Assembly (NCBI GenBank): GCA_903921825.1 | Contig: CAIXRF010000077.1 | Coordinates: 1-29,332, forward strand | Direction: 5' to 3' | Source: an uncultured Candidatus Micrarchaeota archaeon | Lineage (GTDB): Archaea > Micrarchaeota > Micrarchaeia > Burarchaeales > Fermentimicrarchaeaceae | DNA length: 29,332 bases | Shown: positions 1 through 29,332 of the stretch, piece after piece | Position numbering within the stretch: position 1 is the first letter of the stretch | Layout: the number at the start of each line of letters is the position of its first letter | The notes under the pieces: model-generated | What the model was told of the DNA's origin: nothing | Seen by the model: the letters and a program-made list of their open reading frames with translations, nothing else | The model's database searches: none | Position numbers and translations under genes: made by a program

Positions 1-485
1 ACTGCCTGCCCGATTCGTCCTGCATAGGCGGCGTATGCCGTGGCCAGGACTCAGACGGCGACGGAATTCCAGACGCACAGGACAACTGTCCCTCCGTATA
101 CAACCCCAGCCAGGCGGATAGCGATGGGGATCGCGTTGGTGACGCATGCGACAACTGCGTATATACACCCAATCAGAACCAGGCGGACAGCGATGGCGAC
201 GGAGTCGGCAATGTATGCGACAACTGCCCCGGCACATATAACCCAAGCCAGGCGGACAGCGATGGGGACAGAGTTGGCGACGCCTGCGACAACTGCATTT
301 ATACTCCCAACGCAGACCAGGCAGACGCCGATAGGGATGGCATGGGAGATGCGTGCGACACGTGCACACAGAACCAACAGTGCACCTATCCGCCTGAGAC
401 CTGCGACGCCTGCGATGTTGACTGCGAAGGGCAGACGGCTGACTGCGGGCATGGAACCTGCCAACACGGAAGATGCGCGCCCTGA
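1..485 (+). CDS. C-terminal fragment (5' truncated by the window edge) of an adhesin-like protein with thrombospondin type-3 (TSP3) Ca-binding repeats. Paralog of the downstream gene.
   Basis: Frame 3 is open from nt 3 to the TGA at 483-485. It translates to ...[37 protein letters not shown]..., repeated DxDxDGxxDxxDNC motifs. Nt 1-117 are identical to 1535-1651 inside the next gene. The tracked ORF 40..522 is in the wrong frame. Confidence 0.6.
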
Positions 486-516
486 CGCTAGCGTGCCACT
501 GAGCCCGCAGCAAAAC

Positions 517-529
517 ACTTAAAAGTAAT
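517..529 (+). promoter_or_regulatory. Candidate TATA box (cttaaaagtaat) for the 559..2307 gene.
   Basis: AT-rich octamer in a GC-rich background, 30-40 nt upstream of ATG 559. GGAGTG (547-552) lies 6 nt before that ATG. Confidence 0.4.
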
Positions 530-558
530 GCGTGCAAATTGGTAGCGGAGTGATTACG

Positions 559-2307
559 ATGACGCCACATGCTAATCTGAAGGGCCAATCCGCGATGCAA
601 GTTGCCCCTGGCGGGCAACAGCCTCAAGTCGCCTGCGGCGACAACTGCGCAACTCGCGTTGCGCATCGCGCCTGCCGCGGGCAGAGCGCGATGGAATTTC
701 TCATGACTTATGGCTGGGCCATTCTCGTCCTCATCATCGTTGTTGCAGTCCTATTTTACATCGGCGTGTTGAACCCGAAGAACACACAGACGAACACCCT
801 TCTCTTCGCACCCGGCTTAAGCGCATTTACATTCCGCCTGGGCAATGTAAGTGGCGCACTTGAACTGGACTTGGGCCAGGCGCAGGGCAAGTCCATAGTC
901 ATCACCGGAATCTCATGCTCCCAGGAGGCCGCTGCGCCAATACGCGACCTCAGCAGCCCGATACTCATCTCCACAGGCGAGCACAGGTGGGTTAGTGGGC
1001 CGAATTCCAACAACGAGGTCCTCTGCAGGGGAGAGGCTGACCAGCCGCTTCCGCCTGAGAATACACAGCTCGGCGAAAGATACAAGGGAAGGGTGTGCCT
1101 CAGGTACCAGGAATCGGACACTGGATTGAACCGGACTGTTTGCGGTGACTTGAACACAAAGTTTGAGACGAGCGGAACCGGTGGAGGCGGAGGAACGCCC
1201 ACAGCAACGCCGGGAGGCACTGCCACTCCAACGCCCACTGAGACGCCTACAGCCACACCAGAGCCAACCGCGACGCCCACATCTACGCCTTCCTGCTCCA
1301 ACGGAATCCAAGATGGCGATGAAACGGACGTAGACTGCGGAGGCAGCTGCCCCCCATGCGCAAATGGCAAGAACTGCGTCCAGGGTAGCGACTGCACGTC
1401 GCAAATCTGCTCTGGAGGCAGATGCCAAGTCCCATCCTGCTCTGATGGAGTCCAAAATGGCGAAGAAACTGATGTAGACTGCGGAGACGGCTGCTCCCCA
1501 TGTGCAAACGGCCAGAACTGCATCGGTGATAGCGACTGCCTGCCCGATTCGTCCTGCATAGGCGGCGTATGCCGTGGCCAGGACTCAGACGGCGACGGAA
1601 TTCCAGACGCACAGGACAACTGTCCCTCCGTATACAACCCCAGCCAGGCGGATTCGGATGGCGATGGAGTCGGCGACGCCTGCGACAACTGCCCATCTGT
1701 TTCCAACCACGACCAGGCAGATGGCGATCATGATGGCATGGGAGATGCGTGCGACACCTGCACGCGGAATGGCGTGTGCACTTATCCACCTGAGACATGT
1801 ACTGCCTGCTCCATTGACTGTGGCGGGCAACAGGCTGACTGCGGGCAGGGAGCCTCCTGTCTAAATAGTGTATGCTGCTCACCCAGGCCCGAAACATGCA
1901 ACGGCGTAGACGACGACTGCAACGGGGTTATTGACGATGGCCTAGGCTCAACCACCTGCGGCATTGGCGCTTGCCAACAAACAGTACAAAACTGTATAGA
2001 CGGCCAGACGCAGCACTGCGTCCCTGGCTCACCCCGCCCCGAAACATGCAACGGAATAGACGACGACTGCAATGGAGTAATTGATGACGGCCTAGGCTCA
2101 ACCAGCTGCGGCGTCGGCGCTTGCAGGGTAACAGTACAAAACTGTGTAAACGGCCAAACGCAGACCTGCGTCCCTGACCCACCCCGCGCCGAAACATGCA
2201 ACGGAATAGACGACGACTGCAATGGAGTAGTTGATGATAACCCTGGGAGCTTGTGCGGCCAAGGGCAGACATGCCAGAGTGGCCGATGCGTGCCCAATCC
2301 ACCATAA
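559..2307 (+). CDS. Pilin-like (class III signal peptide) adhesin. It has a PT linker, two Cys-rich EGF-like units, four or more TSP3 Ca-binding repeats, and three MopE-like putative metal-binding Cys repeats.
   Basis: The N-terminus ...[27 protein letters not shown] has Glu at +5 and a hydrophobic helix, typical of archaeal type IV pilin-like signal peptides. Downstream are [33 protein letters not shown], then 2x [28 protein letters not shown], then [15 protein letters not shown]... repeats, then 3x PRPETCNG(I/V)[14 protein letters not shown]...C. The track start 532 is GTG. ATG 559 is preferred because of the upstream GGAG. An even later start is possible. Confidence 0.8.
1885..2300 (+). 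repeat. Three tandem copies of a ~150-bp (50-aa) unit encoding the MopE-like Cys repeat.
   Basis: The string cccgaaacatgcaacgg(a/c)(a/g)tagacgacgactgcaa(c/t)gg... recurs at ~1888, ~2038 and ~2188 with high nucleotide identity. Confidence 0.7.
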
Positions 2308-2317
2308 TGCGGCTCTC

Positions 2318-2330
2318 CCTTTTTTGATTT
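2318..2330 (+). terminator. Oligo-T tract after the adhesin gene stop. Candidate archaeal terminator.
   Basis: The sequence ccctttttt gattt lies immediately after the TAA at 2305-2307. Confidence 0.35.
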
Positions 2331-2367
2331 GAGTTAGTGTTTTAAGGGGCGGCGGCGAAATCCCTGC

Positions 2368-2925
2368 GTGGAATTTGAAGAGCTCCTGCTGCCCGCCGCA
2401 CTCCTGCTCCTCGCAGTTGCGGCAGCGGCGATAATCCTGCACAGCACGCGCATCTACCGCGAGCACGAGCGCGGCGTGAGGTTCAGGCTCGGAAAGCTGA
2501 ACAAGGTGCTCGGCCCCGGAATCGCCTTCACGCTGCCCTACATCGACTCGGCAATAACCGTGGACATGCGCTCACGCGTGCTAGAGATGGATGAGCTGAA
2601 AGCGATGGCGAAGGAGGGAGCAGTCGTCTTCCTCGACGTAGTCGTCCGCTATCACATTTCCTCCCCTGAGCTTGCCGTCACGGCCGTAGCCAACGTAGAG
2701 GCGTCGCTCAGGACGCTCGCTGAAACTGCGGTGCGGAATTCCGTGGGCGAGCTCAGCTTCGGGCAGCTCGTGGGAAAGAAGGAGTTCATCAACGCAAGGC
2801 TCCGCGAATCGGTTTCAAACGAGGCGGGAAAATGGGGCCTGAAAGTGGAAGGGGTGGAGATAATGGACATCACTCCTTCCGAGAGGACGATGCAGCAGAT
2901 TAATAAAAAAAGCGGGAAAAGGTGA
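2368..2925 (+). CDS. SPFH / band-7 (stomatin-prohibitin family) membrane protein.
   Basis: It has an N-terminal TM helix followed by a band-7-like core: ...RFRLGKLNKVLGPGIAFTLPYIDSAITVDMR...ETAVRNSVGELSFGQLVGKKEFINARLRE... The start codon is GTG. Confidence 0.75.
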   Translation: MEFEELLLPAALLLLAVAAAAIILHSTRIYREHERGVRFRLGKLNKVLGPGIAFTLPYIDSAITVDMRSRVLEMDELKAMAKEGAVVFLDVVVRYHISSPELAVTAVANVEASLRTLAETAVRNSVGELSFGQLVGKKEFINARLRESVSNEAGKWGLKVEGVEIMDITPSERTMQQINKKSGKR

Positions 2926-2929
2926 GAGC

Positions 2930-3118
2930 ATGATTGAAGTCAACAAGAACCTCTGCATATACTGCGGCGCGTGCGTGGGCGTGTGCCCGGTGCTCGCGAA
3001 CAGGCTGCGCGAAACGTGGATTGAGCACGACCCACAGAAGTGCATAGACTGCGCGTCCTGCGTGAAGGCCTGCCCCATGGCGGCGATAACCCTGCACAAG
3101 GGGAAGAAGTCGCTCTAG
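2930..3118 (+). CDS. 2x[4Fe-4S] ferredoxin.
   Basis: 62 aa with two CxxCxxCxxxCP motifs: CIYCGACVGVCP and CIDCASCVKACP. Its stop abuts the start of the GGR gene. Confidence 0.85.
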   Translation: MIEVNKNLCIYCGACVGVCPVLANRLRETWIEHDPQKCIDCASCVKACPMAAITLHKGKKSL

Positions 3119-4321
3119 GTGATGGTGATGGAAAAATACGACGTGATTGTTGCGGGATGCGGGCCATGCGGCGCGATGGCGGCAAGGGCGGCAGCGAAGG
3201 CCGGCGCCAAAGTCCTGGCAATAGACCGCAGGAAGGAGCTGGGCGCGCCAGTGAGATGCGGAGAAGGAATCGGCCTTCATTGGATGGAAGAGCTGGGAAT
3301 AAAGATGAACCCGAAGGCAGTGAGCGCGGAGATAAACGGCTCACTCCTCATCTCGCCGGACTGGACGCGCAAGGTGATGATTAAGAACAAGGAAACGAAG
3401 GGCTTCGTGGTGGACAGGAAGGTCTTCGACAAGGAGTTGGCGATTGAGGCCGGAAGATGCGGGGCCGACATCCTCGTGCACAGCGAAATTTACGACGTAA
3501 TAAGAGAGGGAGGCAAGACCTGCGGCGTGAAGGCGCTCGTTGACGGGAAGAAACAGGAATTCAGGGCAGAGGCCGTGATTGCCGCGGATGGCGGCGAGTC
3601 AACCGTTGCGAGGCTCGCCGGCCTGAACACGGTCGCATCCCTCTACGACACGGATTTCGGAGTGGAGTATGAAATGGTGAATGTCGAGTGCGAGGACCTG
3701 ATTGAGGTCTATTTCTCCAACGCGGACGCGCCAAGGGGCTACGTCTGGATTTTCCCCAAGGGGAAGGACGTGGCGAACGTCGGCGTGGGAATAGGCGGGC
3801 TTCACACGCCAAACGCGAAATATTATCTTGACAAGTGGATTAGGGCGCACCCGGAGAGGCTCGGGAAGGCGAAGACGGTTGCGATTAAGGGCGGAATCAT
3901 TCCGGTGGGCGCGCCGATGACGGACGAGGCGGTAGGCGAAGGCATCATTGCCGCAGGAACGGCAGCGCACCAGGTCGACCCAATCCACGGGGGCGGAATC
4001 TGCCTCGCGATGGAGGCGGGGAAGATGGCGGGCGAGGTAGCCGCGAAGAACGCGCTCGCGAAGACGTGCGACAGGGCCCATCTGCTCGAATACGCCGAGA
4101 TTTACAAGAAGGTGCGCGCGCCGAAGCTCATGAAGCGGCTAAAATTGAGGAAAGTCCTGGAGAAGCTGAGCGACGACGACTTCAATGCTGTCTTCGCGCA
4201 CCTTGACGACAAGGACATCGACAATCTGCTGAAGAGCAACTTCGCCGCAGTCGTCGGCAAGATGAGCCGCCTGCTGCTGAACAGGCCAGGGCTCTTGAAG
4301 GCGATGAGCGCCCTGCTGTGA
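3119..4321 (+). CDS. Geranylgeranyl reductase family flavoprotein (digeranylgeranylglycerophospholipid reductase).
   Basis: N-terminal FAD fold YDVIVAGCGPCGAMAARAAAKAGAKVLAIDRR, then CGEGI, and GGR-family length and composition. The start could be ATG 3122 or 3128 rather than GTG 3119. Confidence 0.88.
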   Translation: MMVMEKYDVIVAGCGPCGAMAARAAAKAGAKVLAIDRRKELGAPVRCGEGIGLHWMEELGIKMNPKAVSAEINGSLLISPDWTRKVMIKNKETKGFVVDRKVFDKELAIEAGRCGADILVHSEIYDVIREGGKTCGVKALVDGKKQEFRAEAVIAADGGESTVARLAGLNTVASLYDTDFGVEYEMVNVECEDLIEVYFSNADAPRGYVWIFPKGKDVANVGVGIGGLHTPNAKYYLDKWIRAHPERLGKAKTVAIKGGIIPVGAPMTDEAVGEGIIAAGTAAHQVDPIHGGGICLAMEAGKMAGEVAAKNALAKTCDRAHLLEYAEIYKKVRAPKLMKRLKLRKVLEKLSDDDFNAVFAHLDDKDIDNLLKSNFAAVVGKMSRLLLNRPGLLKAMSALL

Positions 4322-4325
4322 TGGC

Positions 4326-4658
4326 ATGGCAACGTTCGAAGAATTCCAGAAGCTGGACATCCGCGTGGGAAGGATTCTCGAGGTGGAGGACTTCCCGGAG
4401 GCAAGGCGGCCTTCCTACAAATTGAAGATTGACCTCGGAAAAGAAATAGGCATCAAGAAATCCGTTGCGCAGCTCCCCGGAAATTACAGGAAGGAGGCGC
4501 TCAAGGGAATGCTGGTCCTCTGCGTGGTGAATTTCCCGCCAAGGCAGGTAGGTCCCGCGCTCTCCGAAGTCCTGACGCTCGGCGTTCCCGGCAGGAACGG
4601 CGAATGCATCCTCATCCAGCCCGAACGGGACGTGGAGATAGGCGGAAGACTTTATTAA
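4326..4658 (+). CDS. tRNA-binding domain protein (CsaA / Trbp111 / MetRS C-terminal-domain-like).
   Basis: KLDIRVGRILEVEDFPEARRPSYKLKIDLG...GMLVLCVVNFPPRQVG... matches the OB-fold tRNA-binding domain signature. Confidence 0.75.
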   Translation: MATFEEFQKLDIRVGRILEVEDFPEARRPSYKLKIDLGKEIGIKKSVAQLPGNYRKEALKGMLVLCVVNFPPRQVGPALSEVLTLGVPGRNGECILIQPERDVEIGGRLY

Positions 4659-4704
4659 TCTGGATGTGCAAAAGCAATCTCCGCGAATTACGCTGGTGCT
4701 TGTT

Positions 4705-4878
4705 ATGGAGCAGTTGAACCGTTTTGAGAGGGCAAGGCTTGTTGGGGCCAGGGCGCTCCAGCTTGCGAGCGGCGCGCCCCCGCTAATAGACGTGCCGAAG
4801 GGGACGATAAGCGCGGTGGACGTCGCGTTCCGCGAGTTCGAGAAGGGCGTGCTCCCCCTCGTCGTTCTGAAGGAATAA
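4705..4878 (+). CDS. rpoK: DNA-directed RNA polymerase subunit K (Rpo6/omega-like).
   Basis: MEQLNRFERARLVGARALQLASGAPPLIDV... is the conserved RpoK core. ATG 4705 is preferred over the track's GTG 4666 because the TATA-like tttattaa (4651-4658) is only 8 nt before 4666. Confidence 0.8.
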   Translation: MEQLNRFERARLVGARALQLASGAPPLIDVPKGTISAVDVAFREFEKGVLPLVVLKE

Positions 4879-4910
4879 CCCTTTTATATACCGCGAATAA
4901 AGCCAACATC

Positions 4911-5489
4911 ATGGAGCGGAGCGTCCTGATAGCCGCAGCAGTCATAGCGGTGCTTGCCGTCGCCGGCATCTATTTTGCCATAAAAGGGAACGGAGGCAAC
5001 GGCAACGGCCAGTATGCGGGAGTAGCGCTAGGCGTGGAGCCAGCGGGGACGGCGCAGTTCCCGCAAAGGAACTGCTACATGGGCGCGGAGCCCGTCTTCG
5101 GCGGGAACGGCGTGCGCGTGCAGCTCGCCGCAGATTTCCTGATAAACAACTACGGGAAGGAGCTGCTAAATGGCTCGTCCGTTTTCCTCATCTTCAACAA
5201 CGAGGTGGTCGCGGAGGCACGGCTCAACCAGTCCTACGCTAACGGAACGCTGCTTTTCGACGGGAAGAGGGAGTTCAGCTTCCTAAGGGAGTTCCACGGC
5301 GCCGAGTATTCCGTGGATAGGCTGAAGAGAATATACTCAGGGGACGAGAACTTCGAATACAAGCTTGCCTACTGCAACGGATGCGTCGACCCCGTGCAGG
5401 AGGGTTTCGTCTTCTACTCCAACACCACCCAATTTTGCTGCAAGGTTCCGAGCACCATGATTGGCTCGGCAGCGAACTCCTGCAGCTAG
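4911..5489 (+). CDS. Hypothetical N-terminally anchored extracytoplasmic protein.
   Basis: N-terminal TM helix (VLIAAAVIAVLAVAGIYFAI) then a Gly/Asn-rich stretch and NxS/T sequons. The TATA-like ttttatata at 4883-4890 is ~21 nt upstream, so the transcript is probably leaderless. Confidence 0.5.
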   Translation: MERSVLIAAAVIAVLAVAGIYFAIKGNGGNGNGQYAGVALGVEPAGTAQFPQRNCYMGAEPVFGGNGVRVQLAADFLINNYGKELLNGSSVFLIFNNEVVAEARLNQSYANGTLLFDGKREFSFLREFHGAEYSVDRLKRIYSGDENFEYKLAYCNGCVDPVQEGFVFYSNTTQFCCKVPSTMIGSAANSCS

Positions 5490-6595
5490 AGAAGGAAGAA
5501 GGCGAGCGCAGCAAGGGGAATGAGGAAGTTGTCATCCACCCCCACGTTCAGCGTTTCCGCAAGGGCGCAAACGAAGGCGAGCGGGAGCGCGGCGAGGCCG
5601 ATGAACGGGTATGCGGCGAGGCTTCCGAGGGCGAAAAAGGCGGCCGCGCCGGCCCAGCTCTTCCCGCTATTGTAGAATAACCTGGTCTTCCCGCCATTCA
5701 TCCTTCCCGCAAGCGTCGCTGCAGCATCGCCCCATGCGAGGACTGCAATCGCAGCCATCGCCTTCACCGGGTCAGAAAGGGCGGACAGGACGAGCAGCGC
5801 GCCGAGCACGTACATGAATGCGCCCTTCGCGGGCATGACTTTGGGCCTCTCGAGCAGGTCGAACAGCTCGTCGATGAGCGCGGTTCTCCTCCTCTCCATC
5901 CTCAGGTGCATTGCAGCCATCCCAAGGAAGAGCGCGAGCACGAGGAGAAGCTCCGTCCCGGGCCTACCAACAAACCAGATGAGGAGAAGGATGCCCATCC
6001 CGAAGGCAGCGTGCGCGGCCTGCCGCCTAAGCTCGAGCGCGAAGCCCCCTCTCTTCTGCTTCTCAAAGTGCTCCTCCCTCACATGGAGGAGGCGCGGGAA
6101 AAAGTGCCGGAGCCATCCCTCTATTATGAAGTATGTGGCGAGCGCCAGCACGATTCCGCCAGCCACGTCGTTGATGGTGTGCACGCCTAGGTATATCCTG
6201 CTGAGCGCGGTGATTATCGCAAGGAGGAAGAACACGGGGAACACGCCCGTGCCTAGGCTCGCGCCAGCGAACGTGAACGCGAATGCGGTGTGCCCGCTGG
6301 GGAAGGAGTAATCGAATGGGCAGTAGGGAAGCTTCAGGTAGTCGGAGGGCACGATGCACGGCCTCGGCTGCTGCGTGCCCGCCTTCACCGCGACCACTAA
6401 AATAGCCATCACCAGAAGCGAGATGAGGAATGCCGCAAGCTTCAGCTTGTTCTTGCGCACGCTTGGCCTGAGGAGGTAGAATGCGGCCGCGATGCCGAGG
6501 AACAGCAGATAGGCATACTGGTCAAGGAATACGGCGACCGCTGTGAAGAGGGGAATGTTCAACGAAGCCAGCGCTGCGCTGAATTCGTCCATCAT
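5486..6595 (-). CDS. Integral membrane fusion. The N-terminal half is a PAP2 (type-2 phosphatidic-acid-phosphatase family) domain. The C-terminal half is a polyprenol/dolichol-kinase-like (CTP-transferase 1 superfamily) domain.
   Basis: PAP2 motifs KxxxxxxxP...PSGH...SRIYLGVHxxxD are all present. The C-terminal part carries GDAAATLAGRMNGGKTRLFYNSGKSWAGAAAFF, which resembles the dolichol kinase / CdsA-family catalytic motif. The whole protein is multi-TM. Confidence 0.7.
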   Translation of the reverse strand: MMDEFSAALASLNIPLFTAVAVFLDQYAYLLFLGIAAAFYLLRPSVRKNKLKLAAFLISLLVMAILVVAVKAGTQQPRPCIVPSDYLKLPYCPFDYSFPSGHTAFAFTFAGASLGTGVFPVFFLLAIITALSRIYLGVHTINDVAGGIVLALATYFIIEGWLRHFFPRLLHVREEHFEKQKRGGFALELRRQAAHAAFGMGILLLIWFVGRPGTELLLVLALFLGMAAMHLRMERRRTALIDELFDLLERPKVMPAKGAFMYVLGALLVLSALSDPVKAMAAIAVLAWGDAAATLAGRMNGGKTRLFYNSGKSWAGAAAFFALGSLAAYPFIGLAALPLAFVCALAETLNVGVDDNFLIPLAALAFFLL

Positions 6596-7356
6596 CGCCT
6601 GCCACCCGCCAGCCTTGAGAGGCGCTGGTTCATGCAGGCAACCGCTTCCCGCAGCGCCCTCTTGTTGTCGTAATTCTTCAGCACCGCAGCCTGCCTCGGC
6701 CTTCCCGCCCGCTTCAGCCTGCGCGCGGCTTTCACAAGGGCAGGCATTGCCCTCACCACATTGTCCACTATCGTGATGTCCGCCTCCCGCGCGGTCACGG
6801 AGAGCGGGTTCAGGTCTATTGCAATCACCCTCTTCCCCATCCTGCGCAGGGCCCTCGTCCTGTCGCCGTCCTCCATCGCAAGCAGCACGACGTCCGCCGT
6901 ATATATTCCCTCCCTGCTCACCCGCCTCCTGCTGCTGAAAAGCTCGGGAATAGACGCAAGCGCCCTCCCGGAACCCAGCACCTCCTTCGCCCCGGCCTTT
7001 CTCAGGTGCGCTGCAATCCGCCGCACCCTGCTTTCAGTGCGGTAGAATATGTTAACTTCCACCTTTGCCCCACATGCTTCCGCAAGCTCCGCCGTTTCCT
7101 CCGGGCAGAGCGCGGCAAGGTTCCCATTCACCGAGATTACCGGCCTGCGTGCGAGCAGGAGGCTGGCCGCTGCCGCTTCCGCGGCCCGGGCCGCGAACCT
7201 ACCGCTCCTTTCACCTAGACAATAGTCGAAGGCCTCCCCCCTGCCCTGCGCAATCAGCCCTGCCTCGCACACAAAGCCCTTCCGGTAGCCTGCGGTAAGC
7301 TTTTCCCTTATCTCGAGCGACTTCCTCCTCGGATGCGACGGCGGTATCCCGTTCAC
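6592..7356 (-). CDS. 4-phosphopantoate--beta-alanine ligase (archaeal phosphopantothenate synthetase, COG1701 family).
   Basis: SHPRRKSLEIREKL...AGLIAQGRGEAFDY...VISVNGNLAALCP...VEVNIFYRTE...DVVLLAMEDGDRT...IAIDLNPLSVTAREADITIVDNVVRA matches my recollection of the archaeal PPS family. GTG start. There is a 4-nt overlap with the downstream gene. Confidence 0.8.
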   Translation of the reverse strand: MNGIPPSHPRRKSLEIREKLTAGYRKGFVCEAGLIAQGRGEAFDYCLGERSGRFAARAAEAAAASLLLARRPVISVNGNLAALCPEETAELAEACGAKVEVNIFYRTESRVRRIAAHLRKAGAKEVLGSGRALASIPELFSSRRRVSREGIYTADVVLLAMEDGDRTRALRRMGKRVIAIDLNPLSVTAREADITIVDNVVRAMPALVKAARRLKRAGRPRQAAVLKNYDNKRALREAVACMNQRLSRLAGGRR

Positions 7357-7416
7357 GGCATGTTTTTGAGCGCGGGCTTTATATAGCGAAAGTGGGTAAA
7401 ATCGGCAGGTGAATGC

Positions 7417-8736
7417 ATGAGGTCTATTATATTCGCTCTCGCCCTTGCGCTGCTCGTTTCAAGCGTTTTTGCAAAGCCGCCTGAGCTCCAGGCGCTTGCC
7501 TCCGTGACATCATTCGAGGGATGGAACTGCAATCCCACGGGCGGGCCATACACGTTCACCGCAACAATCTACATCGCCAACCCCTACAACGGCACGATGA
7601 CGGTAAATTACACCTATTACGATTACTATGCGGGAAGGGAAACGGATGGCGGCCGCGTGTGCATGATTCAGGCGAACAACGAGGACCACTGCTCGTTCAC
7701 AATCCCCGTCACGCTGGGCGGGGAGGCCGCGGGCAACGCGAGCATGTCCGTGAAGCTATTTGCGTCGATAGACGGGGTCAGCGAGCAGCCGGAGAAGCGC
7801 ATCGACTACTCGTTCACGCATGCGCCCGCATCCACGGAAACGAACTCCCTCGCGAGCATAGCCGCGACGCAGGCAAGGCTCGATGGGGAAAACGTCGCCC
7901 TCTCGTCCGCGTGCACCGCGAACGGCGTGTGCTGCGGGATGGCTGGGCCGCAGGAGAAGCTCTCCGCGGCTGGTAGCAGCCTTGCGCTCGCCAGGGAGCT
8001 TGTGAGGCAGTGCAAGTTCAGCGACGCGACCACTACAACCGCCGCAGCCTCCGCGGACATCAACGGTGCCAACTCGACTTACCATTCCACGTTCAGGCAG
8101 TGCCAGTCAGCCCTGAACAACTACGCGTTTGCATATGGCAACCTCACGCGCGCGAACGAGACGCTGCTTAAGCGCGCGGCATGCGGGATGAACGTTTCGG
8201 CCTCCCGCACGGAGCTCGCAAACTCGGAAAGGCTCCTGGCGCAGGGCGCCGACAGGATAGAGGCCGACGCCTACTCGGACGCGGTGCTTTACCTAGAGCA
8301 GTCGCTTGAGACCACGAACGTCACATTCACTCTTTCGAATGACTGCCCGCTGGCAGGCCTGGGCTCCGCCGGGAACGTTACCGGGCCATCCCAGTCGCAG
8401 ACGCCTCCTCCGCAGCAGGCACCCGGAGAAGACCCGCTGTCAAAGGTGATAGGCGCGCTCGGCTACATAGTGATAGCTGCGATAATCATAGTGGTTGGCG
8501 CGGCAATCTACGTTTCGCTGGGCAAGAGGCACCTCGAAGGGATGATTAGCCGCGGGCCGCGCAGCGGCGCGGAACACCCCGGCGCACCGCCATCGCCAGG
8601 CGCGGAGCCCTCCGAAGAGCTGCCCCCGATTGACCACACCAAGGTGGAAGAGGAGTTCCAGGAGTGGCTGAAGAAGAGCGAAGCCGCGGAAGAAGCCCCA
8701 ACTGAAAAGCACGAGAAGCGCGGCAAGAAGAAATGA
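7417..8736 (+). CDS. Surface protein with a Sec signal peptide, an NxS/T-rich ectodomain, a C-terminal TM anchor, and a Lys/Glu-rich cytoplasmic tail.
   Basis: [19 protein letters not shown] is the signal peptide. ...[29 protein letters not shown] is the TM helix. The tail ...[29 protein letters not shown] is charged. TATA ggctttatatagc is at ~7373-7385 and the RBS aggtga at 7405-7410. Confidence 0.6.
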
Positions 8737-8792
8737 GGCCCGCGGCAAATCCATTTGAGCAGCCGCGGCAAAAACATTCCAAGGTGGTCGAG

Positions 8793-10679
8793 ATGGGTCA
8801 TAAGAACGCATTAGTTGCAGCCATCCTTCTGGTCGTGCTCTTCACGGCACGCGCGCCCGCAGCATCCGCGCCTGGGACGCAGCCGGCCGCTTTCGTAATC
8901 CCGAATTTCGTGGAAAACGGTTCCGCCTGGCATCGTTTCACCGTGAATGTCTCAAATCCCGCGAACGGGACAGCCTACAACTACGTCATAATGATATGGC
9001 CCGAAGCGGCCGCTTGGGAAGACCCGGGCCAGAGCGGATGCAGCGGCGGAGTGGTCGGAGTAAACAACAATAGCATCTACTGGAGAACGAGCAACTGCCC
9101 GCCACTGGGCGGCAGCATGGTCTTCAGCTTCGGCAAGGCGCTCAACCCAGTAAGCCTGAACACCACAAAGACAGTGCAGGTCTATGTGAGCAACGACAGC
9201 GGCGCAACGCTGGTGCCAGTTTCACCAACGAGCGGCTCGCCTGGCATCTGCACCGGCCCGATGAACAACCTGCAGATATGCCAGTACCTGCCCCCTCCCC
9301 CGAAGGTCATCAGCTCCTGCCCATACACAATAAACGCGCTGGCCAACTACACATTGGACGACAACCTCACCGCGGCAAACACGACGTGCATCGGAGTTAT
9401 GAGCGGAGGCAGCGGCTCAATGATAGACTGCAAGGGCCGCACTATAAACGGCACCGGAATGGCATACGGCATCTACCTGAACGACGCGAGTGGAATCCTG
9501 CTGAAGAACTGCACAATTACGCACTTCGAACGCGGAGTCTACCTCCTCAATGCCAGAAACAACACCATCCAGGACAGCTCATTCAACCTGAACGGCATCG
9601 GCGCCTACCTCTCCTCAAGCAACAACAACTCATTCCGCCGCGACAACTTCTCGGCAAACATCAATGACGGCGTACTAGTGCAGACCTCAACTACCAACGT
9701 ATTCGCCACCAATGAAATGTGCGCCGACCCGACCTACGGCGCTTACTGCTCCACGGCGCAGACCGGCGGGAGCAACAAGTGCGACACGGCCAAAGTCTCT
9801 TGCACTGGAATAACGTGCGGGACCGCATGCCCTACGCCCGCGCCCACCCCAACCCCAACTCCAACCCCGACACCGACGCCTACGCCAACTCCAACTCCCA
9901 CGGTGACGCCTACACCCACCGCGACGCCAACTCCAACCCCAACCCCCACACCAACGCCGTCTCCAACACCTACTCCAACTCCTACGCCATCCCCAACTCC
10001 GGCGCCCGGAACAATCACGTCCTGTCCCTACACGATAAGCATGCAGGGAAGCTATGCCCTCAACTCCAACCTGCAATCATCCGGCGGAACGTGCATAGGT
10101 GTAGGGACGGGAGGCAGCGGCTCCACGATTGACTGCAAGGGCCACACAATAAACGGCAGCGGCACAGGCTACGGAATCTACCTCAATGGCGCGGGCAGCA
10201 ACACGGTCAAGAACTGTACAATAGAGCATTTCGACAAGGGCGTCTATTTCCTCAACGCCAGAAACAACACCATCCAGGACAGCAACTTCATCCTCAACAG
10301 CTACGGCGCCTACCTCTCCTCAAACAGCAATGGCAACAGGATAACGAGCTGCGTCATGAATGCCAACGCCTACAAAGGGCTGTTCGTGCAGGCGTCGCGC
10401 GCCAACAACGTGAGCGCCAGTGAGGTTTGCTACAATGGCGACCCAATCTACGACCTCTACTGCTCCGCCGCGCAGGCGGGCGATGGCGGGAACTACTGCA
10501 ACACCACGAGAGCCCGCTGCAGCGGGATAACTTGCGGCTCGCCCTGTCCAGTTGTGACTCCAGCGCCCACCCCATGCATACCTGATGGGGACCCCTGCGG
10601 CGAAATCCCGTGCTGCTCAAGCTACTGCCATGGCGGGCTGGTATGCGGCCCAATGGTAACCCCAACGCCCACACCATAG
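8793..10679 (+). CDS. Secreted modular protein A: N-terminal unknown domain, two Cys-framed PbH1 (parallel beta-helix) modules separated by a long (PT)n linker, and a small Cys-rich C-terminal knot.
   Basis: Signal peptide [26 protein letters not shown]. The module ITSCPYTI...GGSGS(M/T)IDCKG(R/H)TINGTG.GYGIYLN...[34 protein letters not shown]..... occurs twice. The second-module version differs in places. The first module ends in [10 protein letters not shown]...[41 protein letters not shown]. The track start 8733 is replaced by ATG 8793 because the upstream word aaggtggtcgag ATG is shared with the next gene. Confidence 0.8.
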
Positions 10680-10712
10680 CCGATGCTCTGCCCTTTCTTG
10701 GTGCTGAGCGTT

Positions 10713-10733
10713 GCCGCCCTGAAAGCTATTTAA
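10713..10733 (+). promoter_or_regulatory. Conserved promoter block gccgccctgaaagctatttaa (TATA ctatttaa) upstream of modular protein B.
   Basis: The 21-mer matches 14199-14219 at 20 of 21 positions (a/c differs at position 10). It sits 37-44 nt upstream of ATG 10770. Confidence 0.5.
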
Positions 10734-10769
10734 GCAACCACCTGCAAATCAAACTCCAAGGTGGTCGAG

Positions 10770-13700
10770 ATGAATCCTAGGTCCGTTGTAGCGTCTATCC
10801 TGTTTGTCGCACTGTTTGCCGCGTTCGCTGCTGCGGCGCCTCCGGTTACCCACCAGCCGTCGCCAGTATGTTCCCAATACAACGAGACCAGCACAGGCTG
10901 TACGCCATATACCGGGCCACTCCTGAGTGATTCAGACGTCCAGAAAGAAGTCGGTGCCATTAACCAGAAGATAACGGAGCGAAATCTCAACTGGGTTGCA
11001 GGGGACAACTGGGTCGTGCGGCTGCCCGAAGCGGAGAGAACGCGCCTCCTGGGCGCAAAGCTATTTTCCCCGCAGGAAATGGAAGCGGCGGGCGTAAAAC
11101 CACTGTCTTATACTCCGGGCACAACGTTGCCGGTCGCTCTTGACTGGAGGAATAACGGAGGCAACTGGACCACGTCGGTAAAGAACCAAGGTGGATGCGG
11201 CTCGTGCTGGGCCTTTTCCGCGGATGGGGTCGTAGAGTCGCGGATGAACATCGATTTGGGCATCCCGCAATTCAATTATGTCCTTTCCGAGCAGGACCTT
11301 GTTTCCTGCTCCGGTGTAGGAAGCTGCAGTGGCGGCTACGAGGACCTGGCTATTGGCTATATTAATAATACTGGAACCACCAACGAATCCTGTTTCTCGT
11401 ACCAGGCATCCGACGTGTCATGCGGACTGAAATGCGCCAATTGGCAGGACCAGAAGGTGCGTGTAACCAATTATAGCTATGTCGCTGCCGGTGCCAACGC
11501 CATAAAACAGGCACTGAACACCTATGGCCCAGTTACCGTATCCATGCCTGTTTTTTCTGACTTCTTTGACTATTCCGGAGGCATTTATACCAGAACGTCT
11601 GACTATCTTGAGGGCTTCCACGCAATAGACATCGTCGGCTACAACGACACTGGCGGATACTGGATTGTTAAAAACAGCTGGGCTACCACCTGGGGTGAAA
11701 ACGGTTATTTCAGGATGAGCTATTCAGAAGATACAAACTATTCGACTTGGACTTGTTTTACTGTGTATGCCAGCTGTTCTCAGCCAGGCTCCTTTTTCAT
11801 GGACCAGAGCGTTGCCGTCATGAGCACAAACGCGCCAAGCCTGTTCAACTTCGGGTCGGTTTCGGGCTATGTGTTTGACGACCTAGCGCAGGGGATTGCG
11901 AGCGCAATTGTCAACGTGACGAATGCAAGCGGCTCGCCAACGAACCTCACGAATGCAAGCGGTTACTACATAATCGGTGTCGTTCCCGCCGGAACCTTTA
12001 GCATCAGCGCGAGGAAAAATGCCTCTCTTGGCACCAACACAACCACCGTGACCGTGGTTACAAACACCACCACCAATGTCAACTTCACTCTGTATGCGCC
12101 AACTCCGATTCCAACGCCAACCCCCGTGGTAATCAGCAGCTGCCCCTACACAATAAGCGCCCCAGGTGCCTACGTCCTGTCGTCAGACGTCAATTCGGCA
12201 AGTGGCTCGTGCATCGCCATATCCACGGGAGGCAGCGGCTCCACGCTTGACTGCCAGAACCACACAATAAACGGCAGCGGCACAGGCTACGGAATCTACT
12301 TCAACAGCGCAAGCGGCAGCATGGTAAAAAACTGCACTGTGAAGCGCTTCGCGCGCGGAGTCTACCTCTCCAGTGCGCGCAACAACACCATCCAGGACAG
12401 CGCATTCAACTCGAACAACTACGGCGCCTACCTATCCTCAAGCAACAACAACTCATTCCGCCGCGACAACTTCTCGGCGAACACCGCTGACGGCGTCTAT
12501 GTGGCGAGCTCAACTACCAACGTATTCGCCACTAACGAAATGTGCGCCGACCCGACCTACGGCGCTTACTGCTCCACTGCTCAGACAGGCGGGAGCAATA
12601 CCTGCAACTCATCCAAAATCTCTTGCAGCGGAGTAACGTGCGGCTCACCCTGCCCAGGCACGACTCCAACGCCTACACCCACTCCAACTCCAACACCCAC
12701 GGTGACGCCCACACCTACCGTTACGCCAACCCCCACTCCAACTCCGACTCCCGGCCCACCCACGCCCACCCCAACAGCTACCCCCACGCCAACTGCGACT
12801 CCAACTCCAACACCAACTCCAACCCCGACGCCCACCCCCACTCCAACTCCAGCGCCCGGAACAATCACATCCTGCCCATACACGATAAACGCCCCAGGTG
12901 CCTACATCCTAACGTCAAACATCAATTCGGCAAGCGGCACCTGCATTGCAATATCCACAGGAGGCAGCGGCTCCACGCTTGACTGCCAGGGCCACATGAT
13001 AAACGGCAGCGGCACAGGCTACGGCGTCTTCCTCAATAGCGCGGGCAGCAACACAGTCAAGAACTGCACTGTGAAGCACTTCGACAGGGGCATCTACCTT
13101 TCCAACGCCAAAAACAACACCATCCAGGACAGCTCTTTCAACGTAAATGCCTTCGGCGCCTACATCTACACCAACAGCAACAACAACTCTTTCCGCCGCG
13201 ACAATTTCTCAGCTAACACCAACAGAGGCGTCTATGTGATTTCCTCAACTACCAACGTATTCGCCAGCAACGAGATATGCGCCAACCCCACCCAGGACGC
13301 CTACTGCTCGGTGGCGCAGACAGGCGGGAGCAACACCTGCAACGTATCCAAAATCTCTTGCAGCGGAGTAACGTGCGGCTCACCCTGCCCAGGCACGACT
13401 CCAACGCCTACACCCACACCCACTCCAACCCCGACCCCGACGCCTACGCCCACTCCAACGCCCACGCCAACAGTAACACCAACGCCCACGGTTACGCCTA
13501 CGCCTACCGTGACGCCAACTCCGACTCCAACACCGACACCCACGCCAACTCCTACTCCAACCCCAACGCCGTCTCCAACGCCAAGCGGGACGGTCATTAC
13601 AACCTGCCCATACACAATAAGCATCCCAGGCACTTACATCCTCAGCGGAAACCTCAATTCGGCGAGCGGGACGTGCATAGGAATGACATCAGGGGGCAGC

Positions 13701-14141
13701 GGCTCCACGCTTGACTGCCAAAACCACACGATAAACGGCAGCGGCACCGGCTACGGAGTTTACCTAAATAGCGCAGGCAGCAGCACAATCAGGAACTGCA
13801 CAATCGAGCACTTCGACAAGGGCATCTACCTCTCCAACGCCAAGAACAACACCATCCAGGACAGCAACCTCATCGTCAACAACTACGGCGCCTACCTAGT
13901 GGCGAGCAGCAACGGCAACAGGATAACGAGCTGTGTCATGAACGCCAACACCTACAAGGGGCTGTTCGTGCAGACGTCGAGCACCAACAACGTGACCGCC
14001 AGCCAGACTTGTTTCAATGGCGACTCGATGTACGACCTCTATTGCTCCACGGCGCAGAGCGGGAACGGAGGCAACATCTGCACCACTTCGAGGGTTTCCT
14101 GCGGCGGAGTGACATGCAGCAGATCCTGCATCCCCGCCTAG
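10770..14141 (+). CDS. Secreted modular protein B: signal peptide, possible propeptide, papain-like C1A cysteine peptidase, CarbopepD_reg-like beta-sandwich, then three PbH1 modules joined by (PT)n linkers.
   Basis: Signal peptide [24 protein letters not shown]. The peptidase motifs [22 protein letters not shown] (Cys active site), [35 protein letters not shown] (His/Asn) and LSEQDLVSC read like papain itself. A CarbopepD_reg-like stretch (GYVFDD...[34 protein letters not shown]) follows. Then come three ~180-aa modules matching those in genes A and C. The track start 10761 is GTG. ATG 10770 follows the aaggtggtcgag word. Confidence 0.85.
12110..14141 (+). repeat. Three tandem module-plus-linker units (period ~733 bp) with high nucleotide identity. 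The same module recurs in genes A and C.
   Basis: Modules start at ~12131, 12865 and 13597 (atcagcagctgcccctacacaataagc...). Related copies start at 9309, 10017 and 14335. The string ggaggcagcggctccacg(c/a)ttgactgcca recurs at ~10110, 12229, 12961, 13693 and 14437. Confidence 0.75.
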
Positions 14142-14150
14142 CCAAAGCAC

Positions 14151-14172
14151 CTTCTTTTCCTTTTCTTTCCGT
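14151..14172 (+). terminator. T-rich tract after protein B. Candidate terminator.
   Basis: The sequence cttcttttccttttctttcc follows directly after the TAG at 14139-14141. Confidence 0.3.
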
Positions 14173-14198
14173 CTTGGCAGCGGCAGCTTTCCGGCGCG

Positions 14199-14220
14199 GC
14201 CGCCCTGCAAGCTATTTAAA
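14199..14220 (+). promoter_or_regulatory. Conserved promoter block gccgccctgcaagctatttaaa (TATA ctatttaaa) upstream of modular protein C.
   Basis: It matches 10713-10733 at 20 of 21 positions (c/a differs). It sits 34-42 nt upstream of GTG 14254, with a caaggtga word in between. Confidence 0.5.
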
Positions 14221-14253
14221 CTACGTGAGGCAAAAAAGAGTCAAGGTGATTTC

Positions 14254-16062
14254 GTGAGTCCTAGACCCCTGTTTGCGCATGCATTCTTGTTCATCGCACT
14301 TCTTGCGGCTTCCGCTGCAGCACCCGGGATAGCAATCACTTCCTGCCCGCGCACGATAAACGCCCCAGGCACTTACGTCCTCACCTCGGACCTAAACTCT
14401 CCGGGCGGGACGTGCATAGGCGTGGGCGCAGGCGGCAGCGGCTCCACGATTGACTGCCAGGGGCACCTAATCAGGGGCCCCGGCGCTGCGGGCTACGGGC
14501 TCTATCTCAACGGAGCGAGCTACGTTACGGTGCGGAACTGCACATTCCGGAGCTTCGACCGCGGAATATACCTCTCCTCAGCAAGGTACAACACCATTCA
14601 GGACAGCTCTTTCAACGCGAATAATATCGGCGCATACATCTATTACAACAGCAACAACAACACGTTCCTGCGCAGCAACTTCTCGGTGAACCGCGACAAA
14701 GGAGTATACGTATTCACATCCATAGGCACCGTATTCACCACCAATGAAATGTGCGCTGACCCAACCTACGACGCCTACTGCTCATCGGCGCAGACCGGCG
14801 GGAGCAACACTTGCGACACTGCCCTGGTCTCCTGCTCTGGCGTCACGTGCACGCATGCATGCCCAACCCCAGGGCCGACCCCCACGCCGACCGCCACCCC
14901 CACTCCTGTTCCGCCGACGCCCACCCCAACTCCGACTCCCGGCCCACCGACGCCCACCCCCACAGCCACTCCAACGCCCGTTCCGACGCCACCAGCATGT
15001 GCCTCGCCTGGCGGGGTTGTGAGCACCTGCCCATGCACCATCAACGCGAAGTCAAACTACTCCCTAAACCACAGCCTGACCGCCAACGGCACCTGCCTCA
15101 CATTCAACACAGGCGCAAGCAATTCCACGCTTAACTGCAACAACTTCAGCATCACCGGTCAGAACAACGGATACGGAATCCTCATGAACGGCGCCTATTA
15201 CATGAACGTGACGAACTGCAACGTGACCAATTTCACCTACGGCTTCTACCTGAGCGGGGCCAGCAGCAACAACATCCGCGCAAGCAGGGTATACCTGAAC
15301 ATATACGGCTTCTTCCTGAGCTACGCCTCCAACAACAACATCACCAGCAACACCGTCTGCTACAACCCAGTGGACCTCTACTGCGAGGCTTCACCGGGCA
15401 ACGCAGGCAGCGACGTCTACGACCGGAACACCGGGTGCGTGAGCATCACCAAGAGCGCATCCTGCCCGCCAGCCCCAACGCCTACGCCAACTCCCACGCC
15501 TGCGCCCACCCCTACTCCAGGCCCAATCACCATAAACGCATGCCCATTCACCATAAACAGCGCAGGGACATACCGCCTTACCCATGACCTCACAGCGAAC
15601 GGGACGTGCATAGGCATAATGAGCGGAGGAAGCGGCGCAATACTGGACTGCTACGGCTACGCCCTCTTCGGGAACGGCACAGGCTACGGGATTTACATGC
15701 AGACGAACAACGTCCTTGTCACCAATTGCGAAGTCAGCGGCTTCGACCGCGGCATTTACATGAAGAGTTCCAGCAGCAACAACTTTTTAGCAAACCTGCT
15801 CGAGCGCAACAACATCGGTGCCTACCTCTACGGCAGCAACTACAACCACTTCGACAGCAACATATTCGTCTCCAACCGCGACCGGGGGATTTACGTGCTG
15901 ACCTCGAGCAACAACCAGTTTTACAACGGCGAGATATGCTACAACGGAAACAGCAACAACGATGTCTACTGCTCAACTGCCCAGACTGGCGGGCTCAACG
16001 TCTACTGCGACATCTCGCGGATTTCCTGCCCCGGCGTAACCTGCGATGTGGGCTGCCCCTAG
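14254..16062 (+). CDS. Secreted modular protein C: one canonical and two diverged PbH1 modules with (PT)n linkers.
   Basis: Signal peptide MSPRPLFAHAFLFIALLAASAAAPG. Module 1: [44 protein letters not shown]...[24 protein letters not shown]...[41 protein letters not shown]. Later modules (TCPCTINAKSNYSL..., NACPFTINSAGTYRL...) are more diverged but keep the NxS/T-rich beta-helix periodicity and the terminal ...YCSTAQTGG...SCPGVTCDVGCP. GTG start. Confidence 0.8.
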   Translation: MSPRPLFAHAFLFIALLAASAAAPGIAITSCPRTINAPGTYVLTSDLNSPGGTCIGVGAGGSGSTIDCQGHLIRGPGAAGYGLYLNGASYVTVRNCTFRSFDRGIYLSSARYNTIQDSSFNANNIGAYIYYNSNNNTFLRSNFSVNRDKGVYVFTSIGTVFTTNEMCADPTYDAYCSSAQTGGSNTCDTALVSCSGVTCTHACPTPGPTPTPTATPTPVPPTPTPTPTPGPPTPTPTATPTPVPTPPACASPGGVVSTCPCTINAKSNYSLNHSLTANGTCLTFNTGASNSTLNCNNFSITGQNNGYGILMNGAYYMNVTNCNVTNFTYGFYLSGASSNNIRASRVYLNIYGFFLSYASNNNITSNTVCYNPVDLYCEASPGNAGSDVYDRNTGCVSITKSASCPPAPTPTPTPTPAPTPTPGPITINACPFTINSAGTYRLTHDLTANGTCIGIMSGGSGAILDCYGYALFGNGTGYGIYMQTNNVLVTNCEVSGFDRGIYMKSSSSNNFLANLLERNNIGAYLYGSNYNHFDSNIFVSNRDRGIYVLTSSNNQFYNGEICYNGNSNNDVYCSTAQTGGLNVYCDISRISCPGVTCDVGCP

Positions 16063-16105
16063 GACGGCTGCGCACAGCGGCACCCGCCACCTAGTCGGCA
16101 GATGG

Positions 16106-16129
16106 TTAATATATTTAACTATTCATAGT
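16106..16129 (+). promoter_or_regulatory. TATA box (ttaatatattt) plus a 12-bp palindrome ACTATTCATAGT. Candidate MarR operator overlapping the promoter of the efflux operon.
   Basis: AT-rich TATA at 16106-16116. The inverted repeat actat-tc-atagt at 16118-16129 lies between the TATA and the RBS gaggagagg (16141-16149). Confidence 0.45.
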
Positions 16130-16151
16130 CTTAACTGAATGAGGAGAGGCG

Positions 16152-16610
16152 ATGGACGAGGCGAAACTTGAGAAGCTTGCAGACAACCTGGTGCTGCTGA
16201 TGCGGGTATTCCGCATCATGCTGGCGGGCAGCGAGGGCCATGGGCCCAAGATAATGCCGCTGGACCCGCAATACTGGGTCCTTGGCATCCTGCAGCGCGG
16301 CGACCTGCCCATGTCCGAGCTCGGGAGGCGCCTCCACAGGTCCAAGCCGAACATGACCGCAGTGGTTAATAGCCTCATTGCAGACGGCAGGGTGGCAAGG
16401 CGGCCGGACAAGAGCGACCGGCGCATCGTCCGGATATCCATAACGCCGAAAGGGCGCGCGTTCCTGAAAGGGGCGAAGATGGCGGTCAAGGCGAACATGA
16501 AGCGGAACCTCTCGCGCCTGAGCAGCGGGGACCTCGACACCCTTTACTCCTCGCTGGAAGAAGTGAACAGGGTGATTGGCAAGGCGAGCGGTGGTTTGCA
16601 TGGCACCTGA
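16152..16610 (+). CDS. MarR-family winged-helix transcriptional regulator.
   Basis: 152 aa. wHTH: LPMSELGRRLHRSKPNMTAVVNSLIADGRVARRPDKSDRRIVRISITPKGRAFL. It is the first gene of an efflux operon. Confidence 0.85.
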   Translation: MDEAKLEKLADNLVLLMRVFRIMLAGSEGHGPKIMPLDPQYWVLGILQRGDLPMSELGRRLHRSKPNMTAVVNSLIADGRVARRPDKSDRRIVRISITPKGRAFLKGAKMAVKANMKRNLSRLSSGDLDTLYSSLEEVNRVIGKASGGLHGT

Positions 16611-17289
16611 GAAGAGCGCGAAAGTGCATCACGAGGCGCCAGCGGAGAAAAAAGGCGGCCCAGCCGCAGCTCTCGCCGCCATCCGCAACCACCCGCTTCT
16701 TGCAGAGGCGGTCCTCCTTATTGCCATAGTTGCGCTGATAGGAGGATACTTCTATTGGCAGGACATGCAGGGCAAGATATACCTGGAGAAGACAGTGATA
16801 AGCGCGCCGCTCATCTCGCTCGCGCCCCAGGCGCCGGGGCAGATAACCGAGGTCTATGTGAAGGAAGGCGACAGGGTTGCGAGGGGCCAGCGGCTCGCAA
16901 AGGTCGGGGACCAGTACGTCACCGCAAAGACCTCCGGAATAATCGTTTCGGTCAACAATGCGCCAGGGCAGATGGCGACCGCGCAGACGCCGGTCGTGAC
17001 GATGATAGACCCCACGCAGCTGCGCCTCATCGGCCGCGTAGAAGAGGACAAGGGGCTGAGCGACATCCGCCCGGGCCAGCGCGTCGCATTCACCGTTGAT
17101 GCGTTCGGCGCCAAGGAATACGAAGGCGTCGTGGAGTCCATAGCCCAGAGCGCGCACCAGTCTGACGTCGTTTTCAGCATCTCGGACAAGCGGGCGGAGC
17201 AGGAATTCGACGTGAAAGTCTGGTTCGACACCTTCACCTACCCTGAGCTCAAGAACGGCATGTCTGCGAAAATGACTATCTACAAATGA
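16600..17289 (+). CDS. HlyD/EmrA-family membrane fusion (periplasmic adaptor-like) protein.
   Basis: N-terminal TM anchor LLAEAVLLIAIVALIGGYFYW, then a biotin-lipoyl-like and beta-barrel part (LAPQAPGQITEVYVKEGDRVARGQRLAKVGDQY...IDPTQLRLIGRVEEDKGLSDIRPGQRVAFTVDAFG...). ATG 16600 is preferred over the track's TTG 16576 because GGTGG sits 5 nt upstream. It overlaps the marR stop. Confidence 0.78.
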   Translation: MAPEKSAKVHHEAPAEKKGGPAAALAAIRNHPLLAEAVLLIAIVALIGGYFYWQDMQGKIYLEKTVISAPLISLAPQAPGQITEVYVKEGDRVARGQRLAKVGDQYVTAKTSGIIVSVNNAPGQMATAQTPVVTMIDPTQLRLIGRVEEDKGLSDIRPGQRVAFTVDAFGAKEYEGVVESIAQSAHQSDVVFSISDKRAEQEFDVKVWFDTFTYPELKNGMSAKMTIYK

Positions 17290-18773
17290 TGCGCATGGCC
17301 GAACAGAGCGACAATCTCCGTTGGCTGATACTCCTTACTGTCATAATCGGCACATTCATGGGCAGGCTCGACCAGACAATCGTGAACCTCGCCCTGCCAA
17401 AGATAATAAGCGAGTTCTCAATCTCCATCCCGGAGGCGAGCTGGATAGCCACCGCCTACATACTCGCAAACGCGATATTCGTGCCCGTGTGGGGAAAGCT
17501 CGGTGACACGCAGGGAAGGAAGAAGATATACATCCTCGGCTTCGCGATATTCATCTCCGGCTCGGTCCTTGCAGGCCTTGCCTGGAACCTCAGCTCGCTG
17601 CTGGCGTTCCGCGTCATCCAGGCAATCGCCAGCTCCGCCGACTACCCGACCGCAATGGCGATACTCGCGGTCACTTTCAGGCAGGGAAGGGAGCGCGCCG
17701 AGGCGCTCGGCCTGTGGTCCGCCTCCTTCGCCGCGGCCGCGGTGTTCGGCCCGCTCGTCGGAGGCCCGCTGATAGACACGTTCGGCTGGAGGTCGGTGTT
17801 CCTCGTGAACCTGCCCGTCGGGATAATCGGCCTCGCCATGGCGCTCCTCTTCGTGAAGGAATCAACCGGCAGGCCTACCGCGAAGTTCGACCTGTGGGGC
17901 GCAATCACGCTCGGCATCTGCCTTTCCTCTTTCGTCCTGGTCCTGGACCAGGGGCTGGACTGGGGCTGGATGTCAACGAACAGCCTGCTCTGCTACGCAA
18001 CGACGATACTCTTCGGTTACATCTTCTACCAGATAGACACGAACCACCCCGAGCCGATAGTCGACTTCAAGTTCTTCAAGATAAACGCGTTCGTGAATGC
18101 GCTCGTCAACAACGTAGTGGTCTTCATGGGCATGATGGGCGGCCTCTTCATCCTGCCCGTCTTCGTCCAGACCTACCTCGGCTACAACGCGACGCAGACG
18201 GGCTACCTTTTCATGCCCATGGCGTTCAGCATGCTCATCGCGGCGCCGATAGGCTCGAGCCTCGTTGGCAGGGTCCAGCCGAAATACGTTATCGCGTTCA
18301 GCACGCTCATGGCTGCGGCAGGGCTCTACCTGTTCACCGGCCTCGACCCGCGCTCCGGAGTCCTCGACATCATAATCCCCATCATGGTGATGGCTTTCGG
18401 GATGGGCCTCGGCATGCCGCAGCGCACGAACATCATCGCCTCCGCGGTGCCCGAATCGGAAATAGGCATCGCGTCCTCTGTTCTCGCACTGGCAAGGAAC
18501 ATAGCGGGCGCGTTCGGAATCGCGCTCTTCGCAACCATCCTGAAGGAGAGCACTGAGGGCTACGCGCTCGCGCTCTCCCAGAACACGGTCATCAACACGC
18601 TGGACCCGGTGCTGAGGGCGGAAGCGATAGCGCTGATGACCCTGAAGGCGCAGATTCTCGCCTACCACGAGGTCTTCATCGTCTCGTCGGCGATACTCCT
18701 GGTCGCGTCGGCCCTCGCCCTCACCATCCATGTGAGGGAAACGAAGACGGGCAAGGAAGTCTTCGTGGACTAG
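17286..18773 (+). CDS. MFS transporter, DHA2 (EmrB/QacA-like, 14-TMS) drug:H+ antiporter family.
   Basis: ...LILLTVIIGTFMGRLDQTIVNLALPKIISEF...YILANAIFVPVWGKLGDTQGRKKIYILG...AFRVIQAIASSADYPTAMAIL... matches the DHA2 pattern. The length (495 aa) fits 14 TMS. Its ATG overlaps the HlyD stop in an ATGA arrangement. Confidence 0.88.
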   Translation: MMRMAEQSDNLRWLILLTVIIGTFMGRLDQTIVNLALPKIISEFSISIPEASWIATAYILANAIFVPVWGKLGDTQGRKKIYILGFAIFISGSVLAGLAWNLSSLLAFRVIQAIASSADYPTAMAILAVTFRQGRERAEALGLWSASFAAAAVFGPLVGGPLIDTFGWRSVFLVNLPVGIIGLAMALLFVKESTGRPTAKFDLWGAITLGICLSSFVLVLDQGLDWGWMSTNSLLCYATTILFGYIFYQIDTNHPEPIVDFKFFKINAFVNALVNNVVVFMGMMGGLFILPVFVQTYLGYNATQTGYLFMPMAFSMLIAAPIGSSLVGRVQPKYVIAFSTLMAAAGLYLFTGLDPRSGVLDIIIPIMVMAFGMGLGMPQRTNIIASAVPESEIGIASSVLALARNIAGAFGIALFATILKESTEGYALALSQNTVINTLDPVLRAEAIALMTLKAQILAYHEVFIVSSAILLVASALALTIHVRETKTGKEVFVD

Positions 18774-18890
18774 AGATGAAAGTGCAATAGGTTAACGTTA
18801 GCTAAGAGTGCAAAAATACCGTCTTCCATTTGCCAGAGGCGCATTGGTTGACTAATCAATTTATGTATTTAGATCCGCAAATTATTAGCC

Positions 18891-19823
18891 ATGCAAAAAC
18901 GACTCGCGCCCCCAGCGACGGACGAAGACGCAAGGGCGCAGGCAGCCATATCCCGGAGAGCCATAAAGCTTGAGGAGAGCCGCCTGAACATAACCGCGCT
19001 CCCGGAGAGATATAAAAAATCAATGAAGTGGCTCTCCGACATGGCTAAGTTTAACGCCGATAGAGCGAAGGTCCAGAAGCTGAAAACAATCACGGTGCAC
19101 GTAATAGGAGTTGGCGGGGAAGAAGGCCCCCAGGTCAGTGAATTGATTCAAGCGCTGAAGCCGTTTGCCAGCGAGCTCGTAGTGCATGTTTCCGACATAC
19201 GGAAAGACTTGGCCGAGGCCGCTTCAAGGAAGGCCGGGGAGGAGTTTCCAGACGTGCGCATCATATCACACAATTTGGACGTAACCGCGCCAACGCCTGC
19301 CTCGGAAATTAACGAAAAGGCGGATTTCGTCATATGCACGAACGTCATTCAGCACGTGAATCCCGCGGAGCACAGATGGCTCGGGTTCTTCCACGTCTCT
19401 TCCCTTGTCAAGGTCGGGGGATACGTGCTCATCGGCGGGAAGGACGCGGAATTGCCGCCGTGGGGGAAATTCCACAAAAGCGAAATAATTTTTGCGATGC
19501 TATCCACGAGCAGGCATCAGGAATACGAGTCTTCGCTGCCCGATTTCGGCCTGGAGCCGAAGGCCATTATTGAAGAACAATACCCTCTGTTCGAACAAAA
19601 ATTCATCGAGGGAGAAAAGCGCTCGGCACAGAGGCCTGATGGTTATGGAAGCCCTTACGCTAGCGCCGGTTACGAGGGCATTCTCCTAGAAAAGACAGGG
19701 GAGCCAACGATGGCGTTCAAAGACTTGTGGAAAAGAATCGTGGAGATGGGAAAGGCTGCAGCCGAAAGGGAGGAAGCGGACGATAAGCCCGCGCCCAATA
19801 GTCCGGGCAAAGGGCTTGGATAA
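18891..19823 (+). CDS. Hypothetical protein with a possible Rossmann-like, SAM-methyltransferase-like core. Low confidence.
   Basis: The tracked ORF is 310 aa. Weak MTase-like motifs: VHVIGVGGEEG ... ADFVICTNVIQHV ... VGGYVLIGG. GC and codon usage are lower than in neighbouring genes. It is preceded by a 117-nt AT-rich spacer. Confidence 0.45.
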   Translation: MQKRLAPPATDEDARAQAAISRRAIKLEESRLNITALPERYKKSMKWLSDMAKFNADRAKVQKLKTITVHVIGVGGEEGPQVSELIQALKPFASELVVHVSDIRKDLAEAASRKAGEEFPDVRIISHNLDVTAPTPASEINEKADFVICTNVIQHVNPAEHRWLGFFHVSSLVKVGGYVLIGGKDAELPPWGKFHKSEIIFAMLSTSRHQEYESSLPDFGLEPKAIIEEQYPLFEQKFIEGEKRSAQRPDGYGSPYASAGYEGILLEKTGEPTMAFKDLWKRIVEMGKAAAEREEADDKPAPNSPGKGLG

Positions 19824-19943
19824 GGGCGACCGCGGAAGCAGCCAGCTCATCCTGAAGCCAAAGCAGTAGGGGTCGTGGCGTAACCTGAGGAAAAATTAGG
19901 ACTTAAACCGGAAAGAACCCGGCGTTTTTGCACTTTTACTAAA

Positions 19944-20099
19944 TGCCATGGGTGGGATTTGAACCCACGACTTCCAGAATACACCGCAGCGAGCGGAACA
20001 ACGCCCACTACTTCACTTTATCATCGCCGCAAAGCGGCTCATCACTCATCAAGCTGAGCTTATGAGTCTGGCACTCTAACCAGGCTGAGTTACCATGGC
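19944..20099 (-). tRNA. tRNA with anticodon CAU (elongator Met, or Ile2 if C34 is agmatidinylated), carrying a ~80-nt intron at the canonical 37/38 position. No CCA is encoded.
   Basis: On the minus strand the acceptor is GCCATGG/CCATGGC and the D arm is ACTC-AGCCTGGTTA-GAGT. The anticodon arm is CCAGA-CTCATA[intron]A-TCTGG and the T arm is GTGGG-TTCAAAT-CCCAC, with discriminator A. Mature length is ~75 nt. G1:C72 and a non-GGG anticodon stem argue against an initiator. Confidence 0.8.
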
Positions 20100-20123
20100 G
20101 CAAAGGTTAGTTGGGTGGTTGAA

Positions 20124-20135
20124 ACTTTAAATAGG
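20124..20135 (-). promoter_or_regulatory. TATA box (tatttaaag on the minus strand) for the tRNA gene.
   Basis: It is centred ~30 nt upstream of the tRNA 5' end at 20099. It is the only AT-rich word in this GC-rich region. Confidence 0.5.
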
Positions 20136-20136
20136 T

Positions 20137-20400
20137 GAGCGGCGGGCCATAGTCCACCTTGAGTTTTCGCAGCATTCGACTAAGCGGCCGAAAGGCCTTG
20201 CGCCACTATCCCCCGAAGGGGGCTGCCTCCAGCCGGGCGCGTTTCATCCGCCGCAGCCCAAGTCCGCTTGCGCGTCATGCTTAAAGGGCTGCGGAGGTTC
20301 GTTTCTGTTCCCGGCCCGGGCCTTAAACCCGTGCAGGCAGTTCATGGCGGGCGGAACTTCCTCACGGGGCGAACCCCGCGTCAGCTGCGGCCCACCGCTC
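20137..20400 (-). ncRNA. Candidate structured ncRNA of ~260 nt. Class unassigned: SRP RNA, an RNase P-like RNA, or something else. Strand uncertain, minus favoured.
   Basis: This 264-nt GC-rich stretch is crossed only by two long opposite-strand ORFs (20344..21129, 20362..21048) that I regard as GC-driven artefacts. A 12-nt terminal helix pairs 20137-20148 (gagcggcgggcc) with 20389-20400 (ggcccaccgctc) at 11 of 12 positions. Internal GC hairpins have tetraloops (ggccGAAAggcc, cccccGAAGggggg, cggggCGAAccccg). The palindromic TATA words TTTAAATA at 20125-20133 and 20422-20431 flank it. The right-hand one is ~25 nt from the 20400 end. Confidence 0.3.
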
Positions 20401-20421
20401 GGGATACATCACCCAGCAGGA

Positions 20422-20431
20422 ATATTTAAAT
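20422..20431. promoter_or_regulatory. Palindromic TATA box (atatttaaat) that could fire in both directions: leftward into the candidate ncRNA and rightward into the leaderless 20453 gene.
   Basis: It is 22-31 nt upstream of ATG 20453 and ~25 nt from the 20400 end of the terminal helix. Confidence 0.4.
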
Positions 20432-20452
20432 CCAGCAGCGCAAATCAGGGGT

Positions 20453-20734
20453 ATGGCATTCGACACCTTGACTTCGGCGCTGTTCATCGGCGTATTCGTA
20501 ATCGCAGCAATAATCCTGCTGCTAGTGGCATGGAAGCTGTTCAAGGGGCTGCTCAAGCTCGCGATGGCGATGGTCCTGAATTCCATAGTGGGCCTCATCG
20601 CGCTGGGCATCCTCTTCCTGCTGGGAGTGAAGGTGCCGCTCACCGCGGGCGTAATCCTCTCCATCGCGCTCTTCGGCCTCGGGGGCCTCGGCACAATTCT
20701 CATCCTCATGTTCACCGGGATAAAGGTGGGCTGA
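20453..20734 (+). CDS. Small hydrophobic membrane protein (3 predicted TM helices).
   Basis: 93 aa, almost entirely hydrophobic helices: FIGVFVIAAIILLLVAWKLF ... LNSIVGLIALGILFLLGV ... GVILSIALFGLGGLGTILILMF. It abuts the next ORF with a 0-nt gap. Confidence 0.5.
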   Translation: MAFDTLTSALFIGVFVIAAIILLLVAWKLFKGLLKLAMAMVLNSIVGLIALGILFLLGVKVPLTAGVILSIALFGLGGLGTILILMFTGIKVG

Positions 20735-21088
20735 ATGATACGCAGGAGCGGCACTGGGCCGGCAAAAGTCGTGCTAGGCATCCTCTTTGCAGTGGTCGGG
20801 GTGTTCCTCTCGCTCTTCGGGGGCATTTTCGCATACCTTCGCCTCCTCGGCGGCCCCGCGGACTTCACCGTCCTGGGCTTCGGCATCATAGCGATGTTCG
20901 TCGGCTTCTGGATGATTTTCGACGCATTCTTTACCAACGTGGAGGTTCGCGTCGGCAACCTCGAAGAGCTGGCGCTCGCTTTCGGGAAAAGGGTGGAGAA
21001 GTGCGCGAAGTGCGGTGCGCTCAGCCCCAACGGGGCGAAGTTCTGCATGGCGTGCGGGAAGGAATTCCCGCGGCACCCGAAGCCCTAG
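20735..21088 (+). CDS. Membrane protein with a C-terminal zinc ribbon.
   Basis: Two TM helices, then CAKCGALSPNGAKFCMACG (CxxC-x10-CxxC). Confidence 0.55.
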   Translation: MIRRSGTGPAKVVLGILFAVVGVFLSLFGGIFAYLRLLGGPADFTVLGFGIIAMFVGFWMIFDAFFTNVEVRVGNLEELALAFGKRVEKCAKCGALSPNGAKFCMACGKEFPRHPKP

Positions 21089-21094
21089 CGCCCC

Positions 21095-21832
21095 TCAGAG
21101 CCTTAGCTTTCCCCGCTGGAAGTCATTGATTACTAGCCGGGCCATGGTATCGAGGTCCGGCTCGCCGCCTTTCAGCAGCCTTCCCCTCCGCTTGGCAATC
21201 TTTATTAGAAGCTTCTCGGCATCGTCAGTTTTCCTCAGCGGCACATCATAGTGGGCCGCAGCCGCCTCCATACTCCTCCCGATTATCTCGAGCGCGATGG
21301 GCTCCGGCGAAGGGATGCTCTGCGCTGCGACCGCGGACTTGAGCACGAGGCTCACGCCCCTCTCGCTCTGCGGGACGACTCCCGGCGTGTCATAAAGGAG
21401 GATGTCGCCGAGCGTGACCCACTGCACGTTCTTCGTCTGGCCCGGCACCGGGGAAACCTTCGCTGCCCTCCTTCCCGCGAGCCTGTTCATCAGCGACGAC
21501 TTCCCAACATTCGGGTAGCCGACGACGCCCACCTTTGCGGGCCTGCGCGCAGTCGCCTTCCTTATCTCCTCAAGCAGCCACGGGATGCCCTCGCCCGTCT
21601 TGCCAGAGACTGCGACCCACCTATAGCCATGAAGCGTGCGCGGCAGCGCTCCGAGCTCCTTCTCCCCGACCAGGTCGCTCTTGGTCACCACGACAATCAT
21701 CTTGCTCAGGTACTTCTTGAGCGACCAGTTCAGCGTCCCCCATGCGTCGCGCGCGTCTACGACCTGCAGCACCACGTCGCACTCGCGCAGCACGCGCTTG
21801 AATACAATCCACCTCTTCAGCCATTCTTCCAT
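21095..21832 (-). CDS. Circularly permuted GTPase (YlqF/RbgA/Nug1-like ribosome-biogenesis GTPase family).
   Basis: G-motif order is G4-G1-G3: VVTKSDL ... VGVVGYPNVGKSSLMN ... LYDTPG. The N-terminus DVVLQVVDARDAWGT is typical of the family. Confidence 0.82.
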   Translation of the reverse strand: MEEWLKRWIVFKRVLRECDVVLQVVDARDAWGTLNWSLKKYLSKMIVVVTKSDLVGEKELGALPRTLHGYRWVAVSGKTGEGIPWLLEEIRKATARRPAKVGVVGYPNVGKSSLMNRLAGRRAAKVSPVPGQTKNVQWVTLGDILLYDTPGVVPQSERGVSLVLKSAVAAQSIPSPEPIALEIIGRSMEAAAAHYDVPLRKTDDAEKLLIKIAKRRGRLLKGGEPDLDTMARLVINDFQRGKLRL

Positions 21833-21841
21833 AGGAACATC

Positions 21842-23392
21842 TCACACGAAATCCGTCACCCTTGCCTGCCCCGCCTTGGGCGGGGCTTTCGGCGCCTTCA
21901 CAGCCTCCCTAACCCTCTTCGACTCCATATCCCTTTGCATTCCGCCGACTATCTTTTTCATCCTTGCCTCCTTGTTCCGTGCGGACCAGTAGTACGCCTC
22001 GTCACGAGTGTCCTTCGTAATCAGTATCACGACGTCGCCGGCCTTCGCCCGTCCCGCCCTTCCGCGTCGCTGTATGCTCCTTATCTCGCTCGGTATGGGC
22101 TCGTAGAACACCACCGCGTCCACGCTGGGTATGTCCAGCCCCTCCTCTCCTATCGAGGACGCGACCATCACATCGAACTTCCCTTCCCTGAACAGTTTTA
22201 TGGTCCCCTTCTGCTCCGCAAGCGTGACCCCATCCTTCTTCCCTACGAACTGCTTCGCGCTGAACCCCTTCGCCCTAAGCTCCTCCACGACGCGCTTCAC
22301 CTGGGCGCGGAACTGCACGAACACAATCACTTTCTTTCCCCTCATGCCCTCCAGCACCTCGACGAGCTTCGCGAGCTTCGGGTGCTCGCCCTCATAGGAC
22401 CTGGCCAGCTTGAGCACCGTCTGCACGCGCTCGTCATTCAGTATGCGGAGCACGGCCTTGCTCTTTGTCTCCTTCTCCTCCAGCTTCTGCATGAAGCTGA
22501 GGAACGCCGATATTCCCTGCGTCTCGAGCAGCTCGTGCGCATGCGTCAGGTTCATCACGGTCGCGTAATGCGAGAGCGCAACGAACTTCGGCATGCCATC
22601 GGGCCGCTTCTGCAGCCCCTGCCCTATTTCCAGTAGCACTTTCTTCGGCACGCGCGGATTGGTCGTCCGGATGAGGCCCATCTTCATCATCGAGCCGAGC
22701 CTGTCGCTTATCGCCTTCTCGAGGAGCTCGCTCATCTTCTTCATCCCGGGCGTAAGCTCGACCGCAATCCACTTCATCTCCAGCTTCTTCACGTATGGCG
22801 CGACGTCCTCGTCAGTCTCCGTCCTTATCTCTATGTGCTGCACCCCGAGCGCCTTCACCACCTCGTCTATGCGCTCCTTCTTCCCTCCGGGCGAGGCGGT
22901 GAGCCCAAGCAGCTGCACCCCCTTCCCAATGCATTCCTCCGCAATCATGGTGTAAGCGTATTTCTTGACCGCGCGGTGGACCTCATCCACGACGCACAGC
23001 CCGAACCCGTCGAGTGAGAATCGTCCCCCCTTCAAGTCATTCTCGATGGTCTGCGGAGTCGCGCAGATGATGAACGCATCCTTCCACAGCGAGCTGCGCT
23101 TCTCCGCTGGCGTAGTCCCGGTGAGAAGCACCACCCTTTCCTGCGGAATCTTCAGCAGCGTAGAAAGCGTCTTGTGGTGCTGTTCGGCAAGCGGGCGCGT
23201 CGGCGCCACGAAGAGCACGTGCTTCCCGCTGAGCAGCTTCTGCTGTATGACGAGAAGGGCGACGATAGTCTTCCCCATGCCCGTTGGCAATATCACCAGC
23301 GAGTTCCCGTTGCGGAGCACGCTCTCCGCTATCCTTGCCTGGTATTCGCGGAACTGCACCTTCTGCGAGTCTATAAGCTGGTTCTCCTGCAC
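21842..23392 (-). CDS. Hef/FANCM-like superfamily-2 DEAH helicase (helicase core only; no ERCC4 nuclease domain visible).
   Basis: Motif I LPTGMGKT, motif II DEVH, motif VI QRRGRAGR. The N-terminus REYQARIAESVLRNGNSLVILPTGMGKTIVA is Hef/MPH1-like. GTG start. A 9-nt gap separates it from the downstream GTPase gene. Confidence 0.8.
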   Translation of the reverse strand: MQENQLIDSQKVQFREYQARIAESVLRNGNSLVILPTGMGKTIVALLVIQQKLLSGKHVLFVAPTRPLAEQHHKTLSTLLKIPQERVVLLTGTTPAEKRSSLWKDAFIICATPQTIENDLKGGRFSLDGFGLCVVDEVHRAVKKYAYTMIAEECIGKGVQLLGLTASPGGKKERIDEVVKALGVQHIEIRTETDEDVAPYVKKLEMKWIAVELTPGMKKMSELLEKAISDRLGSMMKMGLIRTTNPRVPKKVLLEIGQGLQKRPDGMPKFVALSHYATVMNLTHAHELLETQGISAFLSFMQKLEEKETKSKAVLRILNDERVQTVLKLARSYEGEHPKLAKLVEVLEGMRGKKVIVFVQFRAQVKRVVEELRAKGFSAKQFVGKKDGVTLAEQKGTIKLFREGKFDVMVASSIGEEGLDIPSVDAVVFYEPIPSEIRSIQRRGRAGRAKAGDVVILITKDTRDEAYYWSARNKEARMKKIVGGMQRDMESKRVREAVKAPKAPPKAGQARVTDFV

Positions 23393-23510
23393 GGGCCAAT
23401 TTCTCAGCCGCTCTTCTTATTCCTTCCCAGCACGGCGTAAAAGGCGTTCGTTAGGCAAGCGCCGAACAAAAAGTGAAGGCTATTAAAGCGCTACCGAGCG
23501 AGTATTCCTC

Positions 23511-24455
23511 ATGAGGATAATCGCCTTCCTCGGCTTCGCGCTGCTGCTTGCCGCTCTTGCGGGAGCATGCGTCTCAATCCCAGTGGTTGAGGTAGGGGAT
23601 GCAAGCCTCAGCGTTGATGTCTGGGCGCTGGGGAACGCAACCACCGAGCAGTTCGACTCATTCATGGCAAGCCAGTATGCCGATGCCTGGACAGGCCTGA
23701 ACCTCACCTACATGGAGAAGGCCGCAATCTGGGATTTCGTTAAGAACGGCTATTCTGCCAGAAAAATGTCGCCTGCCGAATACTCCGAATTCCTTGCGAA
23801 TGCGGATGCGGTTAACAATAATCCCCTGAACTGCGGCAATTACCCCGCAGTCGCGTACAGGAGCAACTTCGCCGGCTACGTCTACAGCGATGAAAGCGAG
23901 AAGAACGCGCTTTGCGCAAGCGCGCCACGCCAGGCATGCGCCGGCGGAACCTACCACCCCTTCATGAACGACCTGCCCCAGCCTGTTTTTGGCACCGTCG
24001 GCGCAGGCATCACAAACGGCACGGAAACTTCGGACAACACGGGCACAGTAGGCGCGACAGCAGTGAAAACGCCATCCACCACATCTTCCATTGCGGGCGG
24101 CCAGATGGATTACAAATATGTTGCAGGGGCCGCAGTCGCAATCATTCTCCTCGCCGGCTTCGTCGCTTTCTCAATAACGATGAGGAGGCCTGAGGAGGAA
24201 GGCATTGACGAGGCGCTCGTGCACAGAGCGCTCTCCTCCGAAACGCGCATCGGAATCATGAGCGAGCTCCAGAGGGGCGAGCGCACGCCTACGGACCTGA
24301 GCACGAGGCTGGGGAAGAGCAAGGCGACGGTGGTGGAGCACCTCGACCGGCTCATGGATGCCGGGTTCGTGGAGAAGCGCGAAGAGGAAGGAAAGAAGTT
24401 CGTGTTCTACAGCCTAACTTCGAGGGGAAAGGCAGTCCTGAGGAAGGCAGGCTAA
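23511..24455 (+). CDS. Membrane-anchored transcription regulator: signal peptide or N-terminal anchor, an ~190-aa extracytoplasmic domain, one TM helix, and a cytoplasmic ArsR/TrmB-like winged HTH.
   Basis: N-terminus MRIIAFLGFALLLAALAGA. TM helix YVAGAAVAIILLAGFVAFSI. C-terminus ...ALSSETRIGIMSELQRGERTPTDLSTRLGKSKATVVEHLDRLMDAGFVEKREEEGKKFVFYSLTSRG, a typical wHTH. TATA-like ctattaaa at ~23472-23479. Confidence 0.68.
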   Translation: MRIIAFLGFALLLAALAGACVSIPVVEVGDASLSVDVWALGNATTEQFDSFMASQYADAWTGLNLTYMEKAAIWDFVKNGYSARKMSPAEYSEFLANADAVNNNPLNCGNYPAVAYRSNFAGYVYSDESEKNALCASAPRQACAGGTYHPFMNDLPQPVFGTVGAGITNGTETSDNTGTVGATAVKTPSTTSSIAGGQMDYKYVAGAAVAIILLAGFVAFSITMRRPEEEGIDEALVHRALSSETRIGIMSELQRGERTPTDLSTRLGKSKATVVEHLDRLMDAGFVEKREEEGKKFVFYSLTSRGKAVLRKAG

Positions 24456-25138
24456 AGCCTAAGTCTCTTCTTCACCTTGCTCCTCAGCTGTGCAAGCTTC
24501 GGGAATATGCGAGTAAGCGCTGGTGAGTAGCTGCCATGCGCGCTCGTCCTGCGCGAGAGCAGCGCCTTCCTGAACCCCTCAAGGTCGCCGGCGTCGGCCT
24601 CAGTCCATGCCCTCCCGACTTCCCACGTGGTATGCGAATCGCTGCCTGCAGTTTCCGCAAGCCCGTGCTTCTTCGCAAACTTCTTCGCCTCTTCGTTGTG
24701 GCGGGGGTCTATCACGCGCGGGTTGAACACCTCCACGGCATCCACCTTGCGCGCAAGCCTGGCCAGCTGCTCCGGGGGCAGCACGTCCCTGAACGAGTCG
24801 AACGGATGCGGCAGGACCACGATTCCGTCCTGCTTCCTTATCTCATCAATGACTTCCAGCGGCGTCCTGTTCATCCCGCTTATCTCCTCATCAAGGAAAA
24901 GGCCGATTATCTCACAAACCCGCTTTCCCTGGGGCTTCACCCCGATTTCCTCGCCCTTTATCACGAGGATTCCGCTCCCCCTTGCGGCCTTCTCGACCTC
25001 TGCACAAGCAGAGAACCTGCTGTGGTCCGTCACTGCGACGCCCTGCAGCCCCTTTCTTTTTGCGATGAGCGGCAGTTTCTCCGGAGGCACCCAGGAGTCC
25101 GGCGAGTGGTTCGTGTGGATGTGGAGGTCCGCCTTCAT
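24452..25138 (-). CDS. PHP-domain (polymerase/histidinol-phosphatase family) metal-dependent phosphoesterase.
   Basis: From ATG 25138: MKADLHIHTNHSPDS...GVAVTDHS...GEEIG...VLPHPFD...AGSDSHT, the conserved His/Asp metal ligands of PHP. The tracked ORF's first 73 aa (to 25357) are an out-of-frame extension overlapping the upstream gene, so I trimmed them. The gap to the upstream gene is 4 nt. Confidence 0.8.
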   Translation of the reverse strand: MKADLHIHTNHSPDSWVPPEKLPLIAKRKGLQGVAVTDHSRFSACAEVEKAARGSGILVIKGEEIGVKPQGKRVCEIIGLFLDEEISGMNRTPLEVIDEIRKQDGIVVLPHPFDSFRDVLPPEQLARLARKVDAVEVFNPRVIDPRHNEEAKKFAKKHGLAETAGSDSHTTWEVGRAWTEADAGDLEGFRKALLSRRTSAHGSYSPALTRIFPKLAQLRSKVKKRLRL

Positions 25139-25142
25139 CTTC

Positions 25143-25778
25143 CTACTCCGCGTTGCTCGCAACAAACCACATCCTCTGGACGAGGGTGAATACGGAAAGG
25201 ATGACCGCGAGGATGATTGCCGCATCCAGATAAAGCGGGTAGGCATGCCAGAGGAGCATTCCGAGGAAGATGAGCCCGAGCCTCTCCGCCCTCTCGAGGA
25301 CGCCGCCCATCTTCCGCAGCTTCTTCTCGTCCGTGAGCGCCTTCCTGTGGTCTGCATATGCGCGGGCGAAGCTCACCATGCACGTGCCGAAGAAAAGAAG
25401 GAGCACGAGCAGCTGCCACATCGGCACAGCATAGCCTGCGAACACGACTTCCGGCAGCCCGAAGAGCATGAGCCCTCCGAGGAGCAGCGCCTCCACGAAG
25501 CGGTCCATCATCCCGTCGAGGTAGGCGCCGAAGTTGCTCACGCTGCCGGTTACGCGCGCTACCCCGCCGTCAATCGCGTCCATTAAGCCGGAAATGAGGA
25601 AGAGCGCGAGCCCCCACCCCATCTCGTGGTAATACGCAAGCGCGACGAAGCCAAGGAGCGCCGGAACGAGCGAGAGCAGGGTCCACTGGTTGGGCGTGAG
25701 CGGAATCCTCGAGAACGCTACCCCCAGCTTTATCCCTATCCTCTCAGCCAGCTCGGGAAACCCGGACTTCGCAACCAT
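25143..25778 (-). CDS. CDP-alcohol phosphatidyltransferase family membrane enzyme (AIP-synthase/AGP-synthase-like).
   Basis: The signature DAIDGGVARVTGSVSNFGAYLDGMMDRFVE matches D-G-x2-A-R-x8-G-x3-D-x3-D. ~211 aa with six hydrophobic helices. Confidence 0.85.
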   Translation of the reverse strand: MVAKSGFPELAERIGIKLGVAFSRIPLTPNQWTLLSLVPALLGFVALAYYHEMGWGLALFLISGLMDAIDGGVARVTGSVSNFGAYLDGMMDRFVEALLLGGLMLFGLPEVVFAGYAVPMWQLLVLLLFFGTCMVSFARAYADHRKALTDEKKLRKMGGVLERAERLGLIFLGMLLWHAYPLYLDAAIILAVILSVFTLVQRMWFVASNAE

Positions 25779-25782
25779 GCGC

Positions 25783-26262
25783 TCACGACACTTCCACGTG
25801 GTAGCTTATGTCGCCCACGATGTTGTGCAGTATGCCCGTCCTGTCGTCCGTGTATCCTATGTAGATGGTTCCGCGGTAGAACTCCCCTGCAGCGGGATAG
25901 GTACCGTCCGCCTTCTCGCAGTTCGGGAGCCCGGTGAGGTTCTTGTGCCTGCCGCTCTGCACTATGATCGCGGGACTTACCGTGACGATGTACGGGTCAG
26001 TCTCCTTGGCCGAGCAGCCTATGGACGTCAGCCGTATGTCTCCGCCGCTAGCCTGCCCCAGGTCCAGCTCGAGGACGCCTCCGTCCTTCACTGAATAACC
26101 GTAGCAGGAGAAGCCCCCGGGAAGGACGCACGAGTTCGGCGATGCGGTCTGGGGGTTGAACACGCCCAGCATGAAGAGGACCGCAACTACTACAAGCATG
26201 ATTAGGACTGCCCAACCGTAAGTCATGAGGAATTCCATAGCTGATTGGCCGCGCATGTCCAT
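25783..26262 (-). CDS. Pilin-like protein with a class III signal peptide.
   Basis: [37 protein letters not shown], with Glu at +5, then a ~110-aa globular part. ATG 26262 is preferred: GGAGAGGTG lies 7 nt upstream, and the track's 26268 is TTG. Its stop is 4 nt from the CDP-alcohol transferase start. Confidence 0.8.
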   Translation of the reverse strand: MDMRGQSAMEFLMTYGWAVLIMLVVVAVLFMLGVFNPQTASPNSCVLPGGFSCYGYSVKDGGVLELDLGQASGGDIRLTSIGCSAKETDPYIVTVSPAIIVQSGRHKNLTGLPNCEKADGTYPAAGEFYRGTIYIGYTDDRTGILHNIVGDISYHVEVS

Positions 26263-26300
26263 ATTCAAACACCTCTCCGGAGGTAGTTAAGTGGGCGCAT

Positions 26301-26316
26301 TTATAAGGCTTTTCGG
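26301..26316 (-). promoter_or_regulatory. Shared pilin promoter word: TATA TTATAA plus adjacent GGCTTTTCGG (plus-strand reading).
   Basis: The 16-mer ttataaggcttttcgg is identical at 28840-28855 upstream of another pilin gene. It lies 39-54 nt upstream of ATG 26262. Confidence 0.55.
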
Positions 26317-26317
26317 C

Positions 26318-28156
26318 TCACATCGGGCATGGAGTGTATGACGGTATTGCGCAGCCCGTCTGCTGGTAAAACGTGTTGTTGCTGCCGATTGTCTGTGTGT
26401 TGCTGCACCAGAGGTCGTTCCACGCTATCCCCCGCATGTTGTAGCAGACATAATCATCCGTTAGATTGACCGTGTTCGTGCCGATGGTCATGTTTACTCC
26501 TGTCGCAAAGTTGATGACGCTGCAGTTCTCGATGGTCATCGGAGCTTTCACGAGTATGCCCGTGCCAAAGTTATCCGTATTGTTTATGAAGTTGCCGCTG
26601 CAGTTCAGCGTCGAGCCTTCCGCCCCAGACTCGAAGTCTATGCACGGGAACGTTCCGCCGTAGTTGTTTATCTCGTGGGTCAGGTAGTAGCTTCCGGCTG
26701 CGCTCACCACCGTTCCGCAGTATGCTATCTCGCCGCCTGGCTCCGGCGTGTGCATGGTGCACGGCGCGGCCCTCATGATTCCGCCGCAGCCCGTGTTCGT
26801 GTCAAACGTGTCATCGCCGGAGTTGCCGCTTCCGCCACCGCAGCTGAAGTCCGTAGGGTTGGAGCAGACCGTGTTGCCCGTTATGTTGTTGCTGCTGCTG
26901 GACACGGCCAATTCAACGCCCATAGCGCTGTTCGACTCGATGGTGTTTCCGGAAACGTTGTTGCCGTTGCTGCTGTAGATCTGGAGGCCATGCCCGCAGG
27001 AGTGGGCGTTCAAGCTAAGCGTGTTCCCAGTAATTGTATTGCCATTGCTGCCGGACTCCATCGAGATGCCATTGCAGTTCGAACTGGCATCGTTGTCCGT
27101 GATGTTGTTGTTGCTTGACCCAGAGAGGTACATGCCAGCGCCCACATGGGCGTCTTCGCTGAGGACGTTGTACTCCAGCGTGTTGTGCGCAATGTTGTTG
27201 CCGTTGGACGCATACAGGTAAATGCCCACCTCAAAATACCTCACGGTGCAGTGGCTGACATTCACATTGCTCATGCCCCATGACAGTATGCCTGCGCCCC
27301 AGTTGGTGTTGCCCGTGATTACGTTGTCATTGCAGTCAAGGGTCGAGCCGGATGCGCCTGGAGTGACGTTTATGCAGCTGCAGTCAAAAGATCCGCTTGG
27401 GCAGCTGCTGCCCCCGGTCAGCGGGCCGCTGAGCGTGTAGTCGCCCTGAACGGTTAGCTCCGAGCCTGCTGGCCATGGCGTGTTCGGGTCGCAGGTGGTG
27501 ATTACCTCACTAATTGGCGTCGGAGTCGGAGTGGGCGTAGGCGTCGGCGTAGGCGTTGGCGTCGGAGTTGGAGTCGGAGTGGGCGTCGGAGTAGGCGTAG
27601 GTGTAGGCGTTGCCGTCGGAGTCACCGTGGGCGGCGGAGTTACTTGCTGCACCGCTATCTCCTCATACTTCAGCGACACATCTGCGGCGACCTGGCGCGT
27701 GAACCCCGTGTCCAGCTCCACGTATTCAACGAACATCTTCCCCTTGAACAGGTTGCCTGCCCTTCCGGTTGCAGTGCTGCCATCCTCACTGTGGCACACC
27801 TTTGAGCCGCTTTGGATGAACGCATGGTCCCCATCCACTATCATGACTGGGCTGTCCAGCGCGTCGCCAGAGCCTAGCACCGGCGAGCCCTCCGCGGTGC
27901 ACCTTATCCTCGTGACGTTTATCTGGTGGCCCGTGGACTGGCCGAAGTCAATCCCGAAATTGCCAGTGGTGTTCAGAAGAGGGCCTTTGCACAGGAAATT
28001 CGCCGGGAAGACGCACGTTGAAGCGAGGGGCGTCCTCGGGTTTATCAGGCCGACCCACAGCAGCATGCCTATCGCCACGAGCATTATCAGAATCGCCCAC
28101 CCGTAGGTGGTCAAGTATTCTATCGCCGACTGCCCGCGCAAAGTTTTTGTCGCCAT
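26318..28156 (-). CDS. Pilin-like (class III signal peptide) protein fused, through a long (PT)n linker, to a parallel beta-helix (PbH1/NosD-like) domain.
   Basis: MATKTLRGQSAIEYLTTYGWAILIMLVAIGMLLWVGLINP, then a ~140-aa pilin-like globule, then [35 protein letters not shown]. After that come GN(T/N)I(T/S)(G/D)N repeats (ITGNTLSLNAHSCGHGLQIYSSNGNNVSGNTIESNSAMGVELAVSSSSNNITGNTV...). RBS GGAGGGGTG upstream. Confidence 0.8.
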   Translation of the reverse strand: MATKTLRGQSAIEYLTTYGWAILIMLVAIGMLLWVGLINPRTPLASTCVFPANFLCKGPLLNTTGNFGIDFGQSTGHQINVTRIRCTAEGSPVLGSGDALDSPVMIVDGDHAFIQSGSKVCHSEDGSTATGRAGNLFKGKMFVEYVELDTGFTRQVAADVSLKYEEIAVQQVTPPPTVTPTATPTPTPTPTPTPTPTPTPTPTPTPTPTPTPTPISEVITTCDPNTPWPAGSELTVQGDYTLSGPLTGGSSCPSGSFDCSCINVTPGASGSTLDCNDNVITGNTNWGAGILSWGMSNVNVSHCTVRYFEVGIYLYASNGNNIAHNTLEYNVLSEDAHVGAGMYLSGSSNNNITDNDASSNCNGISMESGSNGNTITGNTLSLNAHSCGHGLQIYSSNGNNVSGNTIESNSAMGVELAVSSSSNNITGNTVCSNPTDFSCGGGSGNSGDDTFDTNTGCGGIMRAAPCTMHTPEPGGEIAYCGTVVSAAGSYYLTHEINNYGGTFPCIDFESGAEGSTLNCSGNFINNTDNFGTGILVKAPMTIENCSVINFATGVNMTIGTNTVNLTDDYVCYNMRGIAWNDLWCSNTQTIGSNNTFYQQTGCAIPSYTPCPM

Positions 28157-28191
28157 GTGGCACCCCTCCTTCAGTTAGTTGGGAAAGGCGT

Positions 28192-28200
28192 GTTTATAAT
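28192..28200 (-). promoter_or_regulatory. TATA box (tttataat on the plus strand; attataaa on the minus strand) for the pilin-PbH1 gene.
   Basis: It lies 36-44 nt upstream of ATG 28156 and is followed by GGAGGGGTG. Confidence 0.45.
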
Positions 28201-28225
28201 TTTGAGGGTGCGCGCCCGCCATAAA

Positions 28226-28804
28226 CTATGCGTACGTTGGGGTTGGAGTTGGCGGACCCGGGGTGGGCGTTATTGGCGGGGTGGGGGTCGAAATCGGCGT
28301 TGCAGTCGGGGTCGCAGACGCGCTCTCCACGCGGAACGCTATCTCGCCCACGGCCTTGTGCTGGACGTTCGTTTCCTCGTCGGTGTAGAGAACGTAGATG
28401 TGCCCGCTGTAGTATTCGTCCACGTTGGGCGGCGTGGTGCCGTCAGCCTTCGTGCAGTTTGCGTTAAGCGTGATCCTGTCCCCGCTATGAAGCTCCTCAT
28501 TAACCGAGGTATAAGTGGGGGTGTCGTTTTCCGAGCATGCGATCTCATCTATGCTGATGGTATGCCCCATATTCTGCACGAGGACGAGCGTCAGCGCGCC
28601 CCTCACGCTGTCCGAGCCTTCTATCTTGTAGTCCTGGCATGCGAAGCCGGACGGAAGGACGCACACTCTCGGAGAAACGGTCTTGGGGTTGAAGACGCCC
28701 AGGTAGAATAGTATGACGACCACCGCGAGCAGTATCACTATCGCCCAACCGTACGTCATCAGGAACTCTATGGCCGATTGCGCGCGTGATTCATTGCCCC
28801 TCAT
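28226..28804 (-). CDS. Pilin-like protein with a class III signal peptide and a PT-rich C-terminal tail.
   Basis: [40 protein letters not shown] ... C-terminus [29 protein letters not shown]. The globular part aligns with the 25783..26262 protein. Confidence 0.8.
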   Translation of the reverse strand: MRGNESRAQSAIEFLMTYGWAIVILLAVVVILFYLGVFNPKTVSPRVCVLPSGFACQDYKIEGSDSVRGALTLVLVQNMGHTISIDEIACSENDTPTYTSVNEELHSGDRITLNANCTKADGTTPPNVDEYYSGHIYVLYTDEETNVQHKAVGEIAFRVESASATPTATPISTPTPPITPTPGPPTPTPTYA

Positions 28805-28839
28805 AGTGCATCCCTCTGCGGATTAGTCGCTTGGAGTGC

Positions 28840-28855
28840 TTATAAGGCTTTTCGG
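28840..28855 (-). promoter_or_regulatory. Shared pilin promoter word ttataaggcttttcgg.
   Basis: Identical 16-mer to 26301-26316. It lies 36-51 nt upstream of ATG 28804. Confidence 0.55.
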
Positions 28856-28880
28856 TTTGCGCCAGCTGTATCTGCCACTG

Positions 28881-29332
28881 TTAAGGTCCGCCCCCAGCGG
28901 CTGTGCCCGCGTAGAGACCAAAACTACTCCATGCCAAGGAGTTCACGCCCTCTCCCGGGAAATTATGCCACAGCGACCATGACTCCGGGCCTGAATTCCA
29001 GAAATAGACGTTCCCTCCAGATGTGCCTGCATAAAGATTGCTAGAATACCAAGAAAGGGAGTTCACGCCCTCTCCCGGGAAATTATGCCACAGCGACCAT
29101 GACTCCGGGCCTGAATTCCAGAAATAGACGTTCCCTCCAGATGTGCCTGCATAAACATCACTGTAATACTCAACAACGGAATTTACGCTCTCGCCAGGGA
29201 AATTATGCCACAGCGAAATGGAGTCAGTTCCCGAATTGTAATAGTAGATGTTCCCCGCAGACGTGCCCACGTAAAGATTTCCCGACCCGCCCAGAAGCGC
29301 TATGGCGTTCACGCCCTCTCCCGGGAAATTAT
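28881..29332 (-). CDS. C-terminal part (N-terminus outside the window) of a protein built from ~40-aa tandem repeats, possibly beta-propeller-like.
   Basis: Repeats of YAGTSGGNVYFWNSGPESWSLWHNFPGEGVNSL. The reading frame stays open to the window edge. TAA at 28881-28883. Confidence 0.6.
   Translation of the reverse strand, partial: NFPGEGVNAIALLGGSGNLYVGTSAGNIYYYNSGTDSISLWHNFPGESVNSVVEYYSDVYAGTSGGNVYFWNSGPESWSLWHNFPGEGVNSLSWYSSNLYAGTSGGNVYFWNSGPESWSLWHNFPGEGVNSLAWSSFGLYAGTAAGGGP
28890..29332. repeat. Tandem DNA repeat of 120-bp period with ≥3.5 copies. Two adjacent copies are 100% identical over 97 bp.
   Basis: 28939-29035 equals 29059-29155 exactly. A diverged copy lies at 29179-29275 and another starts at ~29299 and runs off the window. 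Confidence 0.85.

Follow-up and report, generated by a model that had tools for sequence, protein, structure and literature searches.

The window, a 29,332-nucleotide stretch of DNA from an uncultured Candidatus Micrarchaeota archaeon, encodes a protein in which a DPANN pilin module has been joined, by way of a Pro/Thr linker, to a 338-aa repeat passenger. This protein is probably an archaeal 'modular' type IV pilin, in which a pilin serves as carrier for an adhesive stalk stabilised by Ca2+. Its likeliest function is that of a sticky adhesin borne on a pilus; the architecture is unusual but of a kind already known in bacteria. Most DPANN archaea are obligate episymbionts, whose means of gripping hosts or surfaces are largely uncharacterised at the molecular level. 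The locus provides a concrete adhesin candidate and points to a large, unannotated DPANN pilin family lacking a Pfam model. About one-fifth of this family consists of modular pilins, extending a concept so far catalogued for bacteria only. In one lineage the carrier has taken on disulfide-rich modules with predicted Ca2+ binding that are otherwise typical of adhesion proteins in bacteria and animals, which suggests cross-domain module capture and overturns no current view.

The gene, placed by the list of open reading frames and start-codon analysis, occupies positions 559–2307 of the forward strand including the stop codon and encodes 582 aa, within a frame that is open and uninterrupted from 532 to 2307. 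Reading of the sequence suggests a putative promoter and ribosome-binding site on the same strand (517–553), with a TATA-like ACTTAAAAGTAA at 517–528 and a Shine-Dalgarno-like GGAGTGA at 547–553, both upstream of the ATG at 559. An exact database look-up of the protein, from the starts at 559 and 532, returned no record; the gene is recoverable only indirectly, as P0263 and P0103. P0263 is its counterpart in an independent ENA assembly, 96% identical and with one repeat unit fewer.

The leader (559–681, forward strand, from the translation) comprises 41 aa with 3 Cys, ends in R-G (...HRACRG) and contains a decoy KGQSAM motif at 580–597, 32 residues before the real motif. Cleavage is predicted after the Gly encoded at 679–681, between G41 and Q42, giving a mature N-terminus beginning Q-S-A-M-E-F. 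The family alignment and an AlphaFold2 (AF2) model identify the following segment (682–771, forward strand) as the hydrophobic α1 helix of a type IV pilin at the predicted mature N-terminus, carrying Q and E at +1 and +5, respectively. The core of an archaeal class III signal, [KR]-[GA] followed immediately by a hydrophobic stretch of ~20–30 residues with Q+1 and E+5, is present, and the motif presumably fits a FlaFind-type pattern. The length of the leader is atypical: such leaders are short and positively charged (~3–20 aa), whereas this one spans 41 aa from the ATG at 559, or 33 aa from the ATG at 595, with no start codon nearer the cleavage motif. Across the pilin family the leader is basic and typically ~6 aa (median; 5–95% range 4–21). 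Homologous extended leaders occur in the tandem paralog described below, in L092–L094 and in P0039, and AF2 confidence is low over the leader. Because a 41-aa leader with a decoy lies far off the family norm, the cleavage site may differ from the predicted one. Two candidate identities for a 96-nt in-frame insert in the leader were rejected: a mobile element, as the insert is present in a single copy within the window, and a structured RNA, with a fold z-score of −1.0 and 29 of 200 shuffles folding equally well.

A globular β-sandwich domain of 134 aa with 4 Cys (772–1173, forward strand, assigned by predicted fold) completes the pilin module, which spans aa 42–205. The AF2 model of this module (pLDDT 92.7) shows a long N-terminal α-helix (residues 5–32) and a β-sandwich head, as in solved archaeal pilins, and the Protein Data Bank (PDB) entries closest to it are those of type IV pili and archaellins from archaea. 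A cleavage-type motif, an N-terminal helix and an Ig-like β-sandwich are shared with archaeal type IV pilins such as those of Pyrobaculum (8fk7, 6w8u); by contrast, at the sequence level the identity with solved pilins is just ~10%. No curated pilin or class III signal model, in Pfam or in NCBIfam at E up to 10, recognises the N-terminal part, and the assignment as a pilin comes instead from the homologous family together with the fold prediction. The earlier note had proposed a class III signal on a pilin-like protein; motif, family and predicted fold bear this out, with the reservation that the long decoy-bearing leader is atypical and curated models do not match.

The N-terminal domain is a member of a family of ~157-aa proteins that spans DPANN, lacks annotation and has more than 570 loci in species-representative genomes. 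None of 101 homologs carries a precomputed Pfam domain. The pilin domain is 60% identical to that of the family member P0001, and the cleavage-type motif is conserved among 64 aligned members, in which six positions (E, T, Y, G, W, A) do not vary. Three-quarters of the family are at most ~185–225 aa long, while about 17–24% of ~200 sampled members exceed 230 aa. About 20% bear other C-terminal passengers, including DUF2341 (PilY-type), Laminin_G_3 (LamG), β-propellers, FN3-like domains and β-helices; modularity is a property of the family. The passenger described here was found in none of the ~200 sampled members; its occurrences in other assemblies are confined to this same gene and the tandem paralog.

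No ATPase or platform protein of type IV filaments and no prepilin peptidase is encoded in the 29-kb contig or in the 10 kb past its right end, and for that reason the assembly of the protein into filaments is a prediction. We considered whether it might instead be a membrane-anchored surface protein, using its class-III-type N-terminus for export and anchoring only and holding the stalk in a coat or matrix. Such an arrangement would resemble the Sulfolobus bindosome, in which sugar-binding proteins carry class III signals; such signals are documented on non-pilin proteins of archaea, reportedly also by Szabo et al. in 2007. The lack of assembly machinery near the gene and a passenger twice the size of the pilin module favour this reading, as does the family at large, in which the assembly ATPase T2SSE lies within 4 kb of a member at only 3 of 80 loci (L021, L041 and L073). 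The ATPases at these three loci are, in turn, indirect evidence for the pilin reading. We nevertheless regard it as unlikely, since conservation extends beyond the signal to the entire globular pilin domain, with the identity to P0001 and the model confidence given above. Moreover, archaeal pilin genes as a rule stand alone, at a distance from the machinery (PMC4858521), and in bacteria, pilins whose modules are just as large are incorporated into pili (PMC8179133).

If the protein is a filament subunit, its position in the filament has to be considered. Three further pilin-family genes, recognised by their N-termini, form a cluster on the reverse strand at the distal end of the window (25783–28804). 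They encode a 192-aa protein (28804–28226), a 612-aa protein with a pilin module and a NosD/β-helix passenger (28156–26318; NosD and Beta_helix Pfam matches) and a ~159-aa protein (26262–25783). No type IV filament machinery was found near this cluster either. The modular protein could itself be the major pilin, with every subunit of the body bearing a passenger on a flexible linker in a 'bottle-brush' pilus. The length and predicted disorder of its linker agree with this, as Raynaud et al. (PMC8179133) leave room for a body location where the linker is flexible, and two near-identical tandem copies could reflect a demand for high expression. Against this, the small canonical paralogs of ~159 and 192 aa suit the role of major pilin, three-quarters of the family are of similarly modest size, and a 338-aa passenger at each subunit rise would be sterically demanding. 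A body location is thus very unlikely. Owing to its bulk, we expect the modular pilin to be placed at low abundance or at the tip.

The architecture of a modular pilin is complete here: an entire pilin module, a linker of 39 aa and a passenger with recognisable TSP_3 and PF11617 modules. The linker (1174–1290, forward strand, from sequence), which had been noted earlier as a PT linker and is indeed present, is Gly followed by Pro/Thr-rich sequence. In the full-length model it has pLDDT values under 50 and is predicted to be disordered. The passenger is Asp-rich, contains 46 Cys and is built from three kinds of repeat; its pLDDT also falls below 50 in the full-length AF2 run, in which the alignment comprised pilin homologs only. 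The family resemblances set out below suggest that it may bind Ca2+, form disulfides and mediate adhesion.

The passenger begins with two 48-aa, eight-Cys 'type-1' units (1291–1578, forward strand), as anticipated, which form a direct DNA repeat with 81% identity and follow the pattern SC-S-[ND]-G-x-Q-[DN]-G-[DE]-ETDVDCG-x-x-C-x-PCANG-x-NC. They constitute an unclassified repeat family, with no match in Pfam, NCBIfam or the PDB, and are common as tandem arrays in bacterial-looking surface proteins (for example P0292, with 12 units).

A thrombospondin type-3 (TSP3) block follows (1579–1761, forward strand), with three DxDxDGxxDxxD motifs and DNCP/ACDNC cysteines. Pfam TSP_3 (PF02412) matches the isolated region in 3 stretches at 48.7 bits (cut-off 25, E = 5.9e-13) and the whole protein at 34.3 bits against the same cut-off. 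A PDB sequence search matched residues 341–400 to cartilage oligomeric matrix protein (COMP; 3fby, E = 2.8e-40), with further matches to TSP-2 (1yo8/2rhp), TSP-1 (1ux6) and bacterial OmpA (5wtl). All PDB matches of the protein are restricted to residues ~341–404. The three predicted Ca2+ loops and their flanking Cys pairs align residue-for-residue to the repeats of COMP, TSP-1/2 and OmpA. The earlier note had identified these repeats correctly but counted at least four; there are three, and it is the upstream paralog that has five. The consensus DxDxDGxxDxxD-NCP-x3-N-x2-Q with paired cysteines is that of the thrombospondin/COMP T3 'wire' (3fby, 1yo8, 1ux6) and of OmpA (5wtl). By analogy, the block would be wrapped around Ca2+ and stapled by disulfides, with no hydrophobic core. 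Unlike thrombospondins, the protein has only three motifs and lacks EGF-like repeats, the C-terminal lectin-like globe and the coiled coil, and it is therefore best described as TSP3-repeat-containing rather than as a thrombospondin. Pfam returned no EGF or TSP_C match in the protein. The NCBIfam match to Myxococcus MtsC (NF047638), a TSP3 protein, lies far under the cut-off (48 versus 350 bits).

Beyond a 39-aa spacer with 8 Cys (1762–1878, forward strand), which matched no family in a profile search and whose diverged form, by paralog alignment, ends the tandem paralog, the protein terminates in MopE-type units (1879–2304, forward strand, from PF11617 and TRF). PF11617 matches this block in 3 stretches at 58.7 bits (cut-off 27, E = 6.5e-16), and the Asp-rich repeats score above the curated Pfam cut-offs for both TSP_3 and PF11617. 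Every unit opens with ETCNGxDDDCNGVxDD. Three tandem 50-aa repeats had been expected, and PF11617 does match three times, but only two units are full (1879–2028 and 2029–2178; 50 aa, six Cys each). The third (2179–2304) is cut short at 42 aa, and its likeness to the others is limited to the first ~20 residues. In the DNA, the block appears as a tandem repeat with a period of 150 at 1877–2238 (TRF; 2.4 copies, 87% matches), in line with the ~150-bp repeat noticed earlier. Units 1 and 2 differ by 8 synonymous and 9 non-synonymous codons, and the number of MopE-type units differs between this gene and P0263 (3 versus 2 units).

The name of PF11617, 'Cu-binding_MopE / putative metal-binding motif', raises the question of whether the repeats bind copper or other transition metals, for acquisition or sequestration as in Methylococcus MopE. 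The three matches above cut-off, the 46 Cys and the many Asp residues of the passenger would agree with such a role. 'Metal-binding' is, however, the label of the family as applied to these sequences. The copper site of MopE, formed by two His and a kynurenine, lies outside the PF11617 motif, and the motif offers no His, Met or Trp ligands; the units themselves contain neither His nor Trp. Their even, regular Cys spacing, at six per unit, suits structural disulfides, and the motif is found mainly in giant myxobacterial surface proteins and PilY1 adhesins. A PDB search with the 141-aa MopE-type region found no relatives at E up to 10, and one with a 26-row profile of the passenger matched TSP3 proteins only, the MopE structure being among the misses. 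A search for informative literature on PF11617/MopE-related proteins found none. We consider a role in metal handling highly improbable and retain the adhesive stalk as the preferred reading of the passenger.

The gene has a tandem neighbour. At the left end of the window, positions 3–485 of the forward strand encode the 3' end (160 aa and the stop codon) of an upstream paralog, identified by translation and by identity to the C-terminus of P0103 (483 aa). Five TSP3 motifs and a short Cys-rich cap are present in it, whereas MopE-type units are absent. The contig carrying P0103 (L003) overlaps window positions 1–717 at 100%, and window positions 1–119 are 100% identical to 1535–1653. The two paralogs share a ~1-kb 5' module (pilin, linker and first repeats) at 100% identity, while their 3' cassettes differ. 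Unique flanks fix the gene order as paralog A, intergenic region, modular pilin gene and Band_7. This is a real gene: at least three assemblies contain it intact, with conserved synteny, and its repeat units differ both synonymously and non-synonymously. We give next to no credence to an assembly artefact or decaying pseudogene, in which an archaeal pilin was joined to bacterial repeat DNA at a collapsed repeat; the contig does begin within a repeat, the shared ~1 kb is not phasable by short reads and other assemblies have their contig breaks at these very points, but the pilin–passenger and passenger–Band_7 junctions each recur in the same order in several independent assemblies (the window, the P0263 contig and L003), the frame is open throughout and the GC content is uniform at 0.59.

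Taken as a modular type IV pilin, the protein would be cut after Gly41 by a class III (prepilin) peptidase. Its mature N-terminal helix would then be pulled from the membrane by type IV filament machinery whose genes would lie in another part of the genome, and the subunit would enter filaments as a low-abundance or tip pilin, the filament body being built of the small paralogs (161–192 aa). Outside the cell, the passenger may take the form of an extended stalk that is locked by disulfides and stiffened by Ca2+, like the T3 wire of thrombospondin/COMP, and that mediates adhesion to, or cohesion with, a host cell, a matrix or a surface. A tandem paralog with another 3' cassette, together with variable repeat number, would diversify the adhesive end. 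A bolder version of this model, to which we assign only a small chance, holds that the DPANN pilin is a general display scaffold and the locus a case of cassette-type adhesin diversification in a host-dependent archaeon. Here, the two tandem genes would share a homogenised carrier and differ in cassettes captured from bacterial (myxobacteria-like) surface proteins, which set host or surface specificity; the number of repeats would vary from population to population, and the decoy-motif leader would gate or time processing.

The closest parallels to a modular pilin are bacterial. We take IPR021655 to be the MopE-type motif, from the InterPro–Pfam mapping, and PF18884 is bacterial TSP3. Bacterial modular pilins include Streptococcus sanguinis PilB (vWA) and PilC (lectin) and ETEC CofB, for which a tip location was proposed, with the vWA module of PilB making it a tip adhesin (PMC8179133, Raynaud et al. 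2021). The same catalogue of 264 architectures lists pilin–FecR–IPR021655 ×3–6 and pilin–PF18884 ×4 (PMC8179133), and in it modules of the MopE type and of TSP3 each turn up alone on bacterial pilins and on PilY1 proteins. The shared design is a small class-III-signal carrier, a linker and a bulky module, which in the bacterial proteins binds ligands, often metal-dependently. Whereas bacterial carriers are of the N-methylation type (IPR012902, G|FxxxE), the present carrier is archaeal and DPANN-specific, with [KR]G|QSAME and a β-sandwich head. The combination of three repeat types is absent from the 264 architectures (PMC8179133) and was not found on another archaeal pilin in our family and homolog samples. 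The combination had been suggested to be new on a pilin scaffold; this holds for the three modules together, but the grafting of modules onto pilins had already been described.

Among archaea, class-III-signal proteins with adhesin-like domains are reported in the available parts of Makarova et al. 2016 (PMC4858521) and of a preprint (10.64898/2026.04.22.720090). The archaeal TFF-locus proteins treated there (M. maripaludis Epd, DUF2341/PilY-like) resemble the present family, in which relatives have DUF2341, LamG and β-helix passengers. Those parts of the two sources make no mention of a TSP3/MopE passenger or a 41-aa decoy leader.

Known counterparts of the MopE-type units are the PF11617 proteins of Myxococcota and other bacteria, which likewise have tandem 50-aa, six-Cys units with a CNGxDDDCxGxxDE start; identity to myxobacterial units is 55–65%. 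Those proteins differ in being large, bacterial and equipped with Sec or lipoprotein signals. MopE proper is set apart from the present units by its copper-site residues, which they lack, and by the failed match to its structure. Units of the myxobacterial type often share a polypeptide with TSP3 repeats and eight-Cys type-1 units.

The gene at 559–2307 (+) encodes a protein in which the N-terminus of a DPANN pilin family carries a passenger of eight-Cys, TSP3 and MopE-type modules. The open frame extends over 532–2307 (+) in an ORF listing. From the sequence context, ATG 559 is the most plausible start, giving a product of 582 aa, with a Shine–Dalgarno-like GGAGTGA (547–553, +) and a TATA-like ACTTAAAAGTAA (517–528, +) upstream. 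On the plus strand, translation yields a 41-aa leader (559–681), a predicted hydrophobic mature N-terminus (682–771), a globular domain of 134 aa (772–1173), a Gly/Pro/Thr linker (1174–1290), two 48-aa eight-Cys units (1291–1578), a 61-aa TSP3 block with three DxDxDGxxDxxD motifs (1579–1761), a 39-aa Cys-rich spacer (1762–1878) and the MopE-type units (1879–2304), each beginning with ETCNGxDDDCNGVxDD. This layout bears out the overall description in an earlier note with three adjustments: the TSP3 motifs number three rather than at least four; two of the three C-terminal repeats are full 50-aa units with six Cys, the third being a truncated 42-aa variant; and the class-III signal peptide has its motif, in an atypical form with a 41-aa leader and a decoy motif. 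Tandem Repeats Finder reported 2.4 copies of a 150-nt period at 1877–2238 (87% matches), and a repeat search of the window found the eight-Cys unit duplicated in DNA (144 nt). MopE-type units 1 and 2 are separated by 8 synonymous and 9 non-synonymous codon differences, so they do not stem from a recent duplication; their encoded sequence is apparently maintained.

Pfam searches of the passenger placed both assignments made earlier by eye above their cut-offs, each over three stretches: TSP_3 at 48.7 bits (cut-off 25, E = 5.9e-13) and PF11617 ('Cu-binding_MopE / putative metal-binding motif'), which we take to be the same entry as IPR021655, at 58.7 bits (cut-off 27, E = 6.5e-16). Searched against all PDB sequences, residues 341–400 matched COMP (3fby, E = 2.8e-40), thrombospondin-2 (1yo8/2rhp), thrombospondin-1 (1ux6) and a bacterial OmpA with TSP3 repeats (5wtl), and the Cys positions and acidic loop of the TSP3 block align with these chains. 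Neither the MopE-type region nor the eight-Cys units found a PDB relative, with a single sequence or a 26-row profile. The eight-Cys unit, with the 48-aa pattern C-x-[DN]-G-x2-[DN]-G-x-E-T-D-[VI]-D-C-G-G-x-C-x2-C...C-x5-C-x4-C-x4-C, lacks a Pfam or NCBIfam model and seems to represent a repeat family not yet curated. It is widespread, recurring in long tandem arrays across many proteins that look mostly bacterial (for example P0292, P0345 and P0283); P0292 is lipoprotein-like with 12 units, and P0283 combines the unit with MopE-type units. An exhaustive phmmer search returned 62,446 proteins at E ≤ 1e-3, mostly giant repeat proteins. In a word-indexed search, the named matches were bacterial (Myxococcota, 'Deltaproteobacteria', Polarisedimenticolia and Phycisphaerae), and TSP_3 and PF11617 often occurred together in single bacterial polypeptides.

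The N-terminus matched no curated Pfam or NCBIfam model. Its 169-aa region has 101 homologs, nearly all of 145–200 aa and without a Pfam domain, those with names belonging to Micrarchaeota, Woesearchaeota or Nanoarchaeota. Their N-termini follow M-x(2-6)-[KR]-[GA]-QSAME[FY]LMTYGWAIL..., and an alignment of 64 family sequences shows no variation at E, T, Y, G, W and A. An AlphaFold2 model from this alignment (pLDDT 92.7) predicts a helix (residues 5–32) followed by a nine-strand beta-sandwich, for which the sole Foldseek match in the PDB at E ≤ 1e-3 was the archaeal type IV pilus of Pyrobaculum calidifontis (8fk7). Species-representative genomes contained more than 573 loci with E[FY]LMTYGW; the 80 kept for analysis are labelled almost entirely as DPANN MAGs, with a few 'uncultured Methanosarcinales', 'uncultured archaeon' or Acidiferrales. 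Three of the 80 (L021, L041 and L073) have a T2SSE-family ATPase gene less than 4 kb away, immediately downstream in L021. On this evidence, pilin identity of the N-terminus is well supported; processing and filament assembly we infer.

The leader is unusually long, at 41 aa against a family median of 6 aa. A decoy cleavage-type motif, KGQSAM, lies 32 residues upstream of the actual RG|QSAMEF (559–700), and without the 96 nt (32 codons) that separate the two QSAM motifs the protein would start as a canonical pilin does. The insert is kept in paralog A (P0103, 483 aa), the tandem gene upstream (430–560 of its 2,113-bp contig, L003). L092, L093 (with three motifs), L094 and P0039 have extended leaders, homologous or analogous to this one, that contain one or two decoy [KR][GA]QSA[MI] motifs; doubled or tripled motifs were present in 6 of the 225 family ORFs scanned, plus P0039. 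The insert is single-copy in the window, and its fold (z = −1.0) is not significant for a structured RNA.

Modularity is a trait of the family. Among the 80 genome loci, the length of the mature protein has its median at 157 aa and its 90th percentile at 420 aa; among 80 metagenome loci, 23.5% exceed 230 aa. Passengers include DUF2341 (a PilY-associated domain treated by Makarova et al., PMC4858521), Laminin_G_3, lactonase-type and LDL-B-type beta-propellers and an FN3-like domain. The middle gene of a three-gene pilin-family cluster in the contig (25783–28804, −) encodes another modular pilin, a 612-aa fusion of the pilin module to a NosD/right-handed beta-helix domain (28156–26318, −). TSP3, MopE-type and eight-Cys modules occurred in none of ~200 complete family members sampled, and a search of 5.8 billion proteins found them together with the pilin module only in paralog A and P0263, the focal gene's counterpart in a third assembly. 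The count of modular members that carry repeat passengers may be too low, given that assemblies break within such genes. A related metagenomic pilin (L097, Ga0315276_10374815, 1009–1522) enters a Pro/Thr linker (APTSATPVPTATPTPSPTAT) and ends at the contig edge.

Bacterial modular pilins number 1,219 in 264 architectures, including pilin-IPR006860-IPR021655 x3/4/6 and pilin-PF18884 x4, alongside PilY1 proteins with IPR021655 or IPR003367 repeats (Raynaud et al., PMC8179133); the survey used the bacterial signature IPR012902, archaeal pilins lying outside its coverage. Taken singly, the modules of the focal protein are thus already known from tip proteins of bacterial pili, which makes the novelty narrower than the earlier note implied. 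New against that catalogue are the carrier, an archaeal (DPANN) family, and the joining of the three modules, along with the long leader and the arrangement in tandem cassettes.

The focal protein is most likely a modular pilin with an adhesive Ca2+ stalk, a reading modelled on bacterial modular pilins (PMC8179133) and on archaeal class-III-signal proteins with adhesin-like domains (PMC4858521; 10.64898/2026.04.22.720090). Its architecture and family memberships are established; cleavage, assembly, Ca2+ binding and adhesion we infer. Prepilin peptidase would cut after G41, and the subunit would dock via its alpha-1 helix into a type IV filament, the body of which would consist of small paralogs; the bulk of the subunit suggests a tip position or low abundance. 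The PT linker would hold away a disulfide-locked stalk, made rigid through Ca2+, that could bind a surface, matrix or host cell. A surface protein simply anchored in the membrane is an unlikely reading that deserves some weight: the longer 49.5-kb contig of a related assembly has no gene for an assembly ATPase, platform or peptidase within 10 kb of the minus-strand pilin cluster, and only 3 of 80 family loci have a T2SSE-family ATPase nearby. A major 'bottle-brush' pilin seems improbable for so bulky a subunit, and MopE-like copper handling, suggested by the name of PF11617, is more doubtful still.

Unique flanks place paralog A first, followed by a 73-nt spacer, the focal gene and Band_7. The window is a whole contig of 29,332 bp beginning within the 3' end of the upstream paralog (nt 3–485); L003 overlaps 1–717 at 100% and reaches further upstream. 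Over ~1 kb (roughly 650–1653) the DNA of the two genes matches at 100%, a stretch spanning the pilin domain, linker, both eight-Cys units and first TSP3 motif; they diverge at both ends, with different 5' leaders and 3' cassettes (1–1653 versus L003 430–1881). TSP3 motifs number five in paralog A, which lacks MopE-type units, and the focal gene has three motifs of each kind. Gene conversion or cassette exchange may account for this pattern, as may consensus collapse by the assembler. The contig start coincides with the paralog repeat, where other assemblies also break. P0263 (532 aa) has the same synteny and one 50-aa MopE-type unit fewer than the 582-aa focal protein, reflecting either real copy-number variation of the 150-bp repeat or assembly collapse. 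That the focal gene as a whole is an artefact is barely credible alongside this counterpart.

Genes for phosphopantothenate synthetase, geranylgeranyl reductase and RpoK mark the surroundings as archaeal, and the closest named matches of a Hef-like helicase come from Candidatus Iainarchaeum (62%) and Micrarchaeota (about 55%). The source is thus a DPANN archaeon; window GC is 59%. Three consecutive large secreted NosD/beta-helix proteins (8733–16062, +) form a surface or extracellular protein island in this small-genome archaeon; the first has a Pro-rich PARP-like stretch, and the middle one (10761–14141, 1126 aa) also carries papain-family C1 peptidase and CarboxypepD_reg domains. At 16576–18773 (+), the gene for a 237-aa HlyD-type membrane-fusion-like protein directly precedes and overlaps one for an MFS transporter, so that this archaeal contig holds an efflux pair of bacterial style.

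Follow-up and report, generated by a model that had tools for sequence, protein, structure and literature searches.

Cysteine-framed beta-helix modules and an apparently active papain-type protease in a tandem trio of putative exoproteins from a Candidatus Micrarchaeota archaeon

The ways in which DPANN archaea attach to their hosts and exploit them are poorly understood, and most of their large surface proteins have no annotation. A locus from an uncultured Candidatus Micrarchaeota archaeon raises the question of what a tandem trio of proteins, built from one repeated module and including one with a papain-like protease at its head, might do outside the cell. The locus lies in a window of 29,332 nucleotides (the whole stretch of DNA that was analysed; assembly GCA_903921825.1, contig CAIXRF010000077.1). 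The three co-oriented open reading frames described in a first-pass annotation of this DNA, here called A, B and C, are all present in tandem at the coordinates that it gave, together with the following neighbours and a fourth module-bearing gene, D.

7417..8736, + strand: upstream gene without a Pfam family; signal peptide, ~310-aa ectodomain, one TM helix and charged cytoplasmic tail
8793..10679, + strand: gene A, 628 aa; Pfam NosD (2.2e-24) and Beta_helix (2.7e-23)
10724..10733, + strand: TATA-like AGCTATTTAA, candidate promoter element of B
10770..14141, + strand: gene B, 1123 aa
14210-14219: copy of AGCTATTTAA before C, identical to that before B
14254..16062, + strand: gene C, 602 aa, GTG start
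26318..28156, - strand: gene D, 612 aa; Pfam NosD (1.6e-16) and Beta_helix (4.1e-13)

The proposed start codons (ATG at 8793, ATG at 10770 and GTG at 14254) are each backed by a Shine-Dalgarno-like motif, AAGGTG[GA]T, whose end lies 3-4 nt 5' of the start. Exact copies of AGCTATTTAA occur just twice in the window, ~35-45 nt 5' of the starts of B and C. Directly before A there is no TATA-like element, only the Shine-Dalgarno-like motif; A begins 57 nt 3' of the upstream gene, which has a TATA-like CTTTATATAG of its own as well as a Shine-Dalgarno-like AGGTGA, and the two are probably co-transcribed. (The ectodomain of the upstream protein has 9 sequons, and its TM helix lies at about aa 345-370.) The genes flanking the trio are archaeal. 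A sister population (contigs ERZ1426835 and ERZ1426843) keeps a partial orthologue of B and an orthologue of C at the matching position; the latter, of 591 aa, adjoins MarR, as it does here. An assembly artefact was excluded, given that the three frames run uninterrupted for 1.8-3.4 kb and that the modules are only 65-86% identical in DNA, which marks them as diverged paralogues rather than assembly duplicates. Exact-sequence look-ups of proteins A, B, C and D returned no match; the proteins of the contig that do have a database record are housekeeping proteins only.

Each protein of the trio has exactly one strongly hydrophobic segment, which is N-terminal and is followed by an Ala-rich c-region. 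This agrees with the Sec signal peptides ascribed to all three, which are predicted to be Sec-exported. A hydrophobicity scan detected no C-terminal hydrophobic segment in A, B or C (which end in ...VTPTPTP, ...SRSCIPA and ...CDVGCP, respectively), as expected from the claim that a C-terminal anchor is lacking; since no cell-anchoring element was found in them, the proteins may simply be released. To call them "giant" was generous, their actual sizes being 602-1123 aa. Their sequons are dense, as had been noted, in terms of raw density (23-30 per 1000 aa, versus 0-4 in the window's cytoplasmic proteins), but the excess over composition-preserving shuffles is modest (+2.7, +2.2 and +0.3 sd for the three proteins), so that the density mostly mirrors the Asn/Ser/Thr-rich composition of the beta-helix. 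All three may be glycosylated, to judge from sequence.

The organization of A and C is as follows:

8793-8870, + strand: A, signal peptide
8871-9302, + strand: A, all-beta N-domain of no family
9303-9833, + strand: A, module A1
9834-10007, + strand: A, PT linker
10008-10562, + strand: A, module A2
10563-10676, + strand: A, knot-like 6-Cys tail
14254-14322, + strand: C, signal peptide
14329-14865, + strand: C, module C1
14866-15003, + strand: C, PT linker 1
15004-15468, + strand: C, module C2, short and divergent
15469-15525, + strand: C, PT linker 2
15526-16059, + strand: C, module C3

With two modules in A, three in B and three in C, each protein does carry two or three copies of one unit, 155-185 aa long and 36-78% identical in pairwise comparison. 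(The N-domain of A has no Pfam match, and its AF2 model from single sequence, at pLDDT 47, is too low for use.) The frame of the module consists of ten Cys, an even number, four at the N-terminal end (6, 29, 43 and 70) and six at the C-terminal end (141, 150, 161, 168, 173 and 177); the N-cap follows the pattern C...C...(T/S)LDC.G..I.G...G.GI......(K/R)NC. That the Cys at both ends are invariant holds for seven of the eight modules of A-C, which have the full set, but not for C2, which is without 161 and 173. The three proteins are probably stabilised by disulfides. Cys161 and Cys173 are jointly absent from C2 and from the two modules of D (D1 and D2), the sole hint on disulfide pairing. PT linkers join the modules as described, but their range is ~20-70 aa rather than 40-70 aa (58, 66, 65, 46 and, the shortest, 19 aa). 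The only invariant columns over the ten window modules are Cys, Gly, Tyr, Leu and Phe, with no acidic residue among them, and an alignment of these ten with three relatives contains no invariant charged residue; Asp42 and Asp91 are conserved only within the six closest modules and are lost in C2, C3, D1 or D2.

The proposal that the module is a parallel beta-helix, here a right-handed one, is upheld both by profiles and by the predicted fold. Pfam Beta_helix and NosD match A, B and C with E values of 1e-23 to 6e-37 (PF13229, 83-105 bits against a cut-off of 25.9; PF05048, 87-128 bits against 23.6), and the NCBIfam model TIGR03804 matches all three at 38-71 bits (cut-off 19.45). The AF2 model of module B2 (pLDDT 89, pTM 0.87) is all-beta, with strands that repeat regularly as in a three-stranded right-handed beta-helix and no helices of at least 4 residues, so that long insertions are not evident. 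In the model, ~4-5 regular 22-residue rungs would be flanked by a Cys-bearing N-cap and C-cap. NosD orthology was rejected, as the 38-61 bits scored with TIGR04247 fall short of its cut-off of 300 and nos genes are absent from the window.

In B, the modules follow a protease head:

10770-10838, + strand: signal peptide
10839-11126, + strand: pro-region
11127-11735, + strand: Peptidase_C1 domain (PF00112)
11187..11675, + strand: span of the C1 catalytic residues (HMMER and MAFFT alignments, codons checked)
11187-11189, + strand: Gln140
11205-11207, + strand: Cys146
11619-11621, + strand: His284
11673-11675, + strand: Asn302
11856-12092, + strand: CarboxypepD_reg-like domain
12126-12659, + strand: module B1
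12660-12857, + strand: PT linker 1
12858-13394, + strand: module B2
13395-13589, + strand: PT linker 2
13590-14138, + strand: module B3

The assignment of this head to the papain family (C1A) is correct: PF00112 matches aa 120-322 with an E value of 2.6e-51 and 175.2 bits (cut-off 20.7), and HMMER comparison with PDB cathepsins and dipeptidyl peptidase I (DPPI) gives E values of 1e-35 to 1e-28. Careful alignment, in which degeneracy of the catalytic residues was checked, finds all four intact. Gln140, Cys146, His284 and Asn302, which correspond to the oxyanion-hole Gln19, the catalytic Cys25/His159 dyad and Asn175 (papain numbering), are invariant when B is aligned by MAFFT to papain and 14 prokaryotic homologues; Trp304 likewise aligns to its papain/DPPI residue and is invariant in the 14 homologues. 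(The residue mapping to papain by MAFFT agrees with the HMMER alignment.) The protease is apparently active, as far as its residues indicate. The pro-region has no Pfam match to I29 or Propeptide_C1, and aa ~52-119 are conserved with prokaryotic homologues, with the common motif INxxIxxxNLxWxAG. The CarboxypepD_reg-like sandwich that had been suggested is probable: PF13620 matches with an E value of 2.7e-7, though its 31.3 bits fall just below the 32.3-bit cut-off, and clear CarboxypepD_reg domains are present in the homologous C1 proteins P0370 and P0039. A metagenome scan with the head of B found no close orthologue, the best match being 49% identical in the catalytic domain.

Gene D places the module on a different kind of protein. 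It has a pilin-like N-terminus (RGQSAIEYLTTYGWAILIML), an N-domain of ~150 aa with no Pfam match, a PT linker and two divergent Cys-framed beta-helix modules that are 29-43% identical to those of A-C. No close multi-module relatives were found outside Micrarchaeota-like metagenome bins, where the modules mostly follow pilin-like N-termini, and in a scan of species-representative genomes with six close modules as the query the sole genome with close relatives was a Candidatus Micrarchaeota MAG. An earlier guess at an episymbiotic archaeon fits this MAG and the archaeal flanking genes. Pilin-like N-termini also head relatives of 1400-1765 aa with ~10 modules. The multi-module pilin-like proteins of Micrarchaeota-like MAGs (L002 ORF 6680-11977, 1765 aa; P0252, P0255-P0257; P0136, P0138) are the closest module relatives, at 37-51% identity, and share with A-C the Cys pattern of the N- and C-caps and the C2-type variant (CA.G.VV..C.CT). 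They differ in having a pilin-like N-terminus and ~150-aa N-domain where A-C have a Sec-type signal, in modules that usually adjoin without PT linkers, and in the protease, which B has and none of those examined has. The presence of the module on such filament-type proteins, D included, points to cell-surface display. Rung number is not constant among the relatives' modules, so that their Cys patterns gave no common picture in an HMM-based census. One relative has a DsbA-like gene nearby, and tblastn of the window's housekeeping genes against the loci of the relatives gave no match.

What, then, might the trio do? Most likely, in a reading to which we would give about an even chance, the trio consists of adhesin-like exoproteins that bind glycans or surfaces, with B as a tethered zymogen protease. 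In these proteins extended Pro/Thr linkers connect short right-handed beta-helix modules, each of them capped, which most likely act as non-catalytic binding or spacer units and may bind glycans or glycosylated surfaces, like the CASH/PbH1 domains of archaeal adhesin-like surface proteins. The regular strands with no evident long insertions and the lack of an invariant acidic residue speak for binding over catalysis. B would be made as a zymogen with its conserved ~95-aa pro-region, and after activation its three C-terminal modules would keep the C1A endopeptidase at or near the bound surface, whether this belongs to the cell's own envelope, to a host cell or to a particle; there it might cut surface or environmental proteins.

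A nutritional role, tentative and on balance unlikely, would make B a free peptide-scavenging protease in sediment, parked on detrital polymers by its modules in the manner of CBMs, with A and C as companion polymer-binding proteins that have no part in cell-cell contact. Free glycanases and proteases typically have PT linkers between their catalytic and binding modules, the trio is anchor-free, many prokaryotic C1A homologues have Ig-like, PKD, CarboxypepD_reg or BACON tails, and the flanking genes offer no link to symbiosis. However, the same module occurs on pilin-like proteins in this genome and its relatives, which points to surface display, and DPANN archaea are generally host-dependent, according to the introduction of bioRxiv 10.1101/2023.10.27.564410. 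The modules might instead degrade glycans as lyases, hydrolases or epimerases of the tailspike, AlgG or PL6 type, and the trio would then be a glycanase and protease battery. The top structural neighbours of the module are indeed tailspike depolymerases, alginate lyases and epimerases and GH87, and the same preprint makes a similar proposal for Nanobdella pectin-lyase-like proteins. Yet the neighbour enzymes have 298-757 residues, compared with only ~4-5 regular rungs here, and are 6-17% identical in sequence to the module. The sole match to a family-specific enzyme profile, a rhamnogalacturonidase model, scores 21.9 bits against a cut-off of 500. With no invariant acidic or basic residue in the modules and the loss of Asp42/Asp91 noted above, this activity appears distinctly improbable.

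That A, B and C belong to an S-layer or are other structural envelope proteins is highly improbable. They are secreted, sequon-rich and Cys-rich by prediction, and bacteria do have S-layer proteins with a beta-helix (bioRxiv 10.1101/2024.05.28.596244); the local match to the Kustd1514 S-layer model (NF052345, E 5.7e-8), however, is weak, with 30.6 bits where the cut-off is 1400, and is confined to the CarboxypepD_reg region. The trio has no membrane anchor and no hydrophobic segment beyond the N-terminal one, a protease head and flexible PT linkers are ill-suited to a lattice, and the S-layer proteins predicted for Micrarchaeota belong to the MSTP-like beta-sandwich type (bioRxiv 10.1101/2024.05.28.596244); S-layer membership was therefore rejected. 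A more specific and rather improbable idea is that the disulfide-capped mini beta-helix is a Micrarchaeota/DPANN-specific bead mounted on two chassis, type-IV-pilin-like subunits and Sec-secreted proteins, for host contact: pilus modules would grip host glycans, and B, with a terminal module of a type also present in A, would dock alongside so that the tethered protease could open the host's protein envelope. With its predicted combination of an apparently active secreted cysteine protease and repeated binding-type modules, the locus offers a concrete candidate set. If the modules bind host glycans, the trio gives a handle on the contact mechanism; if they do not, it is a further case of domain shuffling in secreted archaeal proteins. 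As a minimal beta-helix, the short, self-capped and well-predicted unit may be of interest to protein engineers too.

The trio had been suggested to be an undescribed apparatus, a description that goes too far. In a profile search the module grades into a widespread archaeal group, hundreds of entries that already bear the name "parallel beta-helix repeat protein" or "NosD domain-containing protein". Such proteins (PF13229, PF05048, TIGR03804, CASH/PbH1), from Woesearchaeota, Aenigmarchaeota, Thermoplasmatales, Bathyarchaeia, Halococcus and others, have the N-cap pattern in common with A-C, and the N-terminal Cys frame (C...C...LDC...NC) is found again in relatives, those from Woesearchaeota among them; most of the relatives, however, form a single longer continuous helix, whereas in A-C the helix is split into 155-185-aa units with their own six-Cys C-cap and long PT linkers.

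Prokaryotes, DPANN among them, likewise have many multidomain C1A peptidases (Kordis and Turk 2023, PMC10380794). Like B, these peptidases have a signal peptide, a conserved short pro-region, a C1 domain with Gln/Cys/His/Asn and a C-terminal tail of variable make-up, with beta-sandwich or repeat domains; the best homologues of B, named "C1 family peptidase", are 45-55% identical in the catalytic region. A few C1 peptidases also have beta-helix regions (P0094, P0096, P0267, P0269, L020, L069), and only two of 80 metagenomic C1 loci have beta-helix repeats within the C1 ORF, but the tail of B, a CarboxypepD_reg-like domain and three capped modules on 65-66-aa PT linkers, is absent from the other proteins examined.

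Two further archaeal systems invite comparison. Methanobrevibacter ruminantium M1 has adhesin-like proteins, several with PF00112, with proposed roles in wall turnover and in the association of cells with one another (Leahy et al. 2010, PMC2812497). They resemble A-C as large, multi-copy, secreted archaeal surface proteins, a likeness of function and architecture only: the organism is another one with a different type of envelope, and the M. ruminantium proteins are anchored by M1-C/Big_1-like domains, pseudomurein-binding repeats (PMBR) or a TM helix, whereas Big_1, PMBR or TM gave no match in A, B or C. For the DPANN archaeon Nanobdella aerobiophila, pectin-lyase-like surface proteins are proposed to act on the host surface (bioRxiv 10.1101/2023.10.27.564410). 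As described there, they have ~900-1300 aa, parallel beta-helix repeats and many N-glycosylation sequons, as in A-C, but one pectin-lyase fold with Ig-like folds, and the passage that describes them mentions no protease domain; here there are capped modules, PT linkers and a C1 domain. The trio is thus a new arrangement of well-known parts rather than a new kind of system, and the trait specific to this locus is the beads-on-a-string design of its modules.

Three long open reading frames lying on the plus strand between 8793 and 16062 encode A, B and C, which are predicted to be secreted. The best reading of the trio is that archaeal adhesin-like beta-helix exoproteins have expanded in this particular lineage, with one member that would be a tethered zymogen of the papain family (C1A). 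The first-pass annotation, which had described a tandem of secreted proteins built from a Cys-framed beta-helix module, proved accurate in its observation, and both its fold and its protease calls were right. Each protein has a single strongly hydrophobic segment, located at the N-terminus and followed by an Ala-rich c-region. No second hydrophobic segment is present in A, B or C, and they therefore lack a C-terminal anchor. Their layouts are as follows.

8793-10679, plus strand: A (628 aa), with a signal peptide, a 144-aa all-beta N-domain, module A1, a 58-aa Pro/Thr-rich (PT) linker, module A2 and a 6-Cys tail
10770-14141, plus strand: B (1123 aa), with a signal peptide, a putative pro-region of ~95 aa, Peptidase_C1, a CarboxypepD_reg-like domain and modules B1, B2 and B3
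14254-16062, plus strand: C (602 aa), with a signal peptide, module C1, a 46-aa linker, the short module C2, a 19-aa linker and module C3

PT linkers of 66 and 65 aa separate B1, B2 and B3. The mini-domain at the end of A (10563-10676, aa 591-628) has the knottin-like spacing C-x6-C-x4-CC-x3-C-x5-C and precedes a short PT tail; no profile matches it, and neither B nor C has it. Sequon density in the three proteins is 23-30 per 1000 aa, just slightly above what is expected from their Asn/Ser/Thr-rich composition.

The start codons chosen earlier are correct: AAGGTG[GA]T, a match to the archaeal anti-Shine-Dalgarno sequence, ends 3-4 nt before each of them. The TATA-like element AGCTATTTAA is found in identical copy ~35-45 nt upstream of B and of C, no such element is seen upstream of A, and T-rich tracts lie downstream of A and B. 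The gene at 7417-8736 (plus strand) has its own TATA-like box, and A, which begins 57 nt downstream of it, is probably carried on the same transcript. This orphan gene encodes a type-I membrane glycoprotein-like product (signal peptide, ectodomain with 9 sequons, one TM helix, charged tail) that might act as a membrane partner; the related loci searched yielded no homologue. Just 3' of C, at 16152-18773 (plus strand), lies what looks like an efflux operon, made up of genes for a MarR regulator, an HlyD-like barrel-sandwich protein and an MFS transporter, each overlapping the end of the one before; their order is kept on a sister contig. The window has a G+C content of ~59% and an archaeal-typical housekeeping set (geranylgeranyl reductase, archaeal-type phosphopantothenate synthetase, PAP2, CDP-alcohol phosphatidyltransferase, ERCC4-related helicase).

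Because identity among the modules is 36-78% in protein and 65-86% in DNA, they are, as judged from sequence, old paralogues and not assembly repeats. Position predicts module type: A1 resembles B1 (68%) and A2 resembles B3 (69%; C.NGD..YDLYC is among their common features), with B1 and B2 at 78%. This tracking suggests that A and B had one multi-module ancestor whose terminal module type would have been retained in both. Ten Cys positions frame each module, and the only hint of their pairing is that Cys161 and Cys173 are missing together in C2 and in D1 and D2, the modules of the pilin-like protein D. C2 (15004-15468) is a distinct short subtype introduced by CA.G.VV..C.CT; since it recurs in a Micrarchaeota MAG protein (locus L002) and in the homologue P0138, module subtypes are older than the trio. 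In locus L006, a DsbA/thioredoxin-like gene (8690-9442) is situated two genes away from P0136, a pilin-like module protein, as would suit disulfide formation outside the cytoplasm in these organisms; none was recognised in the window.

The sister contig carries a 591-aa orthologue of C adjoining MarR and, at its end, a truncated orthologue of B, and another sample contains a fragment that matches the end of B3 exactly. Among 185,579 species-representative genomes, close relatives of the module occur in only one, the lake-sediment MAG of an uncultured Candidatus Micrarchaeota archaeon, at three loci. The product of one of these loci is 1765 aa long and combines a pilin-like N-terminus with ~10 abutting Cys-framed modules. 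An exhaustive HMMER search found more such pilin-like multi-module proteins (P0252, P0255-P0257; 1421-1757 aa). The largest relative seen, P0251, has 6361 aa, 34 stretches matching the query (best over the module region), 161 Cys and a single N-terminal hydrophobic segment. In profile searches the family grades without break into hundreds of proteins from Woesearchaeota, Aenigmarchaeota, Thermoplasmatales, Bathyarchaeia, Halococcus, ANME-2 and other archaea, annotated at source as 'parallel beta-helix repeat protein' or 'NosD domain-containing protein'; in several of them the N-cap Cys pattern is recognisable.

The pilin-like N-terminus of these relatives is also that of D (612 aa), and three more genes of the window share its N-terminal domain.

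532-2307, plus strand: pilin-like gene, tail of TSP3/MopE-type Cys-rich repeats
25783-26268, minus strand: pilin-like gene, no tail
26318-28156, minus strand: pilin-like gene (D), tail of two beta-helix modules
28226-28804, minus strand: pilin-like gene, PT tail

All four open with the type-IV-pilin-like motif R[GA]QSA[IM]E[FY]L.TYGWA (Gly-1, Glu+5) and a hydrophobic stretch. Their common N-domain of ~150 aa has no Pfam match and is also found at the start of multi-module proteins encoded by the MAG loci (L002-L004) and by L006. Coding sequence with internal repeats lies at both contig ends, at the 5' end a repeat-rich ORF (40-522) directly preceding the TSP3/MopE gene and, at the 3' end, one with weak WD40/beta-propeller-like matches (28881-29332, minus strand); these are probably truncated genes of additional surface proteins.

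The head of B matches Peptidase_C1 at E 2.6e-51. Alignment to DPPI and cathepsins, and to papain and 14 prokaryotic homologues, shows an intact protease with Gln140, Cys146, His284, Asn302 and Trp304 all retained. Residues ~52-119, conserved with prokaryotic homologues (INxxIxxxNLxWxAGxxxxxxLxxEE), are consistent with a pro-region; no Pfam propeptide model matches B. Of the alternatives to the adhesin-like expansion, the first-ranked is a nutritional protease that is freely released and bears binding modules. The modules themselves match Pfam Beta_helix, Pfam NosD and NCBIfam TIGR03804 far above cut-offs, and the AF2 model of B2 (13-sequence alignment; pLDDT 89, pTM 0.87) is all-beta with a strand period of ~22 residues; the unit has ~4-5 regular rungs between caps. 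That they are catalytic glycanases ranks second; the short unit, the lack of obvious long insertions in the strand pattern and the absence of an invariant charged residue across the module alignment favour a binding or spacer role rather than catalysis. An S-layer role for the trio, ranked third, would have to accommodate a difference in type, as the predicted S-layer proteins of Micrarchaeota are MSTP-like (bioRxiv 10.1101/2024.05.28.596244) and unlike A, B and C.

The fusion of a C1 peptidase to beta-helices has precedents. Homologues of the B head number 378 by word-seeded search and 2,067 representatives at E<=1e-30 (a count that includes matches to the query's one beta-helix module); the best, at 45-55% identity, are named 'C1 family peptidase' and have very diverse tails. 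Both parts occur together in P0094 (Anaerolineales), P0096, P0267 (2292 aa) and P0269 (2448 aa), the last two with Big_7 and P0267 also with a cadherin domain, and in two of 80 JGI loci. In locus L020, NosD-like Cys-capped modules come immediately after the C1 domain. (The plus-strand frame there, open from 5000 for 1732 codons stop-to-stop, holds a thioredoxin-like CPHC motif, a polytopic membrane region and a Cys-rich segment as well as the C1 peptidase and two Cys-capped NosD-like modules, and could represent either several genes or one remarkable fusion.) The exact tail of B was not found in any protein examined. Prokaryotes, DPANN among them, possess many multidomain C1A peptidases, which are unstudied (PMC10380794), and several adhesin-like proteins of Methanobrevibacter ruminantium carry PF00112 (PMC2812497). 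For the DPANN archaeon Nanobdella, the host envelope has been proposed as the target of pectin-lyase-like, sequon-rich surface proteins (bioRxiv 10.1101/2023.10.27.564410). What is distinctive here is the design of short, self-capped helices strung on PT linkers like beads on a string, together with the reuse of this bead by pilin-like proteins; the trio is therefore a variation on parts of known kinds and not a new category.

Follow-up and report, generated by a model that had tools for sequence, protein, structure and literature searches.

Eight beta-helix modules in three adjoining archaeal genes: a likely lineage-specific expansion of secreted or surface paralogues

Eight copies of one beta-helix module are spread over three adjoining, co-oriented paralogous genes (A, B and C) within a window of 29,332 nucleotides, the whole stretch of archaeal DNA analyzed here. 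The analysis shows the domain content of the three proteins, the divergence of their modules and a signal of recombination among them. We consider it likely that the cluster grew as a lineage-specific expansion of secreted or surface beta-helix paralogues with an adhesin-like function, through duplication of module-plus-linker and 5' units, divergence of the copies and short-tract conversion. The family of modular beta-helix proteins is very large, and the cluster is an ordinary lineage-specific expansion within it, with nothing that would be unexpected for such proteins.

Architecture of the cluster and its shared 5' unit

The preliminary description of this DNA had counted two, three and three modules in genes A, B and C, and the same numbers were recovered here by alignment of the eight modules and by tblastn, with C2 recognized as a shortened, divergent copy (Table 1). 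A typical module is a right-handed parallel beta-helix of ∼176 amino acids framed by eight invariant cysteines, with Pro-Thr linkers of 20-68 amino acids between modules; in gene B two such linkers of ∼67 amino acids part the three modules. C2 lacks 24 alignment columns, a gap that probably corresponds to about one helix turn. The mechanical open reading frame of gene A begins earlier, at the ATG at 8733; we placed the start at 8793 because an AAGGTGG leader lies just upstream and because B and C have homologous starts. The closest relative found for the source archaeon, and the one on which its phylum assignment is based, was a Candidatus Micrarchaeota genome bin (DPANN) at 67% protein identity.

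Table 1. Coordinates of genes, domains, modules, linkers and repeats in the cluster (window numbering)
Feature	Position	Strand	Description
Gene A	8793-10679	+	628 aa from ATG 8793; Sec-type signal peptide, unique N-terminal region, A1, A2, Cys-rich tail
Module A1	9306-9833	+	176 aa; eight-module alignment, tblastn
Linker of gene A	9834-10010	+	Pro-Thr, 59 aa; translation; imperfect 6-nt repeats
Module A2	10011-10550	+	"Terminal-type"; closest to B3 (77% nt identity)
Putative promoter block, gene B	10713-10733	+	GAAAGC plus TATTTAA at 10721-10733; BRE/TATA-like
Gene B	10770-14141	+	1123 aa from ATG 10770; signal peptide, papain-family protease, CarboxypepD_reg-like domain, three modules
Peptidase_C1 (papain family) domain, gene B	11127-11735	+	Pfam PF00112, 175 bits
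CarboxypepD_reg-like beta-sandwich domain, gene B	11856-12092	+	PF13620, 31.3 bits, just below the 32.3-bit cut-off
Module B1	12129-12656	+	Alignment, tblastn, AlphaFold2 model
72-nt exact direct repeat, copy 1	12611-12682	+	End of B1 and start of linker 1
Linker 1 of gene B	12657-12860	+	Pro-Thr, 68 aa
Module B2	12861-13391	+	81% nt and 78% aa identity to B1
72-nt exact direct repeat, copy 2	13346-13417	+	End of B2 and start of linker 2
Linker 2 of gene B	13392-13592	+	Pro-Thr, 67 aa
Module B3	13593-14135	+	Terminal type; alignment
Putative promoter block, gene C	14199-14219	+	TATTTAA at 14213-14219
Gene C	14254-16062	+	602 aa from GTG 14254; signal peptide and three modules
Module C1	14332-14865	+	Alignment
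Module C2	15016-15468	+	151 aa; 36-40% aa identity to other modules; alignment, tblastn
Module C3	15529-16059	+	42-49% aa identity to A/B/C1 modules

All three proteins belong to the Pfam NosD/Beta_helix families, with scores of 86/83 bits for A, 128/105 for B and 93/98 for C (cut-offs 23.6/25.9) and NosD matches in every module, and TIGR03804 (para_beta_helix) matched with 38-71 bits (cut-off 19.45). An AlphaFold2 model of B1 (mean pLDDT 85) is a beta-helix of regular short strands. The top Foldseek matches to this model were all beta-helix enzymes or tailspikes, at weak E-values of 3e-3 or above, and the nearest solved folds were GH87, phage tailspikes, AlgG/AlgE4 and NosD. A module profile matched 29,977 cluster representatives, including proteins matched in as many as 46 stretches, and archaeal pilin-type N-termini occur in several of those that we inspected. 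No close match to this particular module subtype was found outside the population, the sole match to B2 being a fragment of B3 itself.

Sequence features and family resemblance suggest that the proteins are secreted, glycosylated and able to bind; most likely the modules serve as rigid, probably glycosylated, carbohydrate- or surface-binding spacers in adhesin-like proteins. No obvious anchor to membrane or cell wall is seen in A, B or C, and the predicted location of the proteins, either secreted or at the cell surface, is compatible with both attachment and release. The PF00112 match in gene B spans profile positions 1-208 of 220, and the catalytic Gln, Cys, His and Asn motifs, including KNSW, are seen in the translation; the putative papain-type enzyme looks intact. 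Relatives of this protease carry between zero and four modules each, with none in the closest (L001). The gene B product would present its protease outside the cell. It is a candidate for an extracellular protease carried on a stalk of beta-helices, with a possible role in how DPANN archaea scavenge nutrients or contact their hosts.

Upstream of the coding sequences, the 21-nt block that had been described for two of the genes is identical at 20 of 21 positions between B and C and has no further copy in the window. The AAGGTG-containing leader, likewise attributed to two genes, in fact precedes all three (AAGGTGG at 8781-8787 in A and 10758-10764 in B; AAGGTGA at 14243-14249 in C), and A and B have the 18-nt word TCCAAGGTGGTCGAGATG in common. 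GAAAGC-TATTTAA resembles an archaeal BRE/TATA element, in which an A/T-rich TATA follows a purine-rich BRE, and is suitably placed for one, ending 24 nt upstream of the leader in B and 23 nt in C. In the L001 orthologue (67% protein identity) both the BRE/TATA-like element and the leader are conserved, with GAAAGCGATATAA, homologous to the gene B block, at an equal distance. These features suggest that the B and C blocks are used as promoters. The upstream regions of all three genes align, and promoter, leader and signal peptide form one duplicated unit, in agreement with the proposal that promoters were copied along with the genes.

Divergence and exchange among the modules

The modules are homologous DNA, both within and between the three genes, as had been reported, but they are not near-identical: codon-aligned pairs share just 50-81% of their nucleotides and 36-78% of their amino acids, with B1/B2 the top pair, and the module-plus-linker units of gene B are 79% identical in DNA. 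The reported period of ∼733 bp in gene B stands, its module starts lying 732 nt apart. A 29-nt word listed as exact at three sites, with coordinates off by 1, is exact at 12228 and 12960 and carries one mismatch at 13692; its two near-copies are real (two mismatches each, at 10110 and 14431), the second having been placed 6 nt away, at 14437. No match to a word of this length is expected by chance. The longest exact words shared are 72 (12611/13346), 44, 41, 40 and 30 nt, and there are just 29 word pairs of at least 20 nt. Among the seven full-length modules dN/dS is 0.25-0.45, rising to at most 0.85 in pairs with C2; these ratios indicate that the modules diverged under moderate purifying selection, and the full-length copies show no sign of diversifying selection.

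Similarity between modules is mosaic. For A2 and B1, synonymous divergence (pS) is 0.13 in codon columns 31-62, 0.72 in columns 1-30 and 0.73 in columns 101-140, and for A1 and B1 it is 0.21 in columns 101-140 and 0.56 in columns 1-30. High-identity tracts measure 75-308 nt at 85-96% identity; the 3' part of A1 (9558-9775) is 89% identical to 12381-12598 in B1, and 10107-10181 in A2 is 95% identical to 12225-12299 in B1. Permutation tests of the longest run gave p<2e-4 for A2/B1 and p=0.002 for both A1/B1 and B1/B2. The PHI test gave p of about 2e-4 with all sites; like the run tests, it shuffles sites and models rate variation incompletely. Mosaic pS, long runs of matching polymorphic sites and the PHI result together back the earlier suggestion of recombination among the modules as past exchange, and the mosaic pattern points to gene conversion over short tracts, both inside single genes and from one gene to another.

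An unlikely alternative is that the modules never recombined and that their patchy similarity reflects uneven purifying selection, or codon or sequence constraint, along the module. The most similar words do sit on conserved motifs such as YCSTAQTGG, and the treatment of rate variation in the permutation tests leans the same way; part of the mosaic could thus reflect uneven constraint rather than conversion, although synonymous sites argue against it. The low-divergence patches are specific to certain pairs, not common to all modules: in columns 31-62, pS is 0.13-0.21 among A2, B1 and B2 but 0.36-0.67 in pairs with A1, B3 or C1. Moreover, the nearest neighbor of A1 shifts along the module from B3 to A2 to B1, and PHI remains significant with third codon positions alone (p from 4e-4 to 4e-3). 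The 72-nt identity also extends into the linker, which is weakly constrained in sequence, and by our own estimate an exact run of this length has a chance of ∼4e-5 at 81% identity over ∼730 nt.

Under the preferred reading, a module-plus-linker unit would have been duplicated in tandem, giving rise to the 732-nt period of gene B, and entire 5' units (promoter, Shine-Dalgarno leader and signal peptide) would have been copied along with the genes. The copies would then have diverged to 50-81% DNA identity under moderate purifying selection, and short-tract conversion, among the modules of B as well as across all three genes, would have re-homogenized patches of about 75-310 nt. Such patches would account for the long identical words that first drew attention to the region, and the clearest trace of conversion would be the 72-nt perfect repeat at the module-linker junctions of B1 and B2. 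Its copies lie 735 nt apart (245 codons), in frame, which bears out the notion that recombination has the means to change module number here: unequal crossing-over at this repeat could add or remove exactly one gene B module.

Assembly integrity and the question of surface variation

The preliminary description had warned of collapse or chimerism during assembly. We find the risk of collapse to be low. Within 8793-16062 every k-mer of at least 73 nt is unique, and at k=55 only the 72-nt word is repeated. Two further ENA assemblies have contigs that are collinear with 12499-14568 and with 12810 onward, respectively; together these contigs preserve the module order and spacing from the end of B1 to gene C. 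The first, a 2,070-nt contig of ERZ1426843, covers both 72-nt repeats and the entire B2 unit, and its gene calls map exactly onto the window reading frames with a single offset. The second, a 49.5-kb contig of ERZ1426835, has the same B-to-C spacing and an identical C product (in a 591-aa version from TTG 14287). The last 151 amino acids of module B3 are also found as protein P0173 of another assembly. A search of the protein collection for the products of genes A and B found neither, whichever start was tried; the agreement between assemblies covers C and the stretch from the end of B1 to B3.

The region is fragmented in other assemblies, with breaks at about 7674, 12499, 12810 and 14568/14579, inside or beside it; no long shared word lies at the last of these. 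Such breaks, and the fact that both ends of the present contig fall at repeats (one of 119 nt, exact, the other a 120-nt tandem), speak for the reading that the module counts or the mosaic are artefacts, either of collapsed near-identical copies or of chimeras joined at shared words from different modules or strains. We regard this explanation as very improbable. Apart from the uniqueness of the region at k≥73 and the two collinear contigs, the three genes keep uninterrupted reading frames over 1.8-3.4 kb, and at the 119-nt exact repeat the assembly broke and did not collapse. For annotation and binning, the 2/3/3 counts are probably correct, and the assembly hazards are the two ends of the contig, not the region that had been flagged. 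At its start, window positions 1-119 equal 1535-1653 exactly; its other end sits in the 120-nt tandem repeat, which has 98-nt exact copies.

Contact with host cells is essential to DPANN archaea, and phase or antigenic-type variation had been proposed for this cluster. In such an active system, frequent recombination between modules would alter their number or swap them, varying the surface on short time scales. The statistically supported past exchange between modules of different genes speaks for it, as do the 72-nt in-frame repeat with its potential to drive gain or loss of one B module, the probable exposure of the proteins, and the contig breaks within the region. The hallmarks of a switching system are nevertheless lacking. 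None of A, B and C is a silent cassette: each is a complete reading frame that has its own start codon and signal peptide and is preceded by a Shine-Dalgarno-like leader, and because the B and C promoter blocks are intact and all three genes encode signal peptides, none appears to be a donor. Perfect microsatellites beyond 2 x 6 nt are absent from the linkers, the arrays found by TRF in the region are just 66-82% matches, and there is no long perfect homopolymer or microsatellite of the contingency-gene kind. The window reading frames scanned include no recombinase, integrase, invertase or reverse transcriptase.

Identity of just 50-81%, only five shared words of at least 30 nt, and dN/dS of about 0.25-0.45 in the full-length modules also count against rapid variation, as do the unchanged C product, the last 151 amino acids of B and the B1end-B2-B3 spacing in the two other ENA assemblies. 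Active variation is thus, in our judgment, very unlikely. We also rejected a diversity-generating retroelement target: the 26 reading frames scanned contain no reverse-transcriptase domain, and the repeat differences are not confined to one base type, as judged by inspection of the alignment rather than by a formal test. Also very unlikely is a variant in which short-tract conversion among three co-expressed paralogues, with modules now and then gained or lost at the 72-nt repeat, is still going on in the population and diversifies the host-contact proteins of an episymbiont. If true, the cluster would be the archaeal equivalent of antigenic or adhesin variation in bacteria, with no need for silent cassettes.

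Comparison with known systems

Among solved structures, the best sequence match (E=1.8e-7) is to NosD, the periplasmic beta-helix protein of the NosDFY complex for nitrous-oxide reductase maturation (PDB 7o0y). We rejected NosD orthology, as the proteins score 38-61 bits against the 300-bit cut-off of TIGR04247 and their modules are multi-copy and joined by linkers; no nosF, nosY or nosZ was identified among the window reading frames scanned.

Antigenic variation by gene conversion takes place at loci such as Neisseria pilE/pilS, Borrelia vlsE and Mycoplasma genitalium mgpB/MgPar. The present cluster resembles these loci in having clustered homologous segments that appear to have exchanged short patches by non-reciprocal recombination. 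In contrast to them, it has no single expression site with silent donors, its flanking identity is much lower, and no variation between assemblies is seen in gene C and the end of B. What the recombination signal matches is slow conversion on an evolutionary time scale rather than programmed switching.

Streptococcal alpha C/Rib, enterococcal Esp and staphylococcal Bap are surface proteins with near-identical tandem repeats, typically more than 95% identical in DNA. Gene B is comparable to them in encoding modules of a probable surface protein whose number could shift by unequal crossing-over, in this case at the 72-nt repeat. Its best module pair reaches 81%, well short of ∼95%, and because its repeat units are just 79% identical, slippage should be far rarer than in Rib, alpha C, Esp or Bap.

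A close parallel lies with the archaeal beta-helix "adhesin-like proteins" (TIGR03804, PF13229, PF05048; the CASH-type carbohydrate-binding beta-helix). The same repeat families score above cut-off in the cluster, the predicted fold is a beta-helix, and the proteins are likewise secreted-looking and multi-module, relatives having from 2 to more than 40 matched stretches and often a pilin-type N-terminus. What sets the cluster apart is that its modules are discrete ∼176-aa units with eight invariant cysteines and Pro-Thr linkers of 20-68 amino acids, and that a papain-type protease is fused to the modules of one protein. Within this family, the cluster would illustrate the growth of modular surface proteins in archaea with small genomes, by module-plus-linker duplication, copying of 5' units and patchy gene conversion.

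Beta-helix modules of genes A, B and C

The modules of the three genes were delimited by protein alignment on the recurring motif (V/T)I(S/T)SCPYTI...C..CP. This alignment and tblastn gave the same eight modules, in agreement with the 2/3/3 count proposed from a first reading of the sequence, and the repeat period of gene B, put there at ~733 bp, was measured at 732 nt. The same reading held the module DNA to be near-identical, which was not borne out: codon-aligned module pairs share 50-81% nucleotide and 36-78% residue identity, with B1/B2 the top pair, and for the full B units, linkers included, the figure is 79%. Module DNA is nevertheless common to several genes, as had been claimed. The exact shared words measure 72 nt (12611/13346, both in gene B), 44, 41, 40, 30 nt and shorter, with only 29 word pairs of 20 nt or more. 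The copies of the 29-mer singled out in the preliminary description are real, none being expected by chance, and are exact at 12228 and 12960, with one mismatch at 13692 and two at 10110 and 14431. The third copy is thus inexact, and the coordinates had been one base off, or six for the last copy (14437 for 14431).

Coordinates of genes, modules and high-identity tracts
Feature	Coordinates	Strand	Length	Identity	Basis
Gene A	8793-10679	+			start chosen from upstream leader
Gene B	10770-14141	+			start chosen from upstream leader
Gene C	14254-16062	+			start chosen from upstream leader
Module A1	9306-9833	+			protein alignment + tblastn
Module A2	10011-10550	+			protein alignment + tblastn
Module B1	12129-12656	+			protein alignment + tblastn
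Module B2	12861-13391	+			protein alignment + tblastn
Module B3	13593-14135	+			protein alignment + tblastn
Module C1	14332-14865	+			protein alignment + tblastn
Module C2	15016-15468	+			protein alignment + tblastn
Module C3	15529-16059	+			protein alignment + tblastn
Tract A2/B1	10107-10181 in A2		75 nt	95%	
Tract A2/B2			107 nt	92%	
Tract B1/B2, module end			113 nt	96%	
Tract A1/B1	9558-9775 in A1		218 nt	89%	
Tract A2/B3			308 nt	85%	

Modules A2 and B3 represent a distinct 'terminal' type with a common 19-residue motif. C2 is missing 24 alignment columns, which probably correspond to about one turn of the beta-helix; it is only 36-40% identical to its neighbours, and pairs that include it have the highest dN/dS (0.54-0.85). 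This copy may have arisen earlier than the others or have shifted in function.

Pfam NosD (PF05048) and Beta_helix (PF13229) scored above cut-off in every module, and the generic para_beta_helix repeat of NCBIfam was matched as well. Because the true NosD family model of NCBIfam reached just 38-61 bits against a 300-bit cut-off, NosD orthology was ruled out. An AlphaFold2 model of B1, built from the eight-module alignment, had a mean pLDDT of 85 and showed regular short strands, the C-terminal cap being modelled with lower confidence. The nearest solved folds were beta-helix enzymes and tailspikes (GH87, CBA120 TSP2, AlgG, AlgE4 and NosD), at weak E-values, while the top PDB match by sequence was NosD 7o0y (1.8e-7). 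Eight cysteines are invariant over the modules. The linkers consist of 20-68 residues of (P/T) repeats coded by imperfect CCN-ACN repeats, in which no perfect tandem repeat exceeds 2 x 6 nt. Gene B also encodes a Peptidase_C1 domain (175 bits), with papain motifs visible in the translation, and a borderline CarboxypepD_reg (31.3 bits versus a 32.3-bit cut-off). No obvious C-terminal anchor was seen in the A, B or C proteins; the C-terminus of gene A (10551-10676) forms a short Cys-rich tail between Pro-Thr stretches, without equivalent in B and C or family assignment. Across 9000-16000 the GC skew is strongly negative (-0.10 to -0.33) and the AT skew is positive over most of the cluster, except 11001-12000; we attribute this to the C-/A-rich Pro/Thr/Asn/Ser codon usage of modules and linkers and not to a replication feature.

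Gene starts and the shared 5' units

The first ATG, GTG or TTG past the preceding stop lies at 8733, 10761 and 14254 in the three co-oriented ORFs. In all three genes an AAGGTG(G/A) leader stands 4-5 nt ahead of a start codon that opens a hydrophobic, signal-peptide-like segment, and the starts were placed accordingly (table above); the position 8793 of the preliminary description is likely the start codon of gene A. An 18-nt word, TCCAAGGTGGTCGAGATG, is common to A and B, and the upstream regions of the three genes can be aligned from ~60 nt before the start codon through the signal peptide.

Within these regions, 21-nt blocks ahead of B (10713-10733) and C (14199-14219) match at 20 of 21 positions and have no other copy in the window. 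Together with the aligned upstream regions they uphold the earlier suggestion that the promoter was copied along with the genes. Since the block is 95% identical, compared with 50-71% for the B and C modules, it is under a constraint of its own. Both copies contain GAAAGC-TATTTAA and end 24 nt (B) or 23 nt (C) before the AAGGTG leader; judged from these motifs, block and short Shine-Dalgarno leader are compatible with an archaeal BRE/TATA promoter. In the gene B orthologue of another Candidatus Micrarchaeota bin (L001), GAAAGCGATATAA precedes AGGTGGTCGAAGTG at the same distance. Because the counterpart in gene A is a degraded CCATTTGAG that overlaps the 3' end of the upstream gene 7417-8736, gene A may be co-transcribed with that gene, whose stop codon forms an ATGA with the ATG at 8733. 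The 439-aa product of 7417-8736 (+) has a signal peptide as well as a membrane anchor at the C-terminus, and matches no Pfam or NCBIfam family. A scan for sigma-70 promoters and terminators returned background-level counts, the model being irrelevant to an archaeon.

Patchy divergence and assembly of the region

Among the seven full-length modules dN/dS is ~0.25-0.45, rising to 0.85 in pairs with the divergent C2, which indicates moderate purifying selection without sign of diversifying selection. Divergence is uneven along the modules. Between A1 and B1, identity is 50-60% at the 5' end and climbs to 85-96% over the 3' half, and synonymous divergence (pS) for this pair is 0.21 in codon columns 101-140 versus 0.56 in columns 1-30. 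For A2/B1 it is 0.13 in columns 31-62 versus 0.72 (1-30) and 0.73 (101-140). Other pairs are dissimilar in these low-pS columns, and the nearest neighbour changes along the module. Protein constraint by itself does not explain such a mosaic, because synonymous divergence is itself patchy. In a GENECONV-style test, which compared the longest run of matching polymorphic sites with 5,000 shuffles, A2/B1 (p<2e-4), A1/B1 (0.002) and B1/B2 (0.002) stood out. The PHI test on A1, A2, B1, B2, B3 and C1 gave p of about 2e-4 (162 informative sites), and 4e-4 to 4e-3 with third codon positions alone. The 72-nt perfect repeat runs from the module C-terminal cap into the linker, and we calculate the chance of so long an exact run at 81% identity as roughly 4e-5. 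In view of the mosaic pS, the run and PHI tests and this unlikely run, the best reading of the 'long identical words' is that they are footprints left by short-tract gene conversion, both inside B and among A, B and C.

The proposal that the modules are substrates for recombination holds in an evolutionary sense, whereas a system of phase or antigenic-type variation is not supported. For length change at the present day, the in-frame 72-nt repeat pair in gene B is the only credible substrate. The 26 ORFs scanned included no recombinase, integrase, transposase or reverse transcriptase.

Nor was mis-assembly, the other risk that had been raised, supported. Within 8793-16062 there are no repeated k-mers of 73 nt or more, and at k=55 just the 72-nt word is repeated. 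The cross-assembly check was indirect, relying on exact-protein look-ups and the gene-call spacing of other ENA contigs, 4-5 of which carry the MarR gene that lies directly downstream. A 49,509-nt contig of ERZ1426835 opens with a 443-aa partial product, followed by a 591-aa product and MarR. The 591-aa product equals gene C exactly, read from TTG 14287, and every spacing is the same as in the window; this puts the start of the contig inside linker 1 of B, at ~12810. P0173, the final 151 residues of B3, is encoded on a 2,070-nt contig of ERZ1426843, whose three gene calls (140-484, 779-1216, 1185-1643) correspond by a single offset to ORFs 12542..12982, 13277..13714 and the end of B. This contig is therefore collinear with 12499-14568, a stretch that spans both 72-nt repeats and the entire B2 unit. 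Taken together, the two contigs reproduce the B2-B3-C structure. Two further samples contribute the scaffolds L084 and L085, which at the end of C agree with the window at 100% identity over 1,117 and 639 nt.

A frameshift at the conserved 29-mer in the ERZ1426843 contig was considered and rejected, the calls being alternative-frame ORFs. Over the Pro-Thr linkers, gene callers chose the out-of-frame ORFs 12542-12982 and 13277-13714 (+) instead of the B frame, which can mislead the annotation of gene fragments of this kind. The identical stretch of L084 (1,150 nt in total) is 15948-17064; its nt 1-33 (G-rich, AGGTGGAGGGGGAGG...) match neither the window nor any module on either strand, and were taken as probably scaffold-end junk, not as a recombinant junction. 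Exact products of gene B (1123, 1126 aa) or gene A (648, 631, 628, 614, 589, 578 aa) are not on record, and the same holds for the 443- and 493-aa partial products that contigs of other assemblies would be expected to carry at their ends. Those assemblies break in or near the region at ~7674, 12499, 12810 and 14568/14579. Shared words as the cause are weakly supported at 12810, which adjoins 17-nt linker words, and unsupported at 14568/14579; since no repeat of at least 14 nt lies at the latter, low coverage and repeats are equally likely causes there.

The window's real assembly hazard is at its start. Positions 1-119 recur without a difference at 1535-1653, within the thrombospondin-type-3/MopE-repeat gene 532-2307, and the contig therefore starts at a repeat that it shares with a truncated upstream paralogue; 119 nt may, at a guess, be an assembler k-mer length. 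At the 3' contig end a 120-nt tandem repeat (28938-29216, 2.3 copies, 98 nt exact, 28938-29035 = 29058-29155) lies within a beta-propeller-like ORF, 28881-29312 (-). The 49.5-kb ERZ1426835 contig extends at least as far as gene D (26318-28156), and its length would allow it to pass the window end.

Genomic setting and relatives

The remainder of the window is typical archaeal chromosome, with genes for geranylgeranyl reductase, archaeal phosphopantothenate synthetase, an SF2 DEAD/DEAH-family helicase, an MFS transporter, MarR and ArsR regulators, a GTPase and a PHP phosphoesterase. Genes 26318-28156 (-) and 532-2307 (+) encode archaeal class III pilin-type N-termini (GQSA(I/M)E(Y/F)L.TYGWAIL) and Pro-Thr linkers, and their products are probably further surface proteins. 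The former has two distant beta-helix modules (~35% identity to B2), the latter TSP3 and MopE-type Cys-rich repeats, among them a 150-nt tandem repeat whose copies are 87% identical.

Homologue searches returned little. A search with the A N-terminus plus A1 matched nothing, one with B2 matched a single protein, itself a fragment of B3, and one with full-length B matched only distant protease-domain relatives at 30-48% identity. With the unique B N-terminus, the genome scan placed L001 closest (67% identity, no modules), and top matches in metagenome contigs were at most 54%. The L001 orthologue (745-2436) comprises the protease and a ~170-aa Pro-Thr-rich region, without beta-helix module or CarboxypepD_reg; its contig starts only 744 nt upstream. 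The number of modules fused to relatives of the B protease is 0 in L001, 1 in loci L009 and L010 and higher in L031 and L043, and module content is therefore fluid over evolutionary time.

The modules themselves belong to a populous kind. Searched against 1.84 billion cluster representatives, the eight-module profile matched 29,977 proteins at E<=1e-3 and 811 at <=1e-30, including 6,000-7,400-aa giants with 35-46 matched stretches. Six matches examined whole follow the same scheme of cysteine-closed beta-helix modules, and most of them begin with the pilin-type N-terminus QAAIEFLITNGWAILV or the region directly past it. The flagged repeats are diverged modules, the product of a lineage-specific expansion within a very common class of modular beta-helix surface proteins; in methanogen genomics, parallel beta-helix-repeat proteins are termed adhesin-like proteins (PMC7883539).

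Follow-up and report, generated by a model that had tools for sequence, protein, structure and literature searches.

Can a tRNA intron guide the 2′-O-methylation of the same tRNA that it interrupts? This question is raised by a tRNA(CAU) gene from an uncultured Micrarchaeota archaeon. It lies in a stretch of 29,332 nucleotides that was analysed at its full length, which we call the window and to which all coordinates refer. The original prediction described a cloverleaf interrupted in the anticodon loop by an intron of about 80 nt. It noted box-C-like words in the intron and tentatively suggested that these belong to a box C/D guide RNA acting on its own tRNA. Our comparative evidence favours the idea of a self-directed methylation guide, although the intron does not have the form of a conventional two-motif C/D sRNA.

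An interrupted tRNA(CAU) gene

The Rfam tRNA model (RF00005) matches the window at 20099..19944 with a score of 55.6 bits (E = 1.4e-9), which places the gene on the minus strand. This is the strand that had previously been called the RNA strand, and all of the features described below lie on it. The RF00005 alignment contains an insert of approximately 83 nt within the anticodon loop. The default mode of ARAGORN, without intron search, reports no tRNA at 20099..19944; with intron search it returns a tRNA-Met(cat) with an intron of 81 nt, in good agreement with the length proposed earlier. When RNA positions 40-120 are spliced out in silico, ARAGORN draws the remaining 75 nt as a clean tRNA-Met(cat) cloverleaf, confirming both the tRNA and its coordinates.

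The gene is 156 nt long (19944..20099). Its 5′ exon (20061..20099, tRNA nt 1-37) runs from the acceptor strand GCCAUGG through the D arm to the anticodon stem strand CCAGA and the loop sequence CUCAUA, and the 3′ exon (19944..19979) supplies tRNA nt 38-73. These boundaries follow from the spliced cloverleaf and the sequence, and for the 3′ exon also from the RF00005 alignment. A TATA-like TTTAAA (20126..20131) lies 27 nt upstream of tRNA position 1, and is probably the tRNA gene's own archaeal promoter. The box A consensus of tRNA promoters in Nanoarchaeum equitans is likewise TTTAAA (Randau 2012, PMC3491384).

The anticodon CAU had left the identity of the tRNA open. An initiator tRNA is recognized by three G-C pairs at the loop end of the anticodon stem together with an A1-U72 pair. 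The spliced tRNA has the anticodon stem CCAGA/UCUGG and the acceptor pair G1-C72, and lacks these initiator features. Between elongator Met and Ile2, the former is most likely. It is favoured by the homology of the intron to that of the N. equitans elongator tRNA-Met, by the GCC acceptor start common to the Haloferax volcanii elongator tRNA-Met, which carries Cm34, and by the predicted guide, which would be aimed at the 2′-OH of C34. In Pyrococcus, Methanococcus and Haloferax, the CAU tRNA with an intron is the elongator tRNA-Met.

A predicted kink-turn module in the intron

Read from its 5′ end, the intron begins with the spacer AGCUCAGCUUG (20050..20060). RNAfold structures show that this spacer and A37 can fold into a 4-bp mini-hairpin, AAGC-UCA-GCUU, prolonging the guide/target helix beyond a bulged G. 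Across the family of related introns described below the spacer varies in sequence, and in length from 4 to 18 nt. The predicted guide element, AUGAGU (20044..20049), follows. It is antisense to ACUCAU, tRNA nt 31-36 (20062..20067), and we recognized it by this complementarity and by its register, which is that of the haloarchaeal Cm34 guides and of N. equitans. The pairing is present in the minimum-free-energy structure from RNAfold. In this duplex the G at 20047 pairs with C34 (20064), and it is the fifth nucleotide upstream of a D′-type box, AUGA (20039..20042).

This AUGA is a variant of CUGA, the canonical form that is found in 7 of the 21 family members and in N. equitans. Its GA abuts a hairpin, as is expected of the non-bulged strand of a kink-turn. 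The hairpin itself, GCCGC-UUU-GCGGC (20038..20026), is as perfect as had been described and, on the evidence of covariation, forms the canonical (C) stem of the kink-turn. The bulged strand consists of G plus AUGAUAA (20018..20025), a C′-type box with six of seven matches to RUGAUGA. It contributes a 3-nt bulge, GAU, then the GA of the sheared pairs, a U that faces the U of the D′ box, and finally AA. The second GAUGA that had been noted (20025..20021) is therein divided between the bulge and the C′-type box. Judged at the level of sequence, the element is a kink-turn, with a stem, a 3-nt bulge, tandem G.A/A.G pairs and a non-canonical stem. It occurs as a single copy, and its stem pairs covary. 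A different register of the C′ box, in which GAUGA supplies G3-A7 without a bulge (as in the N. equitans drawing), was set aside because covariation is seen in the pairs directly adjoining the boxes, and because one member (L235) has an explicit 3-nt bulge, AAU, before a perfect AUGAUGA C′ box.

For comparison we used a k-turn consensus that reflects the k-turn literature. By sequence the module resembles the box C/D class: the canonical stem is closed by G-C, the 3-nt bulge ends with U, and the tandem G.A/A.G pairs are followed by U.U. It differs in the fourth pair, since the combination of AUGA as D′ box and AUGAUAA as C′ box turns the usual G-C of the non-canonical stem into A opposite A, a feature that counts against a guide function. 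It differs also in the canonical stem, which is a capped hairpin and not the terminal stem of the RNA.

These assignments change the reading of two earlier observations. The word GAUGAGUGAUGA (20050..20039), formerly taken to contain a box C, is resolved into the antisense AUGAGU, a G and the D′-type AUGA; a G precedes AUGAG in only 3 of the 21 members. It had also been remarked that no convincing box D could be found, and indeed there is no CUGA on the RNA strand of the window intron. The box that seemed to be missing is the AUGA.

Further downstream, RNAfold predicts an extra 3′ hairpin, GUAGUGGGCG-UUGUUC-CGCUCGCUGC (19986..20011), with 10 bp including G-U pairs. This hairpin is lineage-specific, and is missing from short family members such as L172. 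A second kink-turn around it was considered and rejected, as the G.A pairs are absent and a GUGA is not kept in the ortholog L125. An H/ACA-like guide was likewise dismissed, as the intron lacks both an ACA box and a pseudouridylation pocket. The intron of the window has no second kink-turn, and a terminal box C/D pair was found neither there nor in any other member of the family. Standard archaeal C/D guides have two motifs, so this single-kink-turn RNA is not a standard box C/D sRNA.

Conservation and covariation in homologous introns

The comparison of syntenic loci provided one ortholog of the tRNA-Met intron, from L125, where the adjacent GTPase is 80% identical. No exactly matching protein record was found for the GTPase of the window. 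The L125 intron matches that of the window exactly over nucleotides 1-41, up to and including the C′ core GAUGAU, while the two genes differ by three compensatory pair changes in the T arm and by 7 substitutions in the 3′ part of the intron. Other relatives (L121-L124 and L128-L132) have kept the helicase, the GTPase and the RNase P RNA and carry no tRNA-Met at the locus. The L121 contig stops within the RNase P RNA. A scan of a genome collection with a loose 3′-exon pattern, TCTGGNNGTCGTGGGTTCRAATCCCAC, returned at least 120 loci (L001-L120), almost all of which are bacterial tRNA genes.

Metagenomes gave a richer picture, with 20 further tRNA(CAU) introns that host the same module, making an alignment of 21 rows with the window included. 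The exon part of the search pattern required 7 N between GGTTAGAG and CTCATA. The pattern also set the spacing and the GAUGA of these 20 members, and left the nucleotides after AUGAG and after GAUGA free. As a result, independent evidence on spacing comes only from the window lineage and N. equitans, which counts against the guide reading. At the free position opposite tRNA nt 31, the antisense nucleotide forms an A-U pair in 13 members and a G-C pair in 8, and is unpaired in none. The nucleotide after GAUGA is U in 14/21 and C in 5/21.

The hairpin is different in nearly every lineage and yet it is paired, and its four box-adjacent pairs have changed on both sides. The covariation score is 0.363, compared with 0.106 +/- 0.019 for shuffles (0/500 as high), and sliding the partner columns brings it to 0.092 or less. 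Short loops (0-2 bp) replace the hairpin in three of the members with CUGA (L182, L163 and L240). The contiguous guide/target helix ranges from 6 to 10 bp across the family, reaching 9-10 bp in several members. In the window it is 6 bp, and 10 bp only if the bulged G is accepted, which again speaks against a guide. The norm for archaeal box C/D RNAs is an antisense of 10-12 nt located 5′ of D or D′, and the duplexes in the window and the family are shorter than this.

Intron position and the splicing motif

The RF00005 alignment, inspection of the junctions and the ARAGORN intron search place the 81-nt intron (19980..20060) at 37/38 or 38/39. The canonical archaeal 37/38 position that had been proposed is compatible with these data, with an ambiguity of 1 nt: excision at 37/38 yields the mature loop CUCAUAU, and excision at 38/39, the placement chosen by ARAGORN, yields CUCAUAA.

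Splicing at a bulge-helix-bulge had been expected too. We compared the geometry of the junctions with the published drawing of the H. volcanii pre-tRNA-Met. In this conformer the 3′ end of the intron, GGUGUA (19980..19985), faces CUCA (nt 32-35). The expectation holds for most homologs: the central helix has all four pairs, with correct 3-nt bulges, where CUCA meets UGAG (L219, L236, L220 and L252) or UGGG (L181, L192, L199, L235 and L240). In the window it holds less well. Because the partner of CUCA is GGUG, just 2 of 4 central pairs can form (C32-G and C34-G), and the outer helix h′ is limited to 2 bp. When the window precursor was searched for a strict bulge-helix-bulge, none was detected at the exon-intron junctions. 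We also considered the intron positions 35/36, 36/37 and 38/39. All of them leave the mature loop unchanged or almost so, and a canonical motif results from none. The splicing motif of the window itself is degenerate. A CUGA near the 3′ end of L219, considered as a candidate box D, proved to be the UGAG strand of the splicing helix.

Relationship to known guides

The module in the window is a new instance of a little-studied family that was first seen in N. equitans. The elongator tRNA-Met of this organism hosts a 66-nt intron that gives rise to a stable and abundant RNA, with 31,500 reads (Randau 2012, Genome Biol 13:R63; PMC3491384). The host gene is the same, a CAU tRNA with an intron in the anticodon loop, and so is the order of the elements: an AUGAG antisense, 2 nt, a D-type box, a short hairpin, GAUGAU and a G+C-rich 3′ hairpin. 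In the window the sequence is AUGAG-UG-AUGA-(13 nt)-GAUGAU, and in N. equitans it is AUGAG-CU-CUGA-(10 nt)-GAUGAU. The distance from antisense to box is equal, and each RNA has only one C-type and one D-type box. They differ in detail, N. equitans having a canonical CUGA and a CCC-GAAA-GGG stem, whereas the window has AUGA and GCCGC-UUU-GCGGC. A GGGGGC/GCCCCC hairpin in N. equitans sits where the window has its extra 3′ hairpin. The N. equitans RNA was described as a potential C/D box sRNA and its target was listed as ‘no prediction’ (Randau 2012, PMC3491384), which counts against the guide reading. That paper contains neither a pairing to C34 nor a wider family; on the other hand, it demonstrated expression and stability for the N. 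equitans RNA, whereas we know the RNA of the window from its sequence.

The Cm34 guides known for elongator pre-tRNA-Met act in trans. These are the haloarchaeal sR-tMet (Joardar 2011; Grosjean 2008, Additional file 5), whose role in Cm34 formation is given as established in a review, and the predicted sR49 of Pyrococcus. The haloarchaeal guides have CCCUAUGAGUG immediately before CCGA, and the window has GCUUGAUGAGUG immediately before AUGA, i.e. the same antisense at the same distance from box D. The target is C34 in both cases (for the window, as predicted), the core AUGAGUG lies immediately 5′ of a D-type box, and the substrate is an intron-containing precursor. In contrast, the trans guides are separate genes, each with a terminal stem and all four boxes (C, D′, C′ and D), while the module of the window is intronic and has a single kink-turn. 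Furthermore, the 12-nt guide of the trans RNAs also pairs with the first bases of the intron, whereas that of the window would pair with exon nt 31-36, and in some homologs further. In the genomes known at the time, the tRNA-Met guide was ‘always exonic’ (Grosjean 2008).

An intronic guide is known for a different tRNA. The pre-tRNA-Trp intron of Haloferax, Pyrococcus and others is a box C/D RNA that guides the formation of Cm34 and Um39. It shares with our proposal a guide in the tRNA's own 37/38 intron, a target at the wobble position, methylation before splicing, and competition between guide and splicing conformers. It differs in having both C/D and C′/D′ motifs, two guides and two targets, where the window has one of each, and in the host tRNA.

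Discussion

We consider it probable that the intron is a C/D-type guide with a single kink-turn, which acts on its own precursor for 2′-O-methylation of C34. The observations behind this proposal are the architecture of the sequence, the conservation and covariation in 21 introns, and the identity of antisense and register with the known Cm34 guides. From these we infer the protein binding, the methylation, the choice between cis and trans action and the order of methylation and splicing.

In the pre-tRNA, the AUGAGU of the intron would pair with the ACUCAU of tRNA nt 31-36, and the resulting hairpin would disrupt the final pair of the anticodon stem. The kink-turn directly 3′ of this duplex, composed of the D′-type AUGA, the 5-bp hairpin, the 3-nt bulge and the C′-type AUGAUAA, would be bound by L7Ae, and Nop5 and fibrillarin would then be recruited. 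By the rule that selects the fifth nucleotide upstream of D or D′, the 2′-OH of the wobble C34 would be methylated (Cm34). The precursor would subsequently refold into the bulge-helix-bulge and the splicing endonuclease would excise the intron; refolding would be needed since CUCA in the anticodon loop is also the pairing partner of the intron's 3′ end. Genes for L7Ae, Nop5 and fibrillarin were not found within the 29-kb window, and the scores of the Rfam C/D models fall well short of their thresholds; both points count against the proposal.

The same guide might instead work in trans, as an excised and possibly circular intron RNP, or as another precursor, that methylates C34 of a different tRNA-Met molecule; two RNAs may share a Nop5 dimer. 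This is possible, if somewhat doubtful. In vitro work on pre-tRNA-Trp favoured a trans-acting intron RNP, tRNA introns are circularized and stable in several archaea, and the N. equitans intron is abundant. One kink-turn per RNA would also suit two RNAs assembled on a Nop5 dimer, an idea based on published half-mer reconstitutions. Nothing in the sequence itself separates cis from trans. Against trans action, the cis hairpin is very favourable: it is part of the minimum-free-energy fold, and in several members it is closed by tight loops of 4-7 nt. As for a trans guide encoded elsewhere, no reverse complement of the exon-intron junction occurs in the rest of the 29 kb. An L7Ae-binding kink-turn could also be purely structural, serving to stabilize the excised intron, to hold the anticodon loop or to time splicing, with no methylation at all. 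We regard this as unlikely, even though it fits the single kink-turn without a second C/D motif, the short 6-bp duplex of the window, and the N. equitans intron that accumulates as a stable RNA for which its authors predicted no target. Competition between the guide helix and the bulge-helix-bulge could by itself serve folding or timing. However, a structural role does not account for an antisense and a D-box register that match the haloarchaeal Cm34 guides of tRNA-Met, for the covarying pair with nt 31, or for a target that is 2′-O-methylated in archaeal elongator tRNA-Met. A mere helix has no need of the N+5 geometry, yet this is kept, also in N. equitans, which is independent of our search pattern.

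Two further readings fare much worse. One is that suggested by the original prediction, a conventional intronic box C/D sRNA whose box C is GUGAUGA, with another C-like box and with its box D either lost or concealed. GUGAUGA is a perfect match to RUGAUGA, and there are weak Rfam matches to sR5, sR23, sR18 and sR7 on the RNA strand. The best of these are sR5 with 13.8 bits (cut-off 40) and sR23 with 12.1 bits (cut-off 45), with nothing above 13.8 bits where the cut-offs are 37-45. Homologs with CUGA read AUGAGCGCUGA at this stretch, with GCGCUGA in place of GUGAUGA, which cannot be a box C, and a G upstream of the first UGAUGA occurs in only 3/21 members. The 13-nt hairpin alone separates the boxes, and so there is no space between them for a guide of 10-12 nt. 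A terminal stem and box D are found in none of the members. Taken together, these points make a conventional sRNA very improbable. A variant in which GUGAUGA is box C and the hairpin lies inside the non-canonical stem was rejected, since the CUGA-type homologs have no box C there. The other reading, that these are functionless chance words in a GA-rich intron, is scarcely credible. It is true that the kink-turn skeleton by itself, GA followed by a stem of 4 bp or more, 3 nt and a second GA, appears in 13% of shuffled introns, but a skeleton with AUGAGU in register appears in only 9 of 200,000 mononucleotide shuffles. Nor would chance explain why the module is perfectly conserved in L125 despite the changes in the T arm, or why covariation is seen across 21 members.

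A broader form of our preferred reading, the cis-acting guide, is that the tRNA-Met introns of many archaea, in DPANN-like and at least one TACK-like lineage, host a natural half-mer guide that may both methylate its own C34 and act as a conformational switch. To our minds this proposition is evenly balanced. Since the precursor cannot form the guide hairpin and the bulge-helix-bulge at once, such a switch would enforce methylation before splicing.

The 45-nt module has an immediate use as a simple signature of interrupted tRNA-Met genes, which tRNA finders can overlook in default mode, as ARAGORN without intron search did here. If the proposed function is correct, then a natural C/D-type guide can work with one kink-turn and a cis antisense of 6-10 nt. 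This would bear on how Nop5 and fibrillarin are positioned, for which two motifs are usually invoked. The generalization that tRNA-Met guides are always separate genes would be contradicted, and the orphan tRNA-Met intron RNA of N. equitans would gain a concrete target. The Cm34 of elongator tRNA-Met would then be made by either of two routes, via a trans-acting sRNA in haloarchaea and Pyrococcus, or via the intron itself in the N. equitans-type family.

The interrupted tRNA(CAU) gene

On the minus strand, window positions 20099..19944 match the Rfam tRNA model (55.6 bits, E = 1.4e-9); the match has an insert of approximately 83 nt within the anticodon loop. By default ARAGORN calls no tRNA at window 20099..19944; once introns are allowed for, it calls a tRNA-Met(cat) whose intron is 81 nt long. 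Deleting RNA positions 40-120 leaves a 75-nt molecule that ARAGORN folds into a clean cloverleaf with the anticodon CAU. These results bear out the original prediction of a tRNA(CAU) with an intron of about 80 nt. The words it quoted all occur on the RNA strand, where, as it also reported, the intron lacks a CUGA box D. On that strand the 5′ exon reads GCCAUGG UA ACUC AGCCUGGUUA GAGU G CCAGA CUCAUA, the intron reads AGCUCAGCUUG AUGAGU G AUGA GCCGC UUU GCGGC GAU GA U AA AGUGAA followed by GUAGUGGGCG UUGUUC CGCUCGCUGC GGUGUA, and the 3′ exon reads U UCUGG AAGUC GUGGG UUCAAAU CCCAC CCAUGGC A.

An archaeal RNase P RNA (20400..20137, minus strand; Rfam RF00373, 95.7 bits) lies upstream of the tRNA, ending 37 nt before it, and a TATA-like TTTAAA precedes the tRNA gene at 20131..20126 (minus strand). 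The surrounding genes are archaeal, including phosphopantothenate synthetase, geranylgeranyl reductase and NosD-type surface proteins. Among named sequences, the neighbouring GTPase is closest to those of DPANN archaea, first Ca. Iainarchaeum (52%) and after it Aenigm-, Micr-, Woese- and Nanoarchaeia. Helicase, GTPase, two small ORFs of 117 and 93 aa and the RNase P RNA form a block that is conserved in the related loci L121, L122-L124 and L125; compared with these, only the window has tRNA-Met immediately beside it. A convergent 310-aa ORF (18891-19823, plus strand) ends 120 nt from the tRNA 3′ end and has a weak, sub-threshold SAM methyltransferase match (PF08242, 21.8 bits, cut-off 30). Elsewhere, three successive large proteins with NosD/right-handed beta-helix repeats occupy 8733-16062 (plus strand); of these, the 1126-aa protein at 10761-14141 combines the repeats with a papain-family C1 peptidase domain. 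A further NosD protein lies at 26318-28156 (minus strand).

A putative C/D-type module in the intron

The intron hexamer AUGAGU (20049..20044) is perfectly complementary to ACUCAU, nt 31-36 of the tRNA. These are paired in the RNAfold minimum free energy structure, where the helix is continued past one bulged G by a 4-bp mini-hairpin. A kink-turn check had been proposed in the original prediction, and a kink-turn-like arrangement can be recognized around the hairpin, directly 3′ of the antisense, in AUGA, GCCGC-UUU-GCGGC, GAU, GA and U. The non-bulged strand is a GA flush against the G-C-closed stem, while the other strand has a 3-nt bulge and then a second GA for tandem sheared G.A pairs. A U lies opposite the U of AUGA, a feature of box C/D kink-turns. 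We therefore read AUGA as a putative D′-type box and AUGAUAA, with 6/7 matches to RUGAUGA, as a putative C′-type box.

In box C/D RNAs the target pairs with the fifth nucleotide upstream of the box. Upstream of AUGA are, in order, G, U, G, A and G, the fifth being the G that pairs with C34, so that the predicted target is the wobble cytidine.

Conservation and covariation in related introns

The neighbouring proteins led to a single ortholog of the window tRNA, L125:2680-2835, in a relative with 80% identity in the GTPase. Intron nt 1-41 are the same in both (spacer, antisense, D′ box, hairpin and C′ core GAUGAU), whereas 7 substitutions fall in the 3′ part of the intron and three compensatory pair changes in the T-arm. 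Scanning metagenomes with the pattern CTCATAA N{4,24} ATGAGNG[AC]TGA N{9,25} GATGA returned at least 120 loci. Among the matches listed (at least 120), 23 place the pattern in the anticodon-loop intron of a tRNA(CAU) gene, and the others are mostly heptamer-repeat arrays. Our data set holds 21 distinct sequences, window and L125 included. The pattern fixes the loop CUCAUAA, AUGAG, the G before the box, xUGA and GAUGA; it leaves free the stretch between the boxes and the nucleotides after AUGAG and after GAUGA. Unless marked otherwise, the family results rest on these free positions.

The nucleotide after AUGAG is paired with tRNA nt 31 in all 21 members (A-U in 13, G-C in 8, none unpaired). 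Nearly every lineage has a hairpin flush with both boxes, its sequence different each time: GCCGC/GCGGC, GCGC/GCGC, GCU/AGC, AACCUUU/AAAGGUU, GGUUUA/UAAACC, GAAAACC/GGUUUUC, GAAACCUU/AAGGUUUC, GAGC/GCUC, GAC/GUC and GUC/GAC. In three members short loops (0-2 bp) replace it. In alignment A1 of the extracted columns, all four hairpin pairs have two-sided changes, and covariation is well above controls: it scores 0.363, compared with 0.106 +/- 0.019 for shuffles (0/500 as high) and at most 0.092 once the partner columns are slid. GAUGA is followed by U in 14/21 rows and by C in 5/21. Seven members have a canonical CUGA D′ box, several have a guide/target helix of up to 9-10 contiguous bp, and in the metagenome locus L235 a perfect AUGAUGA stands after an explicit 3-nt bulge, AAU. 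The GUGAUGA that the original prediction called box-C-like is accidental, the G that completes UGAUGA being present in only 3/21 members.

The metagenome locus L182 (contig Ga0256839_1000017, 229 kb) has a canonical CUGA and a 10-bp cis guide helix, with a 9-nt loop where most others have the hairpin. The family is probably not limited to DPANN archaea, since the best match of this contig's eIF6 is a Ca. Geothermarchaeota protein (61%).

Most false positives among the matches listed are GTGATGA heptamer arrays followed by an inverted TCATCAC array (e.g. L176, L177, L200, L229, L231 and many more in L133-L252), which would fold as long perfect hairpins. The array loci L157, L170, L198, L216, L218 and L232 share the upstream block TTTCCCGAAAAGACCTTAATGCCGCC. 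The arrays are unrelated to the intron module.

Splicing

We took the central helix of the bulge-helix-bulge as nt 32-35 paired with intron -6..-3, and its 3-nt bulges as U36-A37-(+1) and (-2)(-1)-38; this geometry matches the published drawing of H. volcanii pre-tRNA-Met. CUCA is fully paired in 9/21 members, with UGAG in L219, L236, L220 and L252 and with UGGG in L181, L192, L199, L235 and L240. By eye, L137 and L146 also have a UGGG intron end (their automated 3′ exon start is wrong), and most remaining members form 3/4 pairs. The homolog pairings thus support the canonical 37/38 intron of the original prediction. The window itself does so less well: the intron end GGUGUA gives only 2/4 central pairs there (as in L125, L182 and, by eye, L164), so its own splicing motif is degenerate, and its intron position is ambiguous by 1 nt (37/38 or 38/39). 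The intron 3′ end and the antisense compete for the same loop bases, so the guide and splicing conformers would be mutually exclusive.

The relative L131, where the GTPase shares 62% identity, has several interrupted tRNA genes (2068-2200, 2275-2345 and 2435-2591), among them a tRNA-Phe(GAA)-like gene that is broken twice, after nt 30 and at 37/38. The first of these inserts has a 12-bp hairpin and then GAUGAA, in the order 'stem, GAU, GA' of the tRNA-Met module; GUGAUGA adjoins the anticodon loop CUGAA. At L219:9505-9686 (minus strand) and L246:877-1058 (plus strand), a tRNA-Met gene with the window's acceptor stem has inserts at 30/31, 37/38 and the variable region, the 37/38 insert carrying the kink-turn module and a perfect bulge-helix-bulge. 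Multiple interruptions are also apparent in L163, L215 and L220.

Discussion

On the sequence evidence, the intron is probably a single-kink-turn C/D-type guide that would direct 2′-O-methylation of C34, ahead of splicing, in its own precursor, most likely a pre-tRNA-Met. The original idea of an intron guide for its own tRNA would survive in spirit; its box assignments do not. There are two main rivals: a structural element bound by L7Ae, with no methylation, which seems less likely to us, and action of the same guide in trans instead of in cis. In haloarchaea and Pyrococcus the tRNA-Met Cm34 guide is a separate sRNA, 'always exonic', which in the published alignment reads ...GCCCUAUGAGUG|CCGA (Grosjean et al. 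2008); the window's GCUUGAUGAGUG|AUGA has the same antisense in the same register, here within the tRNA gene that it matches. The elongator tRNA-Met of H. volcanii bears Cm34 and begins with GCC, and the classic intron-encoded C/D guide, in pre-tRNA-Trp, targets Cm34 and Um39. A bare kink-turn skeleton arises in 13% of shuffles of this GA-rich intron, Rfam C/D models give only sub-threshold matches on the intron stretch, and none of the 21 members has a second, terminal C/D motif; the skeleton with AUGAGU in the same register arises in 9/200,000 shuffles.

The closest known counterpart of the intron module is in N. equitans, where the 66-nt elongator tRNA-Met intron yields a stable, abundant RNA with a single box D, a single imperfect box C and a six-GC hairpin, labelled a potential C/D box sRNA (Randau 2012, PMC3491384). 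Its sequence is GCAUGGGCU AUGAGCU CUGA CCC-GAAA-GGG GAUGAU, then CUC GGGGGC-UCUUAU-GCCCCC UCGUGA, and its target entry is 'no prediction' (Randau 2012 supplement, PMC3491384). The window shares its architecture, spacing and G+C-rich 3′ hairpin. Because it has U where our pattern needs G, this sequence was not selected by the pattern and so provides independent support. A full-text literature search found no other papers on a tRNA-Met intron guide. The window element belongs with this already known type of intron RNA; what is new here is that a concrete target, C34, can be proposed for it, and that the family is widespread, with covariation.

Follow-up and report, generated by a model that had tools for sequence, protein, structure and literature searches.

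RNase P, which matures the 5' ends of tRNAs by trimming, is a universal enzyme with an RNA subunit. In archaeal type A RNAs, such as those of Pyrococcus furiosus and Methanothermobacter, L15 interacts with the 3' end of the tRNA, and RNAs of type M depend on proteins for activity. The rare type M design, defined in PMC1874661 and PMC3579882 (P8 and L15/P16/P17/P6 absent, P15 a plain hairpin, P10/11 elongated and uninterrupted), is said to be confined to Methanococci or Archaeoglobi (PMC3579882, PMC7191817), and the M-type genes listed in PMC7191817 are 235-258 nt long. For the DPANN archaea, no description of RNase P RNA architecture was found in the literature searched, which is absence of evidence only.

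The locus analyzed here lies in a window of 29,332 nucleotides (the whole stretch of DNA under study), and the segment running from 20400 to 20137 on the minus strand is, with very little room for doubt, the gene for the RNA subunit of an archaeal RNase P in a reduced form. An Rfam scan of the whole window gave only two matches, a tRNA and the archaeal RNase P RNA family RF00373, the latter with 95.7 bits (E 9.6e-26; gathering score, 84) at 20400->20137. The alignment spans positions 1-288 of the 288-position model and ends exactly at 20137 and 20400 on the minus strand, the same boundaries that the first-pass annotation had proposed, and the full-length match likewise agrees with its proposal of a minus-strand transcript starting at the terminal helix. 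A local scan of the same locus (19800-20700, both strands) gave E 3e-27 and reported RF00373 as the sole RNase P family for 20137-20400; its other weak matches (E <= 10) all fall inside the tRNA gene. The Rfam score lies just 12 bits above the threshold, compared with 202 bits for a canonical type A RNA (L001); we attribute this low score to the missing P8 and P15-P17 and to misalignment of the Px region (a hairpin described below), where posterior probabilities are low. With a covariance model of its own clade (R1), the window RNA scores 249.9 bits. The minus strand folds more stably than its shuffled versions (z = -2.8; 1 of 200 shuffles equally good), the corresponding value for the plus strand being z = -1.9. 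The five conserved regions of the scheme in PMC1874661, CR-I to CR-V, follow each other in the canonical order (GAGGAAGUUCC, ACAGAAACGA, AUGAAACG, GCUUAGUCGAAUGC, ACUCAAGGUGGACUA) and are conserved in the relatives. The RNA therefore belongs to a known family and is not a new class; what is new is one more member with features at the level of a variant. Its elements are listed below, with RNA positions numbered as p = 20401 - window coordinate.

20137-20400, minus strand: RNase P RNA gene, 264 nt (RF00373, R1, covariation)
20389-20400, minus strand: P1 5' strand (RNA 1-12), pairing with 20137-20148
20384-20388, minus strand: P2 5' strand (RNA 13-17), pairing with 20169-20173 (RNA 228-232)
20363-20380, minus strand: P3 hairpin (RNA 21-38) with a UUCG loop, covarying
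20350-20363, minus strand: CR-I and P4 5' strand (GAGGAAGUUCCGCC)
20345-20349, minus strand: P5 5' strand (RNA 52-56), pairing with 20201-20205 (RNA 196-200)
20335-20340, minus strand: P7 5' strand (RNA 61-66, CUGCCU), pairing with 20223-20228 (AGGCAG)
20317-20331, minus strand: P9 hairpin (RNA 70-84, loop UUAAG), double changes in 4 of 5 pairs
20310-20316, minus strand: P10/11 5' strand (RNA 85-91), pairing with 20231-20237 (RNA 164-170)
20298-20309, minus strand: CR-II (AACAGAAACGAA, J11/12)
20248-20297, minus strand: P12 (RNA 104-153), with 104:153 and 105:152 covarying
20238-20247, minus strand: CR-III (AUGAAACGCG, J12/11)
20210-20222, minus strand: Px hairpin (RNA 179-191, CCCC-UUCG-GGGG), between the P7 3' and P5 3' strands
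20186-20197, minus strand: P15, a bare 4-bp hairpin (RNA 204-215, GGCC UUUC GGCC) whose pairs covary
20174-20185, minus strand: CR-IV (GCUUAGUCGAAU)
20149-20164, minus strand: CR-V and P4 3' strand (ACUCAAGGUGGACUAU), P4 3' being RNA 243-250 at 20151-20158
20137-20148, minus strand: P1 3' strand (RNA 253-264), 12 of 12 positions paired

Homologues were retrieved from metagenomes with a motif pattern, part of which was ACAGAAACGA of CR-II. The search yielded 107 loci, 18 of the 20 tested passing the RF00373 threshold; the R1 clade model gave 100 matches, and the collection comprises 100+ homologues from metagenomes and one from a named MAG. A scan of genome contigs with a pattern that was too specific (CR-IV...ACTCAAGG) picked up nothing beyond L001, a canonical type A RNA in an unrelated Thermoprotei MAG. 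Since MAFFT alone misaligned P3, P7, P9 and P12, a covariance model was built, and co-folding was used for P7. Across 55 pairs in the 21 closest sequences, 95.6% of cells are paired, compared with 79.3 +/- 0.8% in shuffles, and 35 pairs are changed on both sides, compared with 21.1 +/- 2.2, pair counts that are somewhat inflated because the A5 alignment was fitted to our model. None of 500 shuffles reached any of five covariation measures, and controls with slid partners had 35-47% of cells paired. A MAFFT-only alignment, which was not fitted to the structure and covers six helices only, gave 97.1% paired against 86.2% (slid, 29-46%). RNAalifold on its own recovers P1, P4, P5, P9, P10/11, P15 and the basal part of P12. 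Covariation among homologues, which the first-pass annotation had put forward as a check, is thus present, with compensatory changes preserving helices P1, P2, P3, P4, P5, P7, P9, P10/11, P12 and P15.

The ends of the RNA, noted before as complementary, pair at all 12 positions of P1 on the minus strand, including a G.U pair, U7:G258, which would be a C/A mismatch on the plus strand, so that the minus strand is favoured; 8 of the 12 pairs have double compensatory changes among 20 distinct relatives. P2 has 100% of its cells paired, with an A:U->G:C change at one pair, and P3, whose length is highly variable among relatives, has double changes in 6 of 7 pairs. P4 joins RNA 43, 44 and 46-51 to 243-250 in eight pairs with a single bulged U (U45 or U46). 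All of its cells (100%) are paired, position 49:245 being G:C, G:U or A:U and 46:248 being U:A or U:G, and a C:G->U:A change is found in L109. Its 5' strand is GAAGUUCC where GAAAGUCC is usual, the 3' strand GGACUA compensates, and more than 100 RNase P RNAs from metagenomes have the GAAGUUCC strand too. P5 is likewise 100% paired, with double changes in 4 of 5 pairs. CR-IV matches the Rfam consensus CGCuuAGucGAAUGC and is conserved in relatives.

Of the specificity-domain helices, P7 was detected, with a different sequence, in nearly all of 17 distinct relatives by co-folding of the two junction segments; in L034, L015, L084 and L078 it is weak, having only 3 bp or an irregular stem. The P9 loop motif, YUAAG/UCAAG, is common to the relatives, those containing P8 included. 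P10/11 is an uninterrupted helix of 7 contiguous bp, six of the seven pairs having double changes. CR-II agrees with the Rfam consensus and is invariant across the aligned relatives, though ACAGAAACGA belonged to the retrieving pattern. The UGAAACG of CR-III is kept by the 10 closest relatives (A3) and, almost without change, across wider sets. Within P12, a K-turn-like motif can be read at RNA 119-141 (20260-20282), consisting of a C-stem AAG/CUU, a CAU bulge, the pairs G125.A138 and A126.G137, a CGC/GCG stem and a GCAA loop; L7Ae, whose sites are located in P12 of type M RNAs (PMC5499556), may bind there. Each of the GC stems reported by the first-pass annotation is there: ggcc-gaaa-ggcc (20186-20197), ccccc-gaa-ggggg (20210-20222) and gggg-cgaa-cccc (near 20366-20377). 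In the minus-strand RNA, however, these three stems are closed by UUUC, UUCG and UUCG, and the GCAA of P12 is its sole GNRA loop. On its predicted structure, the window RNA is of the reduced 'type M' design, with no P8, no L15/P16/P17/P6 and an uninterrupted P10/11.

Three features flank the gene.

20423-20430, minus strand: putative TATA box of the RNase P RNA gene, TTTAAATA at -30..-23
20126-20133, minus strand: TATA box of the tRNA gene at -34..-27, within the T-rich sequence that immediately follows the RNase P RNA 3' end
19944-20099, minus strand: tRNA(CAU) gene with an 83-nt intron (RF00005, 55.6 bits)

Both palindromic TATA copies that had been pointed out are present (TTTAAATA at 20126-20133 and its partner at 20423-20431), and the roles assigned to them agree with our data. 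The right copy is suitably placed as the promoter of the minus-strand RNA, and TATA-like boxes occur at about this distance, between roughly -36 and -22, in the 19 close homologues that were checked as well as in L109 and L111. The left copy, measured from the mature 5' end of the tRNA, has TATA-like counterparts at the same distance in L095, L079 and L109. As the right box is palindromic, it may be bidirectional and also serve a leaderless mRNA of the divergent 93-aa gene (ATG 20453), which is geometrically plausible; the layout of a TATA box between divergent genes recurs in L004 and L109. A T-rich tract follows the 3' end of the RNase P RNA in the window and in relatives. The tRNA(CAU) gene begins 37 nt downstream as a separate transcription unit, and L095, L079/L074, L004 and L109 likewise have this tRNA after their RNase P RNA. 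ARAGORN found no tRNA in the window, a result that we set aside because the Rfam tRNA model detects this intron-containing tRNA(CAU).

A 'Candidatus Iainarchaeum' MAG, GCA_028714235.1, shares the wider gene order of the locus, which runs helicase - GTPase - 117 aa - 93 aa - RNase P RNA - intron tRNA(CAU). Public gene callers call the 93-aa and 117-aa genes, both conserved in synteny, and leave the RNA interval uncalled. Based on the gene order shared with this MAG, the host is probably a member of the DPANN archaea, and the best named homologues of the neighbouring proteins, the helicase included, point to Iainarchaeota/Micrarchaeota. An affinity to Thermoplasmatales, considered because of an NCBIfam DGGGPL reductase match far below its cut-off, is outweighed by the helicase homologues and the Iainarchaeum synteny. 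The named homologues of a pantothenate-pathway enzyme are mostly from Thermoprotei (~60% identity) and were treated as uninformative, and a protein search with the 310-aa neighbour returned only the protein itself. Among the window ORFs scanned, no gene for an RNase P protein subunit was found; the PHP-domain protein at 24452-25138 was tested as Rpp30 and rejected.

Could the locus instead be a pseudogene, a degenerate or surplus RNase P RNA gene that has ceased to function, the working enzyme being encoded elsewhere or being of the protein-only kind (HARP)? The score is low for the family (95.7 compared with 202 bits), P8 and L15/P16/P17 have been lost, and only 29 kb of the genome is visible. 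We nevertheless regard a pseudogene as very improbable, since the reduced design is kept by compensatory changes in relatives down to about 60% identity, all five conserved regions and the P4 bulged U are intact, and the promoter box and the synteny are conserved; as for the protein-only enzyme, HARP is absent from all DPANN genomes surveyed (PMC6380272).

A canonical type A RNA, in which the absence of P8 and L15/P16/P17 would be an artefact of alignment, might be suspected from the low cmscan posterior probability in the P8 and P15 regions, yet the sequence leaves no room for these elements. Between P7 and P9 there are just 3 nt (GCA, RNA 67-69), so P8 is absent, and the spacing from CR-I to CR-II is 44 nt, compared with 57-59 nt in type-A-like sequences from the same search. 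From the CAAG motif of J5/15, just 3' of P5, to CR-IV there are 12 nt, which form the 4-bp hairpin; the corresponding stretch measures 9-18 nt in those reduced relatives whose motifs could be identified, compared with 41-55 nt in the measurable type-A-like sequences of the same search. The total of 264 nt is also shorter than the 290-325 nt of these type-A-like sequences (285-325 nt for type A in the data set as a whole). These measurements make the artefact exceedingly improbable.

Another structured RNA that merely resembles RNase P RNA, be it SRP/7S RNA or a new class, has an equally minute probability. The region is GC-rich and highly structured, and archaeal 7S genes often adjoin tRNA genes, which had led the first-pass annotation to hint at 7S/SRP RNA and otherwise to leave the class open as possibly novel. 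Neither suggestion holds: the Rfam comparison that it had proposed matched the RNase P model RF00373, full length and above the curated threshold, and in the scan of 19800-20700 on both strands this was the only family to match the RNA interval itself, SRP models and all others giving no match there even at E <= 10. All five conserved regions and the P4 pseudoknot can moreover be recognized and show covariation. GC-rich coding sequence, or the 5' part of the ORFs at 20344-21129 (+) and 20362-21048 (-), both longer than 220 aa and overlapping the 5' 40-57 nt of the RNA, has a negligible chance of being right, because these ORFs, already regarded as artefacts in the first-pass annotation, have no Pfam match and are uncalled in public assemblies, conservation tracks the helices and not a reading frame, and substitutions relative to four relatives lack the three-base periodicity that it had named as the mark of coding sequence, the indels being of 1, 2 or 4 nt. 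Together with the RF00373 match and the helix covariation, this upholds its view of a non-coding RNA gene. For annotation, the 'possibly novel ncRNA' becomes the organism's essential RNase P RNA, with its strand, its ends and a putative promoter assigned.

As an RNase P RNA gene, the locus would be transcribed from its own TATA promoter into an RNA of ~264 nt, the two ends of which would pair as helix P1. Its fold is that of the universal RNase P core: helices P1-P5 and P15, with the strands of CR-I, CR-IV and CR-V forming the P4 pseudoknot and its bulged uridine, make up the catalytic domain, and P7, P9, P10/11, P12 and CR-II/CR-III the specificity domain. By analogy with every archaeal RNase P studied, the RNA would assemble with Pop5, Rpp30, Rpp21, Rpp29 and L7Ae and cleave the 5' leaders of precursor tRNAs, the adjacent tRNA(CAU) being one likely substrate. 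Given that L15 and P8 are missing, its activity is expected to depend on proteins, as in type M.

The Px hairpin is not part of the archaeal A, M or T models. At the same position, other relatives have stems of different sequence (L004, CUCCC GCAA GGGAG; L021, UGCCGC GCAA GCGGCA; L070, GCGUUC GCAA GAACGC; L109, CAGGC GAAA GCCUG), L111 has one identical to that of the window, and the groups L102, L079, L052, L095 and L017 have none. We tentatively suggest, at somewhat less than even confidence, that in Iainarchaeota-like DPANN archaea P8 and L15/P16/P17/P6 were lost independently of Methanococcales and Archaeoglobus, and that a subclade (window, L004, L021, L070, L109, L111) gained a new helix where P7 and P5 meet, capped by a GNRA or UUCG loop, which may brace the slimmed catalytic domain. 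If true, archaea would have a fourth architectural variant in addition to types A, M and T, arisen by convergent reduction. The window RNA adds to the evidence that a P8-less, L15-less and protein-dependent design is not peculiar to Methanococcales and Archaeoglobus, occurring also in small-genome, probably DPANN, archaea, and such natural minimal variants help to ask which RNA elements the archaeal proteins can replace.

P5.1 of the bacterial type B RNA of Bacillus subtilis, which sits on the 5' strand of the junction, might offer an analogy for the role of Px, both being hairpins that emerge from the P5/P7 junction of an RNA without P6/P16/P17. Px differs from it in lying on the 3' strand, in having no P15.1 partner and in the absence of sequence similarity; P5.1 makes a stabilising L5.1-L15.1 contact (PMC5066622). 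Among archaeal RNAs, the window RNA shares with type A helices P1-P5, P7, P9, P10/11 and P12, all five conserved regions and the P4 pseudoknot including the bulged U, and is without both P8 and the L15-P16-P17-P6 module that type A has. Type T (Thermoproteaceae, RF02357) is likewise a reduced archaeal form, but almost all of its specificity domain is missing (P11, CR-II, CR-III and P12; PMC7191817), whereas the specificity domain of the window RNA is complete apart from P8. The window RNA resembles type M in having the same losses, a P15 cut down to a hairpin, a length of 264 nt compared with 235-258 nt and a K-turn-like motif in P12, and Rfam puts the types together in RF00373. It departs from type M in having one K-turn-like motif where type M has a double K-turn, in the added Px, in the P4 5' strand (GAAGUUCC rather than GAAAGUCC) and in its host, probably an Iainarchaeota-like member of the DPANN and not one of the Methanococci or Archaeoglobi. 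Because the host falls outside these two groups, the losses were probably independent, and the window RNA is probably type-M-like by design and not by descent.

The GC-rich structured stretch beside the tRNA is an RNase P RNA gene, read 20400->20137 on the minus strand, and not a new RNA class. A scan of the 29.3-kb window with Rfam matched the archaeal RNase P RNA family (RF00373) at 20400->20137 with 95.7 bits (E 9.6e-26; model positions 1-288; curated gathering score 84), the only other match in the window being a tRNA with an intron. These coordinates are identical to the boundaries, 20137-20400, assigned by the first-pass annotation, and its proposal of a non-coding RNA gene is supported by the family match, evenly phased substitutions and covarying helices; the Rfam and covariation checks that it suggested returned, respectively, the RF00373 match and compensated helices in homologues. 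Its view that the class was open and perhaps novel gives way to RF00373 membership above the gathering score, and its hint of a 7S/SRP RNA can be dropped, since a scan of 19800-20700 relaxed to E <= 10 found no SRP RNA or other family over the RNase P interval, the weak remaining matches all lying in the tRNA. The ends, described as complementary at 11 of 12 positions, pair at 12 of 12, including one G.U, in the minus-strand RNA, the plus strand having a C/A mismatch there. The GC stems noted in the same reading are genuine, corresponding to P15 (20186-20197), the extra hairpin Px (20210-20222) and P3 (20363-20380), all minus strand; their loops read UUUC, UUCG and UUCG on the transcribed strand. 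Relative to shuffled sequence, the folding z was -2.8 for the minus strand and -1.9 for the plus strand.

Elements of the RNA, all on the minus strand; RNA position p is window coordinate 20401 - p (P, helix; CR, conserved region)
RNA 1-12 with 253-264: P1
RNA 13-17 with 228-232: P2
RNA 21-38: P3
RNA 38-51: CR-I and P4 5' strand
RNA 52-56 with 196-200: P5
UGAA: J5/7
RNA 61-66 with 173-178: P7
RNA 67-69: GCA alone, P7-to-P9 spacer
RNA 70-84: P9
RNA 85-91 with 164-170: P10/11, 7 contiguous pairs
RNA 92-103: CR-II
RNA 104-153: P12
RNA 154-163: CR-III
RNA 179-191: Px
RNA 192-195: AUAG after Px
RNA 204-215: P15
RNA 216-227: CR-IV
RNA 237-252: CR-V and P4 3' strand

In P4, positions 43, 44 and 46-51 pair with 243-250, leaving one U of a UU doublet bulged; its E. 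coli counterpart is the bulged U69, a uridine described as characteristic of P RNA and conserved universally (PMC1874661). The 5' strand reads GAAGUUCC against the Rfam consensus GAAAGUCC, and the helix is preserved because the 3' strand carries the matching change (GGACUA against GGCUUA). The P4 variant GAGGAAGUUCC (consensus GAGGAAAGUCC), with the compensating 3'-strand GGRCUA, occurs in >100 metagenomic RNase P RNAs (loci L002-L108), in both reduced and type-A-like forms and including human gut metagenome contigs (e.g. L005). As read from the sequence, P12 contains a motif with K-turn geometry (3-bp stem, 3-nt bulge, tandem G.A/A.G, 3-bp stem, GCAA loop). Archaeal RNase P RNAs that have been studied bind L7Ae at this place (PMC5499556), and L7Ae may bind here as well.

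Homologous loci were retrieved from metagenomes with the pattern GAGGAAGTTCC-N35-65-ACAGAAACGA, which gave 107; the closest RNA (L004) is 89% identical, others down to about 55–60%, and 18 of 20 tested exceeded the RF00373 gathering score. R1, a clade covariance model built from ten close sequences, matched 100 times in 100 sources. Of these matches, about 45 are short (230-300 nt), and in those with locatable flanking motifs the P15 region spans 9-18 nt. About 50 exceed this length, mostly at 290-325 nt; in the measurable ones the P15 region spans 41-55 nt and CR-I and CR-II are 57-59 nt apart, which makes them type-A-like. A second R1 match on one contig (L046:10748-10864, plus strand; 21.5 bits, 117 nt, 34% GC), 1.4 kb from the real gene, is probably spurious.

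In A5, an alignment of the 21 closest sequences, 55 pairs in nine helices including P4 were 95.6% paired, compared with 79.3 +/- 0.8% after column shuffling and 35-47% with slid partners; both partners had changed in 35 pairs (21.1 +/- 2.2 expected), and none of 500 shuffles reached the observed value on any of five measures. Because A5 had been fitted to our covariance model, the count was repeated with ten sequences aligned by MAFFT alone; for P1, P2, P4, P5, P10/11 and P15 it gave 97.1% paired (86.2% shuffled, 29-46% slid) and 18 pairs changed on both sides. Unaided prediction by RNAalifold recovered P1, P4, P5, P9, P10/11, the base of P12 and P15. P7 aligned badly and was thus examined by co-folding both junction segments sequence by sequence; it was present in nearly all 17 distinct relatives with differing sequences (including CUGCCU/AGGCAG, GGCAG/CUGCC, GGCU/AGCC, GCUU/AAGC, CGCC/GGCG and GAUAUC/GAUAUC), but only 3 bp long or irregular in four of them (L034, L015, L084 and L078). 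L103, L054 and L048 seemingly lack the P7 3' strand, the P10/11 3' strand abutting that of P5, and have a local hairpin in place of the P7 5' strand (alignment A2, columns 60-130 and 200-245); they seem to represent an alternative rebuilding of the specificity-domain junction.

A protein-coding reading, which would predict codon-periodic substitutions in place of an Rfam match and covariation, fails because the substitutions that separate the window from L004, L021, L095 and L070 are even over the three phases (e.g. 12/9/6, 23/22/20), indels in these comparisons are of 1, 2 and 4 nt, gene annotation leaves the interval uncalled in the public assemblies containing it, and the two long open reading frames (ORFs) overlapping the RNA 5' edge have no Pfam match. 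The latter had already been regarded as artefacts, rightly so: they overlap 93-aa and 117-aa genes that are both conserved in synteny.

In canonical RNAs (Rfam consensus) the P5 3' strand directly follows that of P7; in the window a 13-nt hairpin (CCCC-UUCG-GGGG) and AUAG, where the RF00373 scan alignment is unreliable, are inserted between them. The same place is occupied in four relatives by hairpins with unrelated stems and stable tetraloops, CUCCC-GCAA-GGGAG (L004), UGCCGC-GCAA-GCGGCA (L021), GCGUUC-GCAA-GAACGC (L070) and CAGGC-GAAA-GCCUG (L109); the hairpin is identical in L111, and the L102, L079, L052, L095 and L017 groups have merely a linker of 5-11 nt. On this comparative evidence, Px is a real, subclade-specific helix.

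Helicase homologues and gene order make it very probable that the host is a relative of Iainarchaeota within DPANN. In NCBI and ENA the window is a complete contig of 29,332 bp, and it also forms part of a longer ENA contig (49.5 kb, ERZ1426835). For a Hef-like helicase 1.4 kb away, the best named homologues are from 'Candidatus ainarchaeum sp.' (62% identity) and from numerous Micrarchaeota (47-55%); Iainarchaeota and Micrarchaeota are both within Nanobdellati, i.e. DPANN. The contig of this Iainarchaeum MAG (GCA_028714235.1, L109) keeps the order of genes for a CDP-alcohol phosphatidyltransferase, PHP protein, HTH regulator, helicase, GTPase, and 116-aa and 91-aa proteins, followed by an RNase P RNA (L109:13024-13295; R1 184.5 bits, RF00373 98.3 bits) and an intron-containing tRNA(CAU).

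The two TATA words reported to flank the RNA are present, as TTTAAATA at 20126-20133 and, on the minus strand, 20430->20423. The latter occupies -30..-23 relative to the RNA 5' end; a TATA-like box stands at a similar distance (roughly -36 to -22) in the 19 close homologues checked, L109 and L111, and most homologues checked have a T-rich tract within a few nt past the RNA 3' end, both of which we interpret as transcription signals of the gene. The palindromic TATA (AATATTTAAATCC, 20421-20433) between the divergent RNase P RNA and 93-aa membrane-protein genes is at promoter distance to both; since the box is palindromic, lies 21-28 nt before ATG 20453 and is so arranged in L004 and L109 as well, it could plausibly be shared with a leaderless plus-strand mRNA. 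The other box is at -34..-27 from the mature tRNA 5' end, and TATA-like boxes are similarly placed in L095, L079 and L109, so the tRNA is probably its own transcription unit, whose short leader would be an RNase P substrate. In a separate group (L054:1591-1838, L103:1607-1852; also L035, L090) a reduced RNase P RNA gene follows the 23S rRNA gene at a distance of ~100 nt; it has no TATA-like box, and the sequence upstream of it (...GACTTTCATATTAAC) is conserved, pointing to transcription together with the rRNA operon.

The tRNA (20099->19944, minus strand; Rfam scan) has anticodon CAU and was missed by ARAGORN, presumably because of its 83-nt intron; G1:C72 points to elongator Met or Ile2 rather than initiator. 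The intron follows the anticodon, and homologous tRNAs occur at L004:134-289, L079:4892-5047 and L109:13427-13596. The 5' part of the intron is conserved among relatives, with C/D-box-like motifs (GUGAUGA ... GAUGAU), a clear CUGA D box in L079/L074, and only weak, sub-threshold Rfam matches at 20012-20051 to the archaeal C/D sRNAs sR5 and sR23. In L079/L074 a second intron interrupts the D arm of this tRNA, and in L095 the T arm may be interrupted as well. The closest relative, L004, has a 123-aa ORF (338-709, minus strand) between RNase P RNA and tRNA, which are 440 nt apart there but only 37 nt apart in the window. A 310-aa protein encoded immediately upstream of the tRNA (18891-19823, plus strand) had only itself as homologue among 5.8 billion clustered proteins, and a weak, sub-threshold methyltransferase-domain match. 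Three consecutive large proteins (648, 1126 and 602 aa; 8733-16062, plus strand) with parallel beta-helix/NosD-type repeats, one weakly similar to an S-layer glycoprotein family, are probably cell-surface proteins.

At the family level the RNA is a further member of an established family, and at the level of architecture an M-type-like reduced form with one additional helix in an unexpected lineage, of moderate interest to RNase P specialists. Types A and T are ruled out by the 3-nt P7-P9 gap, the 12-nt P15 region and P10/11. Archaeal type M lacks P8, lacks L15, P16, P17 and P6, and has an uninterrupted P10/11 (PMC1874661; PMC3579882), and the RNA shows both losses and an unbroken P10/11: 3 nt separate P7 from P9, a 12-nt hairpin is the sole element from the CAAG motif, immediately 3' of P5, to CR-IV, and the P10/11 helix runs through 7 contiguous covarying pairs. 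The low RF00373 score, 95.7 bits against 202.5 for the canonical type A RNA of a Thermoprotei MAG (L001), is as expected from the missing elements. In size, too, 264 nt is similar to the 235-258 nt of listed M-type genes (PMC7191817). As type M has been reported solely from Methanococci and Archaeoglobi (PMC3579882; PMC7191817) and the host is very probably DPANN, the resemblance would most simply be convergent reduction. In the accessible literature we found no account of a Px-like helix in RNAs of type A, type M or type T. By analogy alone, Px may be compared with P5.1 of bacterial type B RNAs, likewise at the P5/P7 junction; these RNAs lack P6, P16 and P17, and their L5.1 makes a stabilising tertiary contact (PMC5066622).

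Follow-up and report, generated by a model that had tools for sequence, protein, structure and literature searches.

The window, by which we mean the whole 29,332-nt stretch of DNA analysed here, comes from a small-celled DPANN (Micrarchaeota-like) archaeon with several pilus-subunit paralogs that carry a large extra domain on a flexible linker. A preliminary description had singled out four genes for a shared prepilin N-terminus; all four open reading frames were confirmed, the trio at 25783-28804 on the minus strand and 559-2307 on the plus strand. Its division of the set also stands, with two short plain pilins (25783-26262 and 28226-28804) and grafted ectodomains on the remaining pilins, which number three when one truncated at the window start is included. 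The features are listed by position.

3..485, plus strand: 3' end (160 codons and stop) of a fifth pilin gene whose 5' part lies outside the window, from the frame-3 translation
559..2307, plus strand: modular pilin, from translation, Pfam and module comparison; in order, a 41-aa leader, pilin module, G/PT linker, Cys-rich repeats, TSP3 Ca-binding repeats and MopE-like repeats
25783..26262, minus strand: plain pilin of 159 aa, "B-type"; leader MDMRG, Gln+1 at aa 6
26301..26316, minus strand: putative BRE/TATA word, CCGAAAAGCCTTATAA on the coding strand, lying upstream of the 159-aa pilin gene with its end 38 nt from the ATG
26318..28156, minus strand: modular pilin of 612 aa, with leader, pilin module, PT linker, beta-helix module and a second, short beta-helix-like module
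26321..26758, minus strand: second, shorter module of the 612-aa protein (aa 467-612), sharing the entry motif of the beta-helix module (IAYCGTVVSAAGSYYL...CIDFESGAEGSTLNC); structure model of low confidence
26759..27508, minus strand: right-handed beta-helix module of the NosD/PbH1 type (aa 217-466); its entry motif contains Cys and its C-cap is Cys-rich
27509..27646, minus strand: Pro/Thr-rich linker of the 612-aa protein, aa 171-216, predicted disordered
27647..28132, minus strand: pilin module of the 612-aa protein, aa 9-170, N-terminal helix and beta-sandwich
28189..28203, minus strand: putative TATA-like element AAAATTATAAACACG (coding strand) of the 612-aa gene
28226..28804, minus strand: pilin of 192 aa, "B-type" duplicate; leader MRGNESRA, Gln+1 at aa 9
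28840..28855, minus strand: second copy of the putative BRE/TATA word CCGAAAAGCCTTATAA, lying upstream of the 192-aa pilin gene with its end 35 nt from the ATG

All the pilins share one plan: a short, basic leader with Gly or Ala as its last residue, then a hydrophobic N-terminal helix, then a head folded as an Ig-like beta-sandwich. In the modular pilins a complete pilin module is followed by a disordered Pro/Thr-rich linker and then by an effector module: a NosD-like beta-helix and a second shorter module in 26318-28156, TSP3 Ca-binding and Cys-rich repeats in 559-2307 and in its truncated upstream paralog. Pfam bears out the TSP3 and MopE-like repeats proposed for 559-2307 (TSP_3, E 2.6e-8; Cu-binding_MopE, E 2.3e-8). 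Window positions 3-482 (stop at 483-485) encode the exact C-terminus of P0055, a 483-aa modular pilin of the TSP3 type with Cys-rich repeats and a tandem-motif leader. Among the plain pilins, the 159-aa protein is the positional ortholog of the pilin upstream of a CDP-alcohol phosphatidyltransferase in the syntenic relatives L003 and L008, and the 192-aa protein ends in a 33-aa PT-rich tail (28229-28327) without a cargo domain.

The 16-nt word said to be common to both short pilin genes, TTATAAGGCTTTTCGG, occurs twice only (26301-26316 and 28840-28855; 0 expected), and the gene for the beta-helix pilin does have a TATA-like element of its own; both the paired words and this element are putative promoters by their sequence. 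The purine-rich words reported before the three ATGs are likewise present (GGAGAGGTG in the 159-aa gene, GGAGGGGTG in the 612-aa gene and GAGGGA in the 192-aa gene). Co-regulation of the three genes is only suggested, two of them sharing the candidate BRE/TATA word and the third having its own putative promoter.

Predicted cleavage sites and the pilin module

Assignment of these proteins as type IV pilin-like is supported by the N-terminal motif, by the predicted fold and by linkage to T2SSE/T2SSF genes in related genomes. In a six-frame scan of the whole window, the motif [KR][GA]Q[ST]A[MILV]E[FY] occurred exactly 4 times, only at the four pilin N-termini. Translations and the regex scan give the form expected of a class III signal, a charged leader with Gly or Ala at its end (three genes have 5-8 residues, 559-2307 has 41) followed by a hydrophobic helix of ~20 residues; the long leader of 559-2307 holds two class III motifs, KGQSAM at aa 8-13 and RG↓QSAMEF with Gln+1 at aa 42 (nt 682). 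The similarity extends beyond the N-terminus, with the window paralogs 33-49% identical over the whole ~160-aa pilin module. AlphaFold models the 159-aa pilin (pLDDT 90) as a helix at residues 5-31 and a beta-sandwich, a predicted fold that matches the helix and beta-sandwich head of solved archaeal pilus subunits. Glu+5 is retained in all pilin modules, the modular ones included, which therefore bear no mark of tip-initiating subunits.

The putative cleavage sites RG↓QSAME, RG↓QSAIE and RA↓QSAIE place Gln+1 and Glu+5 after Gly or Ala, the pattern drawn from published EppA-type pilins (PMC3875500, PMC4371748). The earlier proposal of pilin-like proteins cut by a PibD/FlaK-type peptidase thus survives in its first half; FlaK drops out because it does not cut substrates with Gln at +1 (PMC4371748, PMC3875500), and these residues point instead to an EppA-like peptidase or a permissive PibD. 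In EppA substrates such as the Epd pilins of Methanococcus maripaludis, a short leader likewise stops at Gly or Ala ahead of Gln+1 and Glu+5; their sites are RAQI and KGQV (PMC3875500, PMC4371748), those of the window pilins RGQS and RAQS. Several Epd pilin genes are also scattered off the epd operon, and their two-platform-gene "system 1" machinery has the same layout as that found beside some members of the present family (L064, L053, L067, L074 and L082). The differences are that major Epd pilins are tiny and lack a globular head, whereas the window pilins have one of ~130 aa; that the Pfam DUF361/Class_IIIsignal model misses the window pilins; and that no cargo domains are described for Epd pilins in PMC3875500 and PMC4371748.

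Existing models do not capture this family. Recognition of the N-termini by dedicated class III predictors had been put forward as one test of the proposal; Pfam's class III model (PF04021, Class_IIIsignal) gave no match on the window N-termini even at E<=10, so that part of the test formally fails, while the other evidence is strong. Pfam pilin models gave no match on 34 family members at E<=1, nor did the NCBIfam archaeal pilin and flagellin models. Read from the translations, the site G↓QSA[MI]E[FY] also departs from the bacterial methylation motif IPR012902 (G↓F[TS]LxE), sharing only Glu+5.

Grafted modules and their distribution

The beta-helix of the 612-aa protein, proposed from the translation, is well founded: Pfam NosD and Beta_helix match at E 1.6e-16 and 4e-13 (60.8 and 49.7 bits, against gathering cut-offs of 23.6 and 25.9), and AlphaFold gives a confident beta-helix over residues 215-432 (pLDDT mostly 80-94), with low confidence in the C-terminal 180 residues of the model. 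The PT linker, described as 35 residues long, in fact measures about 43-46 (aa 171-216). Structural neighbours of the beta-helix in the PDB are generic (GH87 glucanase, NosD [7osf, 7o0y], tailspikes and AlgG), with weak E-values. Relative to known NosD/PbH1 proteins (PF05048, PF13229), the module scores above the Pfam gathering threshold and its beta-helix is confidently predicted; the window modules differ in being short, flanked by Cys-rich caps and PT linkers, and arranged as beads-on-string repeats. A NosD function finds no support in the gene context, the nosZ/nosFY neighbourhood being absent and the window holding no nos genes.

Pairwise alignment shows the beta-helix to be homologous to modules of the Sec-secreted proteins encoded at 8733-16062 (BLASTP E 4e-11 to 5e-19; 28-36% identity) and not unrelated low-complexity sequence. 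The earlier view of a pilin-tethered counterpart of untethered secreted proteins therefore holds, the two being tethered and untethered versions of the same module. One of these Sec-signal beta-helix proteins carries a Peptidase_C1 domain (papain-family protease). That the same cassette rides on Sec-secreted proteins, one of them such a protease, argues for a portable module, used for binding or as a stalk, and against an enzyme.

In L003 and L008 the same position is occupied by plain pilin genes in the order pilinA-pilinB-CDP-OH_P_transf-PHP-HTH. The best match of the 612-aa protein's pilin module is the "A-type" plain pilin of L008 (40%, 126 bits), against 96 bits for L003_A and 82-105 bits for the window paralogs and B-type pilins. 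The beta-helix seems to be a graft on a protein orthologous to a plain pilin; the positional orthology with pilin A rests on modest score differences. That the 612-aa gene is a recent accidental pilin/beta-helix fusion through PT-coding repeats, with no selected function, seems highly improbable: such repeats are recombination-prone and the syntenic relatives do have a plain pilin in its place, but the ORF is unbroken and has TATA and Shine-Dalgarno-like sequences of its own, the beta-helix is only 28-36% identical to its neighbours, so that the fusion is not recent, and the architecture recurs elsewhere in the family.

That family, for which neither Pfam nor NCBIfam has a model, is large. Its profile retrieves 9,031 cluster representatives, mostly DPANN, and a GTDB scan gave at least 594 matches, the best 80 of which are mostly from Micrarchaeota, with others from Woese-, Pace- and Nanoarchaeia. 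Of 142 new top representatives, 70 exceed 250 aa in total length and carry C-terminal extensions, with the pilin module at or near the N-terminus in those listed. NosD/Beta_helix is the commonest cargo (25 of the 66 long members scanned), and CarboxypepD_reg, DUF2341, Laminin_G_3, propellers and TSP_3 are also found; P0178, P0179 and P0180 have the same pilin-PT linker-beta-helix layout with the same entry and cap motifs. The pilin-beta-helix arrangement is real, as claimed, but not rare: no other fusion is as common among the family's thousands of members. An extended leader holding one or two additional peptidase recognition motifs is found in about 12% of the family.

Assembly machinery and proposed surface display

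As the preliminary description had it, no T2SSE ATPase or T2SSF platform gene lies in the window (Pfam on most larger ORFs, precomputed Pfam labels and purpose-built HMMs against all ORFs of >=100 aa), and none was found in a further ~10 kb past its right end on the source contig. Window Pfam scans, Pfam being the sole source of a peptidase model, gave no match to Peptidase_A24, and a crude motif scan found no peptidase in the related loci. Machinery-free surroundings are nothing out of the ordinary: pilin genes of archaea often stand apart from the machinery genes (PMC4371748), and related modular-pilin clusters are likewise found among housekeeping genes. In 15 of 80 related GTDB loci (the best 80 of at least 594 matches), T2SSE and/or T2SSF genes do lie within 10 kb of the pilin, both of them in 7. 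L082, L053 and L067 have ATPase-platform-platform-pilin operons, with looser versions in L074 and L048, and paired T2SSF genes adjoin family members in these loci other than L048, and in L064; TFF "system 1", with two platform genes, is known from methanogens and DPANN (bioRxiv 10.64898/2026.04.22.720090). In L020 the order is pilin-ATPase-pilin::LamG, so that a pilin::Laminin_G_3 fusion adjoins a T2SSE ATPase. This recalls "Ca. Mancarchaeum acidiphilum" Mia14, of the same phylum-level lineage, whose complete genome encodes two T4P systems, one peptidase resembling FlaK, and LamG proteins that are linked to T4P loci and proposed to act in host contact, although neither pilin fusions nor beta-helix cargo are described there (PMC5498576).

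The best explanation, and in our judgement the probable one, is that the window genes encode paralogous type IV pilins belonging to the Gln+1/Glu+5 class, already described in the Epd pilins of Methanococcus. The principle of grafted modules is already known from bacterial "modular pilins", which are widespread (>1,200 proteins, 264 architectures; Raynaud et al. 2021, PMC8179133) and include Streptococcus sanguinis PilB (pilin and vWA) and PilC (pilin and lectin) and Thermus ComZ, a pilin with a beta-solenoid module (PMC8179133). By this comparison the window set looks like an archaeal version of them: an entire pilin module at the N-terminus, with a linker leading to a domain of no pilus-specific kind, coexistence with plain major pilins, diverse cargo including lectin-like and CarboxypepD_reg domains, and a predicted role in adhesion. 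It differs in its archaeal G↓QSAxE[FY] site, where the bacterial set is defined by G↓F(T/S)LxE (IPR012902); in an Ig-like beta-sandwich head, as in other archaeal pilins, rather than an alpha-beta roll; and in a long PT linker (~45 aa), with the NosD-like beta-helix as dominant cargo, in proteins known from sequence alone. A pilin with a grafted domain is common in DPANN, and the kind of system is not new.

Display of the grafted modules on a pilus would proceed in steps. The cut before Gln+1 would be made by a class III signal peptidase, EppA-like or a permissive PibD, with its gene outside the window, and a type IV filament machine, also encoded elsewhere, would pull the helix from the membrane and polymerise the pilin modules; in related DPANN (Woese-, Pace- and Nanoarchaeia and the Micrarchaeota MAG L064) this machine would comprise a T2SSE ATPase and two T2SSF platform proteins. 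Plain pilins would form the bulk of the fibre. Modular pilins may enter it at low frequency or at the tip, and we propose that the linker then holds the binding module away from the shaft. The likely function would be attachment to glycans or proteins of the host-cell surface or to matrix, which would suit the ectosymbiotic way of life of those DPANN that have been cultivated.

Alternatively, the class III signal and pilin module might only process the ectodomains and hold them at the cell surface, in short membrane-proximal stubs or a surface layer, like the Sulfolobus sugar-binding proteins with their dedicated TFF core. [quoted passage not shown] The Sulfolobus bindosome resembles the window set in placing a large functional ectodomain behind a class III signal and hydrophobic helix, with genes away from TFF machinery. 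Its subunits, however, are solute-binding proteins that took over the signal, sit beside ABC transporters and share only signal peptide and helix with pilins, whereas the window proteins keep the full pilin module, with a complete Ig-like head conserved between modular proteins and plain paralogs. Moreover, plain family members sit in ATPase-platform-pilin operons, no ABC transporter or solute-binding domain is associated, and the 45-residue flexible linker is what display on shaft or tip would need. We consider anchoring of this kind unlikely. The proteins do not match bindosome-type binding proteins themselves, the pilin head being present and SBP/ABC domains absent from the window pilin genes and their neighbours.

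Release of the ectodomains is a still weaker candidate, and we give it little credence. The pilin-like N-terminus would then be a secretion and processing signal, the PT linker would be cut, and the beta-helix and TSP3 modules would end up soluble or in matrix, as counterparts of the Sec-secreted neighbours. The same genome does export the beta-helix cassette by Sec and encodes a papain-family protease nearby, and the cargo-less PT tail of the 192-aa pilin is readable as the state after cargo loss. But that tail is encoded as such and does not arise by processing, mere export would not call for a full conserved pilin head, PT linkers generally serve as spacers that resist proteases, and the fusion architecture is conserved in many lineages.

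Returning to pilins with displayed modules, a wider reading can be sketched, tentatively and with more doubt than confidence: DPANN may build combinatorially "functionalised" pili on one carrier family. This pilin family, unmodelled in Pfam and NCBIfam, may be a universal carrier for beta-helix, TSP3/Ca-binding, LamG and propeller modules, which may have been repeatedly grafted onto pilins and swapped with Sec-secreted carriers of the same genome. The extra leader motifs could be an undescribed pro-leader or decoy that sets when, or by which peptidase, the pilins mature. If true, such pili would constitute a fast-evolving toolkit for host recognition and attachment that determines host range.

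Pilin genes of the window and what identifies them

The preliminary description placed four complete prepilin-like genes in the window (29.3 kb, GC about 59%), and their coordinates hold: three lie on the reverse strand within 25783-28804 and one on the forward strand at 559-2307. The prepilin N-terminus said to unite them is confined to them, as [KR][GA]Q[ST]A[MILV]E[FY] matches exactly four times in a six-frame scan of the window, only at the N-termini of these ORFs; each match is followed by TYGWA and then about 20 hydrophobic residues. Similarity extends beyond the signal, since the four proteins can be aligned over a module of about 160 residues (33-49% identity) in which Cys and Gly positions are conserved. 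Pfam recovered the domains first read from the sequence, namely TSP_3 and a MopE-type motif for the TSP3 and MopE-like repeats of 559-2307, and NosD/Beta_helix for the beta-helix of the 612-aa protein. The PT linker of the latter is present as well, at about 45 residues instead of the 35 first given.

Pilin genes and associated features of the window
3-485, forward: 3' end of a partial fifth modular pilin gene; the translation of 3-482 (frame 3) is identical to the C-terminus of P0055
559-2307, forward: modular pilin with TSP3 and MopE-like repeats
7417-16062, forward: four consecutive genes for exported proteins with Sec signals
25783-26262, reverse: plain pilin, 159 aa
26318-28156, reverse: pilin with PT linker and beta-helix, 612 aa
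28226-28804, reverse: pilin, 192 aa
28229-28327, reverse: PT-rich tail of 33 residues with no domain behind it, C-terminus of the 192-aa pilin
28881-29312, reverse, running off the right end: gene of ~37-residue repeats (…YAGTSGGNVYFWNSGPESWSLWHNFPGEGVNS…) with weak beta-propeller-type Pfam matches

P0055 is a database protein of 483 aa with TSP3 and Cys-rich repeats, and because its pilin module is almost identical to that of 559-2307, the P0055-type gene and 559-2307 form a tandem duplicate pair. The tail of the 192-aa pilin amounts to a cargo-free linker and could be the remnant or the precursor of a modular pilin. On the source contig the repeat gene encodes 374 aa and stands immediately upstream of the pilin cluster, with CDC48 following.

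The proposed promoter elements are likewise present. A 16-mer common to the two short pilin genes (2 occurrences vs 0 expected) ends 38 nt (25783-26262) and 35 nt (28226-28804) before the ATG. The 612-aa gene is preceded by a separate TATA-like box, and purine-rich ribosome-binding-like sequences precede all three genes of 25783-28804. The 16-mer shows no conservation upstream of pilins in other genomes and is thus species-specific.

Three independent lines identify the window proteins as pilins: the processing site, the fold, and gene context in relatives. The leader ends in Gly or Ala and is followed by Gln at +1 and Glu at +5, as in the Epd pilins of Methanococcus maripaludis, for which Gln+1/Glu+5 is the signature and whose sites read RAQI, KGQV and KGQL (PMC3875500, PMC4371748). 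Epd pilins are cleaved by the prepilin peptidase EppA, with Gln+1 required; FlaK does not cut Gln+1 substrates (PMC3875500, PMC4371748). The AlphaFold model of the 159-aa protein (34 family sequences) has a mean pLDDT of 90 and consists of a helix (5-31) and a beta-sandwich. Structural matches also include the P. arsenaticum pilin, Sulfolobus Aap pilins, Saccharolobus pilins, archaellins and FlaF/FlaG, and Foldseek is concordant. By sequence profile, the PDB yielded nothing beyond spurious ubiquitin and YajC matches. The class III signal ascribed to these N-termini went unrecognized by every Pfam/NCBIfam class III signal or pilin model, whether the query was whole proteins, 40-aa N-termini (E<=10) or 34 family members (E<=1), and the family is therefore unannotated in both collections.

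Modular architecture and the beta-helix cassette

Nearly half of the top new family representatives (70 of 142) exceed 250 aa, the longest reaching 1,757 aa; among those listed, the pilin module is N-terminal or nearly so. Among 66 long members scanned, the cargo is NosD/Beta_helix in 25, CarboxypepD_reg in 8, DUF2341 in 4 and Laminin_G_3 in 3, and the remaining members with matches carry beta-propellers, RCC1 or TSP_3. Fusion of pilin to beta-helix is thus the commonest architecture of the family and no curiosity of the window. A homolog search with the full 612-aa protein was dominated by PT-linker matches; about five were useful, and the query's own cluster did not appear among them. Three database proteins (P0178, P0179 and P0180) have exactly its layout: pilin module, PT linker, Cys-containing entry motif (I-T-x-C...G-x-Y-x-L...C-I-x-I...GGS-x-STLDC), PbH1 coils and Cys-rich cap.

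The full-length model of the 612-aa protein is confident in the pilin module and in the beta-helix (residues 215-432), with a disordered linker and a poor last 180 residues. Structural neighbours of the beta-helix are generic, comprising GH87 glucanase, NosD, phage tailspikes and depolymerases, and AlgG; a NosD function was rejected, there being no nos context. The suggested kinship with neighbouring secreted proteins is borne out by alignment with the three proteins at 8733-16062 (28-36% identity, E 4e-11 to 5e-19), which have Sec-type signal peptides and one of which has a papain-family protease domain. We infer that the cassette serves for binding or as a stalk and is not itself an enzyme, because it is short, capped, repeated on PT linkers and accompanies an enzyme domain.

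Within the exported-protein genes of 7417-16062, the first encodes a 439-aa protein that combines a Sec signal with a membrane anchor at its C-terminus. The other three encode 2-3 beta-helix modules each with long PT linkers between them, and the 1126-aa protein also has Peptidase_C1 and CarboxypepD_reg domains.

Gene neighbourhoods, family range and assembly machinery

The related loci L003 and L008 from the GTDB scan have the same neighbourhood as the window, with two plain pilins at the corresponding spot. Pilin A (157-163 aa) is followed there by pilin B (171-178 aa) and then by CDP-alcohol phosphatidyltransferase, PHP, an HTH regulator and, in L003, a DEAD helicase.

Conserved order of pilin A, pilin B, CDP-alcohol phosphatidyltransferase, PHP phosphoesterase and HTH in the closest relatives
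Window: 25143-26262, reverse
L003 and L004: 9435-11169
L008: 9456-11168

The pilin module of the 612-aa protein finds its best match in pilin A of L008 (40%, 126 bits), above its own paralogs. Both the 159-aa and the 192-aa pilin belong to the B type. By these alignments, linker and beta-helix cargo were probably grafted onto an A-type pilin in the window's lineage, and the B-type pilin was probably duplicated, a scenario short of proven because score margins are modest. In L015 (Pfam-confirmed) and L020, both from more distant Micrarchaeota, the order is CDP-OH_P_transf, pilin, T2SSE ATPase; in L020 the first of these genes is identified by resemblance of sequence alone. A lipid-synthesis gene recurs beside pilin genes.

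A profile search (E<=1e-3) puts the family at 9,031 cluster representatives. Among GTDB species representatives at least 594 matches turned up, and context was analysed in the best 80 loci, which are mostly from Micrarchaeota, with Woese-, Pace- and Nanoarchaeia, at a highest identity of 42%. Four T2SSE ATPases and two T2SSF platform proteins beside family members were confirmed by Pfam, and HMMs built from Pfam-confirmed T2SSE/T2SSF sequences place machinery genes within 10 kb of a pilin in 15 of these best 80 loci. Tight ATPase-platform-platform-pilin operons occur in L082, L053 and L067 and looser versions in L074 and L048, while L020 has the order pilin, ATPase, pilin::Laminin_G_3. Paired platform genes are a hallmark of "system 1" of the type IV filament superfamily (TFF), reported in methanogens and DPANN (bioRxiv 10.64898/2026.04.22.720090).

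The window itself lacks assembly genes, as had been remarked: Pfam and HMM scans find no T2SSE or T2SSF gene within it, and the gene list for the 10 kb past its right end (49.5-kb source contig), with a repeat protein, CDC48, DUF1405, Hjc and others, has none. A crude motif scan for A24-type peptidases in related loci gave nothing convincing, which counts only weakly as a negative. In archaea, pilin genes often lie apart from their machinery, H. volcanii pilA1-6 being an example (PMC4371748), and orthologous or related pilins of other genomes are flanked by housekeeping genes, as are modular-pilin clusters; the absence in the window is therefore not anomalous. In the complete genome of the Micrarchaeote Mia14, separate loci encode two T4P systems and just one FlaK-like peptidase (PMC5498576).

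Modular-pilin cluster in a related locus
L087, 10001-18318: three consecutive modular pilins (754, 1461 and 515 aa) flanked by histone, ribosomal-protein and Mrp-antiporter genes

No machinery lies within 10 kb of this cluster. Its 754-aa pilin is P0178 (beta-helix), and the 1461-aa and 515-aa genes match P0069 and P0065 by length only; both of these database proteins have tandem- or triple-motif leaders.

Such leaders provide the most unexpected observation: the leader of 559-2307 runs to 41 residues and contains the cleavage motif once more, ahead of RG/QSAMEF (slash, predicted cleavage site). Of 129 family representatives whose N-terminus is complete, 16 have an extended leader with one or two extra [KR][GA]QSA[MI] copies; these are placed 15-30 residues ahead of the real site and lead into no hydrophobic helix. 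Spacer types (QVA.GQQP, ESPSATAR, GFSLR[EK]K) recur across proteins with unrelated cargo, and the Met codon of the first QSAM is the sole in-frame ATG that 559-2307 has between its two motifs. The extra motif might be a decoy site or might serve sequential processing or regulation; no account of tandem class III motifs in DPANN came up in the literature searched.

Database starts for the family are often set at the conserved Met +4, even at MTYGWA, with loss of leader and cleavage site. Together with the lack of a Pfam/NCBIfam model, this hides the family from signal-peptide-based pilin predictors.

Extended leaders and mis-called starts
Extended leader, window: 559-700, forward
Extended leader, database proteins: P0008, P0009, P0012, P0015, P0024, P0040, P0044, P0048, P0055, P0065, P0069, P0070, P0075, P0088, P0089
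Mis-started entries: P0001 (= window 25783-26262), P0007, P0013, P0014, P0045, P0050, P0064, P0068, P0078, P0094, P0097, P0101, P0103

A modular-pilin model and its alternatives

The best-supported model has four steps. A class III peptidase, EppA-like or permissive, would cut the prepilins ahead of Gln+1, and a TFF machine encoded elsewhere would assemble them; plain pilins would form the bulk of the fibre, and modular pilins would enter as minor subunits or at the tip, with binding modules carried on linkers of ~45 residues. The main rival, less probable but still plausible, is surface anchoring without long filaments, as in the Sulfolobus bindosome of sugar-binding class III proteins; against it stand the full pilin head that the window proteins keep and the absence of transporter genes around them. 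Identity of these proteins as bindosome-type binding proteins was rejected, with a pilin head present and no ABC genes. Release of the cargo from the pilin, or a 612-aa gene that is a non-functional mosaic, is unlikely given the old divergence and recurrent architecture, and a recent accidental fusion was rejected on the same observations.

The modular-pilin model has precedent in bacteria, where the "modular pilin" principle is established (PMC8179133). The design principle is common to both, whereas the pilin fold of the window proteins is archaeal, and the proteins lack the bacterial IPR012902 motif by which the published census was defined (PMC8179133). Class III signal-peptide binding proteins have been described in archaea (bioRxiv 10.64898/2026.04.22.720090), and for one Micrarchaeote LamG proteins are described as "linked to" T4P loci (PMC5498576). 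The searchable archaeal literature yielded no description of pilin::beta-helix fusions or of the pilin family as such. Taken alone, the finding fits a known design principle well and is no new mechanism.

It does extend the bacterial principle to archaea, unsurprising as this may be to a pilus specialist, and should be useful for the biology of DPANN host attachment. To our knowledge, every cultivated DPANN archaeon lives attached to a host cell, and little is established about what mediates the contact. The pilin family, with thousands of members and adhesion-type cargo in half of its top representatives, is a concrete, testable candidate for the DPANN attachment apparatus.
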